From sequence record NZ_CP137560.1: a stretch of DNA of 64,000 nt. One strand, given 5' to 3'. The stretch comes from a plasmid. The notes beneath the pieces were generated by a model. It was given only the letters and a program-made list of their open reading frames with translations. It searched no databases and had not been told where the DNA came from. Positions 1 to 64,000 of the stretch are shown here, piece after piece. Each line of letters starts with the position of its first letter. Position 1 is the stretch's first letter. The position numbers and the translations under genes are program-made.

Positions 1-351
1 ATCTCAATCATGCGGTTCAAGATAACCTCTGCGCTTGTTCTCCATCGTTTCATGAAGATTTCGCTGCGGAGAATGTTCTCACGTTCCGTAAGCGGACGAC
101 CTTTGAGGAAACCGAACAATTTCTGTATATCGCCCCTGGCATCCGATAGGCTGTTCAAAGCCTCCATTTCTTTGTCTGTCAAGCGTTGTTTGGGGTATTT
201 GCCCTCCAACCGCTTGCGTGCGTATGCGCTTGTGGTTAGTCCGCAAAGAGCAGCATATTCCGCTATCTCCTTATGGAGTTGCGGTGTCAGCCTTACTATC
301 AGGCGGCTCGTGTATTTCGGAGCCTCCTTATCTATAATTCTCTTATTCATA
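1..351 (-). CDS. MobC-family mobilisation (relaxosome accessory) protein, partial; start at 351, 3' end beyond window
   Basis: Own minus-strand translation gives MNKRIIDKEAPKYTSRLIVRLTPQLHKEIAEYAALCGLTTSAYARKRLEGKYP...; paralogous to the MobC-like ORF at 17014..17424 (shared ...L.RL.....KE.GLS.S.Y...... pattern); absent from the ORF track because it has no stop in the window. Confidence 0.55.
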
Positions 352-425
352 CCAAGTATTGCTTCTATAAAAGTGTGCAACCCAATGCGAGCTTGCGAGC
401 GTTCAAGAAGTCCATTGGCATACGG

Positions 426-444
426 ACAAACGAAGTGCGTTTGT
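426..444. promoter_or_regulatory. 7-bp perfect inverted repeat ACAAACG-aagtg-CGTTTGT immediately upstream of the partial mobC-like gene; candidate oriT/nic hairpin
   Basis: Read directly from sequence; sits in the mob-upstream position where oriT lies in NBU-like elements. Confidence 0.25.
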
Positions 445-551
445 ATGACATTGGTATTTCTTGCATAGCACTGCCATCAGAGTTTACGCACAAGCACGCT
501 ACGCACTGCGATTGCACCAGTTCACAGACTTGTTGTATAACGGTTCTCAAA

Positions 552-1202
552 TTACCCAAGCAACAGCAATTGTGGGGCATCCTCCGCTTCCATCTGTTCT
601 TTGAAGAATTGCCTTCTGGCTTCTGCCTCCAGTTCCATGTCAGAGACGCTTGGCGGTGGAACATCTTCCTCCTCTCCATTATTGCCATTTCCTGAAGTTA
701 GGGAAGAAAAGGAACTGTTGGCAAGTTGTGTTGGAGAAGTACCGCCATTTTTGATGGGTGGATCCTCCTTGTTAGGGAATGCGGTTGTGGAAGTCATAGT
801 ATTAGACTTGCCGGAACAGTCTCTTTGGTTGATGGGAACATAGTGAGGATTGACATATTTCTTGCCGTCAACAATCCATGCAGAAATGCAGAGCAATGTG
901 TGAACACTTCCTCGTCTTGTCTGTACAGAAGAAAGGATGCCCAATTTGTTCATGTGGTCAAGCATCTTGGAGACGGTTTTTCGGTCACACTTCCATAGTT
1001 TGGATAGAGCCACCTCTGACATGTTCACCTCCCATAATGCGGTTGTGGATTCCCCAACCTCATTTGATGTTTCAATCTGTCGTGTCACAATCTGAATGAG
1101 TTGATAAAGGCATGAAAGGCGATTGATGCCAGCCGTGCCACCCATCAGATAGTTTACTTGTTCATTACTCAGGATAATGCTGTTGAAAATATTACTGTTC
1201 AT
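552..1202 (-). CDS. conserved mobile-element backbone protein (paralog of 17695..18519)
   Basis: Shares the motif L(A/S)KLW..DRKTV.K.L..M...GI and the same position (between a small ORF and mobC) as the 274-aa ORF in the second module; Ser/Gly/Asn-rich C-terminal tail. Confidence 0.5.
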   Translation of the reverse strand: MNSNIFNSIILSNEQVNYLMGGTAGINRLSCLYQLIQIVTRQIETSNEVGESTTALWEVNMSEVALSKLWKCDRKTVSKMLDHMNKLGILSSVQTRRGSVHTLLCISAWIVDGKKYVNPHYVPINQRDCSGKSNTMTSTTAFPNKEDPPIKNGGTSPTQLANSSFSSLTSGNGNNGEEEDVPPPSVSDMELEAEARRQFFKEQMEAEDAPQLLLLG

Positions 1203-1273
1203 CGTTGTTTATTTTTGTTGTGTGAATTTTTTCTTGCTGTTATGCGGAAAACTCTCTGCCGTCAAAAGAGAAG

Positions 1274-1621
1274 CTATCGCCTCATGCCGAAGCCTCTCTC
1301 TGGCATATAATACTCCTTGTCGTATGCGATATGGTCAAGCACACGTTGCAGTCGGTCAAGTTGAAGACTGTCAAGCACTTGTATGGCATTGATGGTAATT
1401 TTCTGTGATGCAATTCTTCGATGCTCACAGTTTCTTTCAGACATGGTTCCGTCACCGTCAGCATAGACCGAATGAAGATAGGTATTGACTGCTTCCGTCT
1501 GTTCCTTGCTTGGGTAAGCAGCAGGAAAGCGGTCGGAAATGTAGTCTACCATATTGCTGACCGCATTAGCCAACAGAGGGTCACGTTTTTGCAGACTGTT
1601 TACAAGTTCATCTTTCGTCAT
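1274..1621 (-). CDS. hypothetical protein, mobile-element backbone (positional equivalent of 18584..18901)
   Basis: ORF abutting the HTH gene (5-bp gap); same synteny as in the second module. Confidence 0.4.
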   Translation of the reverse strand: MTKDELVNSLQKRDPLLANAVSNMVDYISDRFPAAYPSKEQTEAVNTYLHSVYADGDGTMSERNCEHRRIASQKITINAIQVLDSLQLDRLQRVLDHIAYDKEYYMPERGFGMRR

Positions 1622-1625
1622 GATG

Positions 1626-1958
1626 CTATGGTCTATTGTTCATTTCATTCAGACGGTTTGCAGCCTCCAGTCTTATCTCCTCCTCCGACATGGCTCTTGC
1701 TCCTCGTACCCAGTCAAGCAAGGCTTTCTTCTCAAAGAAGATGAGCTTGCCAGCAGGCTTGAAGTACGGCAACTGGTTAAGATGCGTCATCTTGTAGAGC
1801 GTGCTCTTGGCAATGCCGAGAAAGGCGGAAGCCTCTTCAAGGTTCAACACTTCCTTTGTCATATAGCAAAGGTTCTCCAACTTGTTCACTCTCGACTGAA
1901 GCTCCACTATCTTGCGCTCATGGTCGAGGTTCATCTTTAATGCGTTTTTTTCTGTCAT
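1626..1958 (-). CDS. helix-turn-helix DNA-binding protein, excisionase-like (paralog of 18904..19221)
   Basis: Shared ...LEEA..F.GI.KS.LYKMTH...LP.F.P.GK.I.FEK..LL.W.R... with 18904..19221; typical small Bacteroides mobile-element HTH protein. Confidence 0.6.
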   Translation of the reverse strand: MTEKNALKMNLDHERKIVELQSRVNKLENLCYMTKEVLNLEEASAFLGIAKSTLYKMTHLNQLPYFKPAGKLIFFEKKALLDWVRGARAMSEEEIRLEAANRLNEMNNRP

Positions 1959-2115
1959 AAATCTGATATTTTGTTTATTTTGTTATCGATTTCGGCTGCA
2001 AAGGTATATTGTTGCCAATGATATTCAAGCAGCCGTTATGGTTTATTAAAAGTGCTGATTTTCAATTCTTTGGTTCTATTTTACCATGCTGCAATGTGGT
2101 AGATTGGTCGGACAC

Positions 2116-2778
2116 TCACTTGAAATTCAGCATCTTCAAATGTCTATCGTTCAAACATTCACAAAACCAAGGATTGGACAATAAGGGTGGCAAATCTTTG
2201 GTTCTATTGCCAGTTCTCGTTTTTGAAAATGTCCAACAGAGTGAAAAACAAAATTTAACACCCGATATTTGCAAGTCATACTGTTTGAGGTCAAAATCGC
2301 TTGCAATAACCACATTTGGGGTACAATGGTAGGAAAATGAGTTGTGAATGAGAGAAATAGGGATTTCCCCTCGTTTTTCAAGGGACAAATTTGTACCTTT
2401 GCAAACGAAACAGAGGTATTCCACAAGGGATATTTCGGGCAAAGTGTTCTTGACTTTATTTTTCCGTGGTTTTGTCCCGTTTTTGTCCCTCGCTGATTTT
2501 GTATCACGAGACAAAAAATTATAAATAGCTGATTTACAGCGATAAAAGTCGTGTTTTGAAGAATTGGTAACGGCAACCACCAGTAACCACCAAAACGGAC
2601 CTTGGGAACCAATGAAATCAGCGTTACAAAGGAACTCGTTGGTCTGAAATACAACGTTGTCTATATCTTCCTCGAATAAATCCACGCCTATGGTTTTTGA
2701 AAGGTCCGAGATATAATCGCCCATTCCCGTCATAGTGCTACCTACAGAAGTATCTAAGAATAATGATGTAAATGCCAT
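2116..2778 (-). CDS. hypothetical protein (long ORF through an AT-rich, promoter-like stretch; true extent uncertain)
   Basis: 220-codon open frame; N-terminal ~100 aa look protein-like, remainder low complexity; an antisense TAccTTTG promoter-like motif lies inside it at ~2397. Confidence 0.3.
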   Translation of the reverse strand: MAFTSLFLDTSVGSTMTGMGDYISDLSKTIGVDLFEEDIDNVVFQTNEFLCNADFIGSQGPFWWLLVVAVTNSSKHDFYRCKSAIYNFLSRDTKSARDKNGTKPRKNKVKNTLPEISLVEYLCFVCKGTNLSLEKRGEIPISLIHNSFSYHCTPNVVIASDFDLKQYDLQISGVKFCFSLCWTFSKTRTGNRTKDLPPLLSNPWFCECLNDRHLKMLNFK

Positions 2779-2805
2779 AATGATATTTTTCTATTTTTTA
2801 AAGTT

Positions 2806-3546
2806 CTAGGGTTTTTCCTTAGCAAAGCCATCCACCGCCATGGCCGCTTGCCAGCGTTTATAAGCATCCTTGGCGATGACAACATTGGAAGAAAGTCGCT
2901 CCGGGGTGACGGCTTGCTCTGATATTTTTTTACTCTTTTTCAAGGAATTCCAATAAAGCAATTGTTTGACGAGAGTCAGATTTCTTTTGACCACATCCTG
3001 ATAGATGGCCAGGTACTCCTTCTTCCTCTTACCCAAGTCCTGATAGGACTCATGGGTAATCTTGATGGCGGTCTCAAAGCAATTGTAGAGATTTCTCCAA
3101 GATTGGTAGTCATTGGGGGAACCACCATAAGATACAATATTGTTGATGTTCTTGTTAAAGATCTCCATCTTACCATCGAGTTTGCTTTTCTCCAGTACCC
3201 ATGAAAGGTCACTGGCACTTGACCTTGAAACAATGTTGATAGCTTCCACCTTCGCTCGCTTGGTGTAATCAGAATCCACTTTCTCTGCCAAGTCTTGCTC
3301 CAGGGTTGTGTAGCCCATGACCTCCGTGCGGTAGAGCAATTTGTTTCTTGCATTGGCATCTTTTTGGTATTTCTTATGAAATGTGTTATAATACCAGGCA
3401 GGGGATAGGCTTCCAGCACCTGTCTCCATGGTAGTGAACTGGTTCATGATGTCACGTTCATGGACATAGGTCACTTCCTGAGCACCGGCATGTAGGCTCA
3501 TTGCGCACAGCAAACCTAAAATCAACTGTTTGAATTTACGTTTCAT
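2806..3546 (-). CDS. secreted protein (signal peptide), paralog of 3571..4386
   Basis: N-terminal signal peptide MKRKFKQLILGLLCAMSLHAGAQ; shared internal motifs (TFHKKYQK / TYHKKTSKK) and C-terminal (I/V)xKDxYxRWxAA with the next ORF. Confidence 0.5.
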   Translation of the reverse strand: MKRKFKQLILGLLCAMSLHAGAQEVTYVHERDIMNQFTTMETGAGSLSPAWYYNTFHKKYQKDANARNKLLYRTEVMGYTTLEQDLAEKVDSDYTKRAKVEAINIVSRSSASDLSWVLEKSKLDGKMEIFNKNINNIVSYGGSPNDYQSWRNLYNCFETAIKITHESYQDLGKRKKEYLAIYQDVVKRNLTLVKQLLYWNSLKKSKKISEQAVTPERLSSNVVIAKDAYKRWQAAMAVDGFAKEKP

Positions 3547-3570
3547 ATCTTTTAATTGCTTTTTTAAAGT

Positions 3571-4386
3571 TTAATCTTCTTTTCTTCCTCCAATCAAACT
3601 GCCGCCACCCAGGGGAGCATGGGTAACAGACTTCTTGTCTTGCAAGCAGTTATGAGCTTCATCACCAGCAGCCAACCATCTGGTATAGGAGTCCTTGACG
3701 ATCTCTTTGATGGTACGAGCCATGAATATCTCCTTTTTCCAGTACCCAAGCCTGATGGTCATATAGGTATGAATGTCCAAATAGGCATGATAGATGGTAT
3801 AGTCAATATGATCCATACTCTCGTTGATGGAATTAAGAATAACCATCAAGTTGGCTGTAGAACACTCTGACTCACCTGAAATAATCAAAGATAAATCCAA
3901 GTATGACTTATAGAGATTTAAAACGGACTTCTCAACCTCCTTGACGGCTCTTTTGCTGGTGTTGACAATCAGCGTATCAGATGACCAGATGGCACCATGG
4001 GAGAGGATTTTCTCATTGTATGTATCTATGAGCTTCCAATATCCAGTGATATTATGCTTGATGCTCTCATAGGTATTTACCCCATGAAAGGCCGTGGCAG
4101 TTCCCTTGAGAATCAAGTCCACAATTTCAAAGCAACGTTTATAATTATCGAGCTTTTGTTCTATCTCCCTATAGTCCGTTATTTTTTTGGAGGTTTTCTT
4201 ATGATAGGTATATGCGCCTAGTTCAGAGATGGCTCTTACTTCCAATACGGTTCTTACCGTCTTGTGGTTTTTAATCATTGCCTCCAAGCTGCCAACGTCA
4301 TCCTGTGCCCAAACATGAGAAGGCAATAAGAGTAGAAGCAAGAGTGTCAGAGGGTTGACTCTTGTTTTTATGATGGAGTATTTCAT
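3571..4386 (-). CDS. secreted protein (signal peptide), paralog of 2806..3546
   Basis: Signal peptide ...LLLLLLPSHVWAQ; C-terminal KDSYTRWLAA motif matching KDAYKRWQAA of the paralog. Confidence 0.5.
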   Translation of the reverse strand: MKYSIIKTRVNPLTLLLLLLLPSHVWAQDDVGSLEAMIKNHKTVRTVLEVRAISELGAYTYHKKTSKKITDYREIEQKLDNYKRCFEIVDLILKGTATAFHGVNTYESIKHNITGYWKLIDTYNEKILSHGAIWSSDTLIVNTSKRAVKEVEKSVLNLYKSYLDLSLIISGESECSTANLMVILNSINESMDHIDYTIYHAYLDIHTYMTIRLGYWKKEIFMARTIKEIVKDSYTRWLAAGDEAHNCLQDKKSVTHAPLGGGSLIGGRKED

Positions 4387-4395
4387 ACTTGATAC

Positions 4396-7077
4396 TTATT
4401 GTTTACTTTGTTTCAGACTGGTTGGCTTTTGTTCCGTTTCCAGGGGAGAGCACTTCTTCATGGCCTGAAGACTGGCTTCTTCCCATCTTTGAAGAGCATA
4501 GGATGCAATCGTGTTCCTCAATCTCCTGGAAACCACATCGAATATTTGTCGCTTGAGAAAATCCAGAACACATTCCCTTTGTGTCATCACCTTTTCTATG
4601 AGAACCAACTGAGCATAGATGCGGGTCAGTTCTTGCTCCACATAGCGAGCCACCTGCAAACGGTCACTGGCCAAGAGCAGATGAATCCCATCTTCATCAT
4701 CCTCATCATCTTTTGTCTGGCTTTGATAGTTGTATCTCATGGAAATGCTACAGTTCGGCATGTCATCCATCCACTTGCGCATTCTCTCGTTGACTTCATC
4801 AGTCAGTTCCTTCTCACTCTTGTTCATGTCAAGCTGCATGACCTCCAATACATTTTCAGAGCTGCTACTAGAGGTTAGCTTAAAATCCACGGACAAGATT
4901 GCTCTATGGATGCGGATGCCCAATGCATAACGAGGCTTACGAGAAAGCTTCAACGTAGCTGTGTAAGTAACTTGACTTTTGGCATCCGGACAGTAAGCGT
5001 GTCTTACGAATACATATTCATCGCTCCCCTGAATCCATTCTCCTTCATCCGCCCACTGCAAGTGGTACATGGAAGCGAGGCTTGCCATGTTGGATGGGAT
5101 GCGATAGGAACCAGAAAGATTGTCGCCCAAGTCCTTGTAATAATCATCCAAAGCCTGATTGAGCTCAGAAAGCATGCGTTCTTTCTGTTGCAAGTCCTGT
5201 TTAAGCAGGGCGTTCTCATTGGAAAGAGCATTATACTCATCATCCAACTTATTGGCCAGCGGATAATTCTTGCTAAACTTGGCCTGTTGGATCCTGGAAA
5301 GGAGATTTTTCTGCTTTGTATCATTCTCCTTGATTTCAGCTTTCAAATTCGCTATTTGCTGATTGAGCTTATTTTGTTTTTCAATGAGTGCCTTAGAGGA
5401 ATCATCCGCCAAGTTGGGCGTTGCTTCCATGGCAAAGTCCTTGGACTTTGGCCATTCCAAGGAGCCACCTTGATTACCATTTTCTTTCCAATTGAAACTT
5501 CCTTCTCCCAAGGAGGCTCCATCCTCACAGGCTGCAAGGAAACTCACAGAAGAGCAGCCTTGCATCTTCCTTTCATCGGCCATAGTATAGTAGCGTGGAT
5601 TGTCACTGCCTAGCTTGAAAGAGATAGTAGGGTGTTCGCCAAGAAACTTTTCATGCTCATCGATAACACCCTGAAGCCTTGCCTGCATTCTCTTCATGAA
5701 GGTGGTCTTGTCCATGGTCTGTGAGTCAAATATTTCCTCATAAACATCTTCCCTGATATCCCATTGGTCTCTCACCTTAACACGGTAAGAATGGAAACAA
5801 TAGCGTTCATCATAAGAATGGCTGAACAAGCCTCCTCCATAGTGGCGGTTTCTGTCCTCATGTCTCTTAACATAGGTAATGGTGCAGTCATGACCAGGGT
5901 TTTGGATATTATACTCATTACATTTAGCCTCATTCCACTCACATCTTTGGAAAAGTTTGTCCTTGAGCTCGGTATCTTCCGCTTCAGTAAGATACTTGTA
6001 GCAAGGTATTACAGAATAGTTCTGTCGTTTTTTCCCACTGGAATGGACAAACCAATCAAGATTCCATCCTGCGTCTCCCCAATTGTTATATCCGGCAGGA
6101 TTGTAGTCGCAAAGTACTCTGCTTCCAGCATCTTGCTGATAGATATACCAACGTTGGGTATAATACTGTCCTTGCATTTCTTCTATATAGGAGGAAATAT
6201 AACCAGAAATATTATAATCACTGATTTGGAATAATTTATCCACTGTGGCTTCATCTCCTTCACCAATCACGGTATAAAGAATCTCCTTGACATTAGTAGC
6301 ATTCTTGAAGGATTTGTATTTATCCCTGAAACTCTCATAGAGTCTGGCTATCTCCCTGGGCTTGGCCTTAAAGATACCTCCAATTTTGGTGACATCCTCC
6401 AGATTATGGTCAATGGCCACCTTACCTGCTTGCGCAATCACGCTGCCCAAATGCTTGAAATCATCAGCGATGTCATCCTGGGAAATTCCCTTGCCAAACT
6501 CTCCAAGCTTAGAAAAAAGACTCTTCCAGTCCACATCAGCAAGCTGCGCCAAGTCGAATAACTTTTGAAGCTTCTCATTGATTAGCAAGAATTGGATATC
6601 CTTGAAGGAGAACTTGCCATTGGTGACCACGCACTCAAACTGTTTGCAGAGGTTTTCGACATTATGGGTGGTCTTATACAGATAAGGTCCCCAATAGAGT
6701 GCATTCTCTGGCTGCTTGATCATTTTGCCAGCCACTGTGATGAACTTAGGCATGATGCCATCCTTTACCAATCTGAATATTCTATGGTAATAGTAATTTT
6801 CCTCCGTGGCAAACAAGCCTGGATTCCGGCGGGCCTCTCTCTCTTTCTTCTTGCTCAGGAAAATGCCGGCAGATGCGATACCTGCCGTTTTGTAATGCTC
6901 CAGTATTTTACTGATATGTGTAGCTGTGTTGCTCTCCTCCAAGGCTTCCGTAGCGTAGGCTGCCGACATGGCTGCCGCCGTGGTATAATCCACGTTGACT
7001 GCGTGCCAGCTCAAGGCCTGCGCCCGAGAGAACAAAAATATGGCAAAACAAACGAATGCTATGATTTTACGCATCAT
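4396..7077 (-). CDS. large secreted coiled-coil protein of unknown function, translationally coupled to traG
   Basis: ORF 4396..7134; likely start at MMRKIIAFVCFAIFLFSRAQA (~7077) directly after the traG stop at 7067; long heptad-like Q/K/E/L-rich region; no recognisable Tra homology. Confidence 0.5.
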   Translation of the reverse strand: MMRKIIAFVCFAIFLFSRAQALSWHAVNVDYTTAAAMSAAYATEALEESNTATHISKILEHYKTAGIASAGIFLSKKKEREARRNPGLFATEENYYYHRIFRLVKDGIMPKFITVAGKMIKQPENALYWGPYLYKTTHNVENLCKQFECVVTNGKFSFKDIQFLLINEKLQKLFDLAQLADVDWKSLFSKLGEFGKGISQDDIADDFKHLGSVIAQAGKVAIDHNLEDVTKIGGIFKAKPREIARLYESFRDKYKSFKNATNVKEILYTVIGEGDEATVDKLFQISDYNISGYISSYIEEMQGQYYTQRWYIYQQDAGSRVLCDYNPAGYNNWGDAGWNLDWFVHSSGKKRQNYSVIPCYKYLTEAEDTELKDKLFQRCEWNEAKCNEYNIQNPGHDCTITYVKRHEDRNRHYGGGLFSHSYDERYCFHSYRVKVRDQWDIREDVYEEIFDSQTMDKTTFMKRMQARLQGVIDEHEKFLGEHPTISFKLGSDNPRYYTMADERKMQGCSSVSFLAACEDGASLGEGSFNWKENGNQGGSLEWPKSKDFAMEATPNLADDSSKALIEKQNKLNQQIANLKAEIKENDTKQKNLLSRIQQAKFSKNYPLANKLDDEYNALSNENALLKQDLQQKERMLSELNQALDDYYKDLGDNLSGSYRIPSNMASLASMYHLQWADEGEWIQGSDEYVFVRHAYCPDAKSQVTYTATLKLSRKPRYALGIRIHRAILSVDFKLTSSSSSENVLEVMQLDMNKSEKELTDEVNERMRKWMDDMPNCSISMRYNYQSQTKDDEDDEDGIHLLLASDRLQVARYVEQELTRIYAQLVLIEKVMTQRECVLDFLKRQIFDVVSRRLRNTIASYALQRWEEASLQAMKKCSPLETEQKPTSLKQSKQ

Positions 7078-9979
7078 GATTTTTCTTGTCTTTAAAATTG
7101 AATACCTTTTGTTCCTTGAGAACAAGTTGGGCAAACTCCAGTGGCTTCTTTATGCCACTGAGTTTCCAGTCTCTGACGTAAGTCTCAAGTGCTACCTGAT
7201 AGTTCGAACGAAGCATTTTTTTATATAGCTTTAGAGCTTCCTTCTCTTGCTTTTCAGTGGTATACGCCATGTAGCACTCCGGTGGTTCCTCCACGCCAAA
7301 GACATCACCCACCAAACCGCGCTTGATGAAAACTTCCATGAAAGGAGAGCGATTGTCCTTATTGTCCAGGGCATTGATGGTAAATATCTTCTGACAGTCA
7401 TTATCTGTCAGCGCCAAGGCAGCCTTGATCTCCGAGAACTTGTCCTTGAACCTGCTCTGGTCCAAAAGCATGAACACATCTGAATTATTCACGATTGCTT
7501 CCTTAACAATAGGAGAGGAAGTAATATCCTGGATTTCCTGGGTAACAACACCTACCATCGCCCAATGCTTTCTGGCAGTCTTATAGAGATACTTGATGTA
7601 GTTGGCCATGACTGGAGTGGCGATGGCCTTCCATGCTTCCTCGATAACTAGGCATTTTCGACCTTTTTTAATACGCATTTTCTGCGTAAAGACATCCATG
7701 ATGATGAGGACAATAATAGGAAAGAGCACAGGATCATCCTTTACCTTGTCTATTTCGAAGACTATGAACTTTTCATCGAAAAGTGTACTGTCCAAGTCAT
7801 TGTTCAAAATGTTCTCCTGCTCGCCACCCTTATAATAAGGCTTCAGAATAGCCGCAAAGTCGTGGATGGGAAACTCAATGTTCTGCTGCAAGATGAGCTG
7901 AGGGATTCTCTCCAAGGCAAACTCATAATAAGAGTTGAAGGATAACTCCGCAACCTTTAAGTTCTTTCTTTGTCGTTCGATTTTATCAATCTTACGCTCA
8001 ATCCTCTGCAAGTAGTTTCTCTCCACCAACTCCGGAGTGAGTCTTTGGAGCTGTTTTTGTGCAGCTTCCTTTTCACCCTCTGTGGCAGCACTGTCAACCA
8101 CTAGGGCTTGGAGTTTACTTTTCAAACGTTCATTGCGTTCTATTGATGAATCCTGCTCCAGAGTTTGTTCCATCTTTTCTTCAAACTCTCTTTCATACTG
8201 GTCATATTTTCCATTCTTCTTATCCTCAAGAAGGATGATTTCCTTCATTTGCTTTCTTTCAATAGCATTGAAATGCTCAAAAGGATGGAAATACTCCTCA
8301 TAATACTCCGTAATAGTCTGATTGATAATGGTATCTTCTATCTTGGTAGGATAATCTGTGCCCTTGAAGAGTTGGAAGATAAGGCTCTTGAGAAAATTCT
8401 TCTTCTCGCCAAAGTTCTCCTCATACTCTATCTTGGAAATTTTGAAAGGGTTCATGGAAATAGGTTTTTCCTTACTGTAAGAGATATAAGTTCCCTCAAA
8501 GTAATGACAGATACCCTCATAGCTATCTCCAGTATCCACAATTACGATATCTGTATCTTGTTCAAAATACTGTCTCATCACGGTGTTCATAAAGAAACTC
8601 TTGCCGCTTCCAGAGGGACCAAGGACGAAGAAATTGGCATTGTTGGTATATTTAACCTTACCTTCTTTTCCTGTGGTGTCTATAGGCAATGGCACTCCTT
8701 GTCGGTCAGTATAGTAGCATTTCAAGGGTGAATCATCTCCTTTTTGCTGGTGCTCCTTATACATCAAACATAAGGCTGGCTCGGACAAGGTGAGGAACCT
8801 GTCATAATCCGGATTCAGCTTGAAGCAATTCCCAGGAAAGCTTGCCACGAAGAGTTCTAGCTGGTTATAGGCTCTCTTGGAAATGTGTATGTTGTGCTTG
8901 GAAAAGAGATTCTCCAAGGCATTTGTAGCCTTTTGGAAATCCTTACCTCCATCCAGTTTGATGACCATGTTATAGTGGGCATATACAAGCGTCTTGCCGT
9001 TGCGGGCTATTTCAGATTGCACCTTATTGATGTCCTCAACGGCAATCTGATTGTTAGAATTAGGAATGGAAGCATGTCTGTTCTTTTTCTTGTCCAGTTT
9101 CATCATCTCCTTTTTTTGGTTAGGAAGAAAGATGACCTGATTATATACCAAGGTATCTACATCACCAAGGCTATCTATGTTAGATAGTAAGTCTTCTGAG
9201 AAAGACGCATTGCCCACTTGATTCTCAGAGAAAGGACGAATCGTGCCAGGAAGTCCAGCTTGGTCCACATCCAAAAGACTATAGACCTTGACATGCTCGT
9301 TTCCCATACCTATTTCCTCGTTGGTAACCTTAAAGTTACTCATGGCTACTGTCTCATGCTTGAAGTCCATGGCAAAAAAGCGCTCGGTAAATTCCCTGCA
9401 ATCTTCTGCGCTAAGGAAACTGCATTCCACATTGTAACCTGTTAAACGGTCCGCAACTTTCTGGAGCTTGACCAAGAAATCCTTCCATTTTGCACTATCA
9501 TAGCTATGAATACTACCATTCTTACCTTTTTGGGTAACAATGAGATAAGTGAAATGCTCCGTATAAGTGCGTCCATTGAAGAAACGGAAATAAGAATCAG
9601 AAAGGAATCTTTTCGATGGATCTCTATCCTCCAAGGATGATATTTTTTTCATATCAAAGCGCTTGCGAACAAATATATCTTGCTTATGAAGGGCATAGCC
9701 TTCACCCAATATTTGCAGGATAGAGGCAAACAAAGTTGTGAAATCATAATAGCTGCTCTTCTCGGCAGAATACTTTCTTACGGGATTCGTCATTTTCAAG
9801 ATGGCAGAATAGTCTCCTCCCTTTGTATAGACAATTCCCATATCATTTGTATCCTCCACGCTGAAATAAATGTCCTCAAATATCTTGGCTCTTTTACCTC
9901 CGGTGCCAAAGGCATAAACAGAAATGGCCATACCTATGGAGATAGCCACGAGGATTGTTATCACTGCGATTGCAACCAT
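7067..9979 (-). CDS. traG: conjugative transfer ATPase TraG (VirB4-like) of Bacteroidetes conjugative transposons
   Basis: 970 aa; N-terminal TM segment; Walker A GPSGSGKS; Walker B-like CLVIEEAWKA; overall TraG/VirB4 family architecture. Confidence 0.9.
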   Translation of the reverse strand: MVAIAVITILVAISIGMAISVYAFGTGGKRAKIFEDIYFSVEDTNDMGIVYTKGGDYSAILKMTNPVRKYSAEKSSYYDFTTLFASILQILGEGYALHKQDIFVRKRFDMKKISSLEDRDPSKRFLSDSYFRFFNGRTYTEHFTYLIVTQKGKNGSIHSYDSAKWKDFLVKLQKVADRLTGYNVECSFLSAEDCREFTERFFAMDFKHETVAMSNFKVTNEEIGMGNEHVKVYSLLDVDQAGLPGTIRPFSENQVGNASFSEDLLSNIDSLGDVDTLVYNQVIFLPNQKKEMMKLDKKKNRHASIPNSNNQIAVEDINKVQSEIARNGKTLVYAHYNMVIKLDGGKDFQKATNALENLFSKHNIHISKRAYNQLELFVASFPGNCFKLNPDYDRFLTLSEPALCLMYKEHQQKGDDSPLKCYYTDRQGVPLPIDTTGKEGKVKYTNNANFFVLGPSGSGKSFFMNTVMRQYFEQDTDIVIVDTGDSYEGICHYFEGTYISYSKEKPISMNPFKISKIEYEENFGEKKNFLKSLIFQLFKGTDYPTKIEDTIINQTITEYYEEYFHPFEHFNAIERKQMKEIILLEDKKNGKYDQYEREFEEKMEQTLEQDSSIERNERLKSKLQALVVDSAATEGEKEAAQKQLQRLTPELVERNYLQRIERKIDKIERQRKNLKVAELSFNSYYEFALERIPQLILQQNIEFPIHDFAAILKPYYKGGEQENILNNDLDSTLFDEKFIVFEIDKVKDDPVLFPIIVLIIMDVFTQKMRIKKGRKCLVIEEAWKAIATPVMANYIKYLYKTARKHWAMVGVVTQEIQDITSSPIVKEAIVNNSDVFMLLDQSRFKDKFSEIKAALALTDNDCQKIFTINALDNKDNRSPFMEVFIKRGLVGDVFGVEEPPECYMAYTTEKQEKEALKLYKKMLRSNYQVALETYVRDWKLSGIKKPLEFAQLVLKEQKVFNFKDKKNHDA

Positions 9980-10007
9980 TGTTAGTTATTTTATTTGAAA
10001 TTTAAAT

Positions 10008-10307
10008 TTAATATTTATATGAATGGGCAAAGATAAAAATGCCCTTTGGCGTCTTTTTGGTATGGAGTCCCTTATGCTGCTTGATGAAAATCATGGTTCC
10101 ACCCACACCTACCATCGTGGTAAGGAGAATGAGTCCTACCAAAAAGCCAAAAACAATATAGCCTGCAAGAAAGGATAGCAGCCCTCCTCCCACGGCTCCT
10201 GCGGCCCAATAGATGTATCTTCCCTTCAGTCCCATGAATTCAAGGGGCTTTTGAAGCCCCTTGAAAACAGGGAAATCTGGGAATTTCTCCTGTTCTGCTG
10301 TATTCAT
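10008..10307 (-). CDS. traF: conjugative transposon protein TraF (DUF4133-like small membrane protein)
   Basis: 99 aa, two TM helices, FKGL..PLEFMGL motif; immediately upstream of traG as in CTnDOT-type operons. Confidence 0.7.
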   Translation of the reverse strand: MNTAEQEKFPDFPVFKGLQKPLEFMGLKGRYIYWAAGAVGGGLLSFLAGYIVFGFLVGLILLTTMVGVGGTMIFIKQHKGLHTKKTPKGIFIFAHSYKY

Positions 10308-10317
10308 AAACTAATGA

Positions 10318-10578
10318 TTACAGACCAAAGAACAAAGGCAAGCTCTGAGCTGCGGCAATGAGGAAGATACAAGCACCTACTATCAGCATGATGCTCTTCT
10401 TGAAATCTTGCTGATTGTTCGTAACGTACTGATAATCAACACTGATTGGAATGATAAAATGACGAAAGAAACAAATTAGGAACAACATAATTGAGAAACC
10501 CCAAAATGAAAGTATGGGAAAACAAAAATTAACATAGAAAACAACGGAATTTTTCCGATTTTGGCATTCATAAATCAA
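10318..10578 (-). CDS. traE: chimeric TraE (DUF4134) ORF: authentic traE 3' end (10318..~10403) fused in frame to a repeat-encoded surrogate N-terminus
   Basis: C-terminus SIMLIVGACIFLIAAAQSLPLFFGL matches the TraE/DUF4134 C-terminal consensus; N-terminal 58 aa are encoded by the 248-bp repeat and recur verbatim at 13234..13608. Confidence 0.5.
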   Translation of the reverse strand: MIYECQNRKNSVVFYVNFCFPILSFWGFSIMLFLICFFRHFIIPISVDYQYVTNNQQDFKKSIMLIVGACIFLIAAAQSLPLFFGL

Positions 10579-10651
10579 CTACAAAAGAAGAATCTTATAA
10601 GTAGGTACATCTGTTTTCATTTTAACAGAATATAGTGATATGCAAGATAAA
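10404..10651. repeat. ~248-bp direct repeat, copy A (left end of the insertion in traE); carries a traE-like 5' coding segment
   Basis: Near-identical (a handful of mismatches) to 13434..13682; identity starts right after a TCTTGA at 10398..10403 and ends at gataaag. Confidence 0.85.
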
Positions 10652-10822
10652 GAGGGAAAGAGTCACTGTAAATCATACAAAAATCAATGGGATTTCCAAT
10701 TAGACAAATTATTTTCGCTTTTTATAATGATTTTCGGATTTAACAAACGATATTTGGAGAAGAATGAGTATTTTTGCAACCGAAAACAAAAATAATATAC
10801 GCAATGGCTTACGGAAAATCGT

Positions 10823-11020
10823 TTGTCAAGATTCCAAAATAGAATCACTCCGTCTTGGATAAAAGATATGGGGGAAAACGAGATTTTTGTGTTTGCCAGT
10901 AATGTCAACGGTTATCATGGAGGTGGACCTCATGTGAATTTTGAAACACTGAAGCCAAATCCCAACAAACCTGGAAAGATGATGGTTGATCAAAATTATC
11001 ATGTTTTCATAACCGAATAA
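10823..11020 (+). CDS. hypothetical small protein
   Basis: First ORF of a same-strand run of short AT-rich ORFs between the repeats. Confidence 0.25.
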   Translation: MSRFQNRITPSWIKDMGENEIFVFASNVNGYHGGGPHVNFETLKPNPNKPGKMMVDQNYHVFITE

Positions 11021-11024
11021 TAGA

Positions 11025-11285
11025 ATGAAAAAAGTCACATTAAATGTTCCGAATTATTCCCCTGATACCGGAGTGGCACTCAATTGGGAAGGTAATTTCA
11101 CAATTAAGGTCTCCGATATAAATGGGAGCGTCTCAATTGAGGCTAATACCGAGGGATTAGTTTCTTTAGCAAATCACTTGCTAAATTTATCCCAATCATC
11201 GGTTCCTATAGGAACTCATCTTCATCTTGATGAGTACAACTCTCTTGAAGAAGGATCTTTAGATTTAATAATCGAAAAGATTTGA
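11025..11285 (+). CDS. hypothetical small protein (immunity-protein-like size)
   Basis: 86 aa, 4-bp spacing from the upstream ORF. Confidence 0.3.
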   Translation: MKKVTLNVPNYSPDTGVALNWEGNFTIKVSDINGSVSIEANTEGLVSLANHLLNLSQSSVPIGTHLHLDEYNSLEEGSLDLIIEKI

Positions 11286-11348
11286 TTCCAATAAGTCTGT
11301 TTATGGGTCTGACAATACGATCCATAAACAAATCTAATAGATTAACAG

Positions 11349-11699
11349 ATGATTGAAGATATGTTCTTTTGCGTTCTTTCAATTGTAGTGGGAGGCTATT
11401 TAGTGTCTCAAAAATTAAGAGCTATTTATAATAGACTCCCCCTTTCTCTAAAAGATAAGATTTCTTTTGGGGAAGGACTCATCCTAATTATATCTGGGTT
11501 CATTGCATTATATGTGAAATCGGCTATACCAATTAATGCTTTGCTTTTTGGGTGTTTCCTACTTCCGAAAATGTATCAACAAGAAAAGTATTGGAATGCT
11601 CGTCGTTTTACAACCGCATACATAATGCATTGTAGCGGTTGGATTTTAAGTATAGGGCTTATTATCTATGGTATTCTCCAATTATTTCAGCCTATATAA
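11349..11699 (+). CDS. hypothetical small membrane protein
   Basis: 116 aa with 3-4 predicted TM helices. Confidence 0.35.
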   Translation: MIEDMFFCVLSIVVGGYLVSQKLRAIYNRLPLSLKDKISFGEGLILIISGFIALYVKSAIPINALLFGCFLLPKMYQQEKYWNARRFTTAYIMHCSGWILSIGLIIYGILQLFQPI

Positions 11700-11740
11700 A
11701 TTGTAAGAACATAGATTAGTTCAACAATAAAACAAATTCA

Positions 11741-12118
11741 GTGAGGCTATGTTTAAAAAAAATTGAAAATCGAATTGTTATCACACCGCCTTCAGGCATG
11801 ACTGTTGAGCAATTTGATGAGATGGTTATTAAAACAGGTAATAGCTTTGGAAATAATCCCAATATTACATACTGTTTAGAGCCATTCGAACAAACACAAG
11901 GTAATTGTAATTCAAGTTCAAGTACGTTGCTTTATAAAGCGGGGGTTCCTTTAAGTAGGATAAAGGATTTGAGGAAGCAAATATCAGGTTTTGTTTGGGG
12001 ATTTGGTGATATTAAACCGTGGACAGTAGAGGAACAGTCAAAAGCTGTTCAGAGGCAGAGGGAATTCGACCAACTCCGTAATGAAATGATGAACACAATC
12101 ATCCTTAACAAATATTAA
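11741..12118 (+). CDS. hypothetical protein
   Basis: 125 aa; stop overlaps start of next ORF (taaATG). Confidence 0.3.
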   Translation: MRLCLKKIENRIVITPPSGMTVEQFDEMVIKTGNSFGNNPNITYCLEPFEQTQGNCNSSSSTLLYKAGVPLSRIKDLRKQISGFVWGFGDIKPWTVEEQSKAVQRQREFDQLRNEMMNTIILNKY

Positions 12119-12595
12119 ATGAGAAAATTGAGTTTTAAAATGGTCATAAGAGCATATTTAATATGTGCTCTTATGACATCAATATTAGGAATTATATCAT
12201 GCAGTGTTCATGACATAATAAATTGGTTTCCAATCGTATTACTTTATGCTTGGATAATATTGTCTCCAATATCTATTTTAGCATTGATAACTGTATATTT
12301 ATTGGGAGTTCAAAGAGATTGGATTTGTAAGATACCGTTAATTTGCTTATGCGCATTTATAGTATATTTTATAAACCTAAACTCATCAGAATCTTATTTG
12401 ATTAATTTTTTTGCAACCCAAACCGTACCATATGACCTTCTATATTACAATAATGGAATAGAGATAAGGGTCAATGACACTATTTTTTCTATTTTCACAT
12501 GGGTATTATCGTATTTTATATTAGTATTGCTTATTGTTATATCTACAATTATGTATAGATTTTTTAAAAAGCATAGCAAAATAAAATTATTCTAA
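12119..12595 (+). CDS. hypothetical polytopic membrane protein
   Basis: 158 aa, at least four hydrophobic helices. Confidence 0.35.
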   Translation: MRKLSFKMVIRAYLICALMTSILGIISCSVHDIINWFPIVLLYAWIILSPISILALITVYLLGVQRDWICKIPLICLCAFIVYFINLNSSESYLINFFATQTVPYDLLYYNNGIEIRVNDTIFSIFTWVLSYFILVLLIVISTIMYRFFKKHSKIKLF

Positions 12596-12639
12596 AATAA
12601 AGTGTTCTCATTAGTGATGATACTAAATCATTCTGTACA

Positions 12640-13434
12640 ATGCTCACCATCCAGCACAGCGGCCCAGACGGTGAGATTACCACCACCTTCGAGTACGACG
12701 GCATACAGCGCCTTGTTCGTGTCACCGACATGGAGGGCAATGTAACGACCTCTACTTACGACATGGGTGACCGCCGTACTGAGGTGAACCATCCTGCAAG
12801 CGGCATCACAAGTTTCACTTATGATGCGCTCGGCAATGTGCAGACTAAGCAGACTGCCAACCTTGCCAAGGAAGGAAAGTTCATTACTTACGATTACGAC
12901 TATCAGCGTCTGACGGGTATCAACTACCCAGACCATCCGGAGAACAACGTGAAGTATTACTATGGTGGTCGCAACGCCTCTCAGAACCGTATCGGTAGAT
13001 TGATGCTCCGCGAGGACGGAACAGGTGCCATTGAGTATTTCTATGGCAAGATTGGCGAGGTGACGAAGACCCGCCGCACGATGATTGTGCCTAACCAGGC
13101 GATAGCAACCTACGTGACGCAATGGACTTACGACAGCCACAACCGTCTGTTGGAGATGATTTATCCTGATGAGGAGAAAATCACTTACTCTTACAATCTC
13201 GGTGGTCAGCTTGAAAAGGTCCATGGCTACAAGTCATACGGCTATGACTATGTGAGCAAGATTGGCTATGACAAGTTCGAGCAGCGCAGCTACCTGAAGT
13301 ATTGCAACGGCGCGGAGACATTCTACACCTTCGACAACCGCCGCCGTCTCAGCAATCTCGCGGTCAACAGCGGCAACACGTCCATCATGGACAATGACTA
13401 TACGTTTGACGCGGTGAGCAATGTCCTCTCTTGA
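12640..13434 (+). pseudogene. RHS/YD-repeat protein fragment (internal repeat region only; no N-terminus, no C-terminal tip)
   Basis: Repeated YD motifs (FEYDGIQRL, STYDMGDRR, FTYDALGNV, ITYDYDYQRL, WTYDSHNRL, YTFDNRRRL); abrupt GC-rich block in AT-rich surroundings; terminated by stop inside the TCTTGA junction with repeat B. Confidence 0.7.
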
Positions 13435-13682
13435 ATCTTGCTGATTGTTCGTAACGTACTGATAATCAACACTGATTGGAATGATAAAATGACGAAAGAA
13501 ACAAATTAGGAACAACATAATTGAGAAAACCCCCAAAAAAAGTATGGGAAAACAAAAATTAACATGGAAAACAACGAAATTTTTCCGATTTTGGCATTCA
13601 TAAATCAACTACAAAAGAAGAATCTTATAAGTAGGCACATCTGTTTTCATTTTAACAGAATATAGTGATATGCAAGATAAAG
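13434..13682. repeat. ~248-bp direct repeat, copy B (left end of the integrase-bearing element)
   Basis: Near-identical to 10404..10651; preceded by TCTTGA (13429..13434). Confidence 0.85.
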
Positions 13683-13818
13683 GTAACTATTCAGTTCACC
13701 ACTACACAGAATGATAAGATTGCTTAATAAATACGAAATAGTATAAACTTGTTTAATAAAAATAACAACATGTTTGTTTTTGGACTATATTTACAACAAA
13801 TTTTAAAATTTATCAATT

Positions 13819-14178
13819 ATGTATATGGCTAATACTGCTACGGATACGTTGTCAACGGAAACCATGAATCCTCCAAAAGGTTCTTATGTCAATATGGTTG
13901 GTCAAGCGACAGGGAAAAGAGTAAGTGGAACTATCTCCAATGTTTCATATGATGTTCTTAATGCAAGTAAGAAAGTGTTGCTTCAAGATGTTTATCTTGC
14001 GACATATACTTCAAAAAGCGGTGATAGTGGGGGTATTGTATATGCTCTACGTTCAGCACACAATCAACGTCTAACTGTAGGTATAAATATAGGTTCTGCA
14101 AAAATTAACCGTACTACTTATGGCATGTGTGTAAAAGCATCGAATATAAATAGAATTTTTGGACTTACAAGATACTAA
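13819..14178 (+). CDS. orphan C-terminal half of a trypsin/chymotrypsin-fold serine protease domain (possible toxin-tip fragment)
   Basis: KSGDSGGIVY (GDSGG serine nucleophile motif) followed by GINIGSA, but no upstream His/Asp barrel; only 119 aa. Confidence 0.4.
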   Translation: MYMANTATDTLSTETMNPPKGSYVNMVGQATGKRVSGTISNVSYDVLNASKKVLLQDVYLATYTSKSGDSGGIVYALRSAHNQRLTVGINIGSAKINRTTYGMCVKASNINRIFGLTRY

Positions 14179-14187
14179 AGGGCTGTC

Positions 14188-14697
14188 ATGAATTTCTTAT
14201 TTAAGACATTTTGCATTATGGTCATATTCACGATGTTCGTGGATATGACCGCTCTAAGTAATAACATAACGAATAGAGATGGTTTATGGCGTGTTGATTC
14301 AGACTCCGTCACAATTACCACAAGCTATAGTGAGAAACAGCCAGAAAAATTAAATGTATGCATTTATAATCACAGCAATTCGACGATATATATAGGGCGA
14401 ACTTATGGATTGTTGATGCAAGTAGATGGGGAATGGAAATACATTGCCAAAGGTAGAAATCAAAAGTGCATAACTATATGGCCAGCGTCAAAACGTAACT
14501 TTCAAGTCAGTCTATGCGCTAAGAAAATAAAAAGCTCCTCTGGATGGGCATATAGAACAGATTCACTTTACAAAGTAAGATTTGACATGTATGACAGCGA
14601 TGGCGTTTTTATTGACAAAATGGACTCTGATTTCAAAGTTTCTGGTAATATTGTTTGGCATCTGACTGACGGATTAGTGATTATACATTTAGATTGA
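14188..14697 (+). CDS. secreted/membrane-anchored hypothetical protein (candidate immunity partner)
   Basis: N-terminal hydrophobic signal/anchor MNFLFKTFCIMVIFTMFVDMTALS; 10-bp spacing from the upstream ORF. Confidence 0.4.
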   Translation: MNFLFKTFCIMVIFTMFVDMTALSNNITNRDGLWRVDSDSVTITTSYSEKQPEKLNVCIYNHSNSTIYIGRTYGLLMQVDGEWKYIAKGRNQKCITIWPASKRNFQVSLCAKKIKSSSGWAYRTDSLYKVRFDMYDSDGVFIDKMDSDFKVSGNIVWHLTDGLVIIHLD

Positions 14698-14706
14698 ATA
14701 TTCCAA

Positions 14707-15111
14707 ATGCGACATCTCAATTCTTCAATATACGTAGATTGGTTGGATCCATCAATGCCCGCTCGTACATGTGGAAGAACAGCAGAAAATATAAAAGAGA
14801 AAATAAAAAAATATGATAAGTTTATACTTGTTGCTACAGAAGGTGCTATTGCGTCAAAATGGTGCAATTGGGAATTAGGCTTTGGTGATGCTCAAAAGTA
14901 TGCTTACGGTAAAATAGCCTTATTTCCTATCCGTTATGACGAAAAGGATTGGTCAGAAAGTGAATACTTAGAACTATATCCTGTTATAGGATATATTGAT
15001 AGTTGTCAATATTCGGATGAGTTTAATCAATCCCTTTTTACAGGTTATTATGTTTTTTGTCATTATGGCACGAAGAAGGCAATAAAATTGGTTGATTGGT
15101 TATCGAGATAA
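14707..15111 (+). CDS. TIR-like domain protein (stand-alone, 134 aa)
   Basis: KFILVATEGAIASKWCNWEL closely resembles the TIR alphaC-region motif (cf. [20 protein letters not shown] in TLR TIR domains); size matches a single TIR domain. Confidence 0.4.
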   Translation: MRHLNSSIYVDWLDPSMPARTCGRTAENIKEKIKKYDKFILVATEGAIASKWCNWELGFGDAQKYAYGKIALFPIRYDEKDWSESEYLELYPVIGYIDSCQYSDEFNQSLFTGYYVFCHYGTKKAIKLVDWLSR

Positions 15112-15169
15112 TAATAGAAATCGCCTAACTTTAAGTGCAAACTTAATGTTAGGCAGTAACTCGTCTATC

Positions 15170-15772
15170 TCATATATAGTTCTGTGCAATTATCATTCCA
15201 ACACCTCCTGCAACAACAAAGATACCAATCGTGAAGAAAAAACAAAAGAACCATTGTGCATAGTGACCGAGATAGCAACCATCATATTCCTTGTAGCGTT
15301 CACGGACTTTCTTCCGTTCATCGGCAAACATGGAATTGACCTCACGGATATGCATCTGCATCTGTGCGGTCATCCATTGGCGTTCTTTGGCAAACAGTTC
15401 TTGGATTTTCTGCCAGTCAGCATCATTGACATTTACAGACACCTTTAATTTAGTGGAAGCATTCTCCAAGACCTTGTCTATGTGCTGATTGATGGTATCT
15501 ACCTTTTTGCCGATGGTAGTCACAGCACCACCCAATTGAACTTCCGAACGCTGATACTGCTGAATGGCAGACTCCAGTTCAAGTGTGGCATTGATGAAGG
15601 TGTCGGTTGCCTTATCAATGTCCTTACTCAACTGCTTCAACTCAGGAACACGGTTTACAAGTCCGTCTTCGGCTTGCTGTTCCTCGACCTCGTTTTCGAC
15701 ATCATTCATCATGTTGTCGAAGTCGGATCTTTCTTCTGTGTCTATGTTTATCTTGCTTTTTCTGATTGCCAT
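15170..15772 (-). CDS. hypothetical coiled-coil protein with C-terminal TM anchor, downstream of relaxase
   Basis: 200 aa, acidic coiled-coil N-terminus, hydrophobic C-terminal ~35 aa; 12-bp gap after relaxase. Confidence 0.4.
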   Translation of the reverse strand: MAIRKSKINIDTEERSDFDNMMNDVENEVEEQQAEDGLVNRVPELKQLSKDIDKATDTFINATLELESAIQQYQRSEVQLGGAVTTIGKKVDTINQHIDKVLENASTKLKVSVNVNDADWQKIQELFAKERQWMTAQMQMHIREVNSMFADERKKVRERYKEYDGCYLGHYAQWFFCFFFTIGIFVVAGGVGMIIAQNYI

Positions 15773-15784
15773 ATTGTTATTGAT

Positions 15785-17017
15785 TTATCGGTGGAAACTT
15801 CTACTGCGTGGTTTAGGCTTGCACATGGAATGAGCCATCTGTGCGCAACGGTGGGCAAACTTCCAGTCATCTTCATCGTCTTTCTTTCCCCAACCAGATT
15901 CAGGAGAAGAACCGCCACCGCCACATGACTCAGACATGGAAGTGGCTGCATCAATGTACCCTGCAAACAACAGCATTGCTACATGAGCGACATTCTCCGT
16001 TGTCGCTATATCATTATCCTCTGGAATCTGAGCCTCATTAGTAAAGACATCTTTGACAGAGTTCGGAATCCACACCTTCTTGACTCCATCGCCAATGTTA
16101 ATTTGGAATGCTGTTTTTGAAGGTTGAACTTGTGCCTTTGGTTGTGATGCTGTTGAAGTCTGAGCGACAGGACGAACTGGGCGAGGCGTTGAAGCAACGG
16201 ATGGTGAAACAGGCTTTTCCTTGACCTGTGTAGGTTGTGGGTGCAGTTTCTTCCATGTGTCTTCAATCTTTGACACCATGTACTTTCTGCCAATCTCAGA
16301 AGCCTTGAACACGGAAGCGTTCTTGCCGACTGTATAGCCGACAAGTTTCCGCTGCTTGTCGTAACGAGGTTTAACCTCATAGCCTTTCATGCGCAACAGA
16401 TTGAAATATCTGTCAATGTTGAACTGCTGCATATCTTTGAGGATATGTTCGCAATCCTCCGCAAGTTCAGCCTTTCGCATATTCCGAATCTCCTGCGGTT
16501 GTTCCCATCCATGGCGCTTATTGATGATTTCCGCAGCCTTCATTGCCCGAAGGTGAATATCGTGTACATCATTGGTCTTACCCTCCATATCCACACGACA
16601 ACAATCAATGTGAAGGTGCAGCATTCCAGACTTGGAATCAGAGTGCAGTCCGCCCACATTCATAGAATTGGTGAAGTTGGTCTTTATTTCATTGGAGAAA
16701 CCGTTGGGCGAAAGTCCAACAGAATCCAAAACTCCCAATGCTTCGTCTTGGAGGTTTGCCCAATCTGCCATCGTGAAGTTTGCAGACTCTTCCTTTGATG
16801 GGGAAAGTACAAAAGTGGTCATGAACCTTTCCAACTTTCTGCCAACCGTCCTTTCCGCCTGATGATACTGGCAATGATGCTTCATCATGTACCAGATGGC
16901 GGTAGGGTCAAGACCATCGGGCATGTTGTTCACCTTGACCGTCTTTGCCTTCTCCTTTTCCAATGCGTACCTTACGGAATTGCCTCCATACGATACGACC
17001 TTTGCGAGCATAATCAT
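15785..17017 (-). CDS. mobilisation relaxase (MobA/VirD2-type relaxase domain, Bacteroides MobB-like)
   Basis: N-terminal MIMLAKVV.YGGNSVRYALEKEK motif (relaxase motif I with Tyr), HLHID His-cluster motif, Pro/Ser-rich linker. Confidence 0.8.
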   Translation of the reverse strand: MIMLAKVVSYGGNSVRYALEKEKAKTVKVNNMPDGLDPTAIWYMMKHHCQYHQAERTVGRKLERFMTTFVLSPSKEESANFTMADWANLQDEALGVLDSVGLSPNGFSNEIKTNFTNSMNVGGLHSDSKSGMLHLHIDCCRVDMEGKTNDVHDIHLRAMKAAEIINKRHGWEQPQEIRNMRKAELAEDCEHILKDMQQFNIDRYFNLLRMKGYEVKPRYDKQRKLVGYTVGKNASVFKASEIGRKYMVSKIEDTWKKLHPQPTQVKEKPVSPSVASTPRPVRPVAQTSTASQPKAQVQPSKTAFQINIGDGVKKVWIPNSVKDVFTNEAQIPEDNDIATTENVAHVAMLLFAGYIDAATSMSESCGGGGSSPESGWGKKDDEDDWKFAHRCAQMAHSMCKPKPRSRSFHR

Positions 17018-17424
17018 GATTGTTCCTTTGATTTTGTCTGTACGTTTGTTGCGATATTCTCTTCAATGCTATACCAATGTTGGATAAGTCCTGCAACGGC
17101 ATCAATCCACCAACGCATGAACTTCTCATTCTTGAAGAACCGAGCCTTTTCCTCAGCCGTTTTCTTGGATAGCACGTTGCTGATTTTTATCAAATCCGTC
17201 CTTGCGATGGCGAGAGAGTTGAGAGCGTCCACCTCTTCCTTGGTGAGCCTCATGCGTGGACGGTGCTTTAAGCCAGTCTCAACGACATAGCGGCTCAGGC
17301 TTAACCCACACTCCTTGGCATGTGTCTGGAGACGTTTCAATTCCTCTTCCGTGCATCGGTAGGTATGGACTTCCGTAGGCGGTTTTCTTATGATGTTCTT
17401 CTTTCTCATTTGTTCTTGTCTCAA
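17014..17424 (-). CDS. MobC-family relaxosome accessory protein
   Basis: 136 aa; overlaps relaxase start by 4 bp; RHH-like ...CTEEELKRLQTHAKECGLSLSRYVVE... typical of small Bacteroides Mob proteins. Confidence 0.65.
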   Translation of the reverse strand: MRQEQMRKKNIIRKPPTEVHTYRCTEEELKRLQTHAKECGLSLSRYVVETGLKHRPRMRLTKEEVDALNSLAIARTDLIKISNVLSKKTAEEKARFFKNEKFMRWWIDAVAGLIQHWYSIEENIATNVQTKSKEQS

Positions 17425-17503
17425 ATTAAAATGGGATGATTACAAGCATCTTACAAAGGTGGTCACGACTGCGAGCCTGCGAGTAGTCCGAGAAACTTTT
17501 AGG

Positions 17504-17534
17504 AATACAGAAAGACGGACACGGCTTCTGTATT
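17504..17534. promoter_or_regulatory. candidate oriT hairpin: AATACAGAA-(13 nt)-TTCTGTATT inverted repeat in the mobC-upstream intergenic region
   Basis: Perfect 9-bp inverted repeat in the 270-bp gap upstream of mobC, where oriT is found in NBU-type elements. Confidence 0.3.
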
Positions 17535-17694
17535 ACAAAAGGATTTCTCGAAAAGTACCTATAAAATGACGGCACTTTTAACAGCCTCCGTCCCCAAGGC
17601 TGCTTAAACGTATAACAGTTGGGCGGTAGCCTATGGCGGTTAATCGTCCTTTGGGATGATTTTTATGTATAGTGGCTTATTTGCCTCTGTATGC

Positions 17695-18519
17695 CTATTG
17701 ATTGCCGTTATGGTATTCGTTAGGTTTGTAGCCATTGGCATTAGAACCGTTCGACTGTTGTGTTTGACCTCCAAACTGATGCTGTGGATATGTGTTGTGC
17801 TCTCCCTCATTCTGTTTGGCATCTGCTTCTTGCAGGGAAGAAGGATTGCCAACAGACTGTCTGGAGTAGTTTTGCTGTGGAGAAATTCCACCAGTAATAG
17901 CATCGGAAAGATTGCCATTAGTTCCGATCTTACCCACGCTTCCATTATCATTAGATGAAGCCGAATTTAGGGAAGAAGAAATATCTGCCGTAGAAGAATT
18001 GCCCTTTTTGTCTGTATCGGATATTCCATTGGAAAAATGCCCATCTTCCTTGTCCGACTTTGTATCAACCCCCGTTGTCGTAACAATTACTCTTACTTGT
18101 GGAACTTCCGTGTGGATGATTGCAGAGCCATCAGTATTGCGCTTCAATGAAAATCCGTTCTTGAAAAATCTTCCGTCCACATACCAACCAGAGAGGGAAT
18201 GCAGGGTAATGATGCGGTTGTCTCCAACTTTTTGTGAAGAGGAAATCCCCACAGCCTCCATAGCCTGTAAAAGTTTGGGTACGGTCTTGCGGTCTTTATC
18301 CCAGAGTTTGGCAAGTTGGGTATTGTCAACCATACATTGCCCACACAAGATTTCCACTTGTTGGGTCTTGCTGATAGGTACAAGTGTTGTTTCACGTTCG
18401 GCAAGAGAGGCAAGAGACATGAAGCATTCCATGCGGTCAATCTTGTACTTCTTGCAGCGAAGATACTCCATCTGTACATCGGACAGCGTGAAGTAGTAAT
18501 GTATCTTTTGTTTATCCAT
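17695..18519 (-). CDS. conserved mobile-element backbone protein (paralog of 552..1202)
   Basis: Motif LAKLWDKDRKTVPKLLQAMEAVGI shared with 552..1202; Ser/Gly/Asn/Gln-rich C-terminal tail. Confidence 0.5.
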   Translation of the reverse strand: MDKQKIHYYFTLSDVQMEYLRCKKYKIDRMECFMSLASLAERETTLVPISKTQQVEILCGQCMVDNTQLAKLWDKDRKTVPKLLQAMEAVGISSSQKVGDNRIITLHSLSGWYVDGRFFKNGFSLKRNTDGSAIIHTEVPQVRVIVTTTGVDTKSDKEDGHFSNGISDTDKKGNSSTADISSSLNSASSNDNGSVGKIGTNGNLSDAITGGISPQQNYSRQSVGNPSSLQEADAKQNEGEHNTYPQHQFGGQTQQSNGSNANGYKPNEYHNGNQ

Positions 18520-18583
18520 CTTCTGTAAATTTTGAATATTATAACCATAAATGGCAAGACTGTTTTTCTCAGTAAAGAGAAAA

Positions 18584-18901
18584 TCATCTGTGCCGTCCTC
18601 TCCTTGGGGAAATGTCCTCTGCTATAACATAGAGCTCGCCTTGCAACCTGTCATTAGAATGGCTGCTTAATCGTGAAATGCACTCAATGCAGACAGACTG
18701 GGCAAGAAGTTTTCTTCTTCCGACAGTTGCTTCATCATTGATGCCCTTGTTGGCTCCGCATTGTTCGGCAAGCTGATTGAAAGCATCACGCATCCGAAAG
18801 TAGCCGTTGCCAGTATTGATGTAGCTCACGGCAAGGTCAGCGACATTCGCCAACTTGCTTCTGTACTCCTCATGGGAAATATCGTCCTTCATCATCGCCA
18901 T
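18584..18901 (-). CDS. hypothetical protein, mobile-element backbone
   Basis: 105 aa; 2-bp gap from the HTH gene. Confidence 0.35.
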   Translation of the reverse strand: MAMMKDDISHEEYRSKLANVADLAVSYINTGNGYFRMRDAFNQLAEQCGANKGINDEATVGRRKLLAQSVCIECISRLSSHSNDRLQGELYVIAEDISPRRGRHR

Positions 18902-18903
18902 GT

Positions 18904-19221
18904 CTATTTACAAAGTTCACTCATGTGCTTGGTCGCTGCAGCCTTGGTCTCAGCCTCGGACATACTGCGGTTCTGGCGCATCCAGTTCAAAAGTTCGGAC
19001 TTCTCAAAGTAGATAATCTTGCCGTTGGGACGGAAGAACGGAAGTTCATGCTTGTGTGTCATCTTGTAGAGACTACTCTTTGATATACCCATGAATAAGG
19101 CTGCTTCCTCCAGTGTCAATACTTGCTTGGCATCACGGAGTAGGTTCTCCATTATCCCAATGCGGTGCTCATGTGACTCTACCTTCAAGAGAAGAGTCTC
19201 GGTGTCGATAGTTTTGTTCAT
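18904..19221 (-). CDS. helix-turn-helix DNA-binding protein, excisionase-like
   Basis: LTLEEAALFMGISKSSLYKMTHKHELPFFRPNGKIIYFEKSELLNWMRQ; paralog of 1626..1958. Confidence 0.6.
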   Translation of the reverse strand: MNKTIDTETLLLKVESHEHRIGIMENLLRDAKQVLTLEEAALFMGISKSSLYKMTHKHELPFFRPNGKIIYFEKSELLNWMRQNRSMSEAETKAAATKHMSELCK

Positions 19222-19360
19222 TATCCTGTAATTTATTGTTTGTAATTCGTTGTACTGCTTGTTTTGAAAGTGTAGTCCCCCAAGACAGAGAGAATTCCCT
19301 GCCCGAAAAATGGGGACTACAAAAGTGAAATTTACTGGTTGTTATCCTGAAAAGTTCCGT

Positions 19361-20677
19361 TTACTTGTTATCCTGTAAAAAAGTTATTCTGCGTGGATGG
19401 GTGTTGGTGGCTGCTGTCCGCTTTGTCCTCGGTATTTGCTTGTTCTCCTCACGCTGTTTGCGACCTCGAAAGGCTTTCTTCGTGTTGTCAACAGCCTTGA
19501 CCTTTTCATTCGTCAGCACATCTGCATAGATGGCGGTGGATTTGAGCGACTTGTGTCCCATCAGTTTCTTGGTAGTCTCAATGTTGCCGGTAACCGCCTG
19601 CACCAAAATTCCGAATGTATGTCGGGAACAGTGAAAAGAGATATTCTTCTCAATGCCCACCTTTTTGGCTATCCTTTTAAGGGCAGCATCCACATTAGCC
19701 TTAGCAGGAAGGTGGAACACAAAATCATCATCACCTTTGGGTGGCATCCATGACAAGGCGGTATTGCCGATTGGTACGGCATTGAGAGCCTTTGTTTTCT
19801 TTTGGACGATTACAAGCGTGTTCGTTTCCTTGTTTCTCTTGATGTCACTCCACCGCAGAGCCTTGATGTCGCTTATACGAAGTCCTGTCAGACAGGCGAA
19901 ACCGAAAGCCTTTTGTGTCTCTGCAACTCCTGGACTTCTCTCATCTGAAGCCATGAACCTTTTCAGTTCATCGGGAGTGAGATACTGCTTATGTGATGAC
20001 TTTGGCTTGGGAAAGATGTCAGACTTCTCCAACAGGTAGAAAGGGTTAGCCTTCAATTTACCGAACTTGACAGCCTTGTTGAATACCGCCACTGTGCGCT
20101 GTTGAACATTGTGAAGCGAGCCTTCACACAAAGGCTTGGCTTCAACTCGTACATACTTCTGTGGTACATAGTCGTTCTTCAGCCAAAGGAAGAAAGCCTT
20201 GAACCATTCCTTGTCGAACTTCCTCAGAGTGATGTGAGGTCTGCGCTTGTTGGCAAGGAACTCGCTCATTAGGTATTTCAAATACTTTGACTGGTCAACA
20301 ATAGCCTTGGAGTAGTCTGTATTGTCGCTCATCCAGTCGATGTAAGTCTGGATCCAGTCCATGACTTCGGGAGACTCGTCATTGGGGATTTCCTTCACAA
20401 TCATCAAGTGACCTACCTCTGGGATGGTCTCTGGATGAAGAATACGCTCTGCCCTTATCTGGTGAGCACGTTGCAATGTTTCTTCGTTTCTTGCTTTGGT
20501 CTCTGCATCAACCTCTGGCAACAAATAGAGAGAAAGAAATTCAAACTTGCGCTTGCCACCATCGTAGATGTCAAGATACAAGCTTATGTTGTCGTTGGCA
20601 AGTGCCTTTTGTCTGATAGTTATTGTCATGTCTATATATATATTCGTTGTCAATGATTTATGTGAACATACCGTCAA
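19361..20677 (-). CDS. tyrosine site-specific integrase with N-terminal arm-DNA-binding domain
   Basis: N-terminal ISLYLDIYDGGKRKFEFLSLYL arm-binding-type domain; C-terminal HCSRHTF...LMGH...STAIYADV (R-H-R-Y catalytic signature). Confidence 0.85.
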   Translation of the reverse strand: MTVCSHKSLTTNIYIDMTITIRQKALANDNISLYLDIYDGGKRKFEFLSLYLLPEVDAETKARNEETLQRAHQIRAERILHPETIPEVGHLMIVKEIPNDESPEVMDWIQTYIDWMSDNTDYSKAIVDQSKYLKYLMSEFLANKRRPHITLRKFDKEWFKAFFLWLKNDYVPQKYVRVEAKPLCEGSLHNVQQRTVAVFNKAVKFGKLKANPFYLLEKSDIFPKPKSSHKQYLTPDELKRFMASDERSPGVAETQKAFGFACLTGLRISDIKALRWSDIKRNKETNTLVIVQKKTKALNAVPIGNTALSWMPPKGDDDFVFHLPAKANVDAALKRIAKKVGIEKNISFHCSRHTFGILVQAVTGNIETTKKLMGHKSLKSTAIYADVLTNEKVKAVDNTKKAFRGRKQREENKQIPRTKRTAATNTHPRRITFLQDNK

Positions 20678-21830
20678 TGAGGTTTATGGCTTCCTCCTTC
20701 TTCTTATCCACGATTTTAGCATAGATTTCCGTGGTCTGAATGTTGGAATGTCCCATCAGCTTGCTTGTGGTAAAAAGGTCTGCACCGAGAGTGAGCATCA
20801 TCGTTCCGAACGTGTGCCGTGAGCTATGGAATGAGATATGCTTCTCTATCCCTGCCGCTTCCGCCCATTTGCGGAGAGCCCTGCCTATAACGGTCTGTGT
20901 GGTCGGTATGTCAAAGAAAGGAATATCATTTCCTCTTGGCTTTGGCAACCACCGCTTAGCCTCTTCCGAGAGAGGTATTATAACTGGCTTCTCCGTCTTT
21001 TGCATTTCCATGTCTATGTATTCGCCCTTTCCGTCAGCGGTCTTGAAGATGTGCATCGGAGCAAGATGGTACATGTCACTTAATCGCAATCCAGTAAAAC
21101 AGGCGAAGATGAAAGCCTCCTTGACCTCTGGGCGGTAACTGTCCGTAGCCATGAGGGTACGAAGTTCCTCAATGGTCAGATACTCTTTCTTGCCGTCCTT
21201 GGGCTGAATGCGCTCACGTGCATCAAGTTCTTTCATAGGGTTGTTGCGAATAATGCCTTGTCGCACAGCGTTATTGAGAGCAGTGGAGAACATTCCGAGG
21301 TATCGGCTTGCCGTATTCTCGCTGATTGGTCTTGGCTCGCCATACTTGATATGGGAGTTTGGGAAGTTACGCAAGAACTTCACATATCCACGGCAGAACT
21401 CCGCATTGACCTCTTCAAGCGAAATGAAGCCTTTGTTGGTCTCGTCAAGATACTTCTCCACGGTGTGCAGCATTTCCACACGGCAATGGAGCGTTGACTT
21501 CTTGATGCCGACACCACCTTCACAATACTTCTTTATCCATGTGGTAAGAAGCATCGAGCCTTGTTTTACTGTCTCCCAGTCCTGTATGCCGTGACCATGC
21601 AGGGCTTTGATGCGCTCTGCCTTGATGCGTTCTGCAACTGCCATAGTCTGCTTGTTCTGTTCCTTGCAAATGGGATTGATTTCGGGAACGAGGTAGAGTT
21701 TGAGGTATTCATACTTCCTCACTCCCTTGTAGTAGATGTCAAGATAGATACTCTTGTTGCCATCTGCGAGCGACTTCAACCGAATTTTAATCGGTTCTTT
21801 CAGCTTTACTTGTTTCTTTGGTCTTGCCAT
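20658..21830 (-). CDS. tyrosine site-specific integrase (second, tandem copy)
   Basis: SIYLDIYYKGVRKYEYLKLYL N-terminal domain; HSSRHTF...LMGHSNIQTTEIYAKI catalytic motifs; 20-bp overlap with the downstream integrase. Confidence 0.85.
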   Translation of the reverse strand: MARPKKQVKLKEPIKIRLKSLADGNKSIYLDIYYKGVRKYEYLKLYLVPEINPICKEQNKQTMAVAERIKAERIKALHGHGIQDWETVKQGSMLLTTWIKKYCEGGVGIKKSTLHCRVEMLHTVEKYLDETNKGFISLEEVNAEFCRGYVKFLRNFPNSHIKYGEPRPISENTASRYLGMFSTALNNAVRQGIIRNNPMKELDARERIQPKDGKKEYLTIEELRTLMATDSYRPEVKEAFIFACFTGLRLSDMYHLAPMHIFKTADGKGEYIDMEMQKTEKPVIIPLSEEAKRWLPKPRGNDIPFFDIPTTQTVIGRALRKWAEAAGIEKHISFHSSRHTFGTMMLTLGADLFTTSKLMGHSNIQTTEIYAKIVDKKKEEAINLIDGMFT

Positions 21831-21978
21831 GATGTATGAAGTGTTATTTTGTTTTTGTATTCTGCTACATTGGAGGGTCTTTCTCCCTCTTGTTGAAAGT
21901 TCATGTCAGATATGGTTTCCTATGCTGACATTTGCTTTTCTTTCTCTTCCCTTACTTCGGAAAACTGATGTAAAGATA

Positions 21979-22024
21979 AGAAAACAAACCGAGAAACGAG
22001 AAACAAAACGGAAACAAGAAACAG
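21979..22024. repeat. cluster of 4-5 direct (A/G)GAAAC(A/G) repeats; candidate integrase arm-type sites at the int-proximal element end
   Basis: aagaaaacaaaccGAGAAACGAGAAACaaaacgGAAACaaGAAACag between the integrase start and the traE junction. Confidence 0.4.
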
Positions 22025-22028
22025 TCTT

Positions 22029-22469
22029 TTATGTCTTTTTAAGAGTGAGTTTAGCAAACATCGGAAAATTCAAATTGTCGCTTAAAGCATTGATACTTAG
22101 CGCATTTACTTTCATTTGCTTTCTTGTCTTTTCAAACGCATTTTGTAGGACTAAGATATTCTTGACATCCTGCTCCTCGTTGTTCATCTTCACATACACG
22201 GAGATAGCACCGATGATAGCTACGATACCTGCAATGGCATAGCAGAGGTTGGTGACCACAGGCACATACTTCTTCAAGCTATCTGTAGAGGTCTCGATGG
22301 CTGCAAGACCGGCATCCACATTCTGTGCGAAAGTGGAAATAGACACCACCAAGAGCATCATGGTCAACATACCCATGCGTGGGTTAGAAACGAAAGACTT
22401 GGCTTTCTTCACAGTGGCTGTGGCGCAACGTTTTGCGCCGCAAGCCAAATTACTGATTACTTTGTTCAT
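22029..22469 (-). pseudogene. traE: traE 5' fragment (DUF4134 signal peptide and first TM, through ...VYVKMNNEEQDVK) whose ORF then runs into element DNA
   Basis: MLTMMLLVVSISTFAQ signal peptide and AIETSTDSLKKYVPVVTNLCYAIAGIVAIIGAISVYVKMNNEEQDVK are TraE-like; the following 43 aa (NILVLQNAFEK...) are encoded by the inserted element. Confidence 0.6.
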
Positions 22470-22530
22470 TGCTAATTGTTTCTTAGATAAAATTAAATGA
22501 TTAATATTGTTTTTAAATGAAAATTGATTC

Positions 22531-22884
22531 TTACCACAAATGATCGGTTACACCATAATGGAAACCGAAGAATGATGGGAAGACCACCGTGGAAACACAT
22601 AGGAAAATCAAACTTCCTATCAGAATAATCACGCTCTTGGTGAATCCTTCCTCTCCAGTTTGCATCTTAATGTAGATGTTGGTAGCACTATAGAGCGACA
22701 GCAAGGTGGCAATAGCGTACATGAGCTGAGCCACGTAGGAGCACATGGTCAGCACATAGGTGACCATATCATATAGCCTTCCGGTATTGCCGCTATAATC
22801 TGTTGTACCACAGTTGGCCATCGCAACCTGAGAGCATAGAAGCATGAGCAGGGCTAATGCCAATAGTCTAAAGTTATCCTTCAT
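22531..22884 (-). CDS. TraE-like DUF4134 family small membrane protein (complete paralog)
   Basis: Signal peptide plus ...YIKMQTGEEGFTKSVIILIGSLIFLCVSTVVFPSFFGF matching the DUF4134 C-terminal pattern. Confidence 0.55.
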   Translation of the reverse strand: MKDNFRLLALALLMLLCSQVAMANCGTTDYSGNTGRLYDMVTYVLTMCSYVAQLMYAIATLLSLYSATNIYIKMQTGEEGFTKSVIILIGSLIFLCVSTVVFPSFFGFHYGVTDHLW

Positions 22885-22888
22885 ACTT

Positions 22889-23362
22889 TTAACCCTCGTT
22901 TATTTGACTGAGTGAACCCAAGATTTCAGAAGAAGTTTCATCAAATTGCTGATGACCAATTTGAAAATCCTCAATAGAGTACTCTTTCTCAGCATCTGCC
23001 TTATATGTTATCATTTCCTCTTTTGCCTTCTCTATCTTTTCATGAAGTTCTGAGGCTTTGAGATTGTTGATTTCTTCTACCGAAGCTTGCGCAAAGGTGT
23101 CCTCTGAATGAGAATCGTTTTCTTGACTTGGAGATTGTTCATCCAAAGTGTTTGTTCCATGCATGAAACTATCCTCATCAACATCCACAGGCTTTTCTTC
23201 TTCCAAAGCTTCCGGAGCTTCCTGCTCCGTAGTATGGATGATTTCCACATCTTCTTTCTTTTCTTTTCGGGATTCCTTATGACAATCAAGAGTAATGATC
23301 ACCACGTAATATCCCAATAAAATGATTGTTGCTACGATAGCAAATATGCCAAATGTTCCCAT
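22889..23362 (-). CDS. hypothetical acidic protein with N-terminal TM anchor, first gene of the tra-like cluster
   Basis: 157 aa; N-terminal hydrophobic helix then Glu/Asp-rich region; 5-bp gap to the DUF4134 gene. Confidence 0.35.
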   Translation of the reverse strand: MGTFGIFAIVATIILLGYYVVIITLDCHKESRKEKKEDVEIIHTTEQEAPEALEEEKPVDVDEDSFMHGTNTLDEQSPSQENDSHSEDTFAQASVEEINNLKASELHEKIEKAKEEMITYKADAEKEYSIEDFQIGHQQFDETSSEILGSLSQINEG

Positions 23363-23994
23363 TGTAATTTAAATTGTTAAATTCCTGAATACGGCTGCAA
23401 AGGAATAGCTTTTTTCCCTCATAGCGAGCAAAAACATAATAAAACTCAATTTTTAACTAAAATCGGACGTTTTGGGGCAAAAAACGTCTGACAAGTGTTA
23501 AAATTATCAAGATACCATTATGAGATTTTTATCACCTCCAAGAACGTAATGGGAGAAAAACTGTCAGATTTGATAGATTTTATCCTATCTAGTTCTTCGT
23601 TTTGTTCTTGGATGGTTCACCTCAATCTTCTTTTCTTGTTATCCGGGTCGCATACCCATTTACTACCTGCTTTTTTCTTTGCAAAGGTACGGATGCCTTG
23701 ACAGACACCAAACACCATCCCCAAAGGGGATTATGGCATAAAAAACTATTTGGAAGCCTTCCCGATTGCCTTGCAATAGGGTATTCCAAAAGTTTTTAAT
23801 GGCATTGCTTGGTTTTCTGTCATCATTTGGCAACCGTATTTTAAAGCACGAAAAAAGGCATAGTGGTAAAGGATACGCCGGAATGTATCTTTTAAAAAAA
23901 AGCTCGGATTCTCCAAGAACAAAAGTCTTAAAAAGGCAGTGGTTGCAGGAAATCCAGAATATATTTTATTGTTGAACTTTTAAATTTTATAGAA

Positions 23995-24309
23995 ATGGAA
24001 AGATTAATTTCTGAAAATGACCAAGAGTTTGCGGACGTGTTCTCACGATTTGTCAATGGGAAGATGGGCAGTGCTCAGCGAGTAGGGGAAAAGTTGGCTG
24101 ATGACCACAGATTTCTCGTGAATGAGAAATTCAAGGTAGTCATGGCGTTTATTGACAAACTATCCTTCTGTTATGGCAAGGGTCACTATGACCTTAGAGA
24201 CGAGTGGGCTTGTAAGTTGGCGGCATCCATCATGGAGCATTTGGAAGAGCATGAATTGTATTATTCACAAATAGATAATCAGGAAGAATATGACATATTG
24301 GGCAAGTAA
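23995..24309 (+). CDS. hypothetical acidic protein
   Basis: 104 aa; divergent from the tra cluster. Confidence 0.35.
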   Translation: MERLISENDQEFADVFSRFVNGKMGSAQRVGEKLADDHRFLVNEKFKVVMAFIDKLSFCYGKGHYDLRDEWACKLAASIMEHLEEHELYYSQIDNQEEYDILGK

Positions 24310-24859
24310 CAGCTATCGAATCGAGGGTAAGCAAGAGGACCTTCAGCAGATTTATGACCTTTTCGTTAAGTTTGACAAGGGAAGAAGAAAGCCGTTTGAT
24401 GAGCAGACATCCAAAGACTGGGAAGGTAACATCGTTTGGGCTTTGGGAGGTGAAACAAAGGATTATTATCTCCGTGGTTTCATCCAGACTTGTGAGATTT
24501 CAGAGGGACTTTTATGCATCGAGGCAGAAGAGGCATGGGGAGCCACAGACTTCCGCCATTTCCTTGAAAAGCATTATCAAGACATGAGCGTCTATTTCTG
24601 TGTGGAAGAAGAAGGTGAAGAGATTTATGCCACCAATGACATTGAGGGCAAATACTTCAAATTTCGCTATATGGTTAATTCTTGCATTGATGGAGTGGAT
24701 GAATGGGAATATTTCAATACTTCAGAAGAGGCACTTCAATATATTGCCAATCGTTTGGAAATAGACTCCTTAACCATTTCTCAGTTAGAAACATGGCAAG
24801 AGAACCATGTGAATGAGGATGATTACATCTGCTTCAATGAATATAAAATAGTAGCATAA
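24290..24859 (+). CDS. hypothetical highly acidic protein
   Basis: 189 aa, Glu/Asp/aromatic-rich; overlaps the upstream ORF by 20 bp. Confidence 0.4.
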   Translation: MTYWASNSYRIEGKQEDLQQIYDLFVKFDKGRRKPFDEQTSKDWEGNIVWALGGETKDYYLRGFIQTCEISEGLLCIEAEEAWGATDFRHFLEKHYQDMSVYFCVEEEGEEIYATNDIEGKYFKFRYMVNSCIDGVDEWEYFNTSEEALQYIANRLEIDSLTISQLETWQENHVNEDDYICFNEYKIVA

Positions 24860-24911
24860 ACATTAAAGGTAACGGAGAGGCTAACCACCTCTCCACAAAA
24901 TAACTCATGAT

Positions 24912-25247
24912 ATGAAATACGTAGATTTTACCAAGAAGAGAATGGAACTTCACAAGGAAATTGAGAATGCCATCAAGGACTTGATGAAAGAAAAGGAAGT
25001 GAAGGAGATAGATTTAACCACAGACGAGGATACCTATGATACTGGATGGATAGTAAGGTGCTTTTACGGTGAAAGCACAGTGGAAGAGGTTCAGGTTGCA
25101 GCTATCAAGTTAGATGGTAACACATTATTATATAAGGGGAAGAATACCTGGATAACAGATTCCGATTGGCTTCCATTTGATGTATCAGACAATGTCATTG
25201 CAGGTACAATAGATACAGTTTATGATGCGGTTTTCCAGCGTATCTAA
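24912..25247 (+). CDS. hypothetical acidic protein
   Basis: 111 aa; followed by a strong hairpin. Confidence 0.35.
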   Translation: MKYVDFTKKRMELHKEIENAIKDLMKEKEVKEIDLTTDEDTYDTGWIVRCFYGESTVEEVQVAAIKLDGNTLLYKGKNTWITDSDWLPFDVSDNVIAGTIDTVYDAVFQRI

Positions 25248-25298
25248 GAATTTGATTATGGGTGGAGGGTGGGGAAGATGGGGGTGGTTAATACGGCG

Positions 25299-25339
25299 GC
25301 GCAGGCTCATTTCTTTGGATGGAAGAAATGAGCCTGCGC
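25299..25339 (+). terminator. GC-rich hairpin (17-bp perfect stem GCGCAGGCTCATTTCTT / AAGAAATGAGCCTGCGC, loop tggatgg)
   Basis: Read from sequence directly after the 24912..25247 stop. Confidence 0.5.
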
Positions 25340-25776
25340 GCAGTTTATATCTAAGATGTATTCTTTGCTGTTGTTTTCGTGTCCTCATGGCTACCTATAG
25401 TATGATACAATCTGATATTTGATTTAATTTAGTTTACTCTGAAAAAAGTAGTACTATATCAAAAGAGTTAGTTACTTTTATAATGTAATGAACCTATGAG
25501 ACCAATGGATATAACTCTCCTATAAGGAAATATCCAAATAATTAATGGCAATGATATAGCAGTTGGTATAGAACAATATTTTATACGTATAACGGAAAAT
25601 CGCAAATGCTTTGCTTTTCGTAAATTTGCAATATCGTTTAAGAAAAGTTCAGCGTTATGATTAATTTCAAGAAGTTCAACAACATCATCTCACTTACAGC
25701 ATACTTCAAAACGCAGTTACATTCCCAAAATTAACTTTTTTGAAACTTTTTTTGTGCTACGAAAAAAGACTTCACT

Positions 25777-25795
25777 CTCCCTTTATACCTTTGCA
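25777..25795 (+). promoter_or_regulatory. Bacteroidetes -7 promoter element TAccTTTGcatcgtc upstream of the tRNA array
   Basis: Matches the TAnnTTTG -7 consensus of Bacteroidetes sigma-A promoters; the identical 15-mer recurs at 36778. Confidence 0.4.
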
Positions 25796-25807
25796 TCGTC
25801 AAAACAA

Positions 25808-25893
25808 GGAAGTATGGGTGAGCGGCTTAAACCAGCACACTGCTAACGTGCCGGACCGAAAGGTTCCGAAGGTTCGAAATCCTTCTGCTTCCG
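25808..25893 (+). tRNA. tRNA-Ser (anticodon GCT), class II with long variable arm
   Basis: Acceptor GGAAGTA/TGCTTCC, anticodon loop cTGCTaa, GGTTCGAAATCC T-arm, discriminator G. Confidence 0.75.
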
Positions 25894-25899
25894 CACTTT

Positions 25900-25974
25900 G
25901 GCTCGTTAGCTCAGTTGGATTAGAGCACGACGCTACGAACGTCGGTGTCGGGAGTTCGAGTCTCTCACGAGTCA
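25900..25974 (+). tRNA. tRNA-Arg (anticodon ACG)
   Basis: Acceptor GGCTCGT/ACGAGTC, D-arm GCTCAGTTGGATTAGAGC, anticodon stem CGACG/CGTCG with loop ctACGaa, T-arm GGGAGTTCGAGTCTCTC. Confidence 0.8.
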
Positions 25975-25981
25975 CAACATT

Positions 25982-26067
25982 GGAGGTTTGGCAGAGTTGG
26001 TCTATTGCACCGGTCTTGAAAACCGGCAGGCGGCAACGTCTCAAAGGTTCGAATCCTTTAGCCTCCG
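25982..26067 (+). tRNA. tRNA-Ser (anticodon TGA), class II
   Basis: Acceptor GGAGGTT/AGCCTCC, anticodon stem CCGGT/ACCGG with loop cTTGAaa, long variable arm, GGTTCGAATCC. Confidence 0.8.
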
Positions 26068-26074
26068 CAAACTT

Positions 26075-26138
26075 GCCCTATGGTATATGGTAGCACAACG
26101 GGTTTTGGTCCTGTTAGCGAAGGTTCGATTCCATCTGG
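26075..26138 (+). pseudogene. degenerate tRNA-Gln-like element (anticodon arm with TTG and T-arm present; acceptor and D stems do not pair)
   Basis: ACGGG-ttTTGgt-CCTGT anticodon arm and GAAGGTTCGATTCC T-arm are recognisable, but no 7-bp acceptor pairing can be formed; a tggagttt duplication precedes tRNA-His. Confidence 0.3.
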
Positions 26139-26147
26139 AGTTTATAT

Positions 26148-26221
26148 GGAGTTTGTAGCTCAGTTGGTAGAGTGCCAGATTGTGGCTCTGGTGGTCGTGG
26201 GTTCGATTCCCATCAAACTCC
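26148..26221 (+). tRNA. tRNA-His (anticodon GTG) with encoded G-1
   Basis: G-1 plus acceptor GAGTTTG/CAAACTC, anticodon stem CCAGA/TCTGG with loop ttGTGgc, T-arm GTGGGTTCGATTCCCAT, discriminator C. Confidence 0.8.
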
Positions 26222-26226
26222 CAAAT

Positions 26227-26298
26227 GCTTCAATAGCACAGTGGTAGTGCAGCTCACTTGTAATGAGCAGGTCGTAGGTCCGAATCCTACTTGAAGCT
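26227..26298 (+). tRNA. tRNA-Thr (anticodon TGT), CCA encoded (to 26301)
   Basis: Acceptor GCTTCAA/TTGAAGC, anticodon stem GCTCA/TGAGC with loop cTTGTaa, T-arm GGTCCGAATCC. Confidence 0.8.
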
Positions 26299-26407
26299 CC
26301 ATATAAGAAAGGCTTCTCTTCAGGCAGTTTTGCTTGAAAAGAAGCCTTTTAGCTTTTTTGTAAGACGATGTTTTGTTGATATTCGTTCATAATTTCCTCC
26401 TTTATCC

Positions 26408-26821
26408 TTACACGAAGTTCAGAATAGATTTGAGTCTGTCCTGTGCCTTGTTGAGCACCTGAATGGTGTCTTCGTTATTCTTATCCTTCTTGTTTTCAAG
26501 AAGAATGATAGCCTTCTTTATCAACTTGCAGTCCTCTATGGATAAAGGCATTTCAGTGATAGAATAGTCAGGATCAGCGTATCTGTAGTATATTCTATCA
26601 TAAACCTCGATAGGAGCATTGTAGCCCAGTTTGTCAGATCTCATAATCTGTATATCCATCTGAACAGTTCTGGCGCATACTCCTTTGATGATTCCCTCCA
26701 TGTCGTAGAGAGCGTCGCTACATGCCTCCACGAGATCTTCGAGAGTCCATCTTCTGTATCTGTTTCTCAAACAGTTGTCTATAGTTTTGTACCTTATTAA
26801 GGCATTCTTATTTGCTGGCAT
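26408..26821 (-). CDS. winged-HTH (HTH_11/DeoR-like) DNA-binding protein
   Basis: N-terminal IRYKTIDNCLRNRYRRWTLEDLVEACS...GVCARTVQMDIQIMRS pattern of HTH_11-type regulators; 137 aa. Confidence 0.4.
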   Translation of the reverse strand: MPANKNALIRYKTIDNCLRNRYRRWTLEDLVEACSDALYDMEGIIKGVCARTVQMDIQIMRSDKLGYNAPIEVYDRIYYRYADPDYSITEMPLSIEDCKLIKKAIILLENKKDKNNEDTIQVLNKAQDRLKSILNFV

Positions 26822-27911
26822 AGTTCTTTCATTTTAAGCGTAAAAAATGGTTGGATTTCATCCAGCTTTTTCTCGCCATGTCAGAGCAGATGCAAGCATT
26901 TGGCTAAAATGAAAAAGTTGGATTCTCCCGGCAAGGAAACTCCAACTCTTTCGTATTATCTTTGTTCTCTGTGGGGCACGCTGTTACGATACCCGATAGA
27001 AATAACTATGCGAATAATGATGTGGGAATCCTATACCGGCTGTATCTGATGTACTTGATGTATGTACATAACTATTCCGTTCAAAGCGTCGATAGCTCTG
27101 AACGAATGATTGTGATGTTATGTGCATATTTAAATTCATTTCCGTATAGGATTTTTATTGTATTTTACTTCTAAATTCTTTTAATGGGTGCAAAGATACA
27201 AAAATAGTGCGAAATCTTTTTGCGTAGCAACAAAAAAATGGTATAAACATGCGGATTTTAAGCAAAAAGAGCAGTTCTGATAGTGATAATCGGCTGATTT
27301 TCCCTGATAATGCTTCGCCCCTCGCCATGAAGGAAGCTACTGGAGTTCCACCTGATAGACTTTGCATTTATGTCAGCAGAGCATGACGTAAGTGCAAAGT
27401 CCCTCAGTCGGAAGGTGCCCACGAAACGACATCCGGTAGCTTACAAACTGAGTAGGTGGGACGCAAGCGATTCCCACTTAATCAGTTTGCCACTACTGCA
27501 TGTCCATTCGTCGAGAAGGGCACTGGCTCACAGCATCCTCCTTCATTTTCCCTCCCTTCCACCTTAATTATAATATACTGGTCTTCCTCTTTATAAGCAT
27601 TCTGTCTTTCCTTCTTACTGAAACCAAAATCTTTGATTCCGTATCGTCTTTGGGATTTCGGGATTCTTTTTCTTCAAAGTTATCGCATATTTGGCAAAAT
27701 CCTTTTGGAGTTGTTAATTAACGCAAATATGTAAAAATACTGGACTTATTTTTCTTTCTTTTCTCTTTCTTTTATTATAATTTTCTTTATCTATTTCTTT
27801 CTTTCAGAAAGTTTTTTTTTTACCGTATAGGGTAATGTTAATGGACTTTAATGGGATTTGGTGCGTAAATAGAAATGCCCTAAATTTGCTGCCAAGAAAA
27901 TTTTTGGAGTT

Positions 27912-28748
27912 ATGAAGACAAACAGAAACAGAAATGCAGAACTCATGCTTAGAATATATGAGTCTGTCATCTTTCCTGGCAAATGCCAGCACCTATCAAG
28001 AAACGAGCGAGAAGTATTTCGCTCAGTGTGGTCATACGACATCACCTATCTATATCCGTCGGTATACAAAAAGAATGATACGGATTGGATGGAGTTCGGC
28101 TTATTCGATTCCAAGAAAGTGGGACGGATGGTGCCGTTCTATAATATACAGCAAGAAAGGTTCTTGCAGCTTTCAGAAGAATGTGTTTGGATAGAGAACT
28201 TTGTGGAGTGTCCAATGGAAATTATATATCAGGATGACTTCACCTTGACATTTACCCCAGATTATCTTCTGAAGTTAGCGGACGGGAGCATCGTCATACT
28301 CATGCTGCAGTCTTACAAGTTGTTCTCCACGCAAGATGTGCAAAAGAAATGGCATAGTCTGATGGAATATTGCAAGAAACATGGCTACGGATGCGTCATG
28401 TTTGACCTAATTAAAGGCATCAGTCTCAAATGGCTTCTTGGAATCTGGCGAAACAAGGACATGAGCAGGTTTGAAAATGAGGTATTATCTATGCTGGACA
28501 GCAAGAATAGTCATTGGATGGATGGGATTACCCTATCTAAAATCATGGATAAGCATCATGCCAACTTGTTCGACTTTCAAGTACTAGTGCTTAAGAACAA
28601 TCTCTTGTTCCTCCCACAAAATGGAAAAAGAAAAGTAGATCTAATAAAGAGCCACGAACAAAACCTCTTTGATTCACAACTAATGATAGACAGTTATGCA
28701 GAAAATAATACAGCACAAAGACGAAACCATATACGAGTTAGGATGTAG
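27912..28748 (+). CDS. hypothetical protein; weak PD-(D/E)xK/TnsA-like hint (TPD...LQSYK)
   Basis: 278 aa; motif resemblance only. Confidence 0.35.
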   Translation: MKTNRNRNAELMLRIYESVIFPGKCQHLSRNEREVFRSVWSYDITYLYPSVYKKNDTDWMEFGLFDSKKVGRMVPFYNIQQERFLQLSEECVWIENFVECPMEIIYQDDFTLTFTPDYLLKLADGSIVILMLQSYKLFSTQDVQKKWHSLMEYCKKHGYGCVMFDLIKGISLKWLLGIWRNKDMSRFENEVLSMLDSKNSHWMDGITLSKIMDKHHANLFDFQVLVLKNNLLFLPQNGKRKVDLIKSHEQNLFDSQLMIDSYAENNTAQRRNHIRVRM

Positions 28749-29085
28749 TTCTGAAGACTTGGCTTTTTGGTCATCTTTTGGTTTTAAGCCATACCTATAT
28801 GACAAGTTTAAGGACAGTTATTCAATAAGGAAAGTCTGTCCCTTTAGAATTCATAGGAAGGTTAGCAGCTTATCCGTAGTCTCAAATGGCAGCAAGGAAG
28901 GTCTTGCCGATAGATGGGGAAATATCATTTTGGCCTGTAAGTACGAAAGGATAGAATTATGTATCAACGATGAAGCATCAGGTATTCATGTTTTACACTT
29001 TATGGCATATACCTCTCAAAGGGTAGAAATATTTAGATATATTGGTGGAAATCCGAAGAAAGTGCTTCAATTAGAAAAACTTTGA
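28696..29085 (+). CDS. hypothetical protein
   Basis: 129 aa; overlaps the upstream ORF by ~50 bp in another frame. Confidence 0.3.
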   Translation: MQKIIQHKDETIYELGCSSEDLAFWSSFGFKPYLYDKFKDSYSIRKVCPFRIHRKVSSLSVVSNGSKEGLADRWGNIILACKYERIELCINDEASGIHVLHFMAYTSQRVEIFRYIGGNPKKVLQLEKL

Positions 29086-29632
29086 GATGACATCTAAGTT
29101 GTCATTCTTTCTCCAGTGGGCAATCCTCACCTTTTTATGCTCTTTAAAAGCAAGTCTTTACCTCTTTAGCTTTTTACGTAGCAAAGGTAAGGCAGCTAGC
29201 TTAGATGCCAAGTACCACCGTAAGTTAGATAACAGAAATCCTGCGGCAGCCTTCCACAATCAAAGATTGGGTATTCCGCAGGATTTATGTCATCTTCCTT
29301 GGCTTTCTAAGGCATTAGCCGCCTTGTGATAGAGCACGTAAAAAGGCTATGGTGTAAACGGACATGCCGGAATATCATAAAAAAAAGTTCGGATTTACTG
29401 GAAAAAGAAGCATATAAAAAGGGCTGATGTACCAGAAATCCAGAATCTTTTTTTGAGGAGTTTGAGAGTGTGTGGATGATTGCATTCCCTTTCACTTACT
29501 TCTAAACTGAAAATGGATAGATATACGCTTTAGAGGATTATTCTTGCATATATGCAGCATATAACCTCCAAGAGTGTTAAACTGGAGCTTTAATTCTGCA
29601 GAATGAGGATACCCGGATGAAATCCATTAACT

Positions 29633-29977
29633 TTGTACAGATATTTAGAGTGGAAAAATATGAAAGCAACGGAGATTATATGGAAGGAAGAGAGCATCTT
29701 GCCACATAGTGCAAATGCCTATCCTAAGGGGAAACCCTATATGGTACAGATGGTGCAGGGCAATGTATTTCCTATTTCCAAGGCTCAAGCCATCAGTTTT
29801 GTCAAAATGGGATGCTGCTTGGGCGTATTGAACAGCGAAGATGTAAGAGTTGTTGAACTTTTGCTGAAGAGACATCAACTTGAAGTCTGTTATAGATATA
29901 CCAAAGGAAAAGACTTTGTCAAGCTCATCAACCAGCGTGATTTAGACAAGGCCCTTCAGGCTGAGTATGGGTTTTAA
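29633..29977 (+). CDS. hypothetical protein
   Basis: 114 aa ORF. Confidence 0.3.
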   Translation: MYRYLEWKNMKATEIIWKEESILPHSANAYPKGKPYMVQMVQGNVFPISKAQAISFVKMGCCLGVLNSEDVRVVELLLKRHQLEVCYRYTKGKDFVKLINQRDLDKALQAEYGF

Positions 29978-30159
29978 AGAAATGCCCTCCGAACTCATGT
30001 GAGAACAGAGGGCTGCCAAAGGAATTATATTTCCAGAAGCAATGGAATTTCCATCGCTGCTAAAATAGATGCAAAAGTACAAAAATAATTTCCTCAGCAC
30101 AAGATTTTAAGTGACATTTTAATAATTAAATAATAGAATTAGAGTATTAATAGACAAAA

Positions 30160-30720
30160 ATGAAAAAGATTATGAAGAAAACAATGGTAGCAATGATGAT
30201 GTTCATCATCTCCAGCAGTGCTTCTGCACAGAACGTGAAGGAGCCAGAGTACAATGGGCAAGTGGCAATTCTCCAAGCGGACAGTTCTTTGGTGGTGCTA
30301 CAAAAAGAAGTGGCCCAAATGAAGACCAAAACCACAGGTTTTGGATACATTCCCATACCAGGCAGCAGCTTGCTTGACAAGGGTAAGTCATTTTTGCAGG
30401 TCAAAGGCAATGCCTCACCTAATAAAGTGACCCAAGGAAAGGTAACCTTGGTCATTAGAGTCAAGGACAATAATGAAGACCCGAAGAACGCAATTGGGGT
30501 GTTTCAATTCGAGGCCAAGAAGAAGGAACGCAGATATCAACTGGCTGAAGTGGGTGTGCTATCCGGCATGAAGGCTACAACATCCTTCAACACCGTTGAC
30601 TATGAAGTCAAAAAGTGGGGAACAAGTTCTTATCTTATAGCCATCAAGCATCTGCAACCAGGAGAATATGGGGTGACTGCAGCCGATTTGGGCAATATCA
30701 CAACATTATCAGTTAAGTAA
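30160..30720 (+). CDS. secreted protein with signal peptide, unknown function
   Basis: MKKIMKKTMVAMMMFIISSSASAQ signal peptide; beta-rich. Confidence 0.5.
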   Translation: MKKIMKKTMVAMMMFIISSSASAQNVKEPEYNGQVAILQADSSLVVLQKEVAQMKTKTTGFGYIPIPGSSLLDKGKSFLQVKGNASPNKVTQGKVTLVIRVKDNNEDPKNAIGVFQFEAKKKERRYQLAEVGVLSGMKATTSFNTVDYEVKKWGTSSYLIAIKHLQPGEYGVTAADLGNITTLSVK

Positions 30721-30922
30721 AAATACCAATCATTTAAAATTCAAAAGTATGGGAGCAATATTTTTAGTTCTGTTTTTCGCATGGCTCTTCAAGGGATTTG
30801 GCAAAGCCATGAAGCATAGCGGCGATACCTTCAGACCAGACAAATAATCATAGGTAAAGTTCAACATTTATCATAACTCCAGCCCACCAAGCCATCGTGA
30901 GAAGGCAGGTGGGCATTTTCAT

Positions 30923-31468
30923 TTAGTCACACTCAAAACATATTTTTTTCTTAAGCTCATAGACTTTTTCTTCGGACAGAGGTCCACATAGCCTTTCTAA
31001 CAGTGGTACCATCTTGCTGGACTGAGGAACATATCTTTCATAAATTTCCACTGGGATAGTACATCGCTTCAAGAAGGTCATCAGCAAATCCTTCATTAGT
31101 TGTCCGTTTACAGTTGAATGATCATCATGATACAGGGGAATGGCCAATGAAGTAATTCCCTTGTCCTCATAGGTAGCCAGTAACTTATCAAAGCTTTGAC
31201 GAATGACATCCAAATCAATGAGTTCATTGGAGTTACAAAAAGGCATCGTCATAATGAGATGCTCCGTACTCCGATATATCCATAGCAACCCAGGTCTCAG
31301 AAGCTCTCGCTCGCAGAGGCTTTGATATTTCCTAACCATTTCTGGATACTTACGAATATAGCGCAAACCGGCCTCGCCCAATATAATGCCGTGGCAAGAA
31401 ACAGGGACAACAAGGGTCTGGCAATGACTGAACAGTATGTCTCCATACAGGATTTTCACATTTCCCAT
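30923..31468 (-). CDS. macro-domain-like (ADP-ribose-binding fold) protein; likely start at MGNVKILYGDIL rather than the upstream TTG
   Basis: MGNVKILYGDIL...VVPVSCHGIILGEAGLRYI...ITSLAIPLY resembles the macro-domain beta1 / G-rich loop / SIAFP order, but is divergent. Confidence 0.35.
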   Translation of the reverse strand: MGNVKILYGDILFSHCQTLVVPVSCHGIILGEAGLRYIRKYPEMVRKYQSLCERELLRPGLLWIYRSTEHLIMTMPFCNSNELIDLDVIRQSFDKLLATYEDKGITSLAIPLYHDDHSTVNGQLMKDLLMTFLKRCTIPVEIYERYVPQSSKMVPLLERLCGPLSEEKVYELKKKICFECD

Positions 31469-31475
31469 AAACACA

Positions 31476-32048
31476 CTATTTGACCAATCCCTCACACATA
31501 GCTTCCACATACAAAAGAATATCATCAAAGAGTACTTTCTCATCTGAATGAAGATCAGCTTTTTGTAACTTATCAGACAATCTTTGGAATACCTCAGGTT
31601 CATACTCAAAATGGTCTATCAGGAAATACCGAAGAAACTGCTTATCCTTGGGATGTGGCAACTGAAGGAAGCGATAGACAAAAGCCATAAGCTTTTTTTG
31701 TCGAAAGCGATCCATCGTGAAACTTCTGCCTGTATCCCAGTCGAACCATACGGTCAATAAGACAGCTTCACTCTTTAATCTGTCCAACTGGATTTGAATG
31801 ACTTCTATCTTAAATTTCTCTGCCAGTACGGATTGCAAGGCTATGACATCCTCCAATTTCACATTCGGTGAAATTGGAAACCGAATTTCTCGAAAGAGTA
31901 CCATATTGGCAAAACCGAGATTGTTATTAAACTGTCTGGCTCTTAAGAGGAGCTCGCGATGCTTATCTTCTACACTTACCCCCATCCAGAATTCATCCGA
32001 CAGAGACAAATTTTTGCTCTTTGGTTGGATATTGAAAAAATGCTTCAT
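31476..32048 (-). CDS. hypothetical protein, upstream partner of the macro-like gene
   Basis: 190 aa; 8-bp gap to the proposed macro start. Confidence 0.35.
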   Translation of the reverse strand: MKHFFNIQPKSKNLSLSDEFWMGVSVEDKHRELLLRARQFNNNLGFANMVLFREIRFPISPNVKLEDVIALQSVLAEKFKIEVIQIQLDRLKSEAVLLTVWFDWDTGRSFTMDRFRQKKLMAFVYRFLQLPHPKDKQFLRYFLIDHFEYEPEVFQRLSDKLQKADLHSDEKVLFDDILLYVEAMCEGLVK

Positions 32049-32255
32049 AATTTCTAAACTCTATAACTACTTTTTCCAAAGGTCACCATCCCTATACGTA
32101 TGCTTAATCTCGTAATAAACCGCTACCAGAATAGCTACAATGACAATGCCTAAAGCTACTATCAGTCCCATAACTCCTACAAACAAGTTGGAATTTCAGC
32201 AGAGGATAACTCCTTGACGAACTCCATAAGGTTTCTGTGTCCCTTATATAGGACA

Positions 32256-32828
32256 TCACAGTTCTTGGTTTTTTTTTTGGTTCCTTTGCTGAAGGGTCTT
32301 GGAAATCGTTTTCCCCAAATCTGTGTTTGGGAAGAATAGATAGACTTCATCAAAGTCATCGCTATCCACAACCATGTGCATGAAGTTAGAAACATGTGAC
32401 ATGATGATACAGGTTGCTGCTTGAGGTAGGCGGAAGTGATTCATACCCTTGAGTTCACAAAAGGCAAGATAATCCAAGAAATCATAAAACAAGCAGCACA
32501 CGTGTGTTACATTCTGCCTATGTGGACGAAGTGTTATGGTTGCCGTTGTCTTCAATGAAAAAGGGCGTTGCGTATATTCAGGATTGAAAACTTCATATCC
32601 TCCAATATCATTTTTCATGCCGATTCCCTGATAGCATTTATTTACACAGAGAAACTCTACCCTTGACAGGCTCAGCGGTAATCTTGAAAAGCCCATATCC
32701 TTGAGCATTTCCTTGTCTGCTTTGTTAAGCCTCACAAGTCTTATGTCATCAGTAGTGTAAATAAATGATGAAATTTTAAGGTTGTTCATTGTCATGTTTA
32801 TTTTGGTTGTTATTATTTTATATTGCAT
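32256..32828 (-). CDS. hypothetical protein, last gene of the replication module
   Basis: 190 aa per track; overlaps the primase stop by 11 bp; A10 tract near its 3' end. Confidence 0.4.
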   Translation of the reverse strand: MQYKIITTKINMTMNNLKISSFIYTTDDIRLVRLNKADKEMLKDMGFSRLPLSLSRVEFLCVNKCYQGIGMKNDIGGYEVFNPEYTQRPFSLKTTATITLRPHRQNVTHVCCLFYDFLDYLAFCELKGMNHFRLPQAATCIIMSHVSNFMHMVVDSDDFDEVYLFFPNTDLGKTISKTLQQRNQKKNQEL

Positions 32829-33864
32829 CTACCTGATGGAGCATTTCCCAGAGATTCTCAGAATTGCCTCCACCTGCAAAAAAATCACTCACGTCTTTTG
32901 ACTGTTTACTACCTGGCAACAGTAAGTCTATCTTAGCTACAGGATACTTATCCTTCAATTCACGGACTCTTGAACTTGACTCTGCTTTACCAGTAGAGTC
33001 CGTGTCGTACAGGAATATTATCTTTGAGAAACGCCTGGCAAGATCATCCATGATAGATGCATGCATCTTGGCGGTCTCACTATTCAAGCATATGGCAGGA
33101 AATCCATGGGCAGCCAAAGCTAGTACATCCTTTTCGCCGCCAGTTACGATTACATATTCACCAGAAGAGGGCAGTTGCTCCTTTCCAAAGAGATAAGGCG
33201 AAGGTAGCTTTCCTGCATATAGAAAACGGTTCTCAGATCTAGGTCTATAGACCTTGAGCCCCTGACCACCATCAAAGAAATAACCATAGCAGGGAGTCAA
33301 TGCAGTGGAATAGATTCCATATTGACCTCCAGATGGGTTAGTAAACAAACAACTCTTCAAACTTCTAACATGATATTTTTGAAGAGTATCTTCGCTTATA
33401 CCATAATGTTCCCAATAGGAAAGTCCATCCTGCGAGAAAGTTTTCTCTTCCGTCGCAAAAGTAATCAAACCGTCTTTCTTGGAAGACGGAATTATACGAA
33501 TTTCATTGCAGGTGCCCTTTATGGGAAGTCTGGAGGCATCATGCTGATCACCAAATACCCCCAGGCACATATCTTGGTCGATAGCCTTCAACAGTCGAAC
33601 AAACTCCATCTGAGGATTGATGCCAAGAACCAAACCGGCCACAGCAAAGCAATTTCCTGAGAACCTGCCATCGCCAAAATCCTGCAAATAATAATAGGGC
33701 AGACCACCCGGTTTCTGATTACAGTAGAGCTTGCATGATGGACGAATATCATCCTCACGGAAAGGACTACGAAATTTTGGCTTGAGACATTCCTTACCCA
33801 GATAATGGACAAAGATATCCAAACCACCTGAAGTCTTTCTCAAGATTATCTCTTTTTCAGTCAT
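32818..33864 (-). CDS. DNA primase (Toprim domain, DnaG-like phage/plasmid type)
   Basis: YVIVTGGEKDVLALAAHGFPAICLNSETA ... FLYDTDSTGKAESS ... KDVSDFF Toprim motifs. Confidence 0.75.
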   Translation of the reverse strand: MTEKEIILRKTSGGLDIFVHYLGKECLKPKFRSPFREDDIRPSCKLYCNQKPGGLPYYYLQDFGDGRFSGNCFAVAGLVLGINPQMEFVRLLKAIDQDMCLGVFGDQHDASRLPIKGTCNEIRIIPSSKKDGLITFATEEKTFSQDGLSYWEHYGISEDTLQKYHVRSLKSCLFTNPSGGQYGIYSTALTPCYGYFFDGGQGLKVYRPRSENRFLYAGKLPSPYLFGKEQLPSSGEYVIVTGGEKDVLALAAHGFPAICLNSETAKMHASIMDDLARRFSKIIFLYDTDSTGKAESSSRVRELKDKYPVAKIDLLLPGSKQSKDVSDFFAGGGNSENLWEMLHQVDAI

Positions 33865-34577
33865 ACTAAAACCTTGCTAAGCAATTGTGAATAATTGCGA
33901 TAGTTAGTATCAGGCATGGTCACGACCTCCATCATATGTTTCACTCTATCTGCCGCTCTATCGCCATAACGATTTCGAATAACATCCGATGGCAAGTTTG
34001 TGGTAACGATGGTAATCAGACGATTCTCATAACGAAATGCCAATAACTCTGCAAACGGGTTGCATTGCTGTCCATAGTTCAGAATCTTCTCTGGCTCCGC
34101 ACCCAAGTCGTCAATTGCCAAAAGTGCCTCTCTTTGATATCTCTGGAATTTCTTAGGCTCATTCACATAGACATTGCAAAGCTGAGTGGCAGATATGACT
34201 ACAAGACCAGCCGAAACTTGATGGGATGGGTTTGACTTGATAGGATCTTGTATATCCAATGATAAAACGAGTTTCTGAATAGCCTTGACTATTGTCGTCT
34301 TACCAGTCCCACCTAAACCACATAGCCATAACCCACACTTATAGCTATATCCCACAAGCCATCCTGAAATCATAGCCAAAGCATTCTCATGCTCAGGGCG
34401 ATGAATGTAATGAATACTGGCATCATTCACGCAATTTACATAAGCCTCCGTCAAGGCATAGTGGCAGAATGATTGGTTAAGGGGCAATCTGAAAATACCT
34501 TCTGGGGTTCGTGTTGAACGAAGGCGATTCATAATCCCAATCTGCTTAAATGTCAAATTCGTTTCTATTAATTCCAT
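33861..34577 (-). CDS. DnaC/IstB-like AAA+ ATPase (helicase-loader type)
   Basis: Walker A GLGGTGKTT, Walker B LLAIDDLGAE; 238 aa. Confidence 0.75.
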   Translation of the reverse strand: MELIETNLTFKQIGIMNRLRSTRTPEGIFRLPLNQSFCHYALTEAYVNCVNDASIHYIHRPEHENALAMISGWLVGYSYKCGLWLCGLGGTGKTTIVKAIQKLVLSLDIQDPIKSNPSHQVSAGLVVISATQLCNVYVNEPKKFQRYQREALLAIDDLGAEPEKILNYGQQCNPFAELLAFRYENRLITIVTTNLPSDVIRNRYGDRAADRVKHMMEVVTMPDTNYRNYSQLLSKVLV

Positions 34578-34602
34578 TTGTAATTGATGTATAAAATGTT
34601 AG

Positions 34603-35910
34603 TTAGAACTGATTTGTGTATATCTTTCCTGAACTTGATGACTTTGGGGTAAACTTGGAACCATACTCCAGAGTACCAGTTCGCGCCTTCTGTTTGTTGA
34701 CCCAATCACAGAAATGACTCATATAATCTTGAAAATTTTCATGGGAATCTTTTCCTCTGCACAGTATATCAAGCTCAAAAGATTCCAGTAAATGCCTAAC
34801 CACTTCAACTGAATCCAGCCGATAACGCTTACAAATACCTGAAAGCCATCTGCTGTTTTGGATCAAACTATCGTAGTAGCTTTCTTTGCTTGGTTTCTTT
34901 GCTTGGTTTCTTTCAACCTCCACCAATCCAGGGCTTTCTTGAAAAGCATCATACGCACACATACACGCGGATGATGATATTTTATCTTTTTCTTCTTTAT
35001 ATCTTTCTATATTATGTGTCAGTTGTTCGTCTCCACTTTGTCGGAAGTTCGTCGGTCGTATGTCTGTGCTTTGTCGGTTGTTTGTCACCAGTTTGTCACC
35101 TCTAAAATTTTCAGTCTTATAACCGTATGGTACACAACTGGTTACAGGATTACACCCGCTGGTTACTTCTTGTCCAAAATCAACATTTTGGAAATAAATA
35201 TTATTTTGTTGGACAAAGTTATTTTGGATAATGTTTGTGTTTGATTCTGTATTGTTAGAACTGTCTTGATAATGGCAATAATTAGAAATAGTGATAAGGT
35301 TGGAAAGGAAAGCAGAGTTTGGAAGGATTTCAATCTCACCTGTATTCTGTAACTTTTTGAGACAAGTCTTTATGCTTTGCACAGAAATACCAGTTTCATG
35401 TTGGAGGATATTCTTGCTGAGAGCCAGCTGAGCACGCCCAAGGGGACCATTAGGCAAATCTTGTCTCTGATAAGAGGCTCTTAAAAGCAAGTGAACAAAA
35501 AGGTGAACCATTTCAGCATTGGCATACCAACTCCAATCAAGAATCTTTCTATAAAGTTTAATCCACCCCACAGCATTGCTTTCTTCATCGAACTGCTGAA
35601 AACTACCATAATCCAGCATGGTAATAATAGTACCGCGGCTGTTGGAAACAATAGTAACTTCATTTGTTTTGGACAGCTTTTGCAAGCAAGTGCGCACATT
35701 ACGTGGTGAAAGACCTGTTCTGCCTGAAATCTGAGCATGGCTTGTCACCAATTGTCCAGGCATAATGGTCAAAGTTTTGTATTCGGTCTTTTTCACATTA
35801 GCCTGGAGCAACAAATACAGATATAGGTGAACCATATTGGACTCACTATACCATCGCCACGAAGTAAAACTTCTTGGCAGTTTTAGCCATGTACCATTTG
35901 TTTGTATCAT
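34603..35910 (-). CDS. DnaD/replisome-organiser-like replication initiator with duplicated N-terminal winged-helix domains
   Basis: Two tandem W.KL.R....W.WY....MVHL...LLL.A modules and a DnaD-like C-terminal region. Confidence 0.55.
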   Translation of the reverse strand: MIQTNGTWLKLPRSFTSWRWYSESNMVHLYLYLLLQANVKKTEYKTLTIMPGQLVTSHAQISGRTGLSPRNVRTCLQKLSKTNEVTIVSNSRGTIITMLDYGSFQQFDEESNAVGWIKLYRKILDWSWYANAEMVHLFVHLLLRASYQRQDLPNGPLGRAQLALSKNILQHETGISVQSIKTCLKKLQNTGEIEILPNSAFLSNLITISNYCHYQDSSNNTESNTNIIQNNFVQQNNIYFQNVDFGQEVTSGCNPVTSCVPYGYKTENFRGDKLVTNNRQSTDIRPTNFRQSGDEQLTHNIERYKEEKDKISSSACMCAYDAFQESPGLVEVERNQAKKPSKESYYDSLIQNSRWLSGICKRYRLDSVEVVRHLLESFELDILCRGKDSHENFQDYMSHFCDWVNKQKARTGTLEYGSKFTPKSSSSGKIYTNQF

Positions 35911-37082
35911 TTCATTTCATTTAAAAACACCTACTTGGTAGGTTGATAATTTATTAAGTTAGTTCCTGAACAATTTTAAAGGAGAGACTATTTCTACCAC
36001 TTTTTGTAGATAAAACAAGACTATCATCCAGGACTTTAACCACTCGGATCTGTGTGAGGTTTCTGCTTCCACGATGCCATCTCACAGAGGTGTTCTCTAT
36101 AATGTTTTTAATAATGGTCAATCGCTTCTTACAAGCGTCTGTTGAGTCTTGCCAATCATATACCGTTGGAGGAATCTTATATAGCAGACACACCATCCAG
36201 GTTGGTTTAGTATCACAATGTATTGTTTTCTTTATCTTATACATTAGGAATGCAATTTATAACACCTATTAGTCAAGAGCGTATATATCCCTTATGGGGA
36301 ATCATTCTGAAAATACCAATGATACTCCTTACTTAATTCTACATAAAAAGTAACTTAACTATATTTCAATCCTATGTTGATTTGACACAATATATATTTG
36401 GCCTTATTCTTCTATTTATTGCATCTATTTTCTTCTAGGTGTTGTTGTTAATACTTCTATTCTTGATATTATTATAATGTCAAACTATAAAAGTCTAAAC
36501 ATTTTTCATGTTGCAAAAATAATAAAATCCTATCATATCTATAATAAATATGTAATATATTAACATATTTTATAAACTTAAAGATACATATTTTAATAGC
36601 TTACTTACAATATGATTATTTTACATGACTTTTTAAGCCTAATTTTAACAAACTGTTACTTTAGTATATTATAACATTAGTTTATGATATAATCAGTATG
36701 CGTAGTCATAATGTCAACTATATTTGCTAATAAAGAAAAAAATACAGATAATATGACACGTATTTAAATCTTTATTCGTACCTTTGCATCGTCTTTCGAG
36801 ACATCATTTTCGTGGGAAAAAGTAAAGTGCCTCAACACTGTAAAATCGCCAAAATTTAACATTAATGCATGAGGCACGGAGCAACTCATATACGTGGGTT
36901 GTCTTTACGTTATTTGCTGCATTATGGGGTTTGGCGATTCCAACAGTGGGTATGGTAGGCAGCCCACTTTTTATTTTTAGGAATTTCAGTATTCAGAAAG
37001 GCTATAGGGAGGAAATAATTTTCAACAAAATAATATATATCCTTTATTTAATCATTTTTTTGCCAAATTATAATTTGACTAT

Positions 37083-37391
37083 ATGAACGGAAATGAACTA
37101 AGGAACATACTTGCAGCAAAGGGAATCATACATAAAGACCTTGCGGAGAAAATGGGCATCACACAATCTTGTTTCAGCCAATTGTTAAGAGCACAGGACA
37201 TACGAACAGGATTGCTGGAGAAGATTTGTGATATTTTGAATGTTCAAATGGATTTCTTTTATGGAGACACAAAATATCTAGCACAAAACAATCAACTCAT
37301 AAGAGAAGACATCAAGTCTCTAAGTAAACAACTGGACAAGATACAAATCCAGTGTTCTCAAATCATTTATCAAAATACTAAAGCCAGGTAA
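37083..37391 (+). CDS. XRE-family helix-turn-helix transcriptional regulator
   Basis: ELRNILAAKGIIHKDLAEKMGITQSCFSQLLRAQDIRTGLLEKICDILNV classic HTH_XRE; the TAccTTTGcatcg promoter motif lies ~300 bp upstream. Confidence 0.6.
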   Translation: MNGNELRNILAAKGIIHKDLAEKMGITQSCFSQLLRAQDIRTGLLEKICDILNVQMDFFYGDTKYLAQNNQLIREDIKSLSKQLDKIQIQCSQIIYQNTKAR

Positions 37392-37473
37392 AAGATATAT
37401 ATAAAGACGCCCTCATAGCCAAGTATATCTCAACTTTAGCATGAGGGCTTACAAAAATGTTAGACAAAGACTT

Positions 37474-38646
37474 TTATCCCTTGATGACGGCAATAGGCAG
37501 AAGATGGGTTCTTATTTTAACCAAGTCCATCTCTTGTGATAGAACCTCCTCGATGTTCTTATATGCAGAAGCAGCTTCCTCCAAATCCTGCTGGCATCTG
37601 ATGGCATGAACGATGCCTTTTTCTTCAAGCTTGTTAATCTCATCCTCAAGGTTCAATGTTCTCACGGCCTCGGTACGGCTCATGGCTCTACCTGCCCCAT
37701 GGGAACAACTCATAAAACTCAGTGGATTGCCAAGTCCCTCCACAATGTAGCTGCTGGTACCTTGTGAACCTGGTATGATTCCAATTTCACCCTCACGTGC
37801 GCTAGTTGCTCCTTTTCTATGCACTATACACATATCGTCAAAATGGGTTTCCCATGCCGCATAGTTATGGGCAATATTAATCATGGACTCAAACGTCACT
37901 TCCGGTAAGGCATCAGCAATGACTTCTTCTATACGCTCCATCATCAGTTTTCTATTGCACAGTCCAAAAGCTATGCAGTATTCCATCTCATGCCAATAAT
38001 CATTGAATTCCTGTGTCTTCAACGGAAGGAAAGGTAAATTGATCTCTGGCTTGACCACAGAGAAATATCTCTCATTGAGCACGGCAGCCTTATTGTTATA
38101 ATAGTCACCAACTTGCTTGCCTAGGTTTCTGGAACCTGAATGAATCATAATCCAAAGAAAGCCCTCGTCATCTTTCTGCAACTCTATGAAATGATTGCCT
38201 CCTCCAAGTGTACCCACCTGTTTGGTGGCTGAAACATATTGACGCTTGACCACTGTCATATTCTCAATATCAAATTCTTGAGGCATATACTTCTCGTCCT
38301 GGGCCGTCTTGTGATGTTCCATTCCAAGAGGTATCTGCTTTCTGATTCCACGCATAATTTTCTTGCGTAGAACGTCCTGTGCTATGGTCTCTACCTTAAT
38401 ATTAGTCTTAACTGCACACATGCCACATCCAATGTCCACGCCAACGGCATTTGGTATCACGGCATTCTTAGTTGCCAATACTGAGCCGATAGGCATACCT
38501 TTACCACCGTGCAAGTCTGGCATAAGCGCCAAGTGGTGATACAAAAAAGGCAAGCTACAGAGGTTCGTTATTTGCCTCCACGCCGTTGCATCACAAACAG
38601 ATGCCCACATCTTAACAGGGGTGTTATTAATCAAAAATTCTTTCAT
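37474..38646 (-). CDS. rtcB: RNA ligase RtcB
   Basis: 390 aa; HGGKGMPIGSVLATKNAVIPNAVGVDIGCGM, NIAHNYAAWE and SCSHGAGRAMSRTEA motifs of the RtcB family. Confidence 0.9.
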   Translation of the reverse strand: MKEFLINNTPVKMWASVCDATAWRQITNLCSLPFLYHHLALMPDLHGGKGMPIGSVLATKNAVIPNAVGVDIGCGMCAVKTNIKVETIAQDVLRKKIMRGIRKQIPLGMEHHKTAQDEKYMPQEFDIENMTVVKRQYVSATKQVGTLGGGNHFIELQKDDEGFLWIMIHSGSRNLGKQVGDYYNNKAAVLNERYFSVVKPEINLPFLPLKTQEFNDYWHEMEYCIAFGLCNRKLMMERIEEVIADALPEVTFESMINIAHNYAAWETHFDDMCIVHRKGATSAREGEIGIIPGSQGTSSYIVEGLGNPLSFMSCSHGAGRAMSRTEAVRTLNLEDEINKLEEKGIVHAIRCQQDLEEAASAYKNIEEVLSQEMDLVKIRTHLLPIAVIKG

Positions 38647-38901
38647 TACTATAGTCTCCTATTCTTTAAAATTTGTACTGCAAAATTAGTCTATAAGTGC
38701 GCAGTATTTTTGCGCAGTTGGAAATAATTTCTTGCTTGGGTCAAAAAAAACTTAAGTGCGCAGATAGATTGCGCAGTTTTTGTTTCTCTTTGCAGCTTAA
38801 GAACAAAAGAATAGGATTATGATATTATAAGGTGGAGAATTGTCTCTCCACCTCTTTATGTTTATACTCAAATCCTTTATATGTTATTGCATGGATATCA
38901 A

Positions 38902-39276
38902 CTACTCTGTTGGGGAGTATGCCAATATTCCAACTTGCATCCTAGTCAGATTGTATATGTCCTCGATAACAGACCAGGAGCATTTGTCTGAACCAAACAT
39001 CTTCTGAGCTTGAATCAGTTGATGCAGTTCTTTTTGTATGTCTCGCTTACCGTAAGGAATACGAAGCACCATGTTGATGGTGCTGGCCAGTCTAGCTGAA
39101 GGATTTAGTAATGCATGCATAAAGAACACATTCAGATCACTATCACAATCATTTATAGCGAACCTATAGTTTCCTGTTTCCAAAATTTTGCAGATGTTCG
39201 TATATCCTTGTGCCCCAGCAATGATTATATCACCATCAAAGAAGAAATCCAATATATCTTTTTTCTCTTCATCCAT
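38902..39276 (-). CDS. hypothetical protein
   Basis: 124 aa ORF. Confidence 0.3.
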   Translation of the reverse strand: MDEEKKDILDFFFDGDIIIAGAQGYTNICKILETGNYRFAINDCDSDLNVFFMHALLNPSARLASTINMVLRIPYGKRDIQKELHQLIQAQKMFGSDKCSWSVIEDIYNLTRMQVGILAYSPTE

Positions 39277-39301
39277 ATAGTAATATTTTAAATCATCATG
39301 C

Positions 39302-39754
39302 TTAAAAAGGAATCACTATACCAGGATTGTGCGATAACAATGTTTTCTCCTGGAAGTATGAAGGATTGTATGAAATGATCCTTTTACCTCCATAATGCGT
39401 AGAGGAGAACAGAGACTTGCATCTATCTTCCCAGTTTTTGAAAGCCTTTTCCGAATATACTTTTTGTGGGTACAGTTCGTCGAGTTCTTTTTCCCGGCCT
39501 ACTTTCTCATTGAGAAATGATGGTCGTGAATTTCCTTGCTCGTCATATTTGCTCTTGGAGCACAACACGTAGGAAGAGAATGGCATTTCCCTGGATTTTT
39601 TCTCCATCCAATCAACACCCTTAATCAGACTTTCCATGTGAGCTTCCCTTATTCTAACCCATGCTCGCCTTGTTGGTTTTGCTGTTTCTTGCATGAAGTC
39701 AGAATATGCCCATTTTTTAAGTGGCCCCAGAAATAATTTAATCATTGCCGACAT
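39302..39754 (-). CDS. hypothetical protein
   Basis: 150 aa ORF. Confidence 0.3.
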   Translation of the reverse strand: MSAMIKLFLGPLKKWAYSDFMQETAKPTRRAWVRIREAHMESLIKGVDWMEKKSREMPFSSYVLCSKSKYDEQGNSRPSFLNEKVGREKELDELYPQKVYSEKAFKNWEDRCKSLFSSTHYGGKRIISYNPSYFQEKTLLSHNPGIVIPF

Positions 39755-39776
39755 TTTTGCATTTTTTTAGCTGGAT

Positions 39777-41327
39777 TTGTACATTCTATCATATTATTTT
39801 GTATCTTTGCCAAAAGGATGGAAAGTTGCCATTCTTCTCACGCTTTTAGATATGAGAAAAATTGTTTTAGTCGTTTTATTAACCATGTGTATGATGATGG
39901 AAGCAAAGATACGTAAACCTGCCGTAGCAGGACAATTTTATGCAGGCGATACCCGGGAACTTCGCCATGACTTGAAGGAGTGTTTTCTGCAATGCAAGGC
40001 TTCACCCTTGAAACCTGTGCAAGCTATCATTGTCCCACATGCCGGTTATGTCTTCTCTGGCGTAACCACAGCATCTGCTTTTGCCTGCATCCAACCAGAC
40101 GCACAATATGAACACATTTTCTTGTTGGGACCTAGTCATCATGTTTATCTTGACAAGGCTTCGGTGAATATTGAAGCGACAGAATATGCAACGCCACTTG
40201 GTAATGTCCCGGTGGATACTGCACTCTGCAAATCTCTGTTGGAACAGAGCGATGCTTTTACCTATAATAATAAGGCACACGACAGCGAGCACTGTCTGGA
40301 AGTGGAGCTTCCTTTCTTGCAGTATCACTTCAAGAAGGTAGTTCCCATCGTTCCAATCATCATTGCCACGCAAAAGTTGAGCATACTTCAAAAGATAGCC
40401 CGTGTCCTCCAGCCATATATGAACGAAAGAAATCTGTTTGTCATCAGTAGTGATTTCTCACATTATCCAGCTTATCTTGATGCCAAAAGGGTGGATGGAC
40501 TTACTAAGGATGCCATCATGACGGGCAAGGCGGAAGCATTCGTAAAAGCCATCTTGCACAACCAGGAATTGAACATCAACAGTCTTGCCACAAGTGCTTG
40601 TGGAGAAGCGGCTATTGCCACACTCCTGATGATGACAGAAAATGATGCCAACATCCATCCACATCACATCATGTACCGCAATTCGGGTGATTCGCCCTAC
40701 GGAGGAAAGGATAGGGTAGTAGGGTATCATTCATTTATCTTTACAAGAGATGAAGTAAAGCCGGTTGAATCAAGAGAAAAAGACGAGGCAAACTTTTCAC
40801 TAAGTGACGAAGACAAAAAGATGCTCAAGGAGATAGCTTACGATGCCATCAGGATGACCTTGGAGGGTAGGAGTTATCAATTTCCCAGCCATCTGTCGGA
40901 AAAACTAAAGACCCTATGTGGAGCTTTTGTATCTCTGCATAAGCACGGCAGGCTGAGAGGTTGCATCGGACATTTCGGAGAGGATATGCCACTTTATAAG
41001 ACGGTCTGCCAAATGGCGAAGGCTGCAGCCTTTGAAGACCCAAGATTTCCAGCAGTCAATATAACCGAGCTTCCAGACATCGACATAGAGATTTCCGTGC
41101 TTACCCCGATGAAGCGCATCCATTCCATCGACAAATTTCAACTGGGCAAGCAAGGCATTTACATGCGTAAGGGCAATCGTGCAGGAACCTTCTTGCCACA
41201 AGTTGCCGATGAGGTGTCTTGGACTAAGGAGGAATTTCTCGGACATTGTGCGCAAGATAAAGCTGGCATTGGCTGGGAAGGCTGGAGAACTGCCGAACTT
41301 TATACCTACGAGGCAATCATATTCTGA
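39777..41327 (+). CDS. AmmeMemoRadiSam system fusion protein: MEMO1-like (system protein B) N-terminal domain plus AMMECR1 (system protein A) C-terminal domain
   Basis: AVAGQFYAGD...IVPHAGYVFSG...FLLGPSHH (Memo family) then LCGAFVSLHKHGRLRGCIGHF (AMMECR1); true start may be the internal MRKIVL at ~39852. Confidence 0.8.
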   Translation: MYILSYYFVSLPKGWKVAILLTLLDMRKIVLVVLLTMCMMMEAKIRKPAVAGQFYAGDTRELRHDLKECFLQCKASPLKPVQAIIVPHAGYVFSGVTTASAFACIQPDAQYEHIFLLGPSHHVYLDKASVNIEATEYATPLGNVPVDTALCKSLLEQSDAFTYNNKAHDSEHCLEVELPFLQYHFKKVVPIVPIIIATQKLSILQKIARVLQPYMNERNLFVISSDFSHYPAYLDAKRVDGLTKDAIMTGKAEAFVKAILHNQELNINSLATSACGEAAIATLLMMTENDANIHPHHIMYRNSGDSPYGGKDRVVGYHSFIFTRDEVKPVESREKDEANFSLSDEDKKMLKEIAYDAIRMTLEGRSYQFPSHLSEKLKTLCGAFVSLHKHGRLRGCIGHFGEDMPLYKTVCQMAKAAAFEDPRFPAVNITELPDIDIEISVLTPMKRIHSIDKFQLGKQGIYMRKGNRAGTFLPQVADEVSWTKEEFLGHCAQDKAGIGWEGWRTAELYTYEAIIF

Positions 41328-41381
41328 TTTTAAACATCCAAAGAATTCAAAATCGTATGATAAAACAAAAGGTTAGGAAAC

Positions 41382-42269
41382 ATGAAGGAATGTAGATATT
41401 ATACGAAGATAGAGGAGGGCAAAGATGGAGGCAAGAGCCTGAAGGTAAGATGCGAGCTTTGCCCCCATCGTTGCGTCATCCCGGATGGAAAGCATGGGAT
41501 ATGTGGAAGCCGATGGAATTTCAAGGGCAAATTGTATTCCATTGTTTATGGCAAGCCATGTGCCTTGGCAGATGACCCTGTCGAGAAGAAGCCTCTCAAT
41601 GAGTTTCATCCCGGCACCCGATGCCTGTCCTTGTCATGTACGGGGTGTAACTTTCGGTGTCTTAACTGTCAGAACTATGACATTTCGCAAGCGCTGCCCT
41701 CTGATGTGAATTTTTATGAGCTATCACCCCATGAAATTGTTGACATCGCCATGCAGCATCATCTGCCAGGAATCGCATTTACCTATACAGAGCCTCTTAC
41801 CTATTATGAGTATATCCATGACATAGCGAAGGTATCACATGAGTATGGGCTATGGAATATTCTCGTCTCGGCAGGTTACATCAATCCAGAGCCCTTGCAG
41901 GAGCTCCTTCCTTATATAGATGCCGCTAACATAGACATCAAGGCTTTCTCCGATACGATGTATATGCATCAATGTGGTGGACATCTAAAACCAGTACTTG
42001 ATACCTTGCTAGCCATGCAGAAGTCTGATGTTCATCTGGAGATAACCAATCTCTTGATTCCAGGTGTCAATGATAGTGAGAAGATGATCAGGAAGATGTG
42101 CCGCTGGCTCGTCTCGAATGGCTTTGCCCAGAATCCACTACATTTCAGCAGGTTCTTCCCTCTTTATAAGATGCAGGATGCTTCTCCAACGCCAAAAGAA
42201 ACCATATATTTGGCAAAAAGGGTTGCATTGGAAGAAGGGATGAAATTTATTTACTTGGGAAATATATAG
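41382..42269 (+). CDS. AmmeMemoRadiSam system radical SAM enzyme
   Basis: N-terminal CELCPHRC...C cluster plus CTGCNFRCLNC radical-SAM CxxxCxxC motif; immediately downstream of the Memo/AMMECR1 gene. Confidence 0.85.
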   Translation: MKECRYYTKIEEGKDGGKSLKVRCELCPHRCVIPDGKHGICGSRWNFKGKLYSIVYGKPCALADDPVEKKPLNEFHPGTRCLSLSCTGCNFRCLNCQNYDISQALPSDVNFYELSPHEIVDIAMQHHLPGIAFTYTEPLTYYEYIHDIAKVSHEYGLWNILVSAGYINPEPLQELLPYIDAANIDIKAFSDTMYMHQCGGHLKPVLDTLLAMQKSDVHLEITNLLIPGVNDSEKMIRKMCRWLVSNGFAQNPLHFSRFFPLYKMQDASPTPKETIYLAKRVALEEGMKFIYLGNI

Positions 42270-42439
42270 CAAATATATGATACCTGCACCATTCCATTTG
42301 TACCGATTGGAGCTATCATTGGCAGCAGCCGTGACAAGCTCTTCGTTATCAGCAAGGTCTGGAATACATGTACACATAAGGATGATTATGATAAATTATC
42401 TTTACGCCCTTATTCCTTGAACAAATATAGAAGTTTGTT

Positions 42440-42814
42440 ATGGATAGCTTATGGCTACGTATGATGATGAATCCTGGAGGCACCCAATATCTGCCTCAGA
42501 ACATCAACGGCATGAATATTCTGCCATTGTTCTATGGTAAGCAGATTGATACAGACGACCGAGTTCTTTATTGGGAATTCCCAGGTAAGCAGCGTGCTGC
42601 GCGCCACGGTGACTGGAAGGCTGTTACCATCAAGCCTAACAAGCCTCTGGAACTCTACAATCTGCATGAAGACCCAGAAGAGAAGCATGATCTCGCCAAG
42701 AAATATCCGGAAATGGTAATCGGTTTTGACAAGGTGATGAAGGAAATGCGTACTCCATCAGAGAACTGGCCAATACCGGAAGATGCGGAAAGTGGGAAAA
42801 GTAATCGGCTTTGA
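42440..42814 (+). pseudogene. sulfatase C-terminal fragment (gene remnant)
   Basis: LYWEFPGK...RHGDWKAV...LELYNLHEDPEEKHDLAKKYPE matches the conserved sulfatase C-terminal region; no N-terminal catalytic domain upstream. Confidence 0.55.
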
Positions 42815-42941
42815 GTAAATATCAGTCACGCTATCTTTCAATTTAACATTCAACATTTCTCTTTCAGCATATTCCAAAGGAACAGCGCAACCATGCTCCT
42901 ACCACCACATTGGCGCACGCTCCACAGTACCAGCGAAGAAA

Positions 42942-43178
42942 TCAAACACAGCGCCTATAGTCCCCACATGACAATGGATGTTCGAGAGTACGTCCATTTT
43001 CCTGCTTTGGCGCTGTCATACCAATCCAGAGGAGATCAGGGTTAGCCGCATTGATAGCATCAATGATAGCCTTATTATAAGAATGAGCATTTACAGTATT
43101 AATGAGCAATTTGCCCTCTGGCAGCGAGGCGAGTTCCGCCTTACTACCCAAAATATCCAAAGATTTTAAACAAAACAT
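42942..43178 (-). pseudogene. WecB/TagA/CpsF-type glycosyltransferase fragment
   Basis: INTVNAHSY ... PDLLWIGMTAPKQE motifs are ~20 aa apart instead of ~130, implying an internally deleted remnant. Confidence 0.3.
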
Positions 43179-43457
43179 TATAGTAATTTTTTAATTATCA
43201 AATATAAGCGAAGCTAAAGGAGTCTCAATCATAAGAATTTTACAGCGCCTTTCCAACCTCCGATAGGGAAACACCACAAAAACAGCAATCCTCTAGCAAG
43301 GCGGTCCCATCCCGCACAAAAAACTGACGAGACCTCTGATGGTCCGTCAACCCTAAAGCGAAGCGGTTAAGAGCGACAGGAGGGAGCGGTTACATCCTCT
43401 CCCTTCTGAGAAGGGCAGAGGCTTGGAGAGGGATGTGGAGCCCTCTTTGGAAAGAGC

Positions 43458-44719
43458 GGGCACTGAAAAAGTCCCTTTTGGGGTTATGGTAGTTTAACAT
43501 TCTGCTTTTAAAAGAGCCTCCCTAAAAGTTGCATATGTGCAATATTTTTTGTATCTTTGTAGGAAAATGCAAGGACTATGCTAGAGCAACAACAGACCAT
43601 ATCATTCAGTGATTATTCAAGTTTGTATGACTTGATTATCCCAAAAGACAACCTGCTCCGCCAGATTAATGACCTGATGGACTTTAGTTTCGTATACCAG
43701 GAATTGCAAGACAAGTATTGTCATGACAATGGTCGTACAGCAGAGAGTCCTATTCGTATGTTTAAGTATCTCCTTTTAAAGGTGATCTATAACATATCGG
43801 ATGAGGATGCCCGTACAGGACATAAAACAGCTCATTCTTCATTCTTTGGCTATAAGACGCATATGGCTATGAGCGATGAGAGAATTATCACCGCAGCTGC
43901 TGTCACTTCCAGCGAGAAGGGTGATGGACAGTAATTGCCAGAATTGATAAAAAAGACAGAGGAAGCAGGAATGGAAGTTGATTCCATAGTAGCAGATAAG
44001 GCATATTCCAGCAAGGAGGATCTCAAAATGGCAAAGGAAAACAATATGCGCCTCTCTGCTCGTTTAAGCTCTGCAATTGATGGTAAACGAACAAACAAAC
44101 TCCCTTTTGAATACAATAAGGATGCAGATCTGTACGTCTGCCCAGCAGGGCATCTGGCGAAATGGAAAGAGATGAATAATCGCAAAAATGACAAGCGTCA
44201 CAGAAACTCCAGCATTTTATTTTGATGTGGACAAATGCAAGGTCTGTCCATTACGTGAAGGTTGCTACAAGGAAGGAGCCAAGACAAAAACATATGCGGT
44301 TATCATCAAATCGGATGAACAGTTGGAGCAAATCGAATATCAAAAAACAGAAGAGTTTATAAATCTTTAGAGGAAACGATACAAGATAGAAGCCAAGAAC
44401 TCCGAACTTAAGAATGTCTTAGGATATGACAGAGCCCTGTCATACGGTTTGTCGTGCATGGAAATGCAGGGAGCTTTGATTATTTTCGCTGCAAATGTGA
44501 AGAGAATCATCAAGTTGATGCAAAATGCATAAGGGGGAAGCAGATTCCTCTATATATTGCCGAATTAAGCGCCAGAAAACGCTATAGAAAGCTATTTGGG
44601 GCTATATTCCTGTCCCAAAAAGTATTCCACTTTTTTTAAAAGATGAAATGCTTCTTGGTCAAGAATTAAAGTTCAAAAACAAGCTATGCAACTTAAAATT
44701 GGGTACCTTTTTCAGTGCC
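43458..44719. mobile_element. decayed IS1182/IS5-family insertion sequence with ~18-bp terminal inverted repeats
   Basis: Left end GGGCACTGAAAAAGTCCC vs right end GGGTACCTTTTTCAGTGCC (reverse complement); only ~1.26 kb, with a broken transposase. Confidence 0.6.
43578..44640 (+). pseudogene. IS1182-family transposase interrupted by an in-frame stop (after ...KGDGQ) and at least two frameshifts
   Basis: DUF772-like N-terminus (MFKYLLLKVIYNISDEDA), DDE-region fragments, C-terminal RYKIEAKNSELKNVLGYDRA in a third frame. Confidence 0.55.
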
Positions 44720-44864
44720 TTCACTGGGCTAGGAACTTTTGGGCCTTCAGCCCGTACTTGAACCACATGCGAAGCTTCGTGTTAATATAGGTTAACTTCA
44801 TTAACAAAAACACTTCTTTTCCGTTTATGTAGTAGTTTTGAACAAATAAAACAAGTGAGAGCAA

Positions 44865-45365
44865 ATGACAGAGAATGAATTCATCCATATCGTTCCGCAG
44901 TTGCGGCAGATAGCCTTGCAAATCAGTCAGGGTTATGGCGTTGGCTGTGATGAGGCTGAGGACATCGCACAGGATGCGATGCTCAAGCTCTGGGCTATCA
45001 AGGAAGACATTCTGTCTGCTGCTCATGCCAAAGGTTCGATGGGCTGCATTACCAAGCATCTTTGCATCGACTTCTTTCGCAAGCGAAAGATGATTTCGAT
45101 AGATGCCCAGCCTTTCGATAAGTCGCCTAGCTACTATGCGCCGCCCGATGTGGAAGTGGAAAACTCGGAGAACGAACAGTGGCTCCAAAAACGCCTCAAG
45201 GCGCTGCCCTCCAACCAGTATCAGGTGCTTTATCTGCGGCAAGTAGAGAAGAAAAGCTCTGAGGAAATAGCGCAAATCGTGGGTATCACCACAGAATCTG
45301 TATCCGTGTTGCTTTCGAGGGCAAGAAAGCAGATGTTGCAGGAAATCAAGAAAAGATGTCGATAG
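44865..45365 (+). CDS. ECF-subfamily RNA polymerase sigma-70 factor
   Basis: Region 2 and region 4 (QYQVLYLRQVEKKSSEEIAQIVGITTESVSVLLSRARKQM) motifs. Confidence 0.85.
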   Translation: MTENEFIHIVPQLRQIALQISQGYGVGCDEAEDIAQDAMLKLWAIKEDILSAAHAKGSMGCITKHLCIDFFRKRKMISIDAQPFDKSPSYYAPPDVEVENSENEQWLQKRLKALPSNQYQVLYLRQVEKKSSEEIAQIVGITTESVSVLLSRARKQMLQEIKKRCR

Positions 45366-45413
45366 CCCTTATATATAAAAATAGGTATAATTAATAAAGG
45401 AGGAAAAATTGAT

Positions 45414-46226
45414 ATGAAAGAAAAAGATATACGTTTGTTGCTCAATTGGTTTATGGCTGGTGAGACTACTCTTGAAGAGGAGGCTCTGCTAAGGGAGTGG
45501 TTTCGCCAGCATCCCGATGTGAGCGATGACCTGAAGGAATACCAGATGATGTTTGGATATTTCGACGAGGGGATGCCCCTCGAACATGAGCCGGGGATGC
45601 CCCTCGAACATGAGGCTGAGAAGTGTGAAGAAAATGTCGCCCATCCAAAGACTTCAAGGACTTCAATGTCTAAAGCGAGAATGCGCCGCCTATGGTTGCC
45701 GATTAGCATGGCTGCATCCATCGCCCTGCTCATTGCATTTGCTGTTCCTCGCATAGGGAAACAGATAGGACAACAGGCAGGACATCAGGATGATTCGAAG
45801 ATGGCTCAACTCGAAGGCAGAACGACTCCGGAGGATACAGATTCAGCTGTTGTTCAAAAGGAAAAAACGCCAGATGCCGATCTCTCCATGCCTGAAAAGA
45901 TAAAAAAGTCGGGTGATTCCGTATCTCCCAAAACAAGGAAGCACAAGCAGAGGAAATATCGTCAGCATCTGTTTGCTCCTGCTCCTCCAAAGCTTTGGAT
46001 AGCTCAGAATATTGCTACCGATTCTTTGTTGGCAGAGCCGGAAAAGCTTGCCGATAAGCATCTCTGTGAGATGGAGGCACAGCAGAATGAAATGTTCTTC
46101 AAACTCTATCTCATCAATGCTCTTCAGACCCAGTTGCTTAATGCCGATATTGCCAGTGCCTCGTTCGAAAGCGAGGAGAATGTGCATGATGAGGACCATG
46201 TGAGTGATGACCAGGAGGTTTATTAA
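45414..46226 (+). CDS. anti-sigma factor (single TM; contains a 24-bp tandem duplication GMPLEHEP/GMPLEHEA)
   Basis: 49 bp downstream of the ECF sigma gene; TM helix RLWLPISMAASIALLIAFAV. Confidence 0.55.
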   Translation: MKEKDIRLLLNWFMAGETTLEEEALLREWFRQHPDVSDDLKEYQMMFGYFDEGMPLEHEPGMPLEHEAEKCEENVAHPKTSRTSMSKARMRRLWLPISMAASIALLIAFAVPRIGKQIGQQAGHQDDSKMAQLEGRTTPEDTDSAVVQKEKTPDADLSMPEKIKKSGDSVSPKTRKHKQRKYRQHLFAPAPPKLWIAQNIATDSLLAEPEKLADKHLCEMEAQQNEMFFKLYLINALQTQLLNADIASASFESEENVHDEDHVSDDQEVY

Positions 46227-46253
46227 CAAGAAACAATTAAAAAGAAGAAGAAT

Positions 46254-47201
46254 ATGAAAACAACTTTTAAATTAGCATTTGTGGCTTGCCTGTTGGTGCT
46301 CTCTTCAGCTTGCCATGCCCAGAAGCCTATACCGAACATCGACCAGGCTTTTGATAAATTCGTACAGGATTTGTCGCAAGACGACCTCGTTACTTCTTCC
46401 ACGATGAATACCTATAATATAGGTATGATGAAGGGATTTGAGTTCGCCGTTCCCAGGAAGAAGCAGAAAATGGTGGATACTTTTCATAAGGCTTTGTTGA
46501 GCAATAGTCGTCTCGCTTATATCAGTTTTACCAAGAAAGCGGGTTCTGCCAGCATTGAGACGAATCGGGTGGGATATGGCAATAACAATTCCACGACCTA
46601 CGAGTTTGGTGCTCACAAGGACCGCAACTATAACCTGCAGTATTTCCGTGACTGCAAGGATTCTACCATGCGATATGTTTATGCCTTGGTATGGTATCCA
46701 GGAAAGAATGATGTGGTATTGGGCAGTGTGTATAAGTTCCACTCCAAGGATCCGCAAACCTATAAGAAGCCATCCGCCAATGTGAAGTCATTTTCTTATA
46801 CGCAGCCATTCTCTTATACGAAACCGTCTGTTCAAAGTCTGGATTCTCTTGTCTTGCTGGCCAAGAACTTCAAGTTTGACAAGAGTTTGGCTGGCAGTTA
46901 TTATTTCGATGAGACTCCTCCCAAGGATGCGGCAGAGTTTATGATGCAACTCAATACGCTTCGCGCTGCCTTTAAGAATGCCAAGGATTTATACCCTTAT
47001 CTCGGAAATCAGGTGTTTCGGCGTACCCTCCAGACGGGCATTGCCAACAAAATAGTCAAGCTTTGTAAGGGATACGGCAAGTTGCTGAATGCTGACGAGA
47101 AGAAGTTCTGTGCCACTTCGCTGAATAAGATGAAGAAGGATACAGACGATGAATATCTGCAAAGTCTTCTGGAACTGACTGCCAATTCTTTGAGAAAGTA
47201 G
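46254..47201 (+). CDS. secreted protein with signal peptide, third member of the ECF sigma/anti-sigma cluster
   Basis: MKTTFKLAFVACLLVLSSACHAQ signal peptide; 28 bp after the anti-sigma gene. Confidence 0.45.
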   Translation: MKTTFKLAFVACLLVLSSACHAQKPIPNIDQAFDKFVQDLSQDDLVTSSTMNTYNIGMMKGFEFAVPRKKQKMVDTFHKALLSNSRLAYISFTKKAGSASIETNRVGYGNNNSTTYEFGAHKDRNYNLQYFRDCKDSTMRYVYALVWYPGKNDVVLGSVYKFHSKDPQTYKKPSANVKSFSYTQPFSYTKPSVQSLDSLVLLAKNFKFDKSLAGSYYFDETPPKDAAEFMMQLNTLRAAFKNAKDLYPYLGNQVFRRTLQTGIANKIVKLCKGYGKLLNADEKKFCATSLNKMKKDTDDEYLQSLLELTANSLRK

Positions 47202-47224
47202 TAAGTTCTTGATGTATAAGCTTT

Positions 47225-47293
47225 GGAAAATGTGGAATTCTCTCTCAAAATATCGCTTTTAAACGATATTTTGAGAGAGAATTCCACATTTCC
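47225..47293. repeat. ~69-bp near-perfect palindrome (30/31-bp arms, 8-nt loop)
   Basis: GGAAAATGTGGAATTCTCTCTCAAAATATCG-cttttaaa-CGATATTTTGAGAGAGAATTCCACATTTCC directly after the 46254..47201 stop. Confidence 0.7.
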
Positions 47294-47766
47294 TAGACTA
47301 TAGTCTTGCTATAATTTTGTATCTTTCCTCTATAAAACGAAAATGATTTCCCTCGCATAGGGTAACCTTCCAGTTGAAATGTTAAAACTCCGAAAACTTG
47401 CTCAAACAATTCACCATCACTGTGCAAAATACAAAGAAAAATACTATCTTTGTGCACGTCAAGACCACATACTGCTTTCATAAGCCTACATTTTTGAAGT
47501 TTAAAAAATCAGTTTACGAACACTGCTTCAAAGATAATTAATATTTTTGTGACTCAGAGCACGTTAGTAGGATTTTTTGCAGTTGTGGTCTTGATTTCTC
47601 AAAAAATAAGGCAAATCTCGCACAATTCGAGGGAAATCATTCAAGTTTTTTATTATACTGGCTTATAATTCAGAAATTTTATCTAAATTTGCAATGCTAA
47701 ATGATATTTTAAATGTGGGAGATTGAATCTCCACTTAGAATAGGAGTTTTTTGATATGAAAAAATA

Positions 47767-48225
47767 TTGAATCCTTATCTGAATAAGGAAGGTTACAACT
47801 GCGTTTGCTGCGCACCAAACAATCCGGTAGGATTGCACCTTGAGTTTTGGGAAGAGAATGAGGATGTTCTTACCATCTGGAATCCTGGTGAGAATTATCA
47901 GGGATGGGTAAATACCTTGCATGGCGGCATCATTAGTATGCTGATGGACGAAGTGGCAGGCTGGGTCATCAACCGCAAGCTGCAGACTACTGGTGTTACG
48001 ATGCAATTGAACGTGAAGTACAAGAAGCCTGTGATGACCACCGATTCGCAGATTACGGTGCGTGGTCACATCGCCAGGCAGCGCCGCAACATCGTCACCA
48101 TCCACTTGACCCTGGAGAACTCCAAAGGCGAGGTTTGTGATGAGGGCGAAGCCGTCTATTTCACTTTCGGATCAGACAAAGCCAGAGAAATGGGCTTCGA
48201 AGGTTGCAAGATTGAGGGGGAGTAA
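47767..48225 (+). CDS. hotdog-fold acyl-CoA thioesterase (PaaI/4HBT-like)
   Basis: HGGIISMLMDEVAGWVIN motif characteristic of PaaI-type thioesterases. Confidence 0.75.
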   Translation: MNPYLNKEGYNCVCCAPNNPVGLHLEFWEENEDVLTIWNPGENYQGWVNTLHGGIISMLMDEVAGWVINRKLQTTGVTMQLNVKYKKPVMTTDSQITVRGHIARQRRNIVTIHLTLENSKGEVCDEGEAVYFTFGSDKAREMGFEGCKIEGE

Positions 48226-48353
48226 TAGCCTTCTATTTGCTGATACCACTACACCCTTGCTTAGAGCGTTCTGTGGAATTGAAATATCAACCATCAAAAT
48301 CAGTTTTTACAGCATGCTACTCAAATAAAAATAGAATAAATAATTTATAAAAT

Positions 48354-49394
48354 ATGATTTCATTTGAAAGTGACTATAACAACGGAACCTTGCCGGAGAT
48401 TTTGGAAGCGCTAGGCAAGACCAATGACGAGAAGACTTCCGGATATGGATTTGACCCCTATACAGAAGCCGCCAAAGAGAAGATTCGCAAGACCATCGGC
48501 ATGGAAGATGCGGATGTTACCTTCCTCGTGGGTGGAACCCAGACCAACACGACAGTCATCGATTCCGTCCTCTTGGGATGCGAGGGAGTTATTTGTGTGG
48601 AGACAGGACATATCGAGGTACATGAGTCTGGAGCCGTGGAAGCCTTTGGCCACAAGGTCATTACCTTGCCCTCCACAGATAGCAAGCTAAATCCTAATAC
48701 ATTGGCTTCCTATATGGATATCTTCCTGGCCGATGAGACCCACTCGCACATGGTTCAACCAGGTATGGTATATGTCTCCATGCCTACCGAACTGGGCATG
48801 GTATATACCAGAGAAGAACTTGAGGCACTCTATACCACTTGCCAGAAATATGATCTTCGTCTTTTTGTTGACGGAGCACGCCTGGGTTATGGACTGATGT
48901 CTGAGGCATGTAATTATGACCTGCCTTTCATAGCCCGACATTGCGATGTATTCTACATCGGTGGCACCAAGGTGGGAGCCATGTTTGGCGAAGCTGTGGT
49001 ATTCTCCGGCATGAAGACTCCCAAATACTTCTTTACCAATGTGAAGCGACATGGGGCATTACTTGCCAAGGGAAGAATGCTCGGCATCCAGTTTGATACC
49101 TTGTTTACTGACAATCTTTACTTCAAGGTGTCTCGCCATGCCATTGCCATGTCTGAACGTATCCGAAGCATCTTCTGCAAGCATGGCATCAACATCGCCT
49201 ACGACTCGCCAACCAACCAGCAGTTTGTCATCCTCTCCCCTACTCTTTATGAGAAACTCTCGCAAAAGGTGGCGTTTGAAATTTGGGAGAGAAAGAGCGA
49301 GACTGAAATCATCTGCCGTTTCGTGACCAGTTGGGCGACCCGGGAGGAAGAATTGGAAGAGTTGGACGAGATCTTACAGAATATCCTATCATAA
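48354..49394 (+). CDS. ltaE: low-specificity L-threonine aldolase (PLP-dependent)
   Basis: F.SDYNNG..PEIL, FLVGGTQTN, FVDGARL, GGTK (PLP lysine) pattern matching LtaE-family aldolases. Confidence 0.75.
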   Translation: MISFESDYNNGTLPEILEALGKTNDEKTSGYGFDPYTEAAKEKIRKTIGMEDADVTFLVGGTQTNTTVIDSVLLGCEGVICVETGHIEVHESGAVEAFGHKVITLPSTDSKLNPNTLASYMDIFLADETHSHMVQPGMVYVSMPTELGMVYTREELEALYTTCQKYDLRLFVDGARLGYGLMSEACNYDLPFIARHCDVFYIGGTKVGAMFGEAVVFSGMKTPKYFFTNVKRHGALLAKGRMLGIQFDTLFTDNLYFKVSRHAIAMSERIRSIFCKHGINIAYDSPTNQQFVILSPTLYEKLSQKVAFEIWERKSETEIICRFVTSWATREEELEELDEILQNILS

Positions 49395-49414
49395 AGAATA
49401 TAACCGACATCAAT

Positions 49415-50176
49415 ATGCAAATACTCTTAGCATCAGCCAAAATCATGAATGCTGCCACATCTGTGGACATTCCGATGAAAAGCAAGCCTAAGTTTCAGGA
49501 ACAAGCCGGACTGTTTGCCTTGGAACTTTCCACATGGGACACAAATCGTCTCATGAAGGAATTGAAATGCAGCCAAGCCATCGCCCTGGAGAATCAGCAA
49601 CGATATCAGAGTTTCTGGAACGAGGAAGAACTGTTGCCTTCCATCCTTGCCTACTATGGCCAGGCATATAAATATCTCCAGGCAGACAACTTTAGCCAAG
49701 ATGATTTTGCTTTTGCACAAGATCATCTCTTCATCACCTCTTTCCTATATGGTCTGTTGCGTCCTTTGGATATGATTCATCCTTATCGCATGGAAGGAAA
49801 GGTAAGGCTGGATGCTACTAAGGGAATGAATCTCTTTGCCTTTTGGAAAACTTATCTTACGAATATGTTGATTGAGGCTGTGAAAGCAAACGATGGCATC
49901 CTCATTCATCTAGCCACCGAGGAGTTTGAGCATCTCTTCGACTGGAAGCGAGTTTGCCAAGAGGTAAAGGTGATTCAACCTTTATTTTATGTGGACAAAG
50001 GTGACACCATCAAGATGTTATCCGTCCATGCCAAAAGTTGCCGTGGAGCCATGACTAAGTTCATCATTCAAAATCGGATAGACCAGCCTTCAGATATATT
50101 CAATTTCGAGTTGAATGGATTCAGATATGCTCCCAACTATGGAGATGAACTCCATCCTCACTTTATTAAGAAATAA
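49415..50176 (+). CDS. yaaA: peroxide stress protein YaaA (UPF0246)
   Basis: MQILLASAKIMN..., FSQDDFAFAQDHL, GLLRPLDMIHPYRMEG, AKSCRGAMTKFIIQNRI track E. coli YaaA motifs; start moved to the internal Met at 49415. Confidence 0.75.
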   Translation: MQILLASAKIMNAATSVDIPMKSKPKFQEQAGLFALELSTWDTNRLMKELKCSQAIALENQQRYQSFWNEEELLPSILAYYGQAYKYLQADNFSQDDFAFAQDHLFITSFLYGLLRPLDMIHPYRMEGKVRLDATKGMNLFAFWKTYLTNMLIEAVKANDGILIHLATEEFEHLFDWKRVCQEVKVIQPLFYVDKGDTIKMLSVHAKSCRGAMTKFIIQNRIDQPSDIFNFELNGFRYAPNYGDELHPHFIKK

Positions 50177-50218
50177 ATTTTAATTTACAAACGATAAAAG
50201 ACTTACGATTATCGAAAA

Positions 50219-50599
50219 TTAATCGTAGAGATAGAATATGCGTTCCATCATGTGCCACTTTTCATCGCTGGTAGCACCTTTGCCGCATTTTTGAAATTTG
50301 CCTACCACTTCTTCCCATTCTGCTTGTCTTGGGAGTGTGGCAAGTTCTGCCATTGATTTGTCCCAATCGAAATCTTCCGGCGCATCAACTATCATCACCA
50401 GTCTGTTGCCGAAGATGTAAATCTCCATCTCCAGAATGCCTACCTGTCGGATTCCATCTCGAATTTCCTTCCATTGCACACCCTCGGAATGCAATTTGCG
50501 ATATTCACGGATAGCCTCTTCATCCGATTCTAACTCCAACCACTGTACGTAGCGCTTGGTGGCTACGGGATATTTCTTCTGTTTATAACCTTCCATCAA
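50219..50599 (-). CDS. L-rhamnose mutarotase family protein
   Basis: KRYVQWLELESDEEAIREYRKLH...W.EI....GI.EMEIY...NRLVMIVDAPEDFDW pattern of the RhaM/DUF718 family. Confidence 0.65.
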   Translation of the reverse strand: MMEGYKQKKYPVATKRYVQWLELESDEEAIREYRKLHSEGVQWKEIRDGIRQVGILEMEIYIFGNRLVMIVDAPEDFDWDKSMAELATLPRQAEWEEVVGKFQKCGKGATSDEKWHMMERIFYLYD

Positions 50600-50798
50600 T
50601 TTCTATATTTAATTCATGTTTTACGTTCGTATTCTGTTTATTTTTGCAAAAATATAAAAAAAGTATGAGGAAAACAAGTCAAACTATTGATATTTTGTTT
50701 ATTTTTGCAATATCGTTTTGCAAATGCGGCATGATCACTAAGGAAATACGGCACATTAAAGCATATTTTAAAATATATCACCATAAAAATTATATCAG

Positions 50799-52454
50799 AT
50801 GAAAAAACTATTTCTATCACTCGCCTTTCTGCTCCCTGCTATGGGAATGATGGCACAGACACAGGTAAAGACTGCTGAAGGTATCCTCGAAGGAAAGGAT
50901 CTCTCTGGCATCAAGGTTTTCAAAGGTGTTCCATTTGCTGCACCTCCTGTAGGTAATCTCAGATGGAAGGCTCCGCAACCTGTACAGAAATGGGAAGGTG
51001 TGCGCGAGGCTAAGGAATTCGGAGCGAACCCGATGCAGGAACCTATCTTCGGCGATATGAACTTCGGAACAAAGAAAAATAGCGAGGACTGTCTCTATCT
51101 GAATATATGGACTCCCGCCAAGACGATGAAGGAGCATCTGCCGGTATTGATTTATTTCAATGGTGGAGGATTGATGGCTGGTAGCGGAAGCGAACCTCGA
51201 TATGCGGGCGATGCGATGGCGAGAAAGGGAATCATCTCTATCACTGCCAATTACCGTGAGGGCATCTTCGGATTCTTTGCTCATCCTCAGCTCTCCAAGG
51301 AGACTTCCTATAAGGGCTCAGGAAACTATGGTTTCATGGATCAGGTGGCTGCTATCCAATGGGTAAAGAATAATATCGAGGCTTTCGGTGGTGATCCTAA
51401 CCGCATTACTATTGTAGGAGAATCGGCTGGTTCCATGTCGGTTAGTGCCCTGATGGCTTCTCCTCTCTGTCAGGGGCTTTTTGCACAAGCTATGGGTTCG
51501 AGCGGTTCGGTGATGGGATTCAAGAAGATTGCTACCCAGAAGGAAGCCGAGGAGAAAGGCGTGCAGCTTGCCCAGAAAATAGCCGAGAAGATGGGCAAGA
51601 AAACGGGCAAGAAGGTGAAAAAGAACGTAGGTATGAAGAACCTCAACGAACTTCGTGCCCTGCCTGCCGAAGAACTGATGATGCTGGCGGGAGTAAGAGC
51701 GGTTCCTGTCTATAATATCGACGGATATTTTATGAAAGAACAGCCTGTAGATGTCTTCGCCAAGGGCGAGCAGACCAAGGTGCCTCTGCTCATTGGTGGC
51801 AACAACCAGGAGATGACTCCATGGGCGGTGTTGATGGGCAAACAGCCTACCGTTGAAAATCTGAAGGCTGGCGCCAAGGCTACTTTCGGAGAAGAGAACA
51901 TCGATGAACTCTTCCGTCTTTACGGAATCAACAGCGACAAGGATGTGTTGGAGCAGCCGGGTGTGAATCTGGCTTCGGATATCTTCCTGGATTATTCTAC
52001 CTGGAAGTGGGGCAACATGCACAAGCTGACCGGCGGACAGCCAGTTTACCGCTATCGCTATTGTCATCCTCGCCCAGCAATGGCCATCAAGGGCAAGGTG
52101 GCAGCTTTGGCTGGCGGCGTGGTAGATGCTAAGGAAGGTGCAGCTCCTGCTCCACAGGATAAGGGAGCCGTTCACTCTGCCGACATAGAATATGCAATGG
52201 GCACTTTGCCTACCAACCGCGTGTTCAACTGGCAATCGGAGGATTACATGATCAGCGACATCTTCAGCCAGTATTATGTAAACTTCGTGAAGACCGGAAA
52301 TCCAAACGGTCTGGGTCTGCCGGAGTGGCCATCTACCAACGGCAAGTCCGTAGCTCCTGTGCTTCAGATAGATGTGAATACTGAGGTAAAAGCTGATGCC
52401 CAGATGGAGAAGCGCTATGAGTTTATTGACCAACTGTTTTGGAAAGAAAAATAA
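50799..52454 (+). CDS. secreted carboxylesterase (type B carboxylesterase/lipase family)
   Basis: Signal peptide; GESAGSMSV nucleophile elbow; oxyanion-hole-like NGGGLMAGSGSE. Confidence 0.85.
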   Translation: MKKLFLSLAFLLPAMGMMAQTQVKTAEGILEGKDLSGIKVFKGVPFAAPPVGNLRWKAPQPVQKWEGVREAKEFGANPMQEPIFGDMNFGTKKNSEDCLYLNIWTPAKTMKEHLPVLIYFNGGGLMAGSGSEPRYAGDAMARKGIISITANYREGIFGFFAHPQLSKETSYKGSGNYGFMDQVAAIQWVKNNIEAFGGDPNRITIVGESAGSMSVSALMASPLCQGLFAQAMGSSGSVMGFKKIATQKEAEEKGVQLAQKIAEKMGKKTGKKVKKNVGMKNLNELRALPAEELMMLAGVRAVPVYNIDGYFMKEQPVDVFAKGEQTKVPLLIGGNNQEMTPWAVLMGKQPTVENLKAGAKATFGEENIDELFRLYGINSDKDVLEQPGVNLASDIFLDYSTWKWGNMHKLTGGQPVYRYRYCHPRPAMAIKGKVAALAGGVVDAKEGAAPAPQDKGAVHSADIEYAMGTLPTNRVFNWQSEDYMISDIFSQYYVNFVKTGNPNGLGLPEWPSTNGKSVAPVLQIDVNTEVKADAQMEKRYEFIDQLFWKEK

Positions 52455-52537
52455 TCTTTTTGCTGCATTCAAAAGCTTTATAATTTTGTCGTAGATAGAA
52501 TGATAAGGCTGATAAAGCAGAATAAATAATAGAATTC

Positions 52538-52831
52538 ATGTTTCAGAAATTCATCATCAATAGAGAGGGTGTACTGAAATTCGGACACGTCTATTTGCAT
52601 CGTGATATGCTGGCTCCAGGAGAGCAATGCACATACGGTGGAGGACTATGGAAAATCGACGAAGGTCGGGGAGCCATAGTCCTCTATGGTCGAAGTTTCG
52701 ATTTCGGTCCTCCCGATTTTGACTACGTGAAACAGATAGACTGGTCGGGCTTGGGGGGCACCCCTCGCCCACTGCTCTATCTGCCCCATTGGCCTAATGA
52801 AGAGGAGATTGTGCCAATCATCGTGAAGTAA
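52538..52831 (+). CDS. hypothetical small protein
   Basis: 97 aa ORF. Confidence 0.3.
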   Translation: MFQKFIINREGVLKFGHVYLHRDMLAPGEQCTYGGGLWKIDEGRGAIVLYGRSFDFGPPDFDYVKQIDWSGLGGTPRPLLYLPHWPNEEEIVPIIVK

Positions 52832-53076
52832 TTTACCGACACCAGTTATTACAAACCTATTACATTCCTCATTATTCACGTTAAATTCAATTAAGTTTCC
52901 ACTTGGAACTTTCGCTATTTCGGATATTTTTCCTAATTTTGCGCCACGTTTCTAACGATAGAAATGAATATGAAAATTCTATGATAAAGAATCTGATTAT
53001 TTTATGATAGGAATCAGATTCGCAGGAAAATAGAAATAATTAAGTATTATATATAAAATAGGTAAGAAAAGAAAAA

Positions 53077-54066
53077 ATGGAACATGTTTTTACTGAATCG
53101 ATGTTTTTGGTGGGCTTCGTGATATTCATTGCTGCCATTCTCGTATTAGACATGCTGGTTATCGACCGAAAGGCGCATGTAGTTTCCATCAAGGAAGCTG
53201 GCTCCTGGACAGCAGTATGGATTATTCTCGCTCTCGCCTTCGCCGTATTCATCTACTTCCATGGCGATATGGTGCACGGCATAGAGAACTTTGACGATTT
53301 GAAACTGATAGCCTCACGCTATGCTTCTCATCTCAAACTGGATCCGAATGACTATGAGGCAAGTCTGCAGCAATATCGCCACTACATGACCATCTCTTAC
53401 ATCTCAGGTTATCTGATAGAGAAGACGCTCTCGGTAGATAATCTTTTTGTGATGATGATGATCTTCAGTTCATTCGGAGTGGATAAGAAAGATTATCAGC
53501 ACGTATTGAACTGGGGAATCTTGGGAGCCATCGTACTTCGCTTCGTCTTCATCTTTGCGGGTGCAGCCCTCATCAGCCGATTTGCCTGGATATTGCTCGT
53601 ATTCGGAGGATTCCTGGTTTACAGCGGAGCCAAGATGTTCCTGAATAGAAATAAGAAGGAAGAAATCAATGCTCTCGATCATCCGGTGGTGAAGTTCATG
53701 CAGCGACGCCTGCATCTGGGTCCGCTGGTAATGACGGTAGTGTTCATCGAGTTCTGCGATTTGATATTTGCTTTCGACAGTATTCCAGCCGTATTCTCAG
53801 TATCACTCGACCCATTCGTGGTGTTCTTCTCGAATATCTTCGCCATTCTGGGCTTGCGTGCCCTCTTCTTCCTGCTGGCAGCGATAGCCGATAAGTTCCG
53901 CTATCTGAAGGTGGGTGTAAGCGTGCTATTGGTGTTCATCGGTATGAAGATGCTCATCCACGATTTCTTCGAGATTGATGCAGTAGCTTCTCTCGTCATT
54001 ATCCTTCTCGTATTGCTCGTCAGCATCGGAGCATCGGTTGTAATTCCAAAGAAACAGGAAGCTTAA
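53077..54066 (+). CDS. TerC-family integral membrane protein
   Basis: Multiple TM helices; SVDNLFVMMMIF and FSVSLDP motifs typical of TerC/YjbE proteins. Confidence 0.8.
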   Translation: MEHVFTESMFLVGFVIFIAAILVLDMLVIDRKAHVVSIKEAGSWTAVWIILALAFAVFIYFHGDMVHGIENFDDLKLIASRYASHLKLDPNDYEASLQQYRHYMTISYISGYLIEKTLSVDNLFVMMMIFSSFGVDKKDYQHVLNWGILGAIVLRFVFIFAGAALISRFAWILLVFGGFLVYSGAKMFLNRNKKEEINALDHPVVKFMQRRLHLGPLVMTVVFIEFCDLIFAFDSIPAVFSVSLDPFVVFFSNIFAILGLRALFFLLAAIADKFRYLKVGVSVLLVFIGMKMLIHDFFEIDAVASLVIILLVLLVSIGASVVIPKKQEA

Positions 54067-54834
54067 ATTACAGAAAATTGTATAGCAAAATAAAAGGCTA
54101 AAGCAAAATTCATATTGATATTGCAATATGGATGAAAGAAATTCCCGATAAAGAAAGTTCTGTTTGCAAACGTTAAGTTGCAGGCAGAACTTTTTTGTAT
54201 TGTTAAATCTAAGTATCCACCATTCCGTATAAGAACATATTTATTCCATTTATGAAGATATTTGTAAAGTTTATGCCAAATTTATCTGTATTTATGTTAA
54301 TTCTGTGCCGTAGCTATGGCTATGGGAAGTCTAACCAGTTGCCATACGAAAGAGGCTTCTAAGGATATTATCCAAGACAACGTTGATAATGCTGTAGCTC
54401 AACTTACGCTACAGACCGACATTATCGAGAAGAGCGGTAAATTCCTCAATCCTCGTACGTATGAAAAGGGTAAGATGAACTAGAAGTCATCTTCTATCAG
54501 CCAGGCACTTTGGCTATAGGATCTACCACCTTTAGCTTGTCTGCCTTAAATGATTTCAAGTATTTGTTATCTATAATCTGCTGGATGGCAGCATTTTCTT
54601 GAAGCTGGTACGCGTCATCGACCTTCAGAATACAAAAAAGCTCGATAGTGGTGCCAAAAGTGCTTAAAAAAGCAATTTTTGGCACCACTATCGGCGCTTT
54701 TTGCGTATTTTCCATCGTTTTTCCATTATTTTACATTATCTTTGCAGAAGATTTGCTGCACTCGGCAATCTGAAAGCAAGCTTTCATTGCGCTCATTTGC
54801 AGCATCTTTTCCGCCAGATTAAAGAAATAAAGAT

Positions 54835-56280
54835 ATGCTACAAAATATCATTGGAAGAAAACGGGAAATTGAGCTAATCAAAAATTGCGTCAGTTCCAAC
54901 AAACCCGAATTCATCGCCATCTATGGTAGAAGACGAATCGGCAAAACATATCTCGTCAAACAACTATTGGGCGAGAAGTTTAGTTTCTATATGACGGGTG
55001 TGTACCAATGCACCAAAAATGAAATGCTCGCTTACTTCAGCGAGCAGCTGTCGTTGTATTCAGGAAAGAAACAGGCAAGACCTAAAAACTGGTTCGAGGC
55101 ATTCTCTCAACTGCGTGCTTATCTCTCCACCCTATTGGCAGAAAGAAAACAAATCATCATCTTCATAGATGAACTGCCATGGCTGGATACACCGAAGTCT
55201 AATTTCATCCGAGCCCTAGACCTGTTTTGGAACGGATGGGCTTCAGACCAGCCAAACATCAAGTTCATCGTCTGCGGTTCTGCTACCACCTGGATGACCA
55301 ATAAGCTTTTGGGCGACAAAGGCGGCTTGCATAATCGGGTAACCAGAAAGATTTACCTCGCCCCCTTTGACCTTAACGAGACAGAGCTTTTCTTACAATC
55401 AAAAGGTATCGTATGGACACGCCATCAGATAGCAGAATGCTACATGATTATGGGAGGCACGCCATTTTACCTCAATATGATAGACAAGCAATATAGCTTG
55501 CCTCAAAATATTGATATGCTTTTTTTCGCAGAAGGCGCAGAACTCTCCAATGAATACGAGTTCCTGTTCCGCTCACTCTTCAAGGATTCCATACTTTACC
55601 GAAGAATTGTGGAACTTCTTGCCAAAAAAAAGATGGGTATGACAAGAGAAGATGTGATGAAAGCGTTACATCTCACATCAGGCGGAAAACTGTCTGAGGC
55701 ATTCAATGATCTCATCAGCTGCGACTTCATCAGAAAATACAATTCTTTCGGGAACAAGTCGAACGGTGCCATGTATCAGTTGACCGACCTCTACACCTTG
55801 TTCTATTTACATTATATAAAAGGTAAAGAGGAGACCGACGAACATCTTTGGAGCAACATGATAGACTCTCCGTCCCATCGTGCCTGGAGCGGTTATGCCT
55901 TCGAACAGCTCTGCCTTCACCATATCTCGCAAATCAAGAAAAAGTTAGGTATCCTGGGAGTACAGACGAATGTTTATTCCTGGCAACAGAAAGCCAACAA
56001 AGAAAAAGGAATTGAAGGTGCACAGATTGACCTTATATTAGACCGCAGAGACCAGATTATCAATCTCTGCGAAATGAAGTATTCTCTCCAGGCATACGAC
56101 ATCACCCCTGCTTATCTGCAAAAGCTGCTGGACAGAAGAGAAATCTTCCGCCAAGCTTCCAATACTAGCAAGGCACTTCATCTTACTTTCGTCACAGCTA
56201 CAGGAATAAAAAAGAATGCCCAGGAAGGCATGATTCAGAGCGAAGTGGGATTAGACGATTTATTTGGTGAGAAAGTTTGA
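54835..56280 (+). CDS. AAA+ ATPase of the DUF234/archaeal-ATPase family
   Basis: Walker A IAIYGRRRIGKTYLVKQ; Walker B IIIFIDELPWL; C-terminal DUF234-like region. Confidence 0.8.
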   Translation: MLQNIIGRKREIELIKNCVSSNKPEFIAIYGRRRIGKTYLVKQLLGEKFSFYMTGVYQCTKNEMLAYFSEQLSLYSGKKQARPKNWFEAFSQLRAYLSTLLAERKQIIIFIDELPWLDTPKSNFIRALDLFWNGWASDQPNIKFIVCGSATTWMTNKLLGDKGGLHNRVTRKIYLAPFDLNETELFLQSKGIVWTRHQIAECYMIMGGTPFYLNMIDKQYSLPQNIDMLFFAEGAELSNEYEFLFRSLFKDSILYRRIVELLAKKKMGMTREDVMKALHLTSGGKLSEAFNDLISCDFIRKYNSFGNKSNGAMYQLTDLYTLFYLHYIKGKEETDEHLWSNMIDSPSHRAWSGYAFEQLCLHHISQIKKKLGILGVQTNVYSWQQKANKEKGIEGAQIDLILDRRDQIINLCEMKYSLQAYDITPAYLQKLLDRREIFRQASNTSKALHLTFVTATGIKKNAQEGMIQSEVGLDDLFGEKV

Positions 56281-56824
56281 ATTTGTACTTTTGCCATGCC
56301 ATTCAGAGTTTTATTTGTTATTTTTTACTACACTAAGATAAGTGAAATTTTAGACATAAAAATCCTGAGCAACTTATTGTTGCTCAGGCACTTATAAGAT
56401 ATTAAATTAGAGTGTTGCGAAATTAGGGATTATTATAAATCCTCACCATTAGCATGATTGTATTCATTGTCATAAAACATTGTTATGTAGTATTCTCCAT
56501 AACTTTCACAAATTCTAAACCATACAGGTTTCATAAACATCATTTTCATGCCTATTTTTATTGCTGCATTTTGAATTTCCTTTGTCTTTTGGGTACAAAA
56601 CCTTTACTTACCAGTTTTTGTTTCATCTCAGATTTAAAACTGTTATGCTCTTCAAGCGGTCCCTCGGGGATCACGTGATGGGGAACTGGTGAACAAGAGA
56701 CGAGCAACGAGGGATCACGAGGCGGGCAACGAGTGCCCAAACAAATGGCTATGATTTGGGCAACGCATCTATCATCATCAGTCGCTTTTTTGACAGATTA
56801 ATCCATTTAATTGAATCAGATTTG

Positions 56825-59485
56825 TTATTTTTTTGCAACAAGATAAGTGAAAGTCTGCTTATCAGTAACTATACGCAACAGATAGATACCTGCAGGAATG
56901 CCTTGCAGAGAAAGCGAGGCTTGATTTCCATTTATATTCTCAGACTGTTTAAGGAGACTGCCACTTATCTGATAGAGTTTGATGTTTCTCAAACCACTAC
57001 CGGAAACTGATAGTTGATGACTTTCGAGACGGACATCAATGGAAGGAGCTGCATTTACAGAGGCTCCGATTCCTGTAGATGTGTCCTGGGAAATAGCGAG
57101 GAGGTCGCCTTTACGCTTCAGGTAATACACGGGTCCCTGCGGATTGCCAAGTTCGATTTCCTTGCCTTCTATCTCCCCCATCACCCTCATGCGATAAGTA
57201 TGACCATCTACAAAAGCCAAATTGTTCTTGCGCAGCCAATAACTGTAAAGGGGAACCTCGAAGGTTGAAGAAACACTCACTTCATCATCGATTCCCCGCA
57301 CCTGTATCTTTTCCTTTGTCTCTGTGTCTTCACCCATCAGCGTTATACGTCCTTCATAACTTCTGCCTTCGGATGCGAGCAGCGAGACTCCCAATTTGAA
57401 ATTAGCATATTTCGTCATATCAATAGTGCCTGATTCTATTTTCTCGTGGGAATCATCAGCTAAAAAGACTTCTGCTTTCGCCATTAGCGGCTTTTCCTGC
57501 GCTTTCTCCACCTGGATAAATGCAGCCTCCCGGTCGTGGATTAGGTTGACAGGATAGAACATCGTTTCTGCTTCATCGCCTGAGATGATGAGTTTCACTT
57601 CGTAGCATCCTGGAGAAAGATTTGAAGGCAGAGAAAGCAAAATTGGAATTTCGGTTTCGGTAAAACCTTCGATTTCGCTGAGCTGATCGACACGGGTATC
57701 CATCACGACCTCTCGACTATCATTGAGCAATTGTACTCTCAAATAACAGTCACGAGGTACTCCATTGAGATTTTTCAGCGAGAAGAATGCCTGTACTTTT
57801 TCCCCCTGTTCTACGCTGCCGATGAGTCTTGGCTGCGCCATTAACTGGAAATGAGGTTCTTCCGAATAGATTTCAGATATGCGCCCAGTTCTATCCTTCA
57901 GTTCCACTTCTACCACAGGCGCCTTTTTTATCAGAAAGAACTCATCCCACGACTGATCTTCTTTTCTGGCAACACATACAGGAAGGAGACGATAATATCC
58001 ATCCTGAAGACCTGAAAAATTCAACTTGACAGGTTGTGCTTCATTGATAAGATAGTCGTTCCCCATCCATCCGGCATGATCGGCACCATAGATTCGCTGC
58101 GTAAAACCTCCCAGAGCATGATCATCAGAATAGGCAACCTGCATGAGGTTCCCATCCACATCATAGACTGCTACACCAATATCTCCCCGGAAAGGCTTAC
58201 CCCTGTTGACGAATGAATTCATTTCCACTGTAATCGTCTGTGATGGGTTGAAATTCTTGCCAGTTGCCTCTTTTATCAGTAGCGAACCACCCTCATTGAA
58301 CATCAACTGTGGGGAATTTTCCAAGAGACTACGGTCTATCTCCGGATATTTCCCATTATCGGGATGTGCTAAGATAGCCATGATAGCACGGTTGAATGCC
58401 AGCGGCTTACCTTGGAACTCACTACCTGTCTGCGAAACACTGAGGTTGGTGAGTGAATAGTAGCCATCACCCTGTCCCTCCCAACCGAAATTCATGTGGA
58501 AGAGTCCATTTTCATCAAAACCATCTGTCACCCATGCATGTCCGGAAGCAGCACCAGCCGGTCTGCCTTCCAGATAGACAGGACATCCATTGAGGAGTTC
58601 CTGCCGCAGGATTTCTGCAAAACGGGTAGGCCCTTCTATTGCTTTGGTTGCGTAGGCAGCCGAATAATCAAAGTTTTTTAGCAGAGCCTGATAGGCAAAT
58701 ATGCCCTGTGTTCCGCTGGCATTAGGTGTATATTGCATGAAAGAAGCCACGCCCACATCACTCATCAGCAAGGCAACGGCATCTTCCTGTTCTGATGTTG
58801 CACGAACAGGATAACGGTAGTCGGGCAACATATTCGCCCAATCATAATGAGACTGACTGAAGTCTGCACTTTTCTTGGTATGATAATAAGTTACCTCATA
58901 CTCATTCTGTCCCTTTCCCTGAAGAGGCCATTGATGGTAATACATCAATTGTGCGATGGCAGTAGCCACACATCCGCTATAGGGGTAACCTGTACGGGCA
59001 TTAAAAGGATACGACTGTCCCCATCTGCTTTTCAGTAGAGGAGATACGGTTTGAGAAAACAGACCAGAGCGGGTTGCATTTCCGACAACTACCTTTCCTT
59101 CTTTCAGCACCTCGTATGTCTGGCGATACCCCTCCAAGAGGAGTTTTACGCAGGGGTTGGCATTCAGCGTGTCGAGTGTTCCCTCAGTACTGTAAGCCAA
59201 AATTTCCCCCATCTCATCATCGCCAGAGACAATCACAAATCCGCTTCCCCTGGCATCATTATATATATAATAAGGTGTATCAGCTGTTTGAGAGAAACCT
59301 TTAGATTTTGCCTTTACCTCTTGGGATTGAGGTAAGGTGACGTATCTTTGAGCTATCTTCGCTGCTTTGCGAGGATTGATATTTTTACTATATACTGCCG
59401 GACTAAAGGCTAAAAGGAAACAGACGATGGCCTGTGAAAGGGCTATCGAGGGGGAAAAGGACAGGATACTATGAATAACTTTCAT
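56825..59485 (-). CDS. C10-family (streptopain-like) cysteine peptidase with N-terminal inhibitor-like prodomain and T9SS C-terminal sorting domain
   Basis: Signal peptide; catalytic Cys in YSGCVATAIAQLMYYHQWP and His in GHAWVTDGF; C-terminal ...AGIYLLRIVTDKQTFTYLVAKK beta-sandwich tail typical of Por/T9SS substrates. Confidence 0.8.
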   Translation of the reverse strand: MKVIHSILSFSPSIALSQAIVCFLLAFSPAVYSKNINPRKAAKIAQRYVTLPQSQEVKAKSKGFSQTADTPYYIYNDARGSGFVIVSGDDEMGEILAYSTEGTLDTLNANPCVKLLLEGYRQTYEVLKEGKVVVGNATRSGLFSQTVSPLLKSRWGQSYPFNARTGYPYSGCVATAIAQLMYYHQWPLQGKGQNEYEVTYYHTKKSADFSQSHYDWANMLPDYRYPVRATSEQEDAVALLMSDVGVASFMQYTPNASGTQGIFAYQALLKNFDYSAAYATKAIEGPTRFAEILRQELLNGCPVYLEGRPAGAASGHAWVTDGFDENGLFHMNFGWEGQGDGYYSLTNLSVSQTGSEFQGKPLAFNRAIMAILAHPDNGKYPEIDRSLLENSPQLMFNEGGSLLIKEATGKNFNPSQTITVEMNSFVNRGKPFRGDIGVAVYDVDGNLMQVAYSDDHALGGFTQRIYGADHAGWMGNDYLINEAQPVKLNFSGLQDGYYRLLPVCVARKEDQSWDEFFLIKKAPVVEVELKDRTGRISEIYSEEPHFQLMAQPRLIGSVEQGEKVQAFFSLKNLNGVPRDCYLRVQLLNDSREVVMDTRVDQLSEIEGFTETEIPILLSLPSNLSPGCYEVKLIISGDEAETMFYPVNLIHDREAAFIQVEKAQEKPLMAKAEVFLADDSHEKIESGTIDMTKYANFKLGVSLLASEGRSYEGRITLMGEDTETKEKIQVRGIDDEVSVSSTFEVPLYSYWLRKNNLAFVDGHTYRMRVMGEIEGKEIELGNPQGPVYYLKRKGDLLAISQDTSTGIGASVNAAPSIDVRLESHQLSVSGSGLRNIKLYQISGSLLKQSENINGNQASLSLQGIPAGIYLLRIVTDKQTFTYLVAKK

Positions 59486-60135
59486 GATGACTGTAAGTTG
59501 ATAATTATTAAAATCTAATAGTTTTATTGATTGTAGAAATATCCATTTCTATATTTTTGCAAAGATACAAAAAATATTCATAATAGGCTCGTTTTGAACA
59601 ATATTTTATAACAAACTCTAATTCCGCCGCCCTACACCGCACCCATATTGTCATGAGTTGTTACGTTAATACTGTGAGTCAACGTGTATTATTAATAAAG
59701 CATAAAGTGGTCAATTTTTTTTTTTAGTTTCTATCAGAATAATGCAATAGGCTTCAACTGCTTACGAAGCTGCTTTCATTGCTCTATGAAATAGGCTTCA
59801 TTGACTATCGAAGCCGCTTTCGTATTTCGAGGCTTTACTATTCAAGTTTATGCTTTAGTAACGACAAGTTTTCAATAGGGGTGCTGAGTAGTTACTTATA
59901 GTGTTTGCCGTATAATGTAGGTTTTGTAAATTAAGTATTGGCATATCTGTTCTTGCCGATAAATTATCATTTATCTGACGATTGAGTTCTATTTTTGTTT
60001 CAATGGCAGAAAGGACAGATGCAATTTTTCTTTAGTATCATCATTATTTTTCTAAAATAAACATGTGGTAAGAGTGAAAAATAGCACTTACTTTTTGAAT
60101 ATTGCAGTTGCTGCAATATTCAAAAAACCTCCATT

Positions 60136-61254
60136 TTATTCTTCCTCCATTTTATTTTCTATTTCTTCTATCTGTGGCAAAGCCGAAGCGACATCAGCAA
60201 AGAGTTTTTCTGTTTCGTATTGTGCAATGCCCATTGGTTGAGTAATGCCACGAAGCGAGAACTCTGCTTTCTTGTTGCTCTTAGTACGGCAGAGAAGCAA
60301 GCCAATGGTAGGCTTGTCTTCAGGTGACTTTACCATGTCGTCAACAGCAGAAATATAGAAGTTCAGTTTGCTAACGAACTCAGGTTTGAACTCCACGGCT
60401 TTTAACTCCACAACAACATAGCAATGCAGTTTGAGATGGTACATCAGCAAGTCGATATAGTAGTCATCACCATCTACCGAAATGTGGTATTGCCTGCCAA
60501 TGTATGCAAAGCCACGTCCCATTTCAAGGAGAAAGTCTGTAATCTTGCTTGTCAATGTTTTCTCAATGTCAAGCTCATTTTGGAGTGCCACTGTACCCAA
60601 AAAACTAAAATTGTATGGGTCTTTAAAAATATACTTCGCCAAATCGGACTGAAGAGGTGGCAAGGTTTGCTCAAAGTTATTGATTGCATGCCCTTTAGCA
60701 TGGATATATCCATTTGCTATCTGCATAAGCATCACATCACGACTCCACCCATTCTGCGCAGTTTCTGTAATGTAATAAGCTCGTTCGGCAATGTCTTTTA
60801 CTTTCGATAGAAGCGAAATGTGATGATACCAAGTAATTTGTGCAAGTGGAACTTGCACAAAGCCTTTGTCATCTTCTTTAAATTGGTCAAGTACCACTTG
60901 ACCAATTGGAATATTTTCCATTTTTGCAAGCGGCACTTGCAAAAATGGAAAATCTGGATACGCTTCAGCGAAACGTCTCATACTTTTGAGATTACTCAAA
61001 GAGTATCCTCTATCATTAGGGAACTTTTGGGATAAATCAACAGATAATTTTGATATGATATTTGCTCCCCAGCCTAATTGTCTCTGCTGTGCTAAAATTC
61101 GTTTGCCCAAAGTCCAATATAACGCCAATGTGTCAGCATTGACATTAATTGCGGTACGTAGTTTTGCTACCTCTATAAGATGCTCTATGTCTTTGCGCCA
61201 TTCTGCATAACCATCAGGCAGCAAATCGGTATTTGCGTTAATAATTTCATTCAT
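60136..61254 (-). CDS. YhcG-like (DUF1016) PD-(D/E)xK nuclease-fold protein
   Basis: C-terminal YIDLLMYHLKLHCYVVVELKAVEFKPE (D...ELK PDDEXK core); family size and organisation. Confidence 0.65.
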   Translation of the reverse strand: MNEIINANTDLLPDGYAEWRKDIEHLIEVAKLRTAINVNADTLALYWTLGKRILAQQRQLGWGANIISKLSVDLSQKFPNDRGYSLSNLKSMRRFAEAYPDFPFLQVPLAKMENIPIGQVVLDQFKEDDKGFVQVPLAQITWYHHISLLSKVKDIAERAYYITETAQNGWSRDVMLMQIANGYIHAKGHAINNFEQTLPPLQSDLAKYIFKDPYNFSFLGTVALQNELDIEKTLTSKITDFLLEMGRGFAYIGRQYHISVDGDDYYIDLLMYHLKLHCYVVVELKAVEFKPEFVSKLNFYISAVDDMVKSPEDKPTIGLLLCRTKSNKKAEFSLRGITQPMGIAQYETEKLFADVASALPQIEEIENKMEEE

Positions 61255-61258
61255 GCCT

Positions 61259-61520
61259 TTATTCCTTTCCTACATTTCTATTAAAGCTAAGACTTCCGAG
61301 TTGCTTCATTATCTCATCTTCCAAACGATGACTTTCAGCGAATTGTTGTGCAAGCGTAGTTCTATAATCATTCATTCGCTTACTTTCAGCCACCATTTCC
61401 CCATGGTTGTTTGGCTTTTTTACCTCCACGAAGCAAAGAGGTAAACCATTGACAAACAAAGTGATGTCTGGGCGGAATTCATCTTGACCATTCTTGCAAG
61501 TGAACTCAGCCGTAAAATGA
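61259..61520 (-). pseudogene. Type I restriction enzyme HsdR N-terminal fragment (remnant)
   Basis: ITLFVNGLPLCFVEVKKP matches the conserved HsdR N-terminal NG(L/I)PL.VIE.KKP motif; fewer than 90 codons remain. Confidence 0.5.
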
Positions 61521-61676
61521 AAAATGTTGGTTTAAATCTTTCATAACATTCAATTTGTTGCTTTAAATGCAAATATAGTGATTTCTTTTTATAAATATAT
61601 GTCAACAGATTAATCTTTAACAAGATATAACAAAGAAAGGATAGCCCGTGAAAGGGCTATCGATCTACACCATTTA

Positions 61677-62633
61677 TTATTTCACATCCGGATATATCGC
61701 AACTTTAATGACTCCATCCTTTCTGTTTTCAAAGATATCGTAGGCTTCTTCGATTTTTGAAAGAGGGAAACGGTGGGTAATGAGAGGAGTGGTGTCTATC
61801 CTGCCCTGAGATATCAGATGCAGGATTTCCTCGCAGTCGCAACCATCTACACCGCCTGTCTTGAAGATGAGATTTTTGCCATACATATCTGGGAGAGGTA
61901 AGAGCTGAGGTTTATCGTACATCGCCACAATGGTAACTATCGCATTAGGACGGGCACATTGCCATGCCAACTGGAAAGTATCAGGACCGCCTGCTACCTC
62001 CATCACCACATCCGCACCACCGTGCAAACTCTGTTCCTTGACAAAAGCCTCGCAATCCTCTGGTTCTACCACCAAAACCTGCGGATAATGCTCCTTGATA
62101 AAAGCTCTTCTGGCTTCTGACTTCTCGCAAACGATGATTTTCTGCGGATTCTTCAACAACGTGCAAAGCAAACAGCACACTCCCGTAGGTCCTGCTCCGA
62201 TAATCAAAACTGTATCTTCTTCCTTGATTTCAGAAATCCTTGTTGCCCAGAAACCCGTGGCAAGAATATCTCCAACAAAGAGTGCCTGCTCATCACTTAC
62301 ATTGTCAGGAATCCTATTTAAGCCCGTAGTGGCATAAGGAACCCTTACATATTCGGTCTGCCCGCCATCAATACGACAGCCCAAAGCCCAACCGCCATGA
62401 GGAGAAGTACAGTTGTTCACATATCCATGTTGGCAGTAGAAGCATTCCCCGCAGTATGTTTCCACATTCACGGTTACTCTATCGCCTGGTTTCACATGGG
62501 TAACCTTCTCCCCTACTTCTTCTACGATACCCACCATTTCATGTCCCACAGTAATTCCGGGAATGGCACGAGGAACAGAACCGTGCTTGATATGCAGGTC
62601 GCTGGTACAGATACTGCTCATGGTAACTCTCAC
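61677..62633 (-). CDS. zinc-dependent alcohol dehydrogenase family (sorbitol/threonine dehydrogenase-like); N-terminus disrupted by a frameshift
   Basis: GHEMVGIVEEVG, C...CGECFYC structural-zinc motif, GAGPTG Rossmann motif; MKAFTYIKT... is in another frame upstream (62647..62721). Confidence 0.8.
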   Translation of the reverse strand: MRVTMSSICTSDLHIKHGSVPRAIPGITVGHEMVGIVEEVGEKVTHVKPGDRVTVNVETYCGECFYCQHGYVNNCTSPHGGWALGCRIDGGQTEYVRVPYATTGLNRIPDNVSDEQALFVGDILATGFWATRISEIKEEDTVLIIGAGPTGVCCLLCTLLKNPQKIIVCEKSEARRAFIKEHYPQVLVVEPEDCEAFVKEQSLHGGADVVMEVAGGPDTFQLAWQCARPNAIVTIVAMYDKPQLLPLPDMYGKNLIFKTGGVDGCDCEEILHLISQGRIDTTPLITHRFPLSKIEEAYDIFENRKDGVIKVAIYPDVK

Positions 62634-63008
62634 GATGGCATCGTGTTCATCTATCAGGATTGGTTTCTCCTTTTCGGTGAACCCAAATACACCTTGTTTT
62701 AATATATGTAAATGCTTTCATTATGACTGTAAGTTGATAATTGTTTTTATCTTTGTTTATCGGACTATTTTTCTTTTTGTTATCTGGCCGTTTTGTCAGA
62801 TTGTCGAAATATTCATTTCTATTTTTTTGCGGAAATATACAAAAAATATTCGGAACCAAGTATCAAACGTTTACCCAAAAGCAACATGCTCAATCGTTTG
62901 CACAAAAAAAAACAGATAAATGGCTGATATTCAGGATAACGACTTTAAATTTTAGATAACTTTGCAACCGAAAAAGATGAATAATAAACAATTTAAAGAT
63001 TATAAAAG

Positions 63009-64000
63009 ATGATAAAAATTAATGATTCCAAACATTTAAAAGCACTACTAGCGATATGCTTCCTGCTTTTACTCCCTTTACAACTTTTTGCAAAGGATAT
63101 CACGGTTTATTTCCGTGATGTAAATAATGAAAAACTTTCCTTGTACATCTGGTGGTACGGTGATAATAATAAAGAAGAACATCCAGTTGGAGATTGGGAT
63201 GCGGCATACAATCACCACTATGATACCAAAACAATAGGTGGTAAAGAATGGAAATACTGCACCGTTACCATTGATGACAATAAGACAATGAATGTAATTA
63301 TCCGAAAGGAAGGAGTAGCTCAAGGAAAAACACAAACTGTTGATATCACTGGTATAGACAAGGATACGTATTTGGAAACAAATGGTCATTTTCCAACTCC
63401 ATGGTCCGGAACCTATGTACAGCAGCTGGAAGATAGTAAGACTGAAGATAGGCATAAAGAAATCATGATTTTCAACGAACTGACTCGCTCTGAAGCAGAA
63501 GGCAAGACCATCAACTACGAGGTGCGCATGAAGGCAGGTAATACTACCAAGAAGTTCTATATGACCAATGTGAGAAATCAAGAACCAGGTATCCACTCTA
63601 TCAGTTCCAGTCTCTTTATGGTAGGTATCGCAGACAAGGATTTGCCAGGCGAAAACGGTAATCAAGTTGAATTCTATGTAGCAGGATCTGATGACGGACA
63701 GAAATATGACGATGGTACAACCATTACCAATGTATTCAGACCATGGGATAATAATTTTGATTTTACACAGCAGAAAGATCAAAATGGCAAGATTAAGCCC
63801 TATGCAGATTATTACAATTGCAAAAATGAAAGCGACAATACCAATACTTTCAAAATCACTAAAGGTTCAGGTGTGTCATATACCATTTGCCTGAATAACA
63901 GCAATTGGACAAAATCAGATTTTGAAACCAATAGTATAGGAGGAAATTCTAACCAATATAATACAAATAAACCAGTCGGTGATGACGATCATACTCGCTA
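63009..64000 (+). CDS. secreted protein with signal peptide, partial (runs off the window end); possible carbohydrate-binding module
   Basis: Own translation: MIKINDSKHLKALLAICFLLLLPLQLFAKDITVYFRDVNNEKLSLYIWWYGD...; open to position 64000; W/Y-rich beta-type N-terminal module. Confidence 0.5.
   Translation, partial: MIKINDSKHLKALLAICFLLLLPLQLFAKDITVYFRDVNNEKLSLYIWWYGDNNKEEHPVGDWDAAYNHHYDTKTIGGKEWKYCTVTIDDNKTMNVIIRKEGVAQGKTQTVDITGIDKDTYLETNGHFPTPWSGTYVQQLEDSKTEDRHKEIMIFNELTRSEAEGKTINYEVRMKAGNTTKKFYMTNVRNQEPGIHSISSSLFMVGIADKDLPGENGNQVEFYVAGSDDGQKYDDGTTITNVFRPWDNNFDFTQQKDQNGKIKPYADYYNCKNESDNTNTFKITKGSGVSYTICLNNSNWTKSDFETNSIGGNSNQYNTNKPVGDDDHTR

What the first reader, a model, noticed from the sequence alone, without database searches (positions are those of the whole stretch)
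13819..15111. Cargo of the integrase-bearing element: orphan serine-protease-fold half, a secreted partner and a TIR-like protein
Directly inside the element end sit three same-strand genes with 9-10-bp spacing:
- a 119-aa ORF with a KSGDSGGIVY catalytic-serine motif but no His/Asp barrel, i.e. only the C-terminal half of a trypsin fold;
- a 169-aa protein with an N-terminal anchor;
- a 134-aa TIR-like protein (KFILVATEGAIASKWCNWEL).
This could be an orphan toxin fragment with immunity protein, or a small TIR-based defence cassette. Either way it is unannotated accessory cargo on a mobilisable element.
Basis: partly seen in the sequence, partly recalled or inferred. Interest (0 to 1): 0.7.

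Follow-up and report, generated by a model that had tools for sequence, protein, structure and literature searches.

The report
Dead protease, kept partner, TIR stump
The three small genes are not one cassette: two are remnants of larger genes (a secreted serine protease and a TIR defence protein), and only the middle gene is intact, the protease's conserved partner and probably its inhibitor.

Summary
In detail: the three ORFs, their 9-nt spacers and both motifs are present, and the trio recurs on hundreds of gut-metagenome contigs.

**Protease remnant (119 aa).** It is an in-frame deletion allele of a 401-aa lipoprotein pre-pro-protease of the alpha-lytic/streptogrisin type. An 846-bp deletion between two copies of AATTATGTATA removed the signal peptide, pro-region and the His/Asp barrel. 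The native upstream region, start codon and stop remain.

**TIR remnant (134 aa).** It is the last ~70% of a 190-aa ThsB-like gene. Strand A and helix A are missing, and its ATG lies in junction filler. Its two partner genes are absent.

**Intact gene (169 aa).** This is a Big_14 Ig-like secreted protein. Homologues follow this protease family directly in Bacteroidota, Firmicutes and an actinomycete. It is under purifying selection and survives several independent protease-loss alleles.

**Interpretation.** I infer, without direct test, that it inhibits or gives immunity against a surface- or vesicle-borne protease, and that this strain kept the shield and lost the weapon.

The TIR cassette idea is not supported. 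Everything is annotated "hypothetical", and I found no description in the literature searched.

The parts
10401..22157 (.). Integrative mobilizable element (about 11.7 kb) that carries the finding. It is inserted in a DUF4134 traE gene of a conjugative element. Cargo is on the + strand at the left. The 200-aa gene, relaxase, NikA-like gene, HTH_17 gene and two tyrosine integrases are on the - strand at the right. Boundaries are approximate to a few bases.
   Evidence: Joining the traE N-part (22029-22469, - strand) to the C-part (10318-10400, - strand) restores an end-to-end PF13572 match (2-93/93, 107.7 bits, against 2-70/93 for the interrupted ORF). The same element sits in other chromosomal sites in L008, L011, L013, L015 and L016.
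10404..10652 (+). Copy 1 of the 249-bp direct repeat (left-end sequence of the element).
   Evidence: 97% identical to copy 2. About 86% identical to the intergenic region at the start of the cargo slot in related elements L001-L006.
12640..13434 (+). RHS/YD-repeat gene fragment, cut at both ends and abutting repeat copy 2. It belongs to a 3,030-bp block (10653-13433 plus one repeat) that is present, absent or internally deleted in other copies of the element.
   Evidence: Pfam RHS_repeat 1.2e-15. Block absent in L007, L008, L009, L013 and L015. Internally deleted in L069 and L076.
13434..13682 (+). Copy 2 of the 249-bp direct repeat, immediately upstream of the protease operon.
13683..13818 (+). 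Native 5' flank of the protease-partner operon, retained unchanged. Promoter not identified.
   Evidence: Collinear with the region upstream of the intact 401-aa gene in L069-L071, L074-L076 and L088. Promoter scans gave no more hits than chance.
13815..13825 (+). Single copy of AATTATGTATA, the junction of the 846-bp in-frame deletion. It contains the native start codon (13819-13821).
   Evidence: The intact allele L075 has this 11-mer twice, at 1782-1792 and 2628-2638. The window has it once.
13819..14178 (+). 119-aa ORF: a deletion allele (282 codons lost) of a 401-aa lipoprotein pre-pro alpha-lytic/streptogrisin-like serine protease. Met1-Tyr2 is fused to residues 285-401, the C-terminal barrel with GDSGG. 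The signal peptide, lipobox, pro-region, catalytic His and catalytic Asp are gone.
   Evidence: 96.7% identical to residues 282-401 of the intact protein.
14188..14697 (+). 169-aa intact gene: a secreted Big_14 (Ig-like) partner of the protease. Proposed inhibitor or immunity protein.
   Evidence: A homologous gene lies directly downstream of the protease across phyla. 19 of 21 family members match PF20251. dN/dS is 0.22-0.32 in the comparisons with enough substitutions. The gene is retained in every protease-loss allele that kept a partner.
14702..14711 (+). Junction between the protease-partner module and the truncated TIR gene. These 10 nt are of unassigned origin and contain the ATG (14707) that opens the 134-aa ORF.
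   Evidence: Module homology (L065, L073, L087) ends at 14701-14710. Homology to the intact TIR gene starts at 14712, which is codon 58.
14707..15111 (+). 134-aa ORF: 5'-truncated remnant of a 190-aa ThsB-like TIR gene. Strand A and helix A are missing. The WCNWEL glutamate (E57) is kept.
   Evidence: PADLOC PDLC00423 6e-47, but only profile positions 59-189 of 190. P0012 (190 aa) is 92% identical. Aligned to the solved TIR protein 8btn.

Best explanation
The three ORFs are the scarred cargo slot of a Segatella/Prevotella integrative mobilizable element, not a working three-gene cassette.

**Step 1 (shown).** The slot once held a TIR-type defence cluster: ThsB-like, PDC-M50A, ThsB-like. A two-gene operon replaced most of it and left only the 3' 70% of the last TIR gene. 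That remnant is the 134-aa ORF, which opens at a fortuitous ATG and lacks strand A and helix A.

**Step 2 (shown).** The incoming operon encodes two proteins. One is a 401-aa lipoprotein pre-pro serine protease of the alpha-lytic/streptogrisin (S1E) type. The other, 9 nt downstream, is a ~170-aa secreted Big_14 Ig-like protein.

**Step 3 (shown).** In this window an 846-bp in-frame deletion between two copies of AATTATGTATA removed codons 3-284: the signal peptide, lipobox, pro-region and the barrel carrying His and Asp. This left the 119-aa ORF. It cannot be exported, and it cannot be a catalytic-triad protease. It still uses the operon's native 5' region and start codon, and it still terminates 9 nt before the partner gene.

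**Step 4 (inferred).** The partner therefore remains expressed, and it is the only functional gene of the trio.

**Step 5 (inferred).** The partner is a dedicated inhibitor or immunity protein. The protease carries an acidic stretch after its lipid-attachment Cys, like the lipoprotein export signal that sends Bacteroides lipoproteins to the cell surface and outer-membrane vesicles. The partner lacks such a stretch and should stay in the periplasm or on the inner face of the outer membrane. There it would neutralise protease that matures early or arrives from neighbouring cells. On this reading the window's strain has lost the weapon and kept the shield.
For: **Fragment nature of the 119-aa ORF.**
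- A profile of the small-ORF family hits the last 116 residues of ~395-400-aa proteins (P0138, 6.9e-56).
- The alignment shows a conserved triad (TAGH, DAAF, GDSGG) and a conserved lipobox Cys.
- The full-length profile hits solved S1E proteases (2oua 1.7e-8; SGPE and SGPB about 2e-3) and the alpha-lytic protease pro-region (2pro, 0.012).

**Exact deletion.**
- Intact alleles sit in the same slot: L069-71, L074-76, L079, L086, L088.
- The 11-nt repeat lies 846 bp apart in L075 and occurs once in the window.

**Allele frequencies.** The intact 401-aa protein is on at least 1000 contigs. Three listed deletion-allele sequences are on 217, 430 and 94 contigs. The partner-fusion allele is on 193 contigs.

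**Partner conservation.**
- A 156-184-aa ORF directly follows the protease in most of 32 genome loci, from Bacteroidota, Firmicutes and one actinomycete.
- These ORFs are homologous to one another, and 19 of 21 match Big_14.
- dN/dS is 0.22-0.32 in the four comparisons with enough substitutions; a near-identical pair with 10 substitutions gave 0.57.

**Partner retained after independent protease losses.**
- Window allele: codons 3-284 deleted.
- L017: residues ~51-282 deleted in frame.
- L029: a different internal deletion.
- L084, L085: whole protease deleted, with the protease start codon fused to the partner.
- L073: an HTH ORF fused to the last ~20 protease codons.
- L064, L125: short stubs only.
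- L107, L132: no protease homology in the 2.9 kb upstream.

**Partner duplication.** A second copy is present in L038 and L046.

**Predicted topology.** 17 of 18 full-length proteases have a lipobox Cys followed by a mean of 2.2 D/E residues in positions +2 to +7. Partners average 0.46 and often have K/R there. The lipoprotein export signal CS(D/E)2 drives surface exposure and vesicle packing in Bacteroides (PMC6222051).

**Precedents.**
- Alpha-lytic protease is bacteriolytic, and Lysobacter vesicles carry the lytic protease L5/AlpB (PMC12250508, PMC8415630).
- B. fragilis C10 protease genes have been reported on mobile genetic elements, in a paper that also discusses staphostatin-like genes (PMC2873492; listing only, the pairing is my recollection).

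**TIR remnant.**
Against: - No direct evidence shows that the partner binds or inhibits the protease.
- Both structure predictions were too poor to use (pLDDT 38 and 50), and the fold search gave only generic beta-sandwiches.
- Big_14 has no described function, and the window's own protein scores below Pfam's cut-off (23.1 against 27 bits).
- In environmental Bacteroidota the pair is chromosomal with no sign of mobility or antagonism. The protease may therefore serve nutrition or surface processing.
- Partner retention could be hitch-hiking. All copies of this element are 96-99% identical, so within-lineage selection cannot be measured: only 1-5 variable sites per ORF.
- The in-frame character of several deletions is partly ascertainment bias from protein-based searches.
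- No promoter or terminator was detected above chance.
- One fragment (L058) has no partner in the 490 nt available downstream.
Confidence: 0.55

Rival explanations
1. The Big_14 partner is not an inhibitor but an accessory of the protease, such as an anchor, maturation factor, substrate-binding adaptor or substrate. Its survival in protease-less alleles would then be neutral hitch-hiking after recent microhomology deletions.
For: - The tight operon linkage across phyla fits any obligate partner.
- The element copies are 96-99% identical, so there has been little time for a useless gene to decay.
- The pair is chromosomal in Sphingobacterium and Chryseobacterium, with no mobile or antagonism context.
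- No structural evidence for an inhibitor is available.
Against: - At least six independent protease-loss alleles keep the partner intact. Two of them place it directly behind a start codon or keep the frame up to its start.
- One partner-only allele is on 193 contigs.
- Extra partner copies occur without extra proteases.
- The predicted localisations of the two proteins differ. That suits a shield better than a co-factor, which would need to be where the enzyme acts.
- Alpha-lytic-type proteases already carry their own pro-region foldase (established knowledge of the family).
Confidence: 0.25
2. The trio, or at least its third gene, is a working small TIR-based anti-phage cassette.
For: - Strong ThsB profile match (6e-47).
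- The conserved WCxxEL glutamate is present.
- The ORF is open and conserved on about 195 contigs.
Against: - Only profile positions 59-189 of 190 are matched.
- DNA homology to the intact 190-aa gene starts at its codon 58, five bases after the ATG. The VFLSH strand A and helix A are therefore missing.
- In intact relatives the gene is third in a ThsB-like/PDC-M50A/ThsB-like cluster. Neither of the other two genes is in the window.
- No ThsA-type effector was seen among the ORFs examined.
- The other two ORFs belong to an unrelated protease operon.
- Frameshifted and further-shortened variants circulate (P0014, P0016).
Confidence: 0.03
3. The 119-aa ORF is an orphan C-terminal toxin module of a polymorphic (Rhs-type) toxin, linked to the RHS fragment 400 bp upstream, and the 169-aa protein is its immunity protein.
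For: - An RHS fragment lies at 12640-13434, and an Imm32 gene is in the same cargo region.
- A fragment followed by a small downstream gene resembles orphan toxin-immunity modules.
Against: - All full-length relatives are 350-445-aa lipoprotein pre-pro-proteases, and none is fused to Rhs.
- The intact parent (401 aa) sits at the same place, with its own start codon 136 nt after the repeat.
- The RHS fragment is separated from the ORF by the 249-bp repeat, and is absent from many copies that still carry the trio.
Confidence: 0.03
4. The 119-aa product has gained a function of its own, for example a cytoplasmic half-barrel that binds the partner or regulates it.
For: The frame, the native start codon and the native stop are all kept, and the allele is common.
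Against: - It has no signal peptide, whereas the partner is secreted, so the two would not meet.
- Alleles that delete the protease completely are also common (193 contigs).
- A half chymotrypsin barrel is unlikely to fold alone, and AlphaFold gave pLDDT 38.
- An in-frame outcome has a one-in-three chance anyway.
Confidence: 0.05

Closest known systems
Alpha-lytic protease / streptogrisin family (MEROPS S1E): Lysobacter alpha-lytic protease, Nocardiopsis NAPase (2OUA), S. griseus SGPB and SGPE
   Same: The parent protein has the pre-pro layout, a TAGH...DAAF...GDSGG triad in the S1 order, significant profile matches to solved S1E enzymes, and a weak match to the alpha-lytic protease pro-region. 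Alpha-lytic-type enzymes of Lysobacter are bacteriolytic, and one (L5/AlpB) travels in outer-membrane vesicles.
   Different: The parent is a lipoprotein with an acidic, export-signal-like stretch after the Cys, rather than a soluble secreted enzyme. It belongs to Bacteroidota gut lineages carried on integrative mobilizable elements and Rep3 plasmids, and it always has a Big_14 gene downstream. No Pfam or NCBIfam model reaches threshold. The window's copy has lost 282 of 401 codons and is not an enzyme.
Secreted protease plus cognate inhibitor operons: serralysin/AprA with Inh/AprI, staphopain with staphostatin, B. fragilis Bfp C10 proteases with staphostatin-like Bfi on mobile elements (PMC2873492)
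   Same: A small beta-rich protein is encoded next to an exported protease, with predicted retention inside the envelope. In Bacteroides such pairs also ride on mobile elements (the AprI/Inh and staphostatin details are from my own knowledge).
   Different: The protease class is different (S1E serine), and so is the partner fold family (Big_14 Ig-like, not a lipocalin-like barrel). Inhibition is not demonstrated here. The recurrent loss of the protease with retention of the partner is not, to my knowledge, a described feature of those systems.
Orphan immunity genes and acquired interbacterial defence (AID, rAID-1) clusters of gut Bacteroidales (bioRxiv 10.1101/471110)
   Same: Low-GC cargo on a mobile element. 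It holds an apparently protective gene without its toxin, toxin-gene remnants, an Imm32 gene and an RHS fragment nearby.
   Different: There is no co-directional XerD-like recombinase at the 5' end, which was a search criterion for rAID-1. The integrases are on the opposite strand at the far end. The partner is not homologous to any known T6SS immunity family, and the lost 'toxin' is a lipoprotein protease rather than a T6SS effector.
Thoeris ThsB TIR proteins
   Same: The 134-aa ORF matches ThsB profiles strongly and keeps the conserved Glu.
   Different: It is truncated at the N-terminus, no ThsA is present, and its companion genes are missing. It is a pseudogene remnant.

Membership tests
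S1E alpha-lytic/streptogrisin serine proteases (for the 119-aa ORF and its parent) | Significant sequence or profile similarity to characterised members | tested here: met
   The full-length family profile (A5) against PDB gives 2oua 1.7e-8, 1hpg 1.9e-3 and SGPB 2.4e-3. The window ORF alone gives only weak hits: NCBIfam Rv1815 serine proteinase 0.0058, and no PDB protease hit.
S1E alpha-lytic/streptogrisin serine proteases (for the 119-aa ORF and its parent) | Complete His-Asp-Ser catalytic triad on two beta-barrels | tested here: not met
   The parent (L075, 401 aa) and 18 relatives have TAGH, DAAF and GDSGG. The window ORF keeps only the Ser barrel. His and Asp lie in the deleted 282 codons.
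S1E alpha-lytic/streptogrisin serine proteases (for the 119-aa ORF and its parent) | N-terminal pro-region that acts as foldase | tested here: inconclusive
   The family profile matches the alpha-lytic protease pro-region 2pro at E = 0.012. Pfam Pro_Al_protease scores 16.6 bits in P0141, below the 23.4 cut-off. The region is absent from the window ORF.
S1E alpha-lytic/streptogrisin serine proteases (for the 119-aa ORF and its parent) | Proteolytic or bacteriolytic activity | not testable with these tools
   Needs biochemistry on the intact 401-aa allele.
Thoeris ThsB / TIR domain proteins (134-aa ORF) | TIR domain profile match | tested here: met
   Pfam TIR_2 29.1 bits (cut-off 28). PADLOC ThsB PDLC00423 6e-47.
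Thoeris ThsB / TIR domain proteins (134-aa ORF) | Complete TIR fold, from strand A through helix E | tested here: not met
   Only profile positions 59-189 of 190 are matched. Homology to the intact gene starts at codon 58. The VFLSH strand A of P0012, which aligns to IFLSH of 8btn, is missing.
Thoeris ThsB / TIR domain proteins (134-aa ORF) | Conserved catalytic glutamate (WxxxE / WCxxEL motif) | tested here: met
   E57 in ...SKWCNWELG aligns with the WELG of 8btn and with E113 of P0012. That this Glu is the catalytic residue of NADase TIR domains is from my own knowledge.
Thoeris ThsB / TIR domain proteins (134-aa ORF) | Adjacent effector (ThsA), or the companion genes of the intact cluster | tested here: not met
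   tblastn with the 222-aa ThsB-like and 147-aa PDC-M50A proteins of the intact cluster finds nothing in the window. I saw no SIR2 or Macro gene among the ORFs listed between 9 and 20 kb.
Polymorphic (Rhs-type) toxin C-terminal domain with immunity gene | The domain occurs at the C-terminus of a large delivery protein (Rhs, CdiA, etc.) | tested here: not met
   Most hits longer than about 350 aa are 350-445-aa proteins ending in this domain, and none is Rhs-linked. Two longer proteins gave only short internal matches, and one was a DnaK chimera. The intact parent has its own start codon.
Polymorphic (Rhs-type) toxin C-terminal domain with immunity gene | A small cognate gene immediately downstream | tested here: met
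   The partner starts 1-70 nt after the protease stop in most loci. A protective function is untested.
rAID-1 / AID orphan-immunity clusters | [quoted passage not shown] | tested here: not met
   The cargo is on the + strand at 10.6-15.1 kb. Both integrases are on the - strand at 19.4-21.8 kb. Criteria read. The low GC (34-40%) criterion is met.
rAID-1 / AID orphan-immunity clusters | Homology to known immunity genes, and residence on a mobile element | tested here: inconclusive
   Mobile element: yes. An Imm32 gene is in the neighbouring block. The 169-aa partner has no match to a known immunity family.
Pfam Big_14 (PF20251) Ig-like domain (169-aa protein) | Profile match above the gathering score | tested here: inconclusive
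   The window protein scores 23.1 bits against a cut-off of 27. However, 19 of 21 homologous partners match at E <= 0.01, the best at 2.1e-30, so membership holds at family level.

The most novel reading that the evidence does not exclude
The alpha-lytic-type lipoproteases of Bacteroidota are surface- or vesicle-delivered weapons against neighbouring bacteria. Big_14 partner proteins would then be a new family of periplasmic protease-inhibitor immunity proteins. On this reading the Segatella copri complex carries a common weapon/shield polymorphism. Producer alleles (intact operon) and immune non-producer alleles coexist on the same mobile element. The non-producers arose repeatedly by microhomology deletions that keep the shield expressed. 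The window is one such immune non-producer.
Probability: 0.3. Interest if true: 0.7.

Novelty: new variant of a known kind. Interest (0 to 1): 0.5.

Why it matters
Little appears to be known about interbacterial antagonism in Prevotella/Segatella, one of the most abundant human gut lineages. My literature searches for such systems returned Bacteroides and Phocaeicola work, apart from one paper on a Listeria bacteriocin that targets P. copri.

If the inference is right, this locus points to an uncharacterised protease-based weapon and a new inhibitor family. It would also offer a natural allelic series, all on one mobile element and all common in human metagenomes:
- intact operon;
- in-frame dead protease plus partner;
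- partner alone.

That series makes producer/cheater dynamics directly testable.

If the inference is wrong, the result is still useful for annotation. Two of the three 'genes' are pseudogene remnants. The third belongs to a widespread two-gene operon that is currently annotated only as hypothetical.

Tried and rejected
- **Structure of the 119-aa ORF.** AlphaFold2 with a 5-sequence alignment gave pLDDT 37.9, which is unusable.
- **Structure of the 169-aa partner.** pLDDT was 49.6. A Foldseek search against PDB gave no hit below E = 0.01, only generic beta-sandwiches such as C2, FimH and p53.
- **PDB sequence searches.** The small-ORF profile and the partner profile gave only chance hits.
- **Word-indexed protein search with the 119-aa ORF.** It found only relatives of 159 aa or less and missed the full-length family. 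The exhaustive representative search was needed.
- **First genome scan.** The 19-sequence alignment had no stretch conserved enough to search with. A 12-sequence alignment worked.
- **Selection within the element.** Only 1-5 variable sites per ORF across 11 copies, so there is no power.
- **Promoter and terminator scans.** Sigma-70-type hits were not above the shuffled expectation. There was no exact Bacteroides-type TAnnTTTG and no intrinsic terminator.
- **Read-through fusion of the 169-aa and 134-aa ORFs.** They are in the same frame, separated by TGA. I rejected a fusion because the partner's C-terminus (...GLVIIHLD) is the conserved family end, and TIR homology only starts at 14712.
- **rAID-1 membership.** Rejected on architecture.
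- **Literature searches.** Searches for Big_14/PF20251, for alpha-lytic-type proteases in Bacteroides or P. copri, and for protease-based antagonism in Bacteroidales found no description of this module.
Full report
**Observation**

The window has three + strand ORFs: 13819-14178 (119 aa), 14188-14697 (169 aa) and 14707-15111 (134 aa). They lie in a low-GC stretch (35-40%) between the transfer genes and the mobilisation/integrase genes of a Bacteroidales-type element. The identical 119-aa protein is recorded on 217 contigs. The same three-ORF arrangement recurs next to the same 200-aa gene and relaxase in many different chromosomal contexts.

**The element**

A 249-bp direct repeat occurs at 10404-10652 and 13434-13682, with 97% identity. 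Its left boundary coincides with the left end of an integrative mobilizable element (IME). In L008, L011, L013, L015 and L016, unrelated chromosomal genes abut this point.

In the window the element splits a DUF4134 traE gene. Joining the N-part (22029-22469, - strand) to the C-part (10318-10400, - strand) restores an end-to-end PF13572 match of 107.7 bits. The interrupted ORF gives only 71.3 bits over profile positions 2-70 of 93. The IME therefore spans roughly 10.4-22.16 kb. It has two tandem tyrosine integrases, an HTH_17 protein, a NikA-like protein and a relaxase on the - strand, and cargo on the + strand.

The two repeat copies bracket a 3,030-bp block. This block holds an Imm32 gene, small membrane proteins and an RHS fragment. 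It is absent or internally deleted in other copies of the element. The trio lies directly after repeat copy 2.

**The TIR ORF is a stump**

- PADLOC's ThsB profile PDLC00423 matches at 6e-47, but only over profile positions 59-189 of 190.
- The closest relatives are 190-aa proteins. P0012 is 92% identical over the whole 134 aa.
- DNA homology to the intact gene starts at window 14712, which corresponds to codon 58 of the gene in L001. That is five bases after the ATG at 14707.
- Homology to the protease-partner module ends at 14701-14710. The ATG therefore lies in about 10 nt of junction filler.
- The lost segment contains VFLSH, which aligns with strand A (IFLSH) of the solved TIR protein 8btn.
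- The conserved Glu of WCNWEL (E57) is kept.

In intact relatives the 190-aa gene is the third gene of a cluster: a ThsB-like 222-aa protein (PDLC00428, 1e-79), a 147-aa PDC-M50A protein, then the ThsB-like 190-aa protein. That cluster sits beside an HpaII-type restriction-modification system and is followed by the same 200-aa gene as in the window. Neither companion gene is in the window. The TIR ORF is thus a remnant of an earlier defence cargo, not part of a cassette with the other two ORFs.

**The 119-aa ORF is a deletion allele of a 401-aa protease**

The word-indexed search found only relatives of 159 aa or less. An exhaustive profile search then placed the 116 profile positions at the extreme C-terminus of ~395-400-aa proteins (P0138, 6.9e-56; 180 hits in all).

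These proteins share four features:
- a lipoprotein signal with a conserved Cys;
- a pro-region;
- TAGH and DAAF motifs;
- the GDSGG motif.

Their profile hits solved S1E proteases: NAPase 2oua at 1.7e-8, and SGPE and SGPB at about 2e-3. It also hits the alpha-lytic protease pro-region, 2pro, at 0.012. No Pfam or NCBIfam model reaches its threshold.

A metagenome scan with the partner protein found the intact parent of this exact lineage in the same IME slot. It is present in L069-71, L074-76, L079, L086 and L088, with the repeat upstream and the TIR stump downstream.

In L075 the gene is 401 codons long and begins MYKHLLFIMMIATCATLASCSNDDSEE. The 11-mer AATTATGTATA occurs at its start codon (1782-1792) and again 846 bp downstream (2628-2638). 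The window has a single copy, at 13815-13825. The 119-aa ORF is therefore Met1-Tyr2 fused in frame to residues 285-401.

The deletion removed the signal peptide, lipobox, pro-region and the barrel that carries His and Asp. It left the native 5' flank, start codon and stop codon in place. The product cannot be exported, and it cannot be a catalytic-triad protease.

The TIR truncation is older than this deletion, because intact-protease copies already have the stump downstream.

**The 169-aa gene is the conserved partner**

- In most of 32 genome loci that encode this protease family, a 156-184-aa ORF starts within 1-70 nt of the protease stop. The loci come from Phocaeicola (a Rep3 plasmid), Segatella copri, Prevotella, Muribaculaceae, Sphingobacterium, Chryseobacterium, Kaistella, Cyclobacteriaceae, several Firmicutes and one actinomycete.
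- These ORFs are homologous to one another by iterated HMM search.
- 19 of 21 match Pfam Big_14, the best at 2.1e-30. The window's own protein scores 23.1 bits, just under the cut-off of 27.
- dN/dS is 0.22-0.32 in the four comparisons with enough substitutions. A near-identical pair with only 10 substitutions gave 0.57.
- Second copies of the partner occur in L038 and L046.

**Recurrent loss of the protease with retention of the partner**

Besides the window's allele, I found the following:
- L017: an in-frame deletion of residues ~51-282, on another IME, behind an XRE regulator gene.
- L029 and L030: a different internal deletion.
- L084 and L085: complete loss of the protease, with the protease start codon fused to the partner's N-terminus (MYKNFLFKTFC...).
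- L073: an XRE ORF fused in frame to the last ~20 protease codons.
- L064 and L125: short protease stubs.
- L107 and L132: no protease homology within the 2.9 kb upstream. L118 also shows none, but only about 720 nt are available there.

The partner is intact in all of these. One further fragment, L058, has no partner within the 490 nt available downstream.

Contig counts show that all alleles are common. The intact protein is on at least 1000 contigs. Three listed deletion-allele sequences are on 217, 430 and 94 contigs. The partner-fusion allele is on 193 contigs. NCBI names the proteins only 'hypothetical protein', from Segatella copri and Segatella hominis.

**Mechanism proposed**

What is shown: the anatomy, the deletion and the conservation of the gene pair.

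What is inferred: the function of the partner.

- 17 of 18 full-length proteases have a lipobox Cys followed by a mean of 2.2 acidic residues in positions +2 to +7. Partners have a plain signal peptide or a lipobox with a mean of 0.46 acidic residues, and often have Lys or Arg there.
- In Bacteroides, an acidic export signal after the Cys, CS(D/E)2, drives surface exposure and packing into outer-membrane vesicles (PMC6222051).
- Alpha-lytic protease is a bacteriolytic enzyme, and Lysobacter vesicles carry the lytic protease L5/AlpB (PMC12250508, PMC8415630). That L5/AlpB is itself an alpha-lytic protease homologue is from my own knowledge.
- Protease genes on mobile elements have a precedent in B. 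fragilis (PMC2873492). I saw only the listing; their pairing with staphostatin-like inhibitor genes is my recollection.

I therefore propose an outward-facing protease with an inward-facing inhibitor or immunity protein. The window's strain would be an immune non-producer, and its deletion would preserve expression of the shield. I put this functional reading at about one half. The anatomical reading is near certain.

**Limits**

- Both structure predictions failed, and the fold search was uninformative.
- No promoter was identified.
- Within-lineage variation is too low to measure selection.
- In environmental Bacteroidota the pair is chromosomal with no sign of antagonism.
- Hitch-hiking of a non-inhibitory accessory gene remains the main rival.

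**Comparison and novelty**

- The parent enzyme resembles S1E proteases, and presumably works like them, but the window ORF fails the triad test.
- The TIR ORF fails the complete-fold and companion-gene tests for Thoeris.
- The locus fails the architecture criterion for rAID-1.
- The fragment is not Rhs-derived.
- My searches found no description of the S1E-lipoprotein/Big_14 operon or of its allelic series.

I rate the finding a new variant of a known kind: an exported protease with a cognate protective partner, and orphan retention of the partner after the protease was lost. Interest is moderate.

Noticed in passing
window 10318-10400 and 22029-22469 (- strand): The integrative mobilizable element interrupts a DUF4134 (traE-like) gene of a conjugative element. 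The two halves joined in silico give a full-length PF13572 match. The element's left-end repeat encodes a peptide (YVTNNQQD) resembling the traE sequence at the insertion point (VKMNNEEQD), which suggests a target-like core site.
   Followed up: partly
window 10404-13682: A 249-bp direct repeat (97% identical) brackets a 3,030-bp block. The block holds an Imm32 immunity gene (11025-11285), three small membrane or unknown proteins, and an RHS fragment (12640-13434) cut exactly at the repeat. The block is present, absent or internally deleted among otherwise near-identical element copies. This looks like recombination between tandem or nested elements.
   Followed up: partly
L001-L006, about 6900-8573 in L001-L004 (shifted in L005 and L006); relatives of the TIR stump: The intact cargo of the sister element is a three-gene cluster: ThsB-like TIR (222 aa), a PADLOC candidate PDC-M50A protein (147 aa), then ThsB-like TIR (190 aa). 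It sits next to an XRE gene, a Dcm/HpaII restriction-modification system, a NUDIX protein (PDC-S07) and a McrBC-like AAA_5 pair. This two-TIR cluster may itself be an undescribed Thoeris-like variant.
   Followed up: no
window 19361-20677 and 20658-21830 (- strand): Two tandem, overlapping tyrosine integrase genes, each with Arm-DNA-bind_5, SAM_5 and Phage_integrase domains, lie at the right end of the element.
   Followed up: no
L038:7099-7605 and 8128-8631; L046:7210-7713 and 7717-8211: The Big_14 partner gene is duplicated downstream of a single protease gene in a Sphingobacterium genome and a Cyclobacteriaceae genome.
   Followed up: partly
L073:2785-2991: An XRE-type HTH ORF is fused in frame to the last ~20 codons of the protease gene, directly before an intact partner gene. 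This is another independent protease-loss allele.
   Followed up: partly
P0140 (478 aa, from the representative search): About 360 N-terminal residues of a DnaK/HSP70 protein are fused to the C-terminal 116 residues of the protease family. It is probably an assembly chimera, but I did not check.
   Followed up: no
window 10823-11020: A 65-aa ORF at the start of the cargo has a weak match (E = 0.062) to the N-terminus of the A1S_2505 phage non-structural protein family. It is probably another gene fragment.
   Followed up: no
window 22531-22884 (- strand): A second, complete DUF4134 gene lies immediately beyond the interrupted one, so the conjugative element has two traE-like paralogues in tandem.
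   Followed up: no
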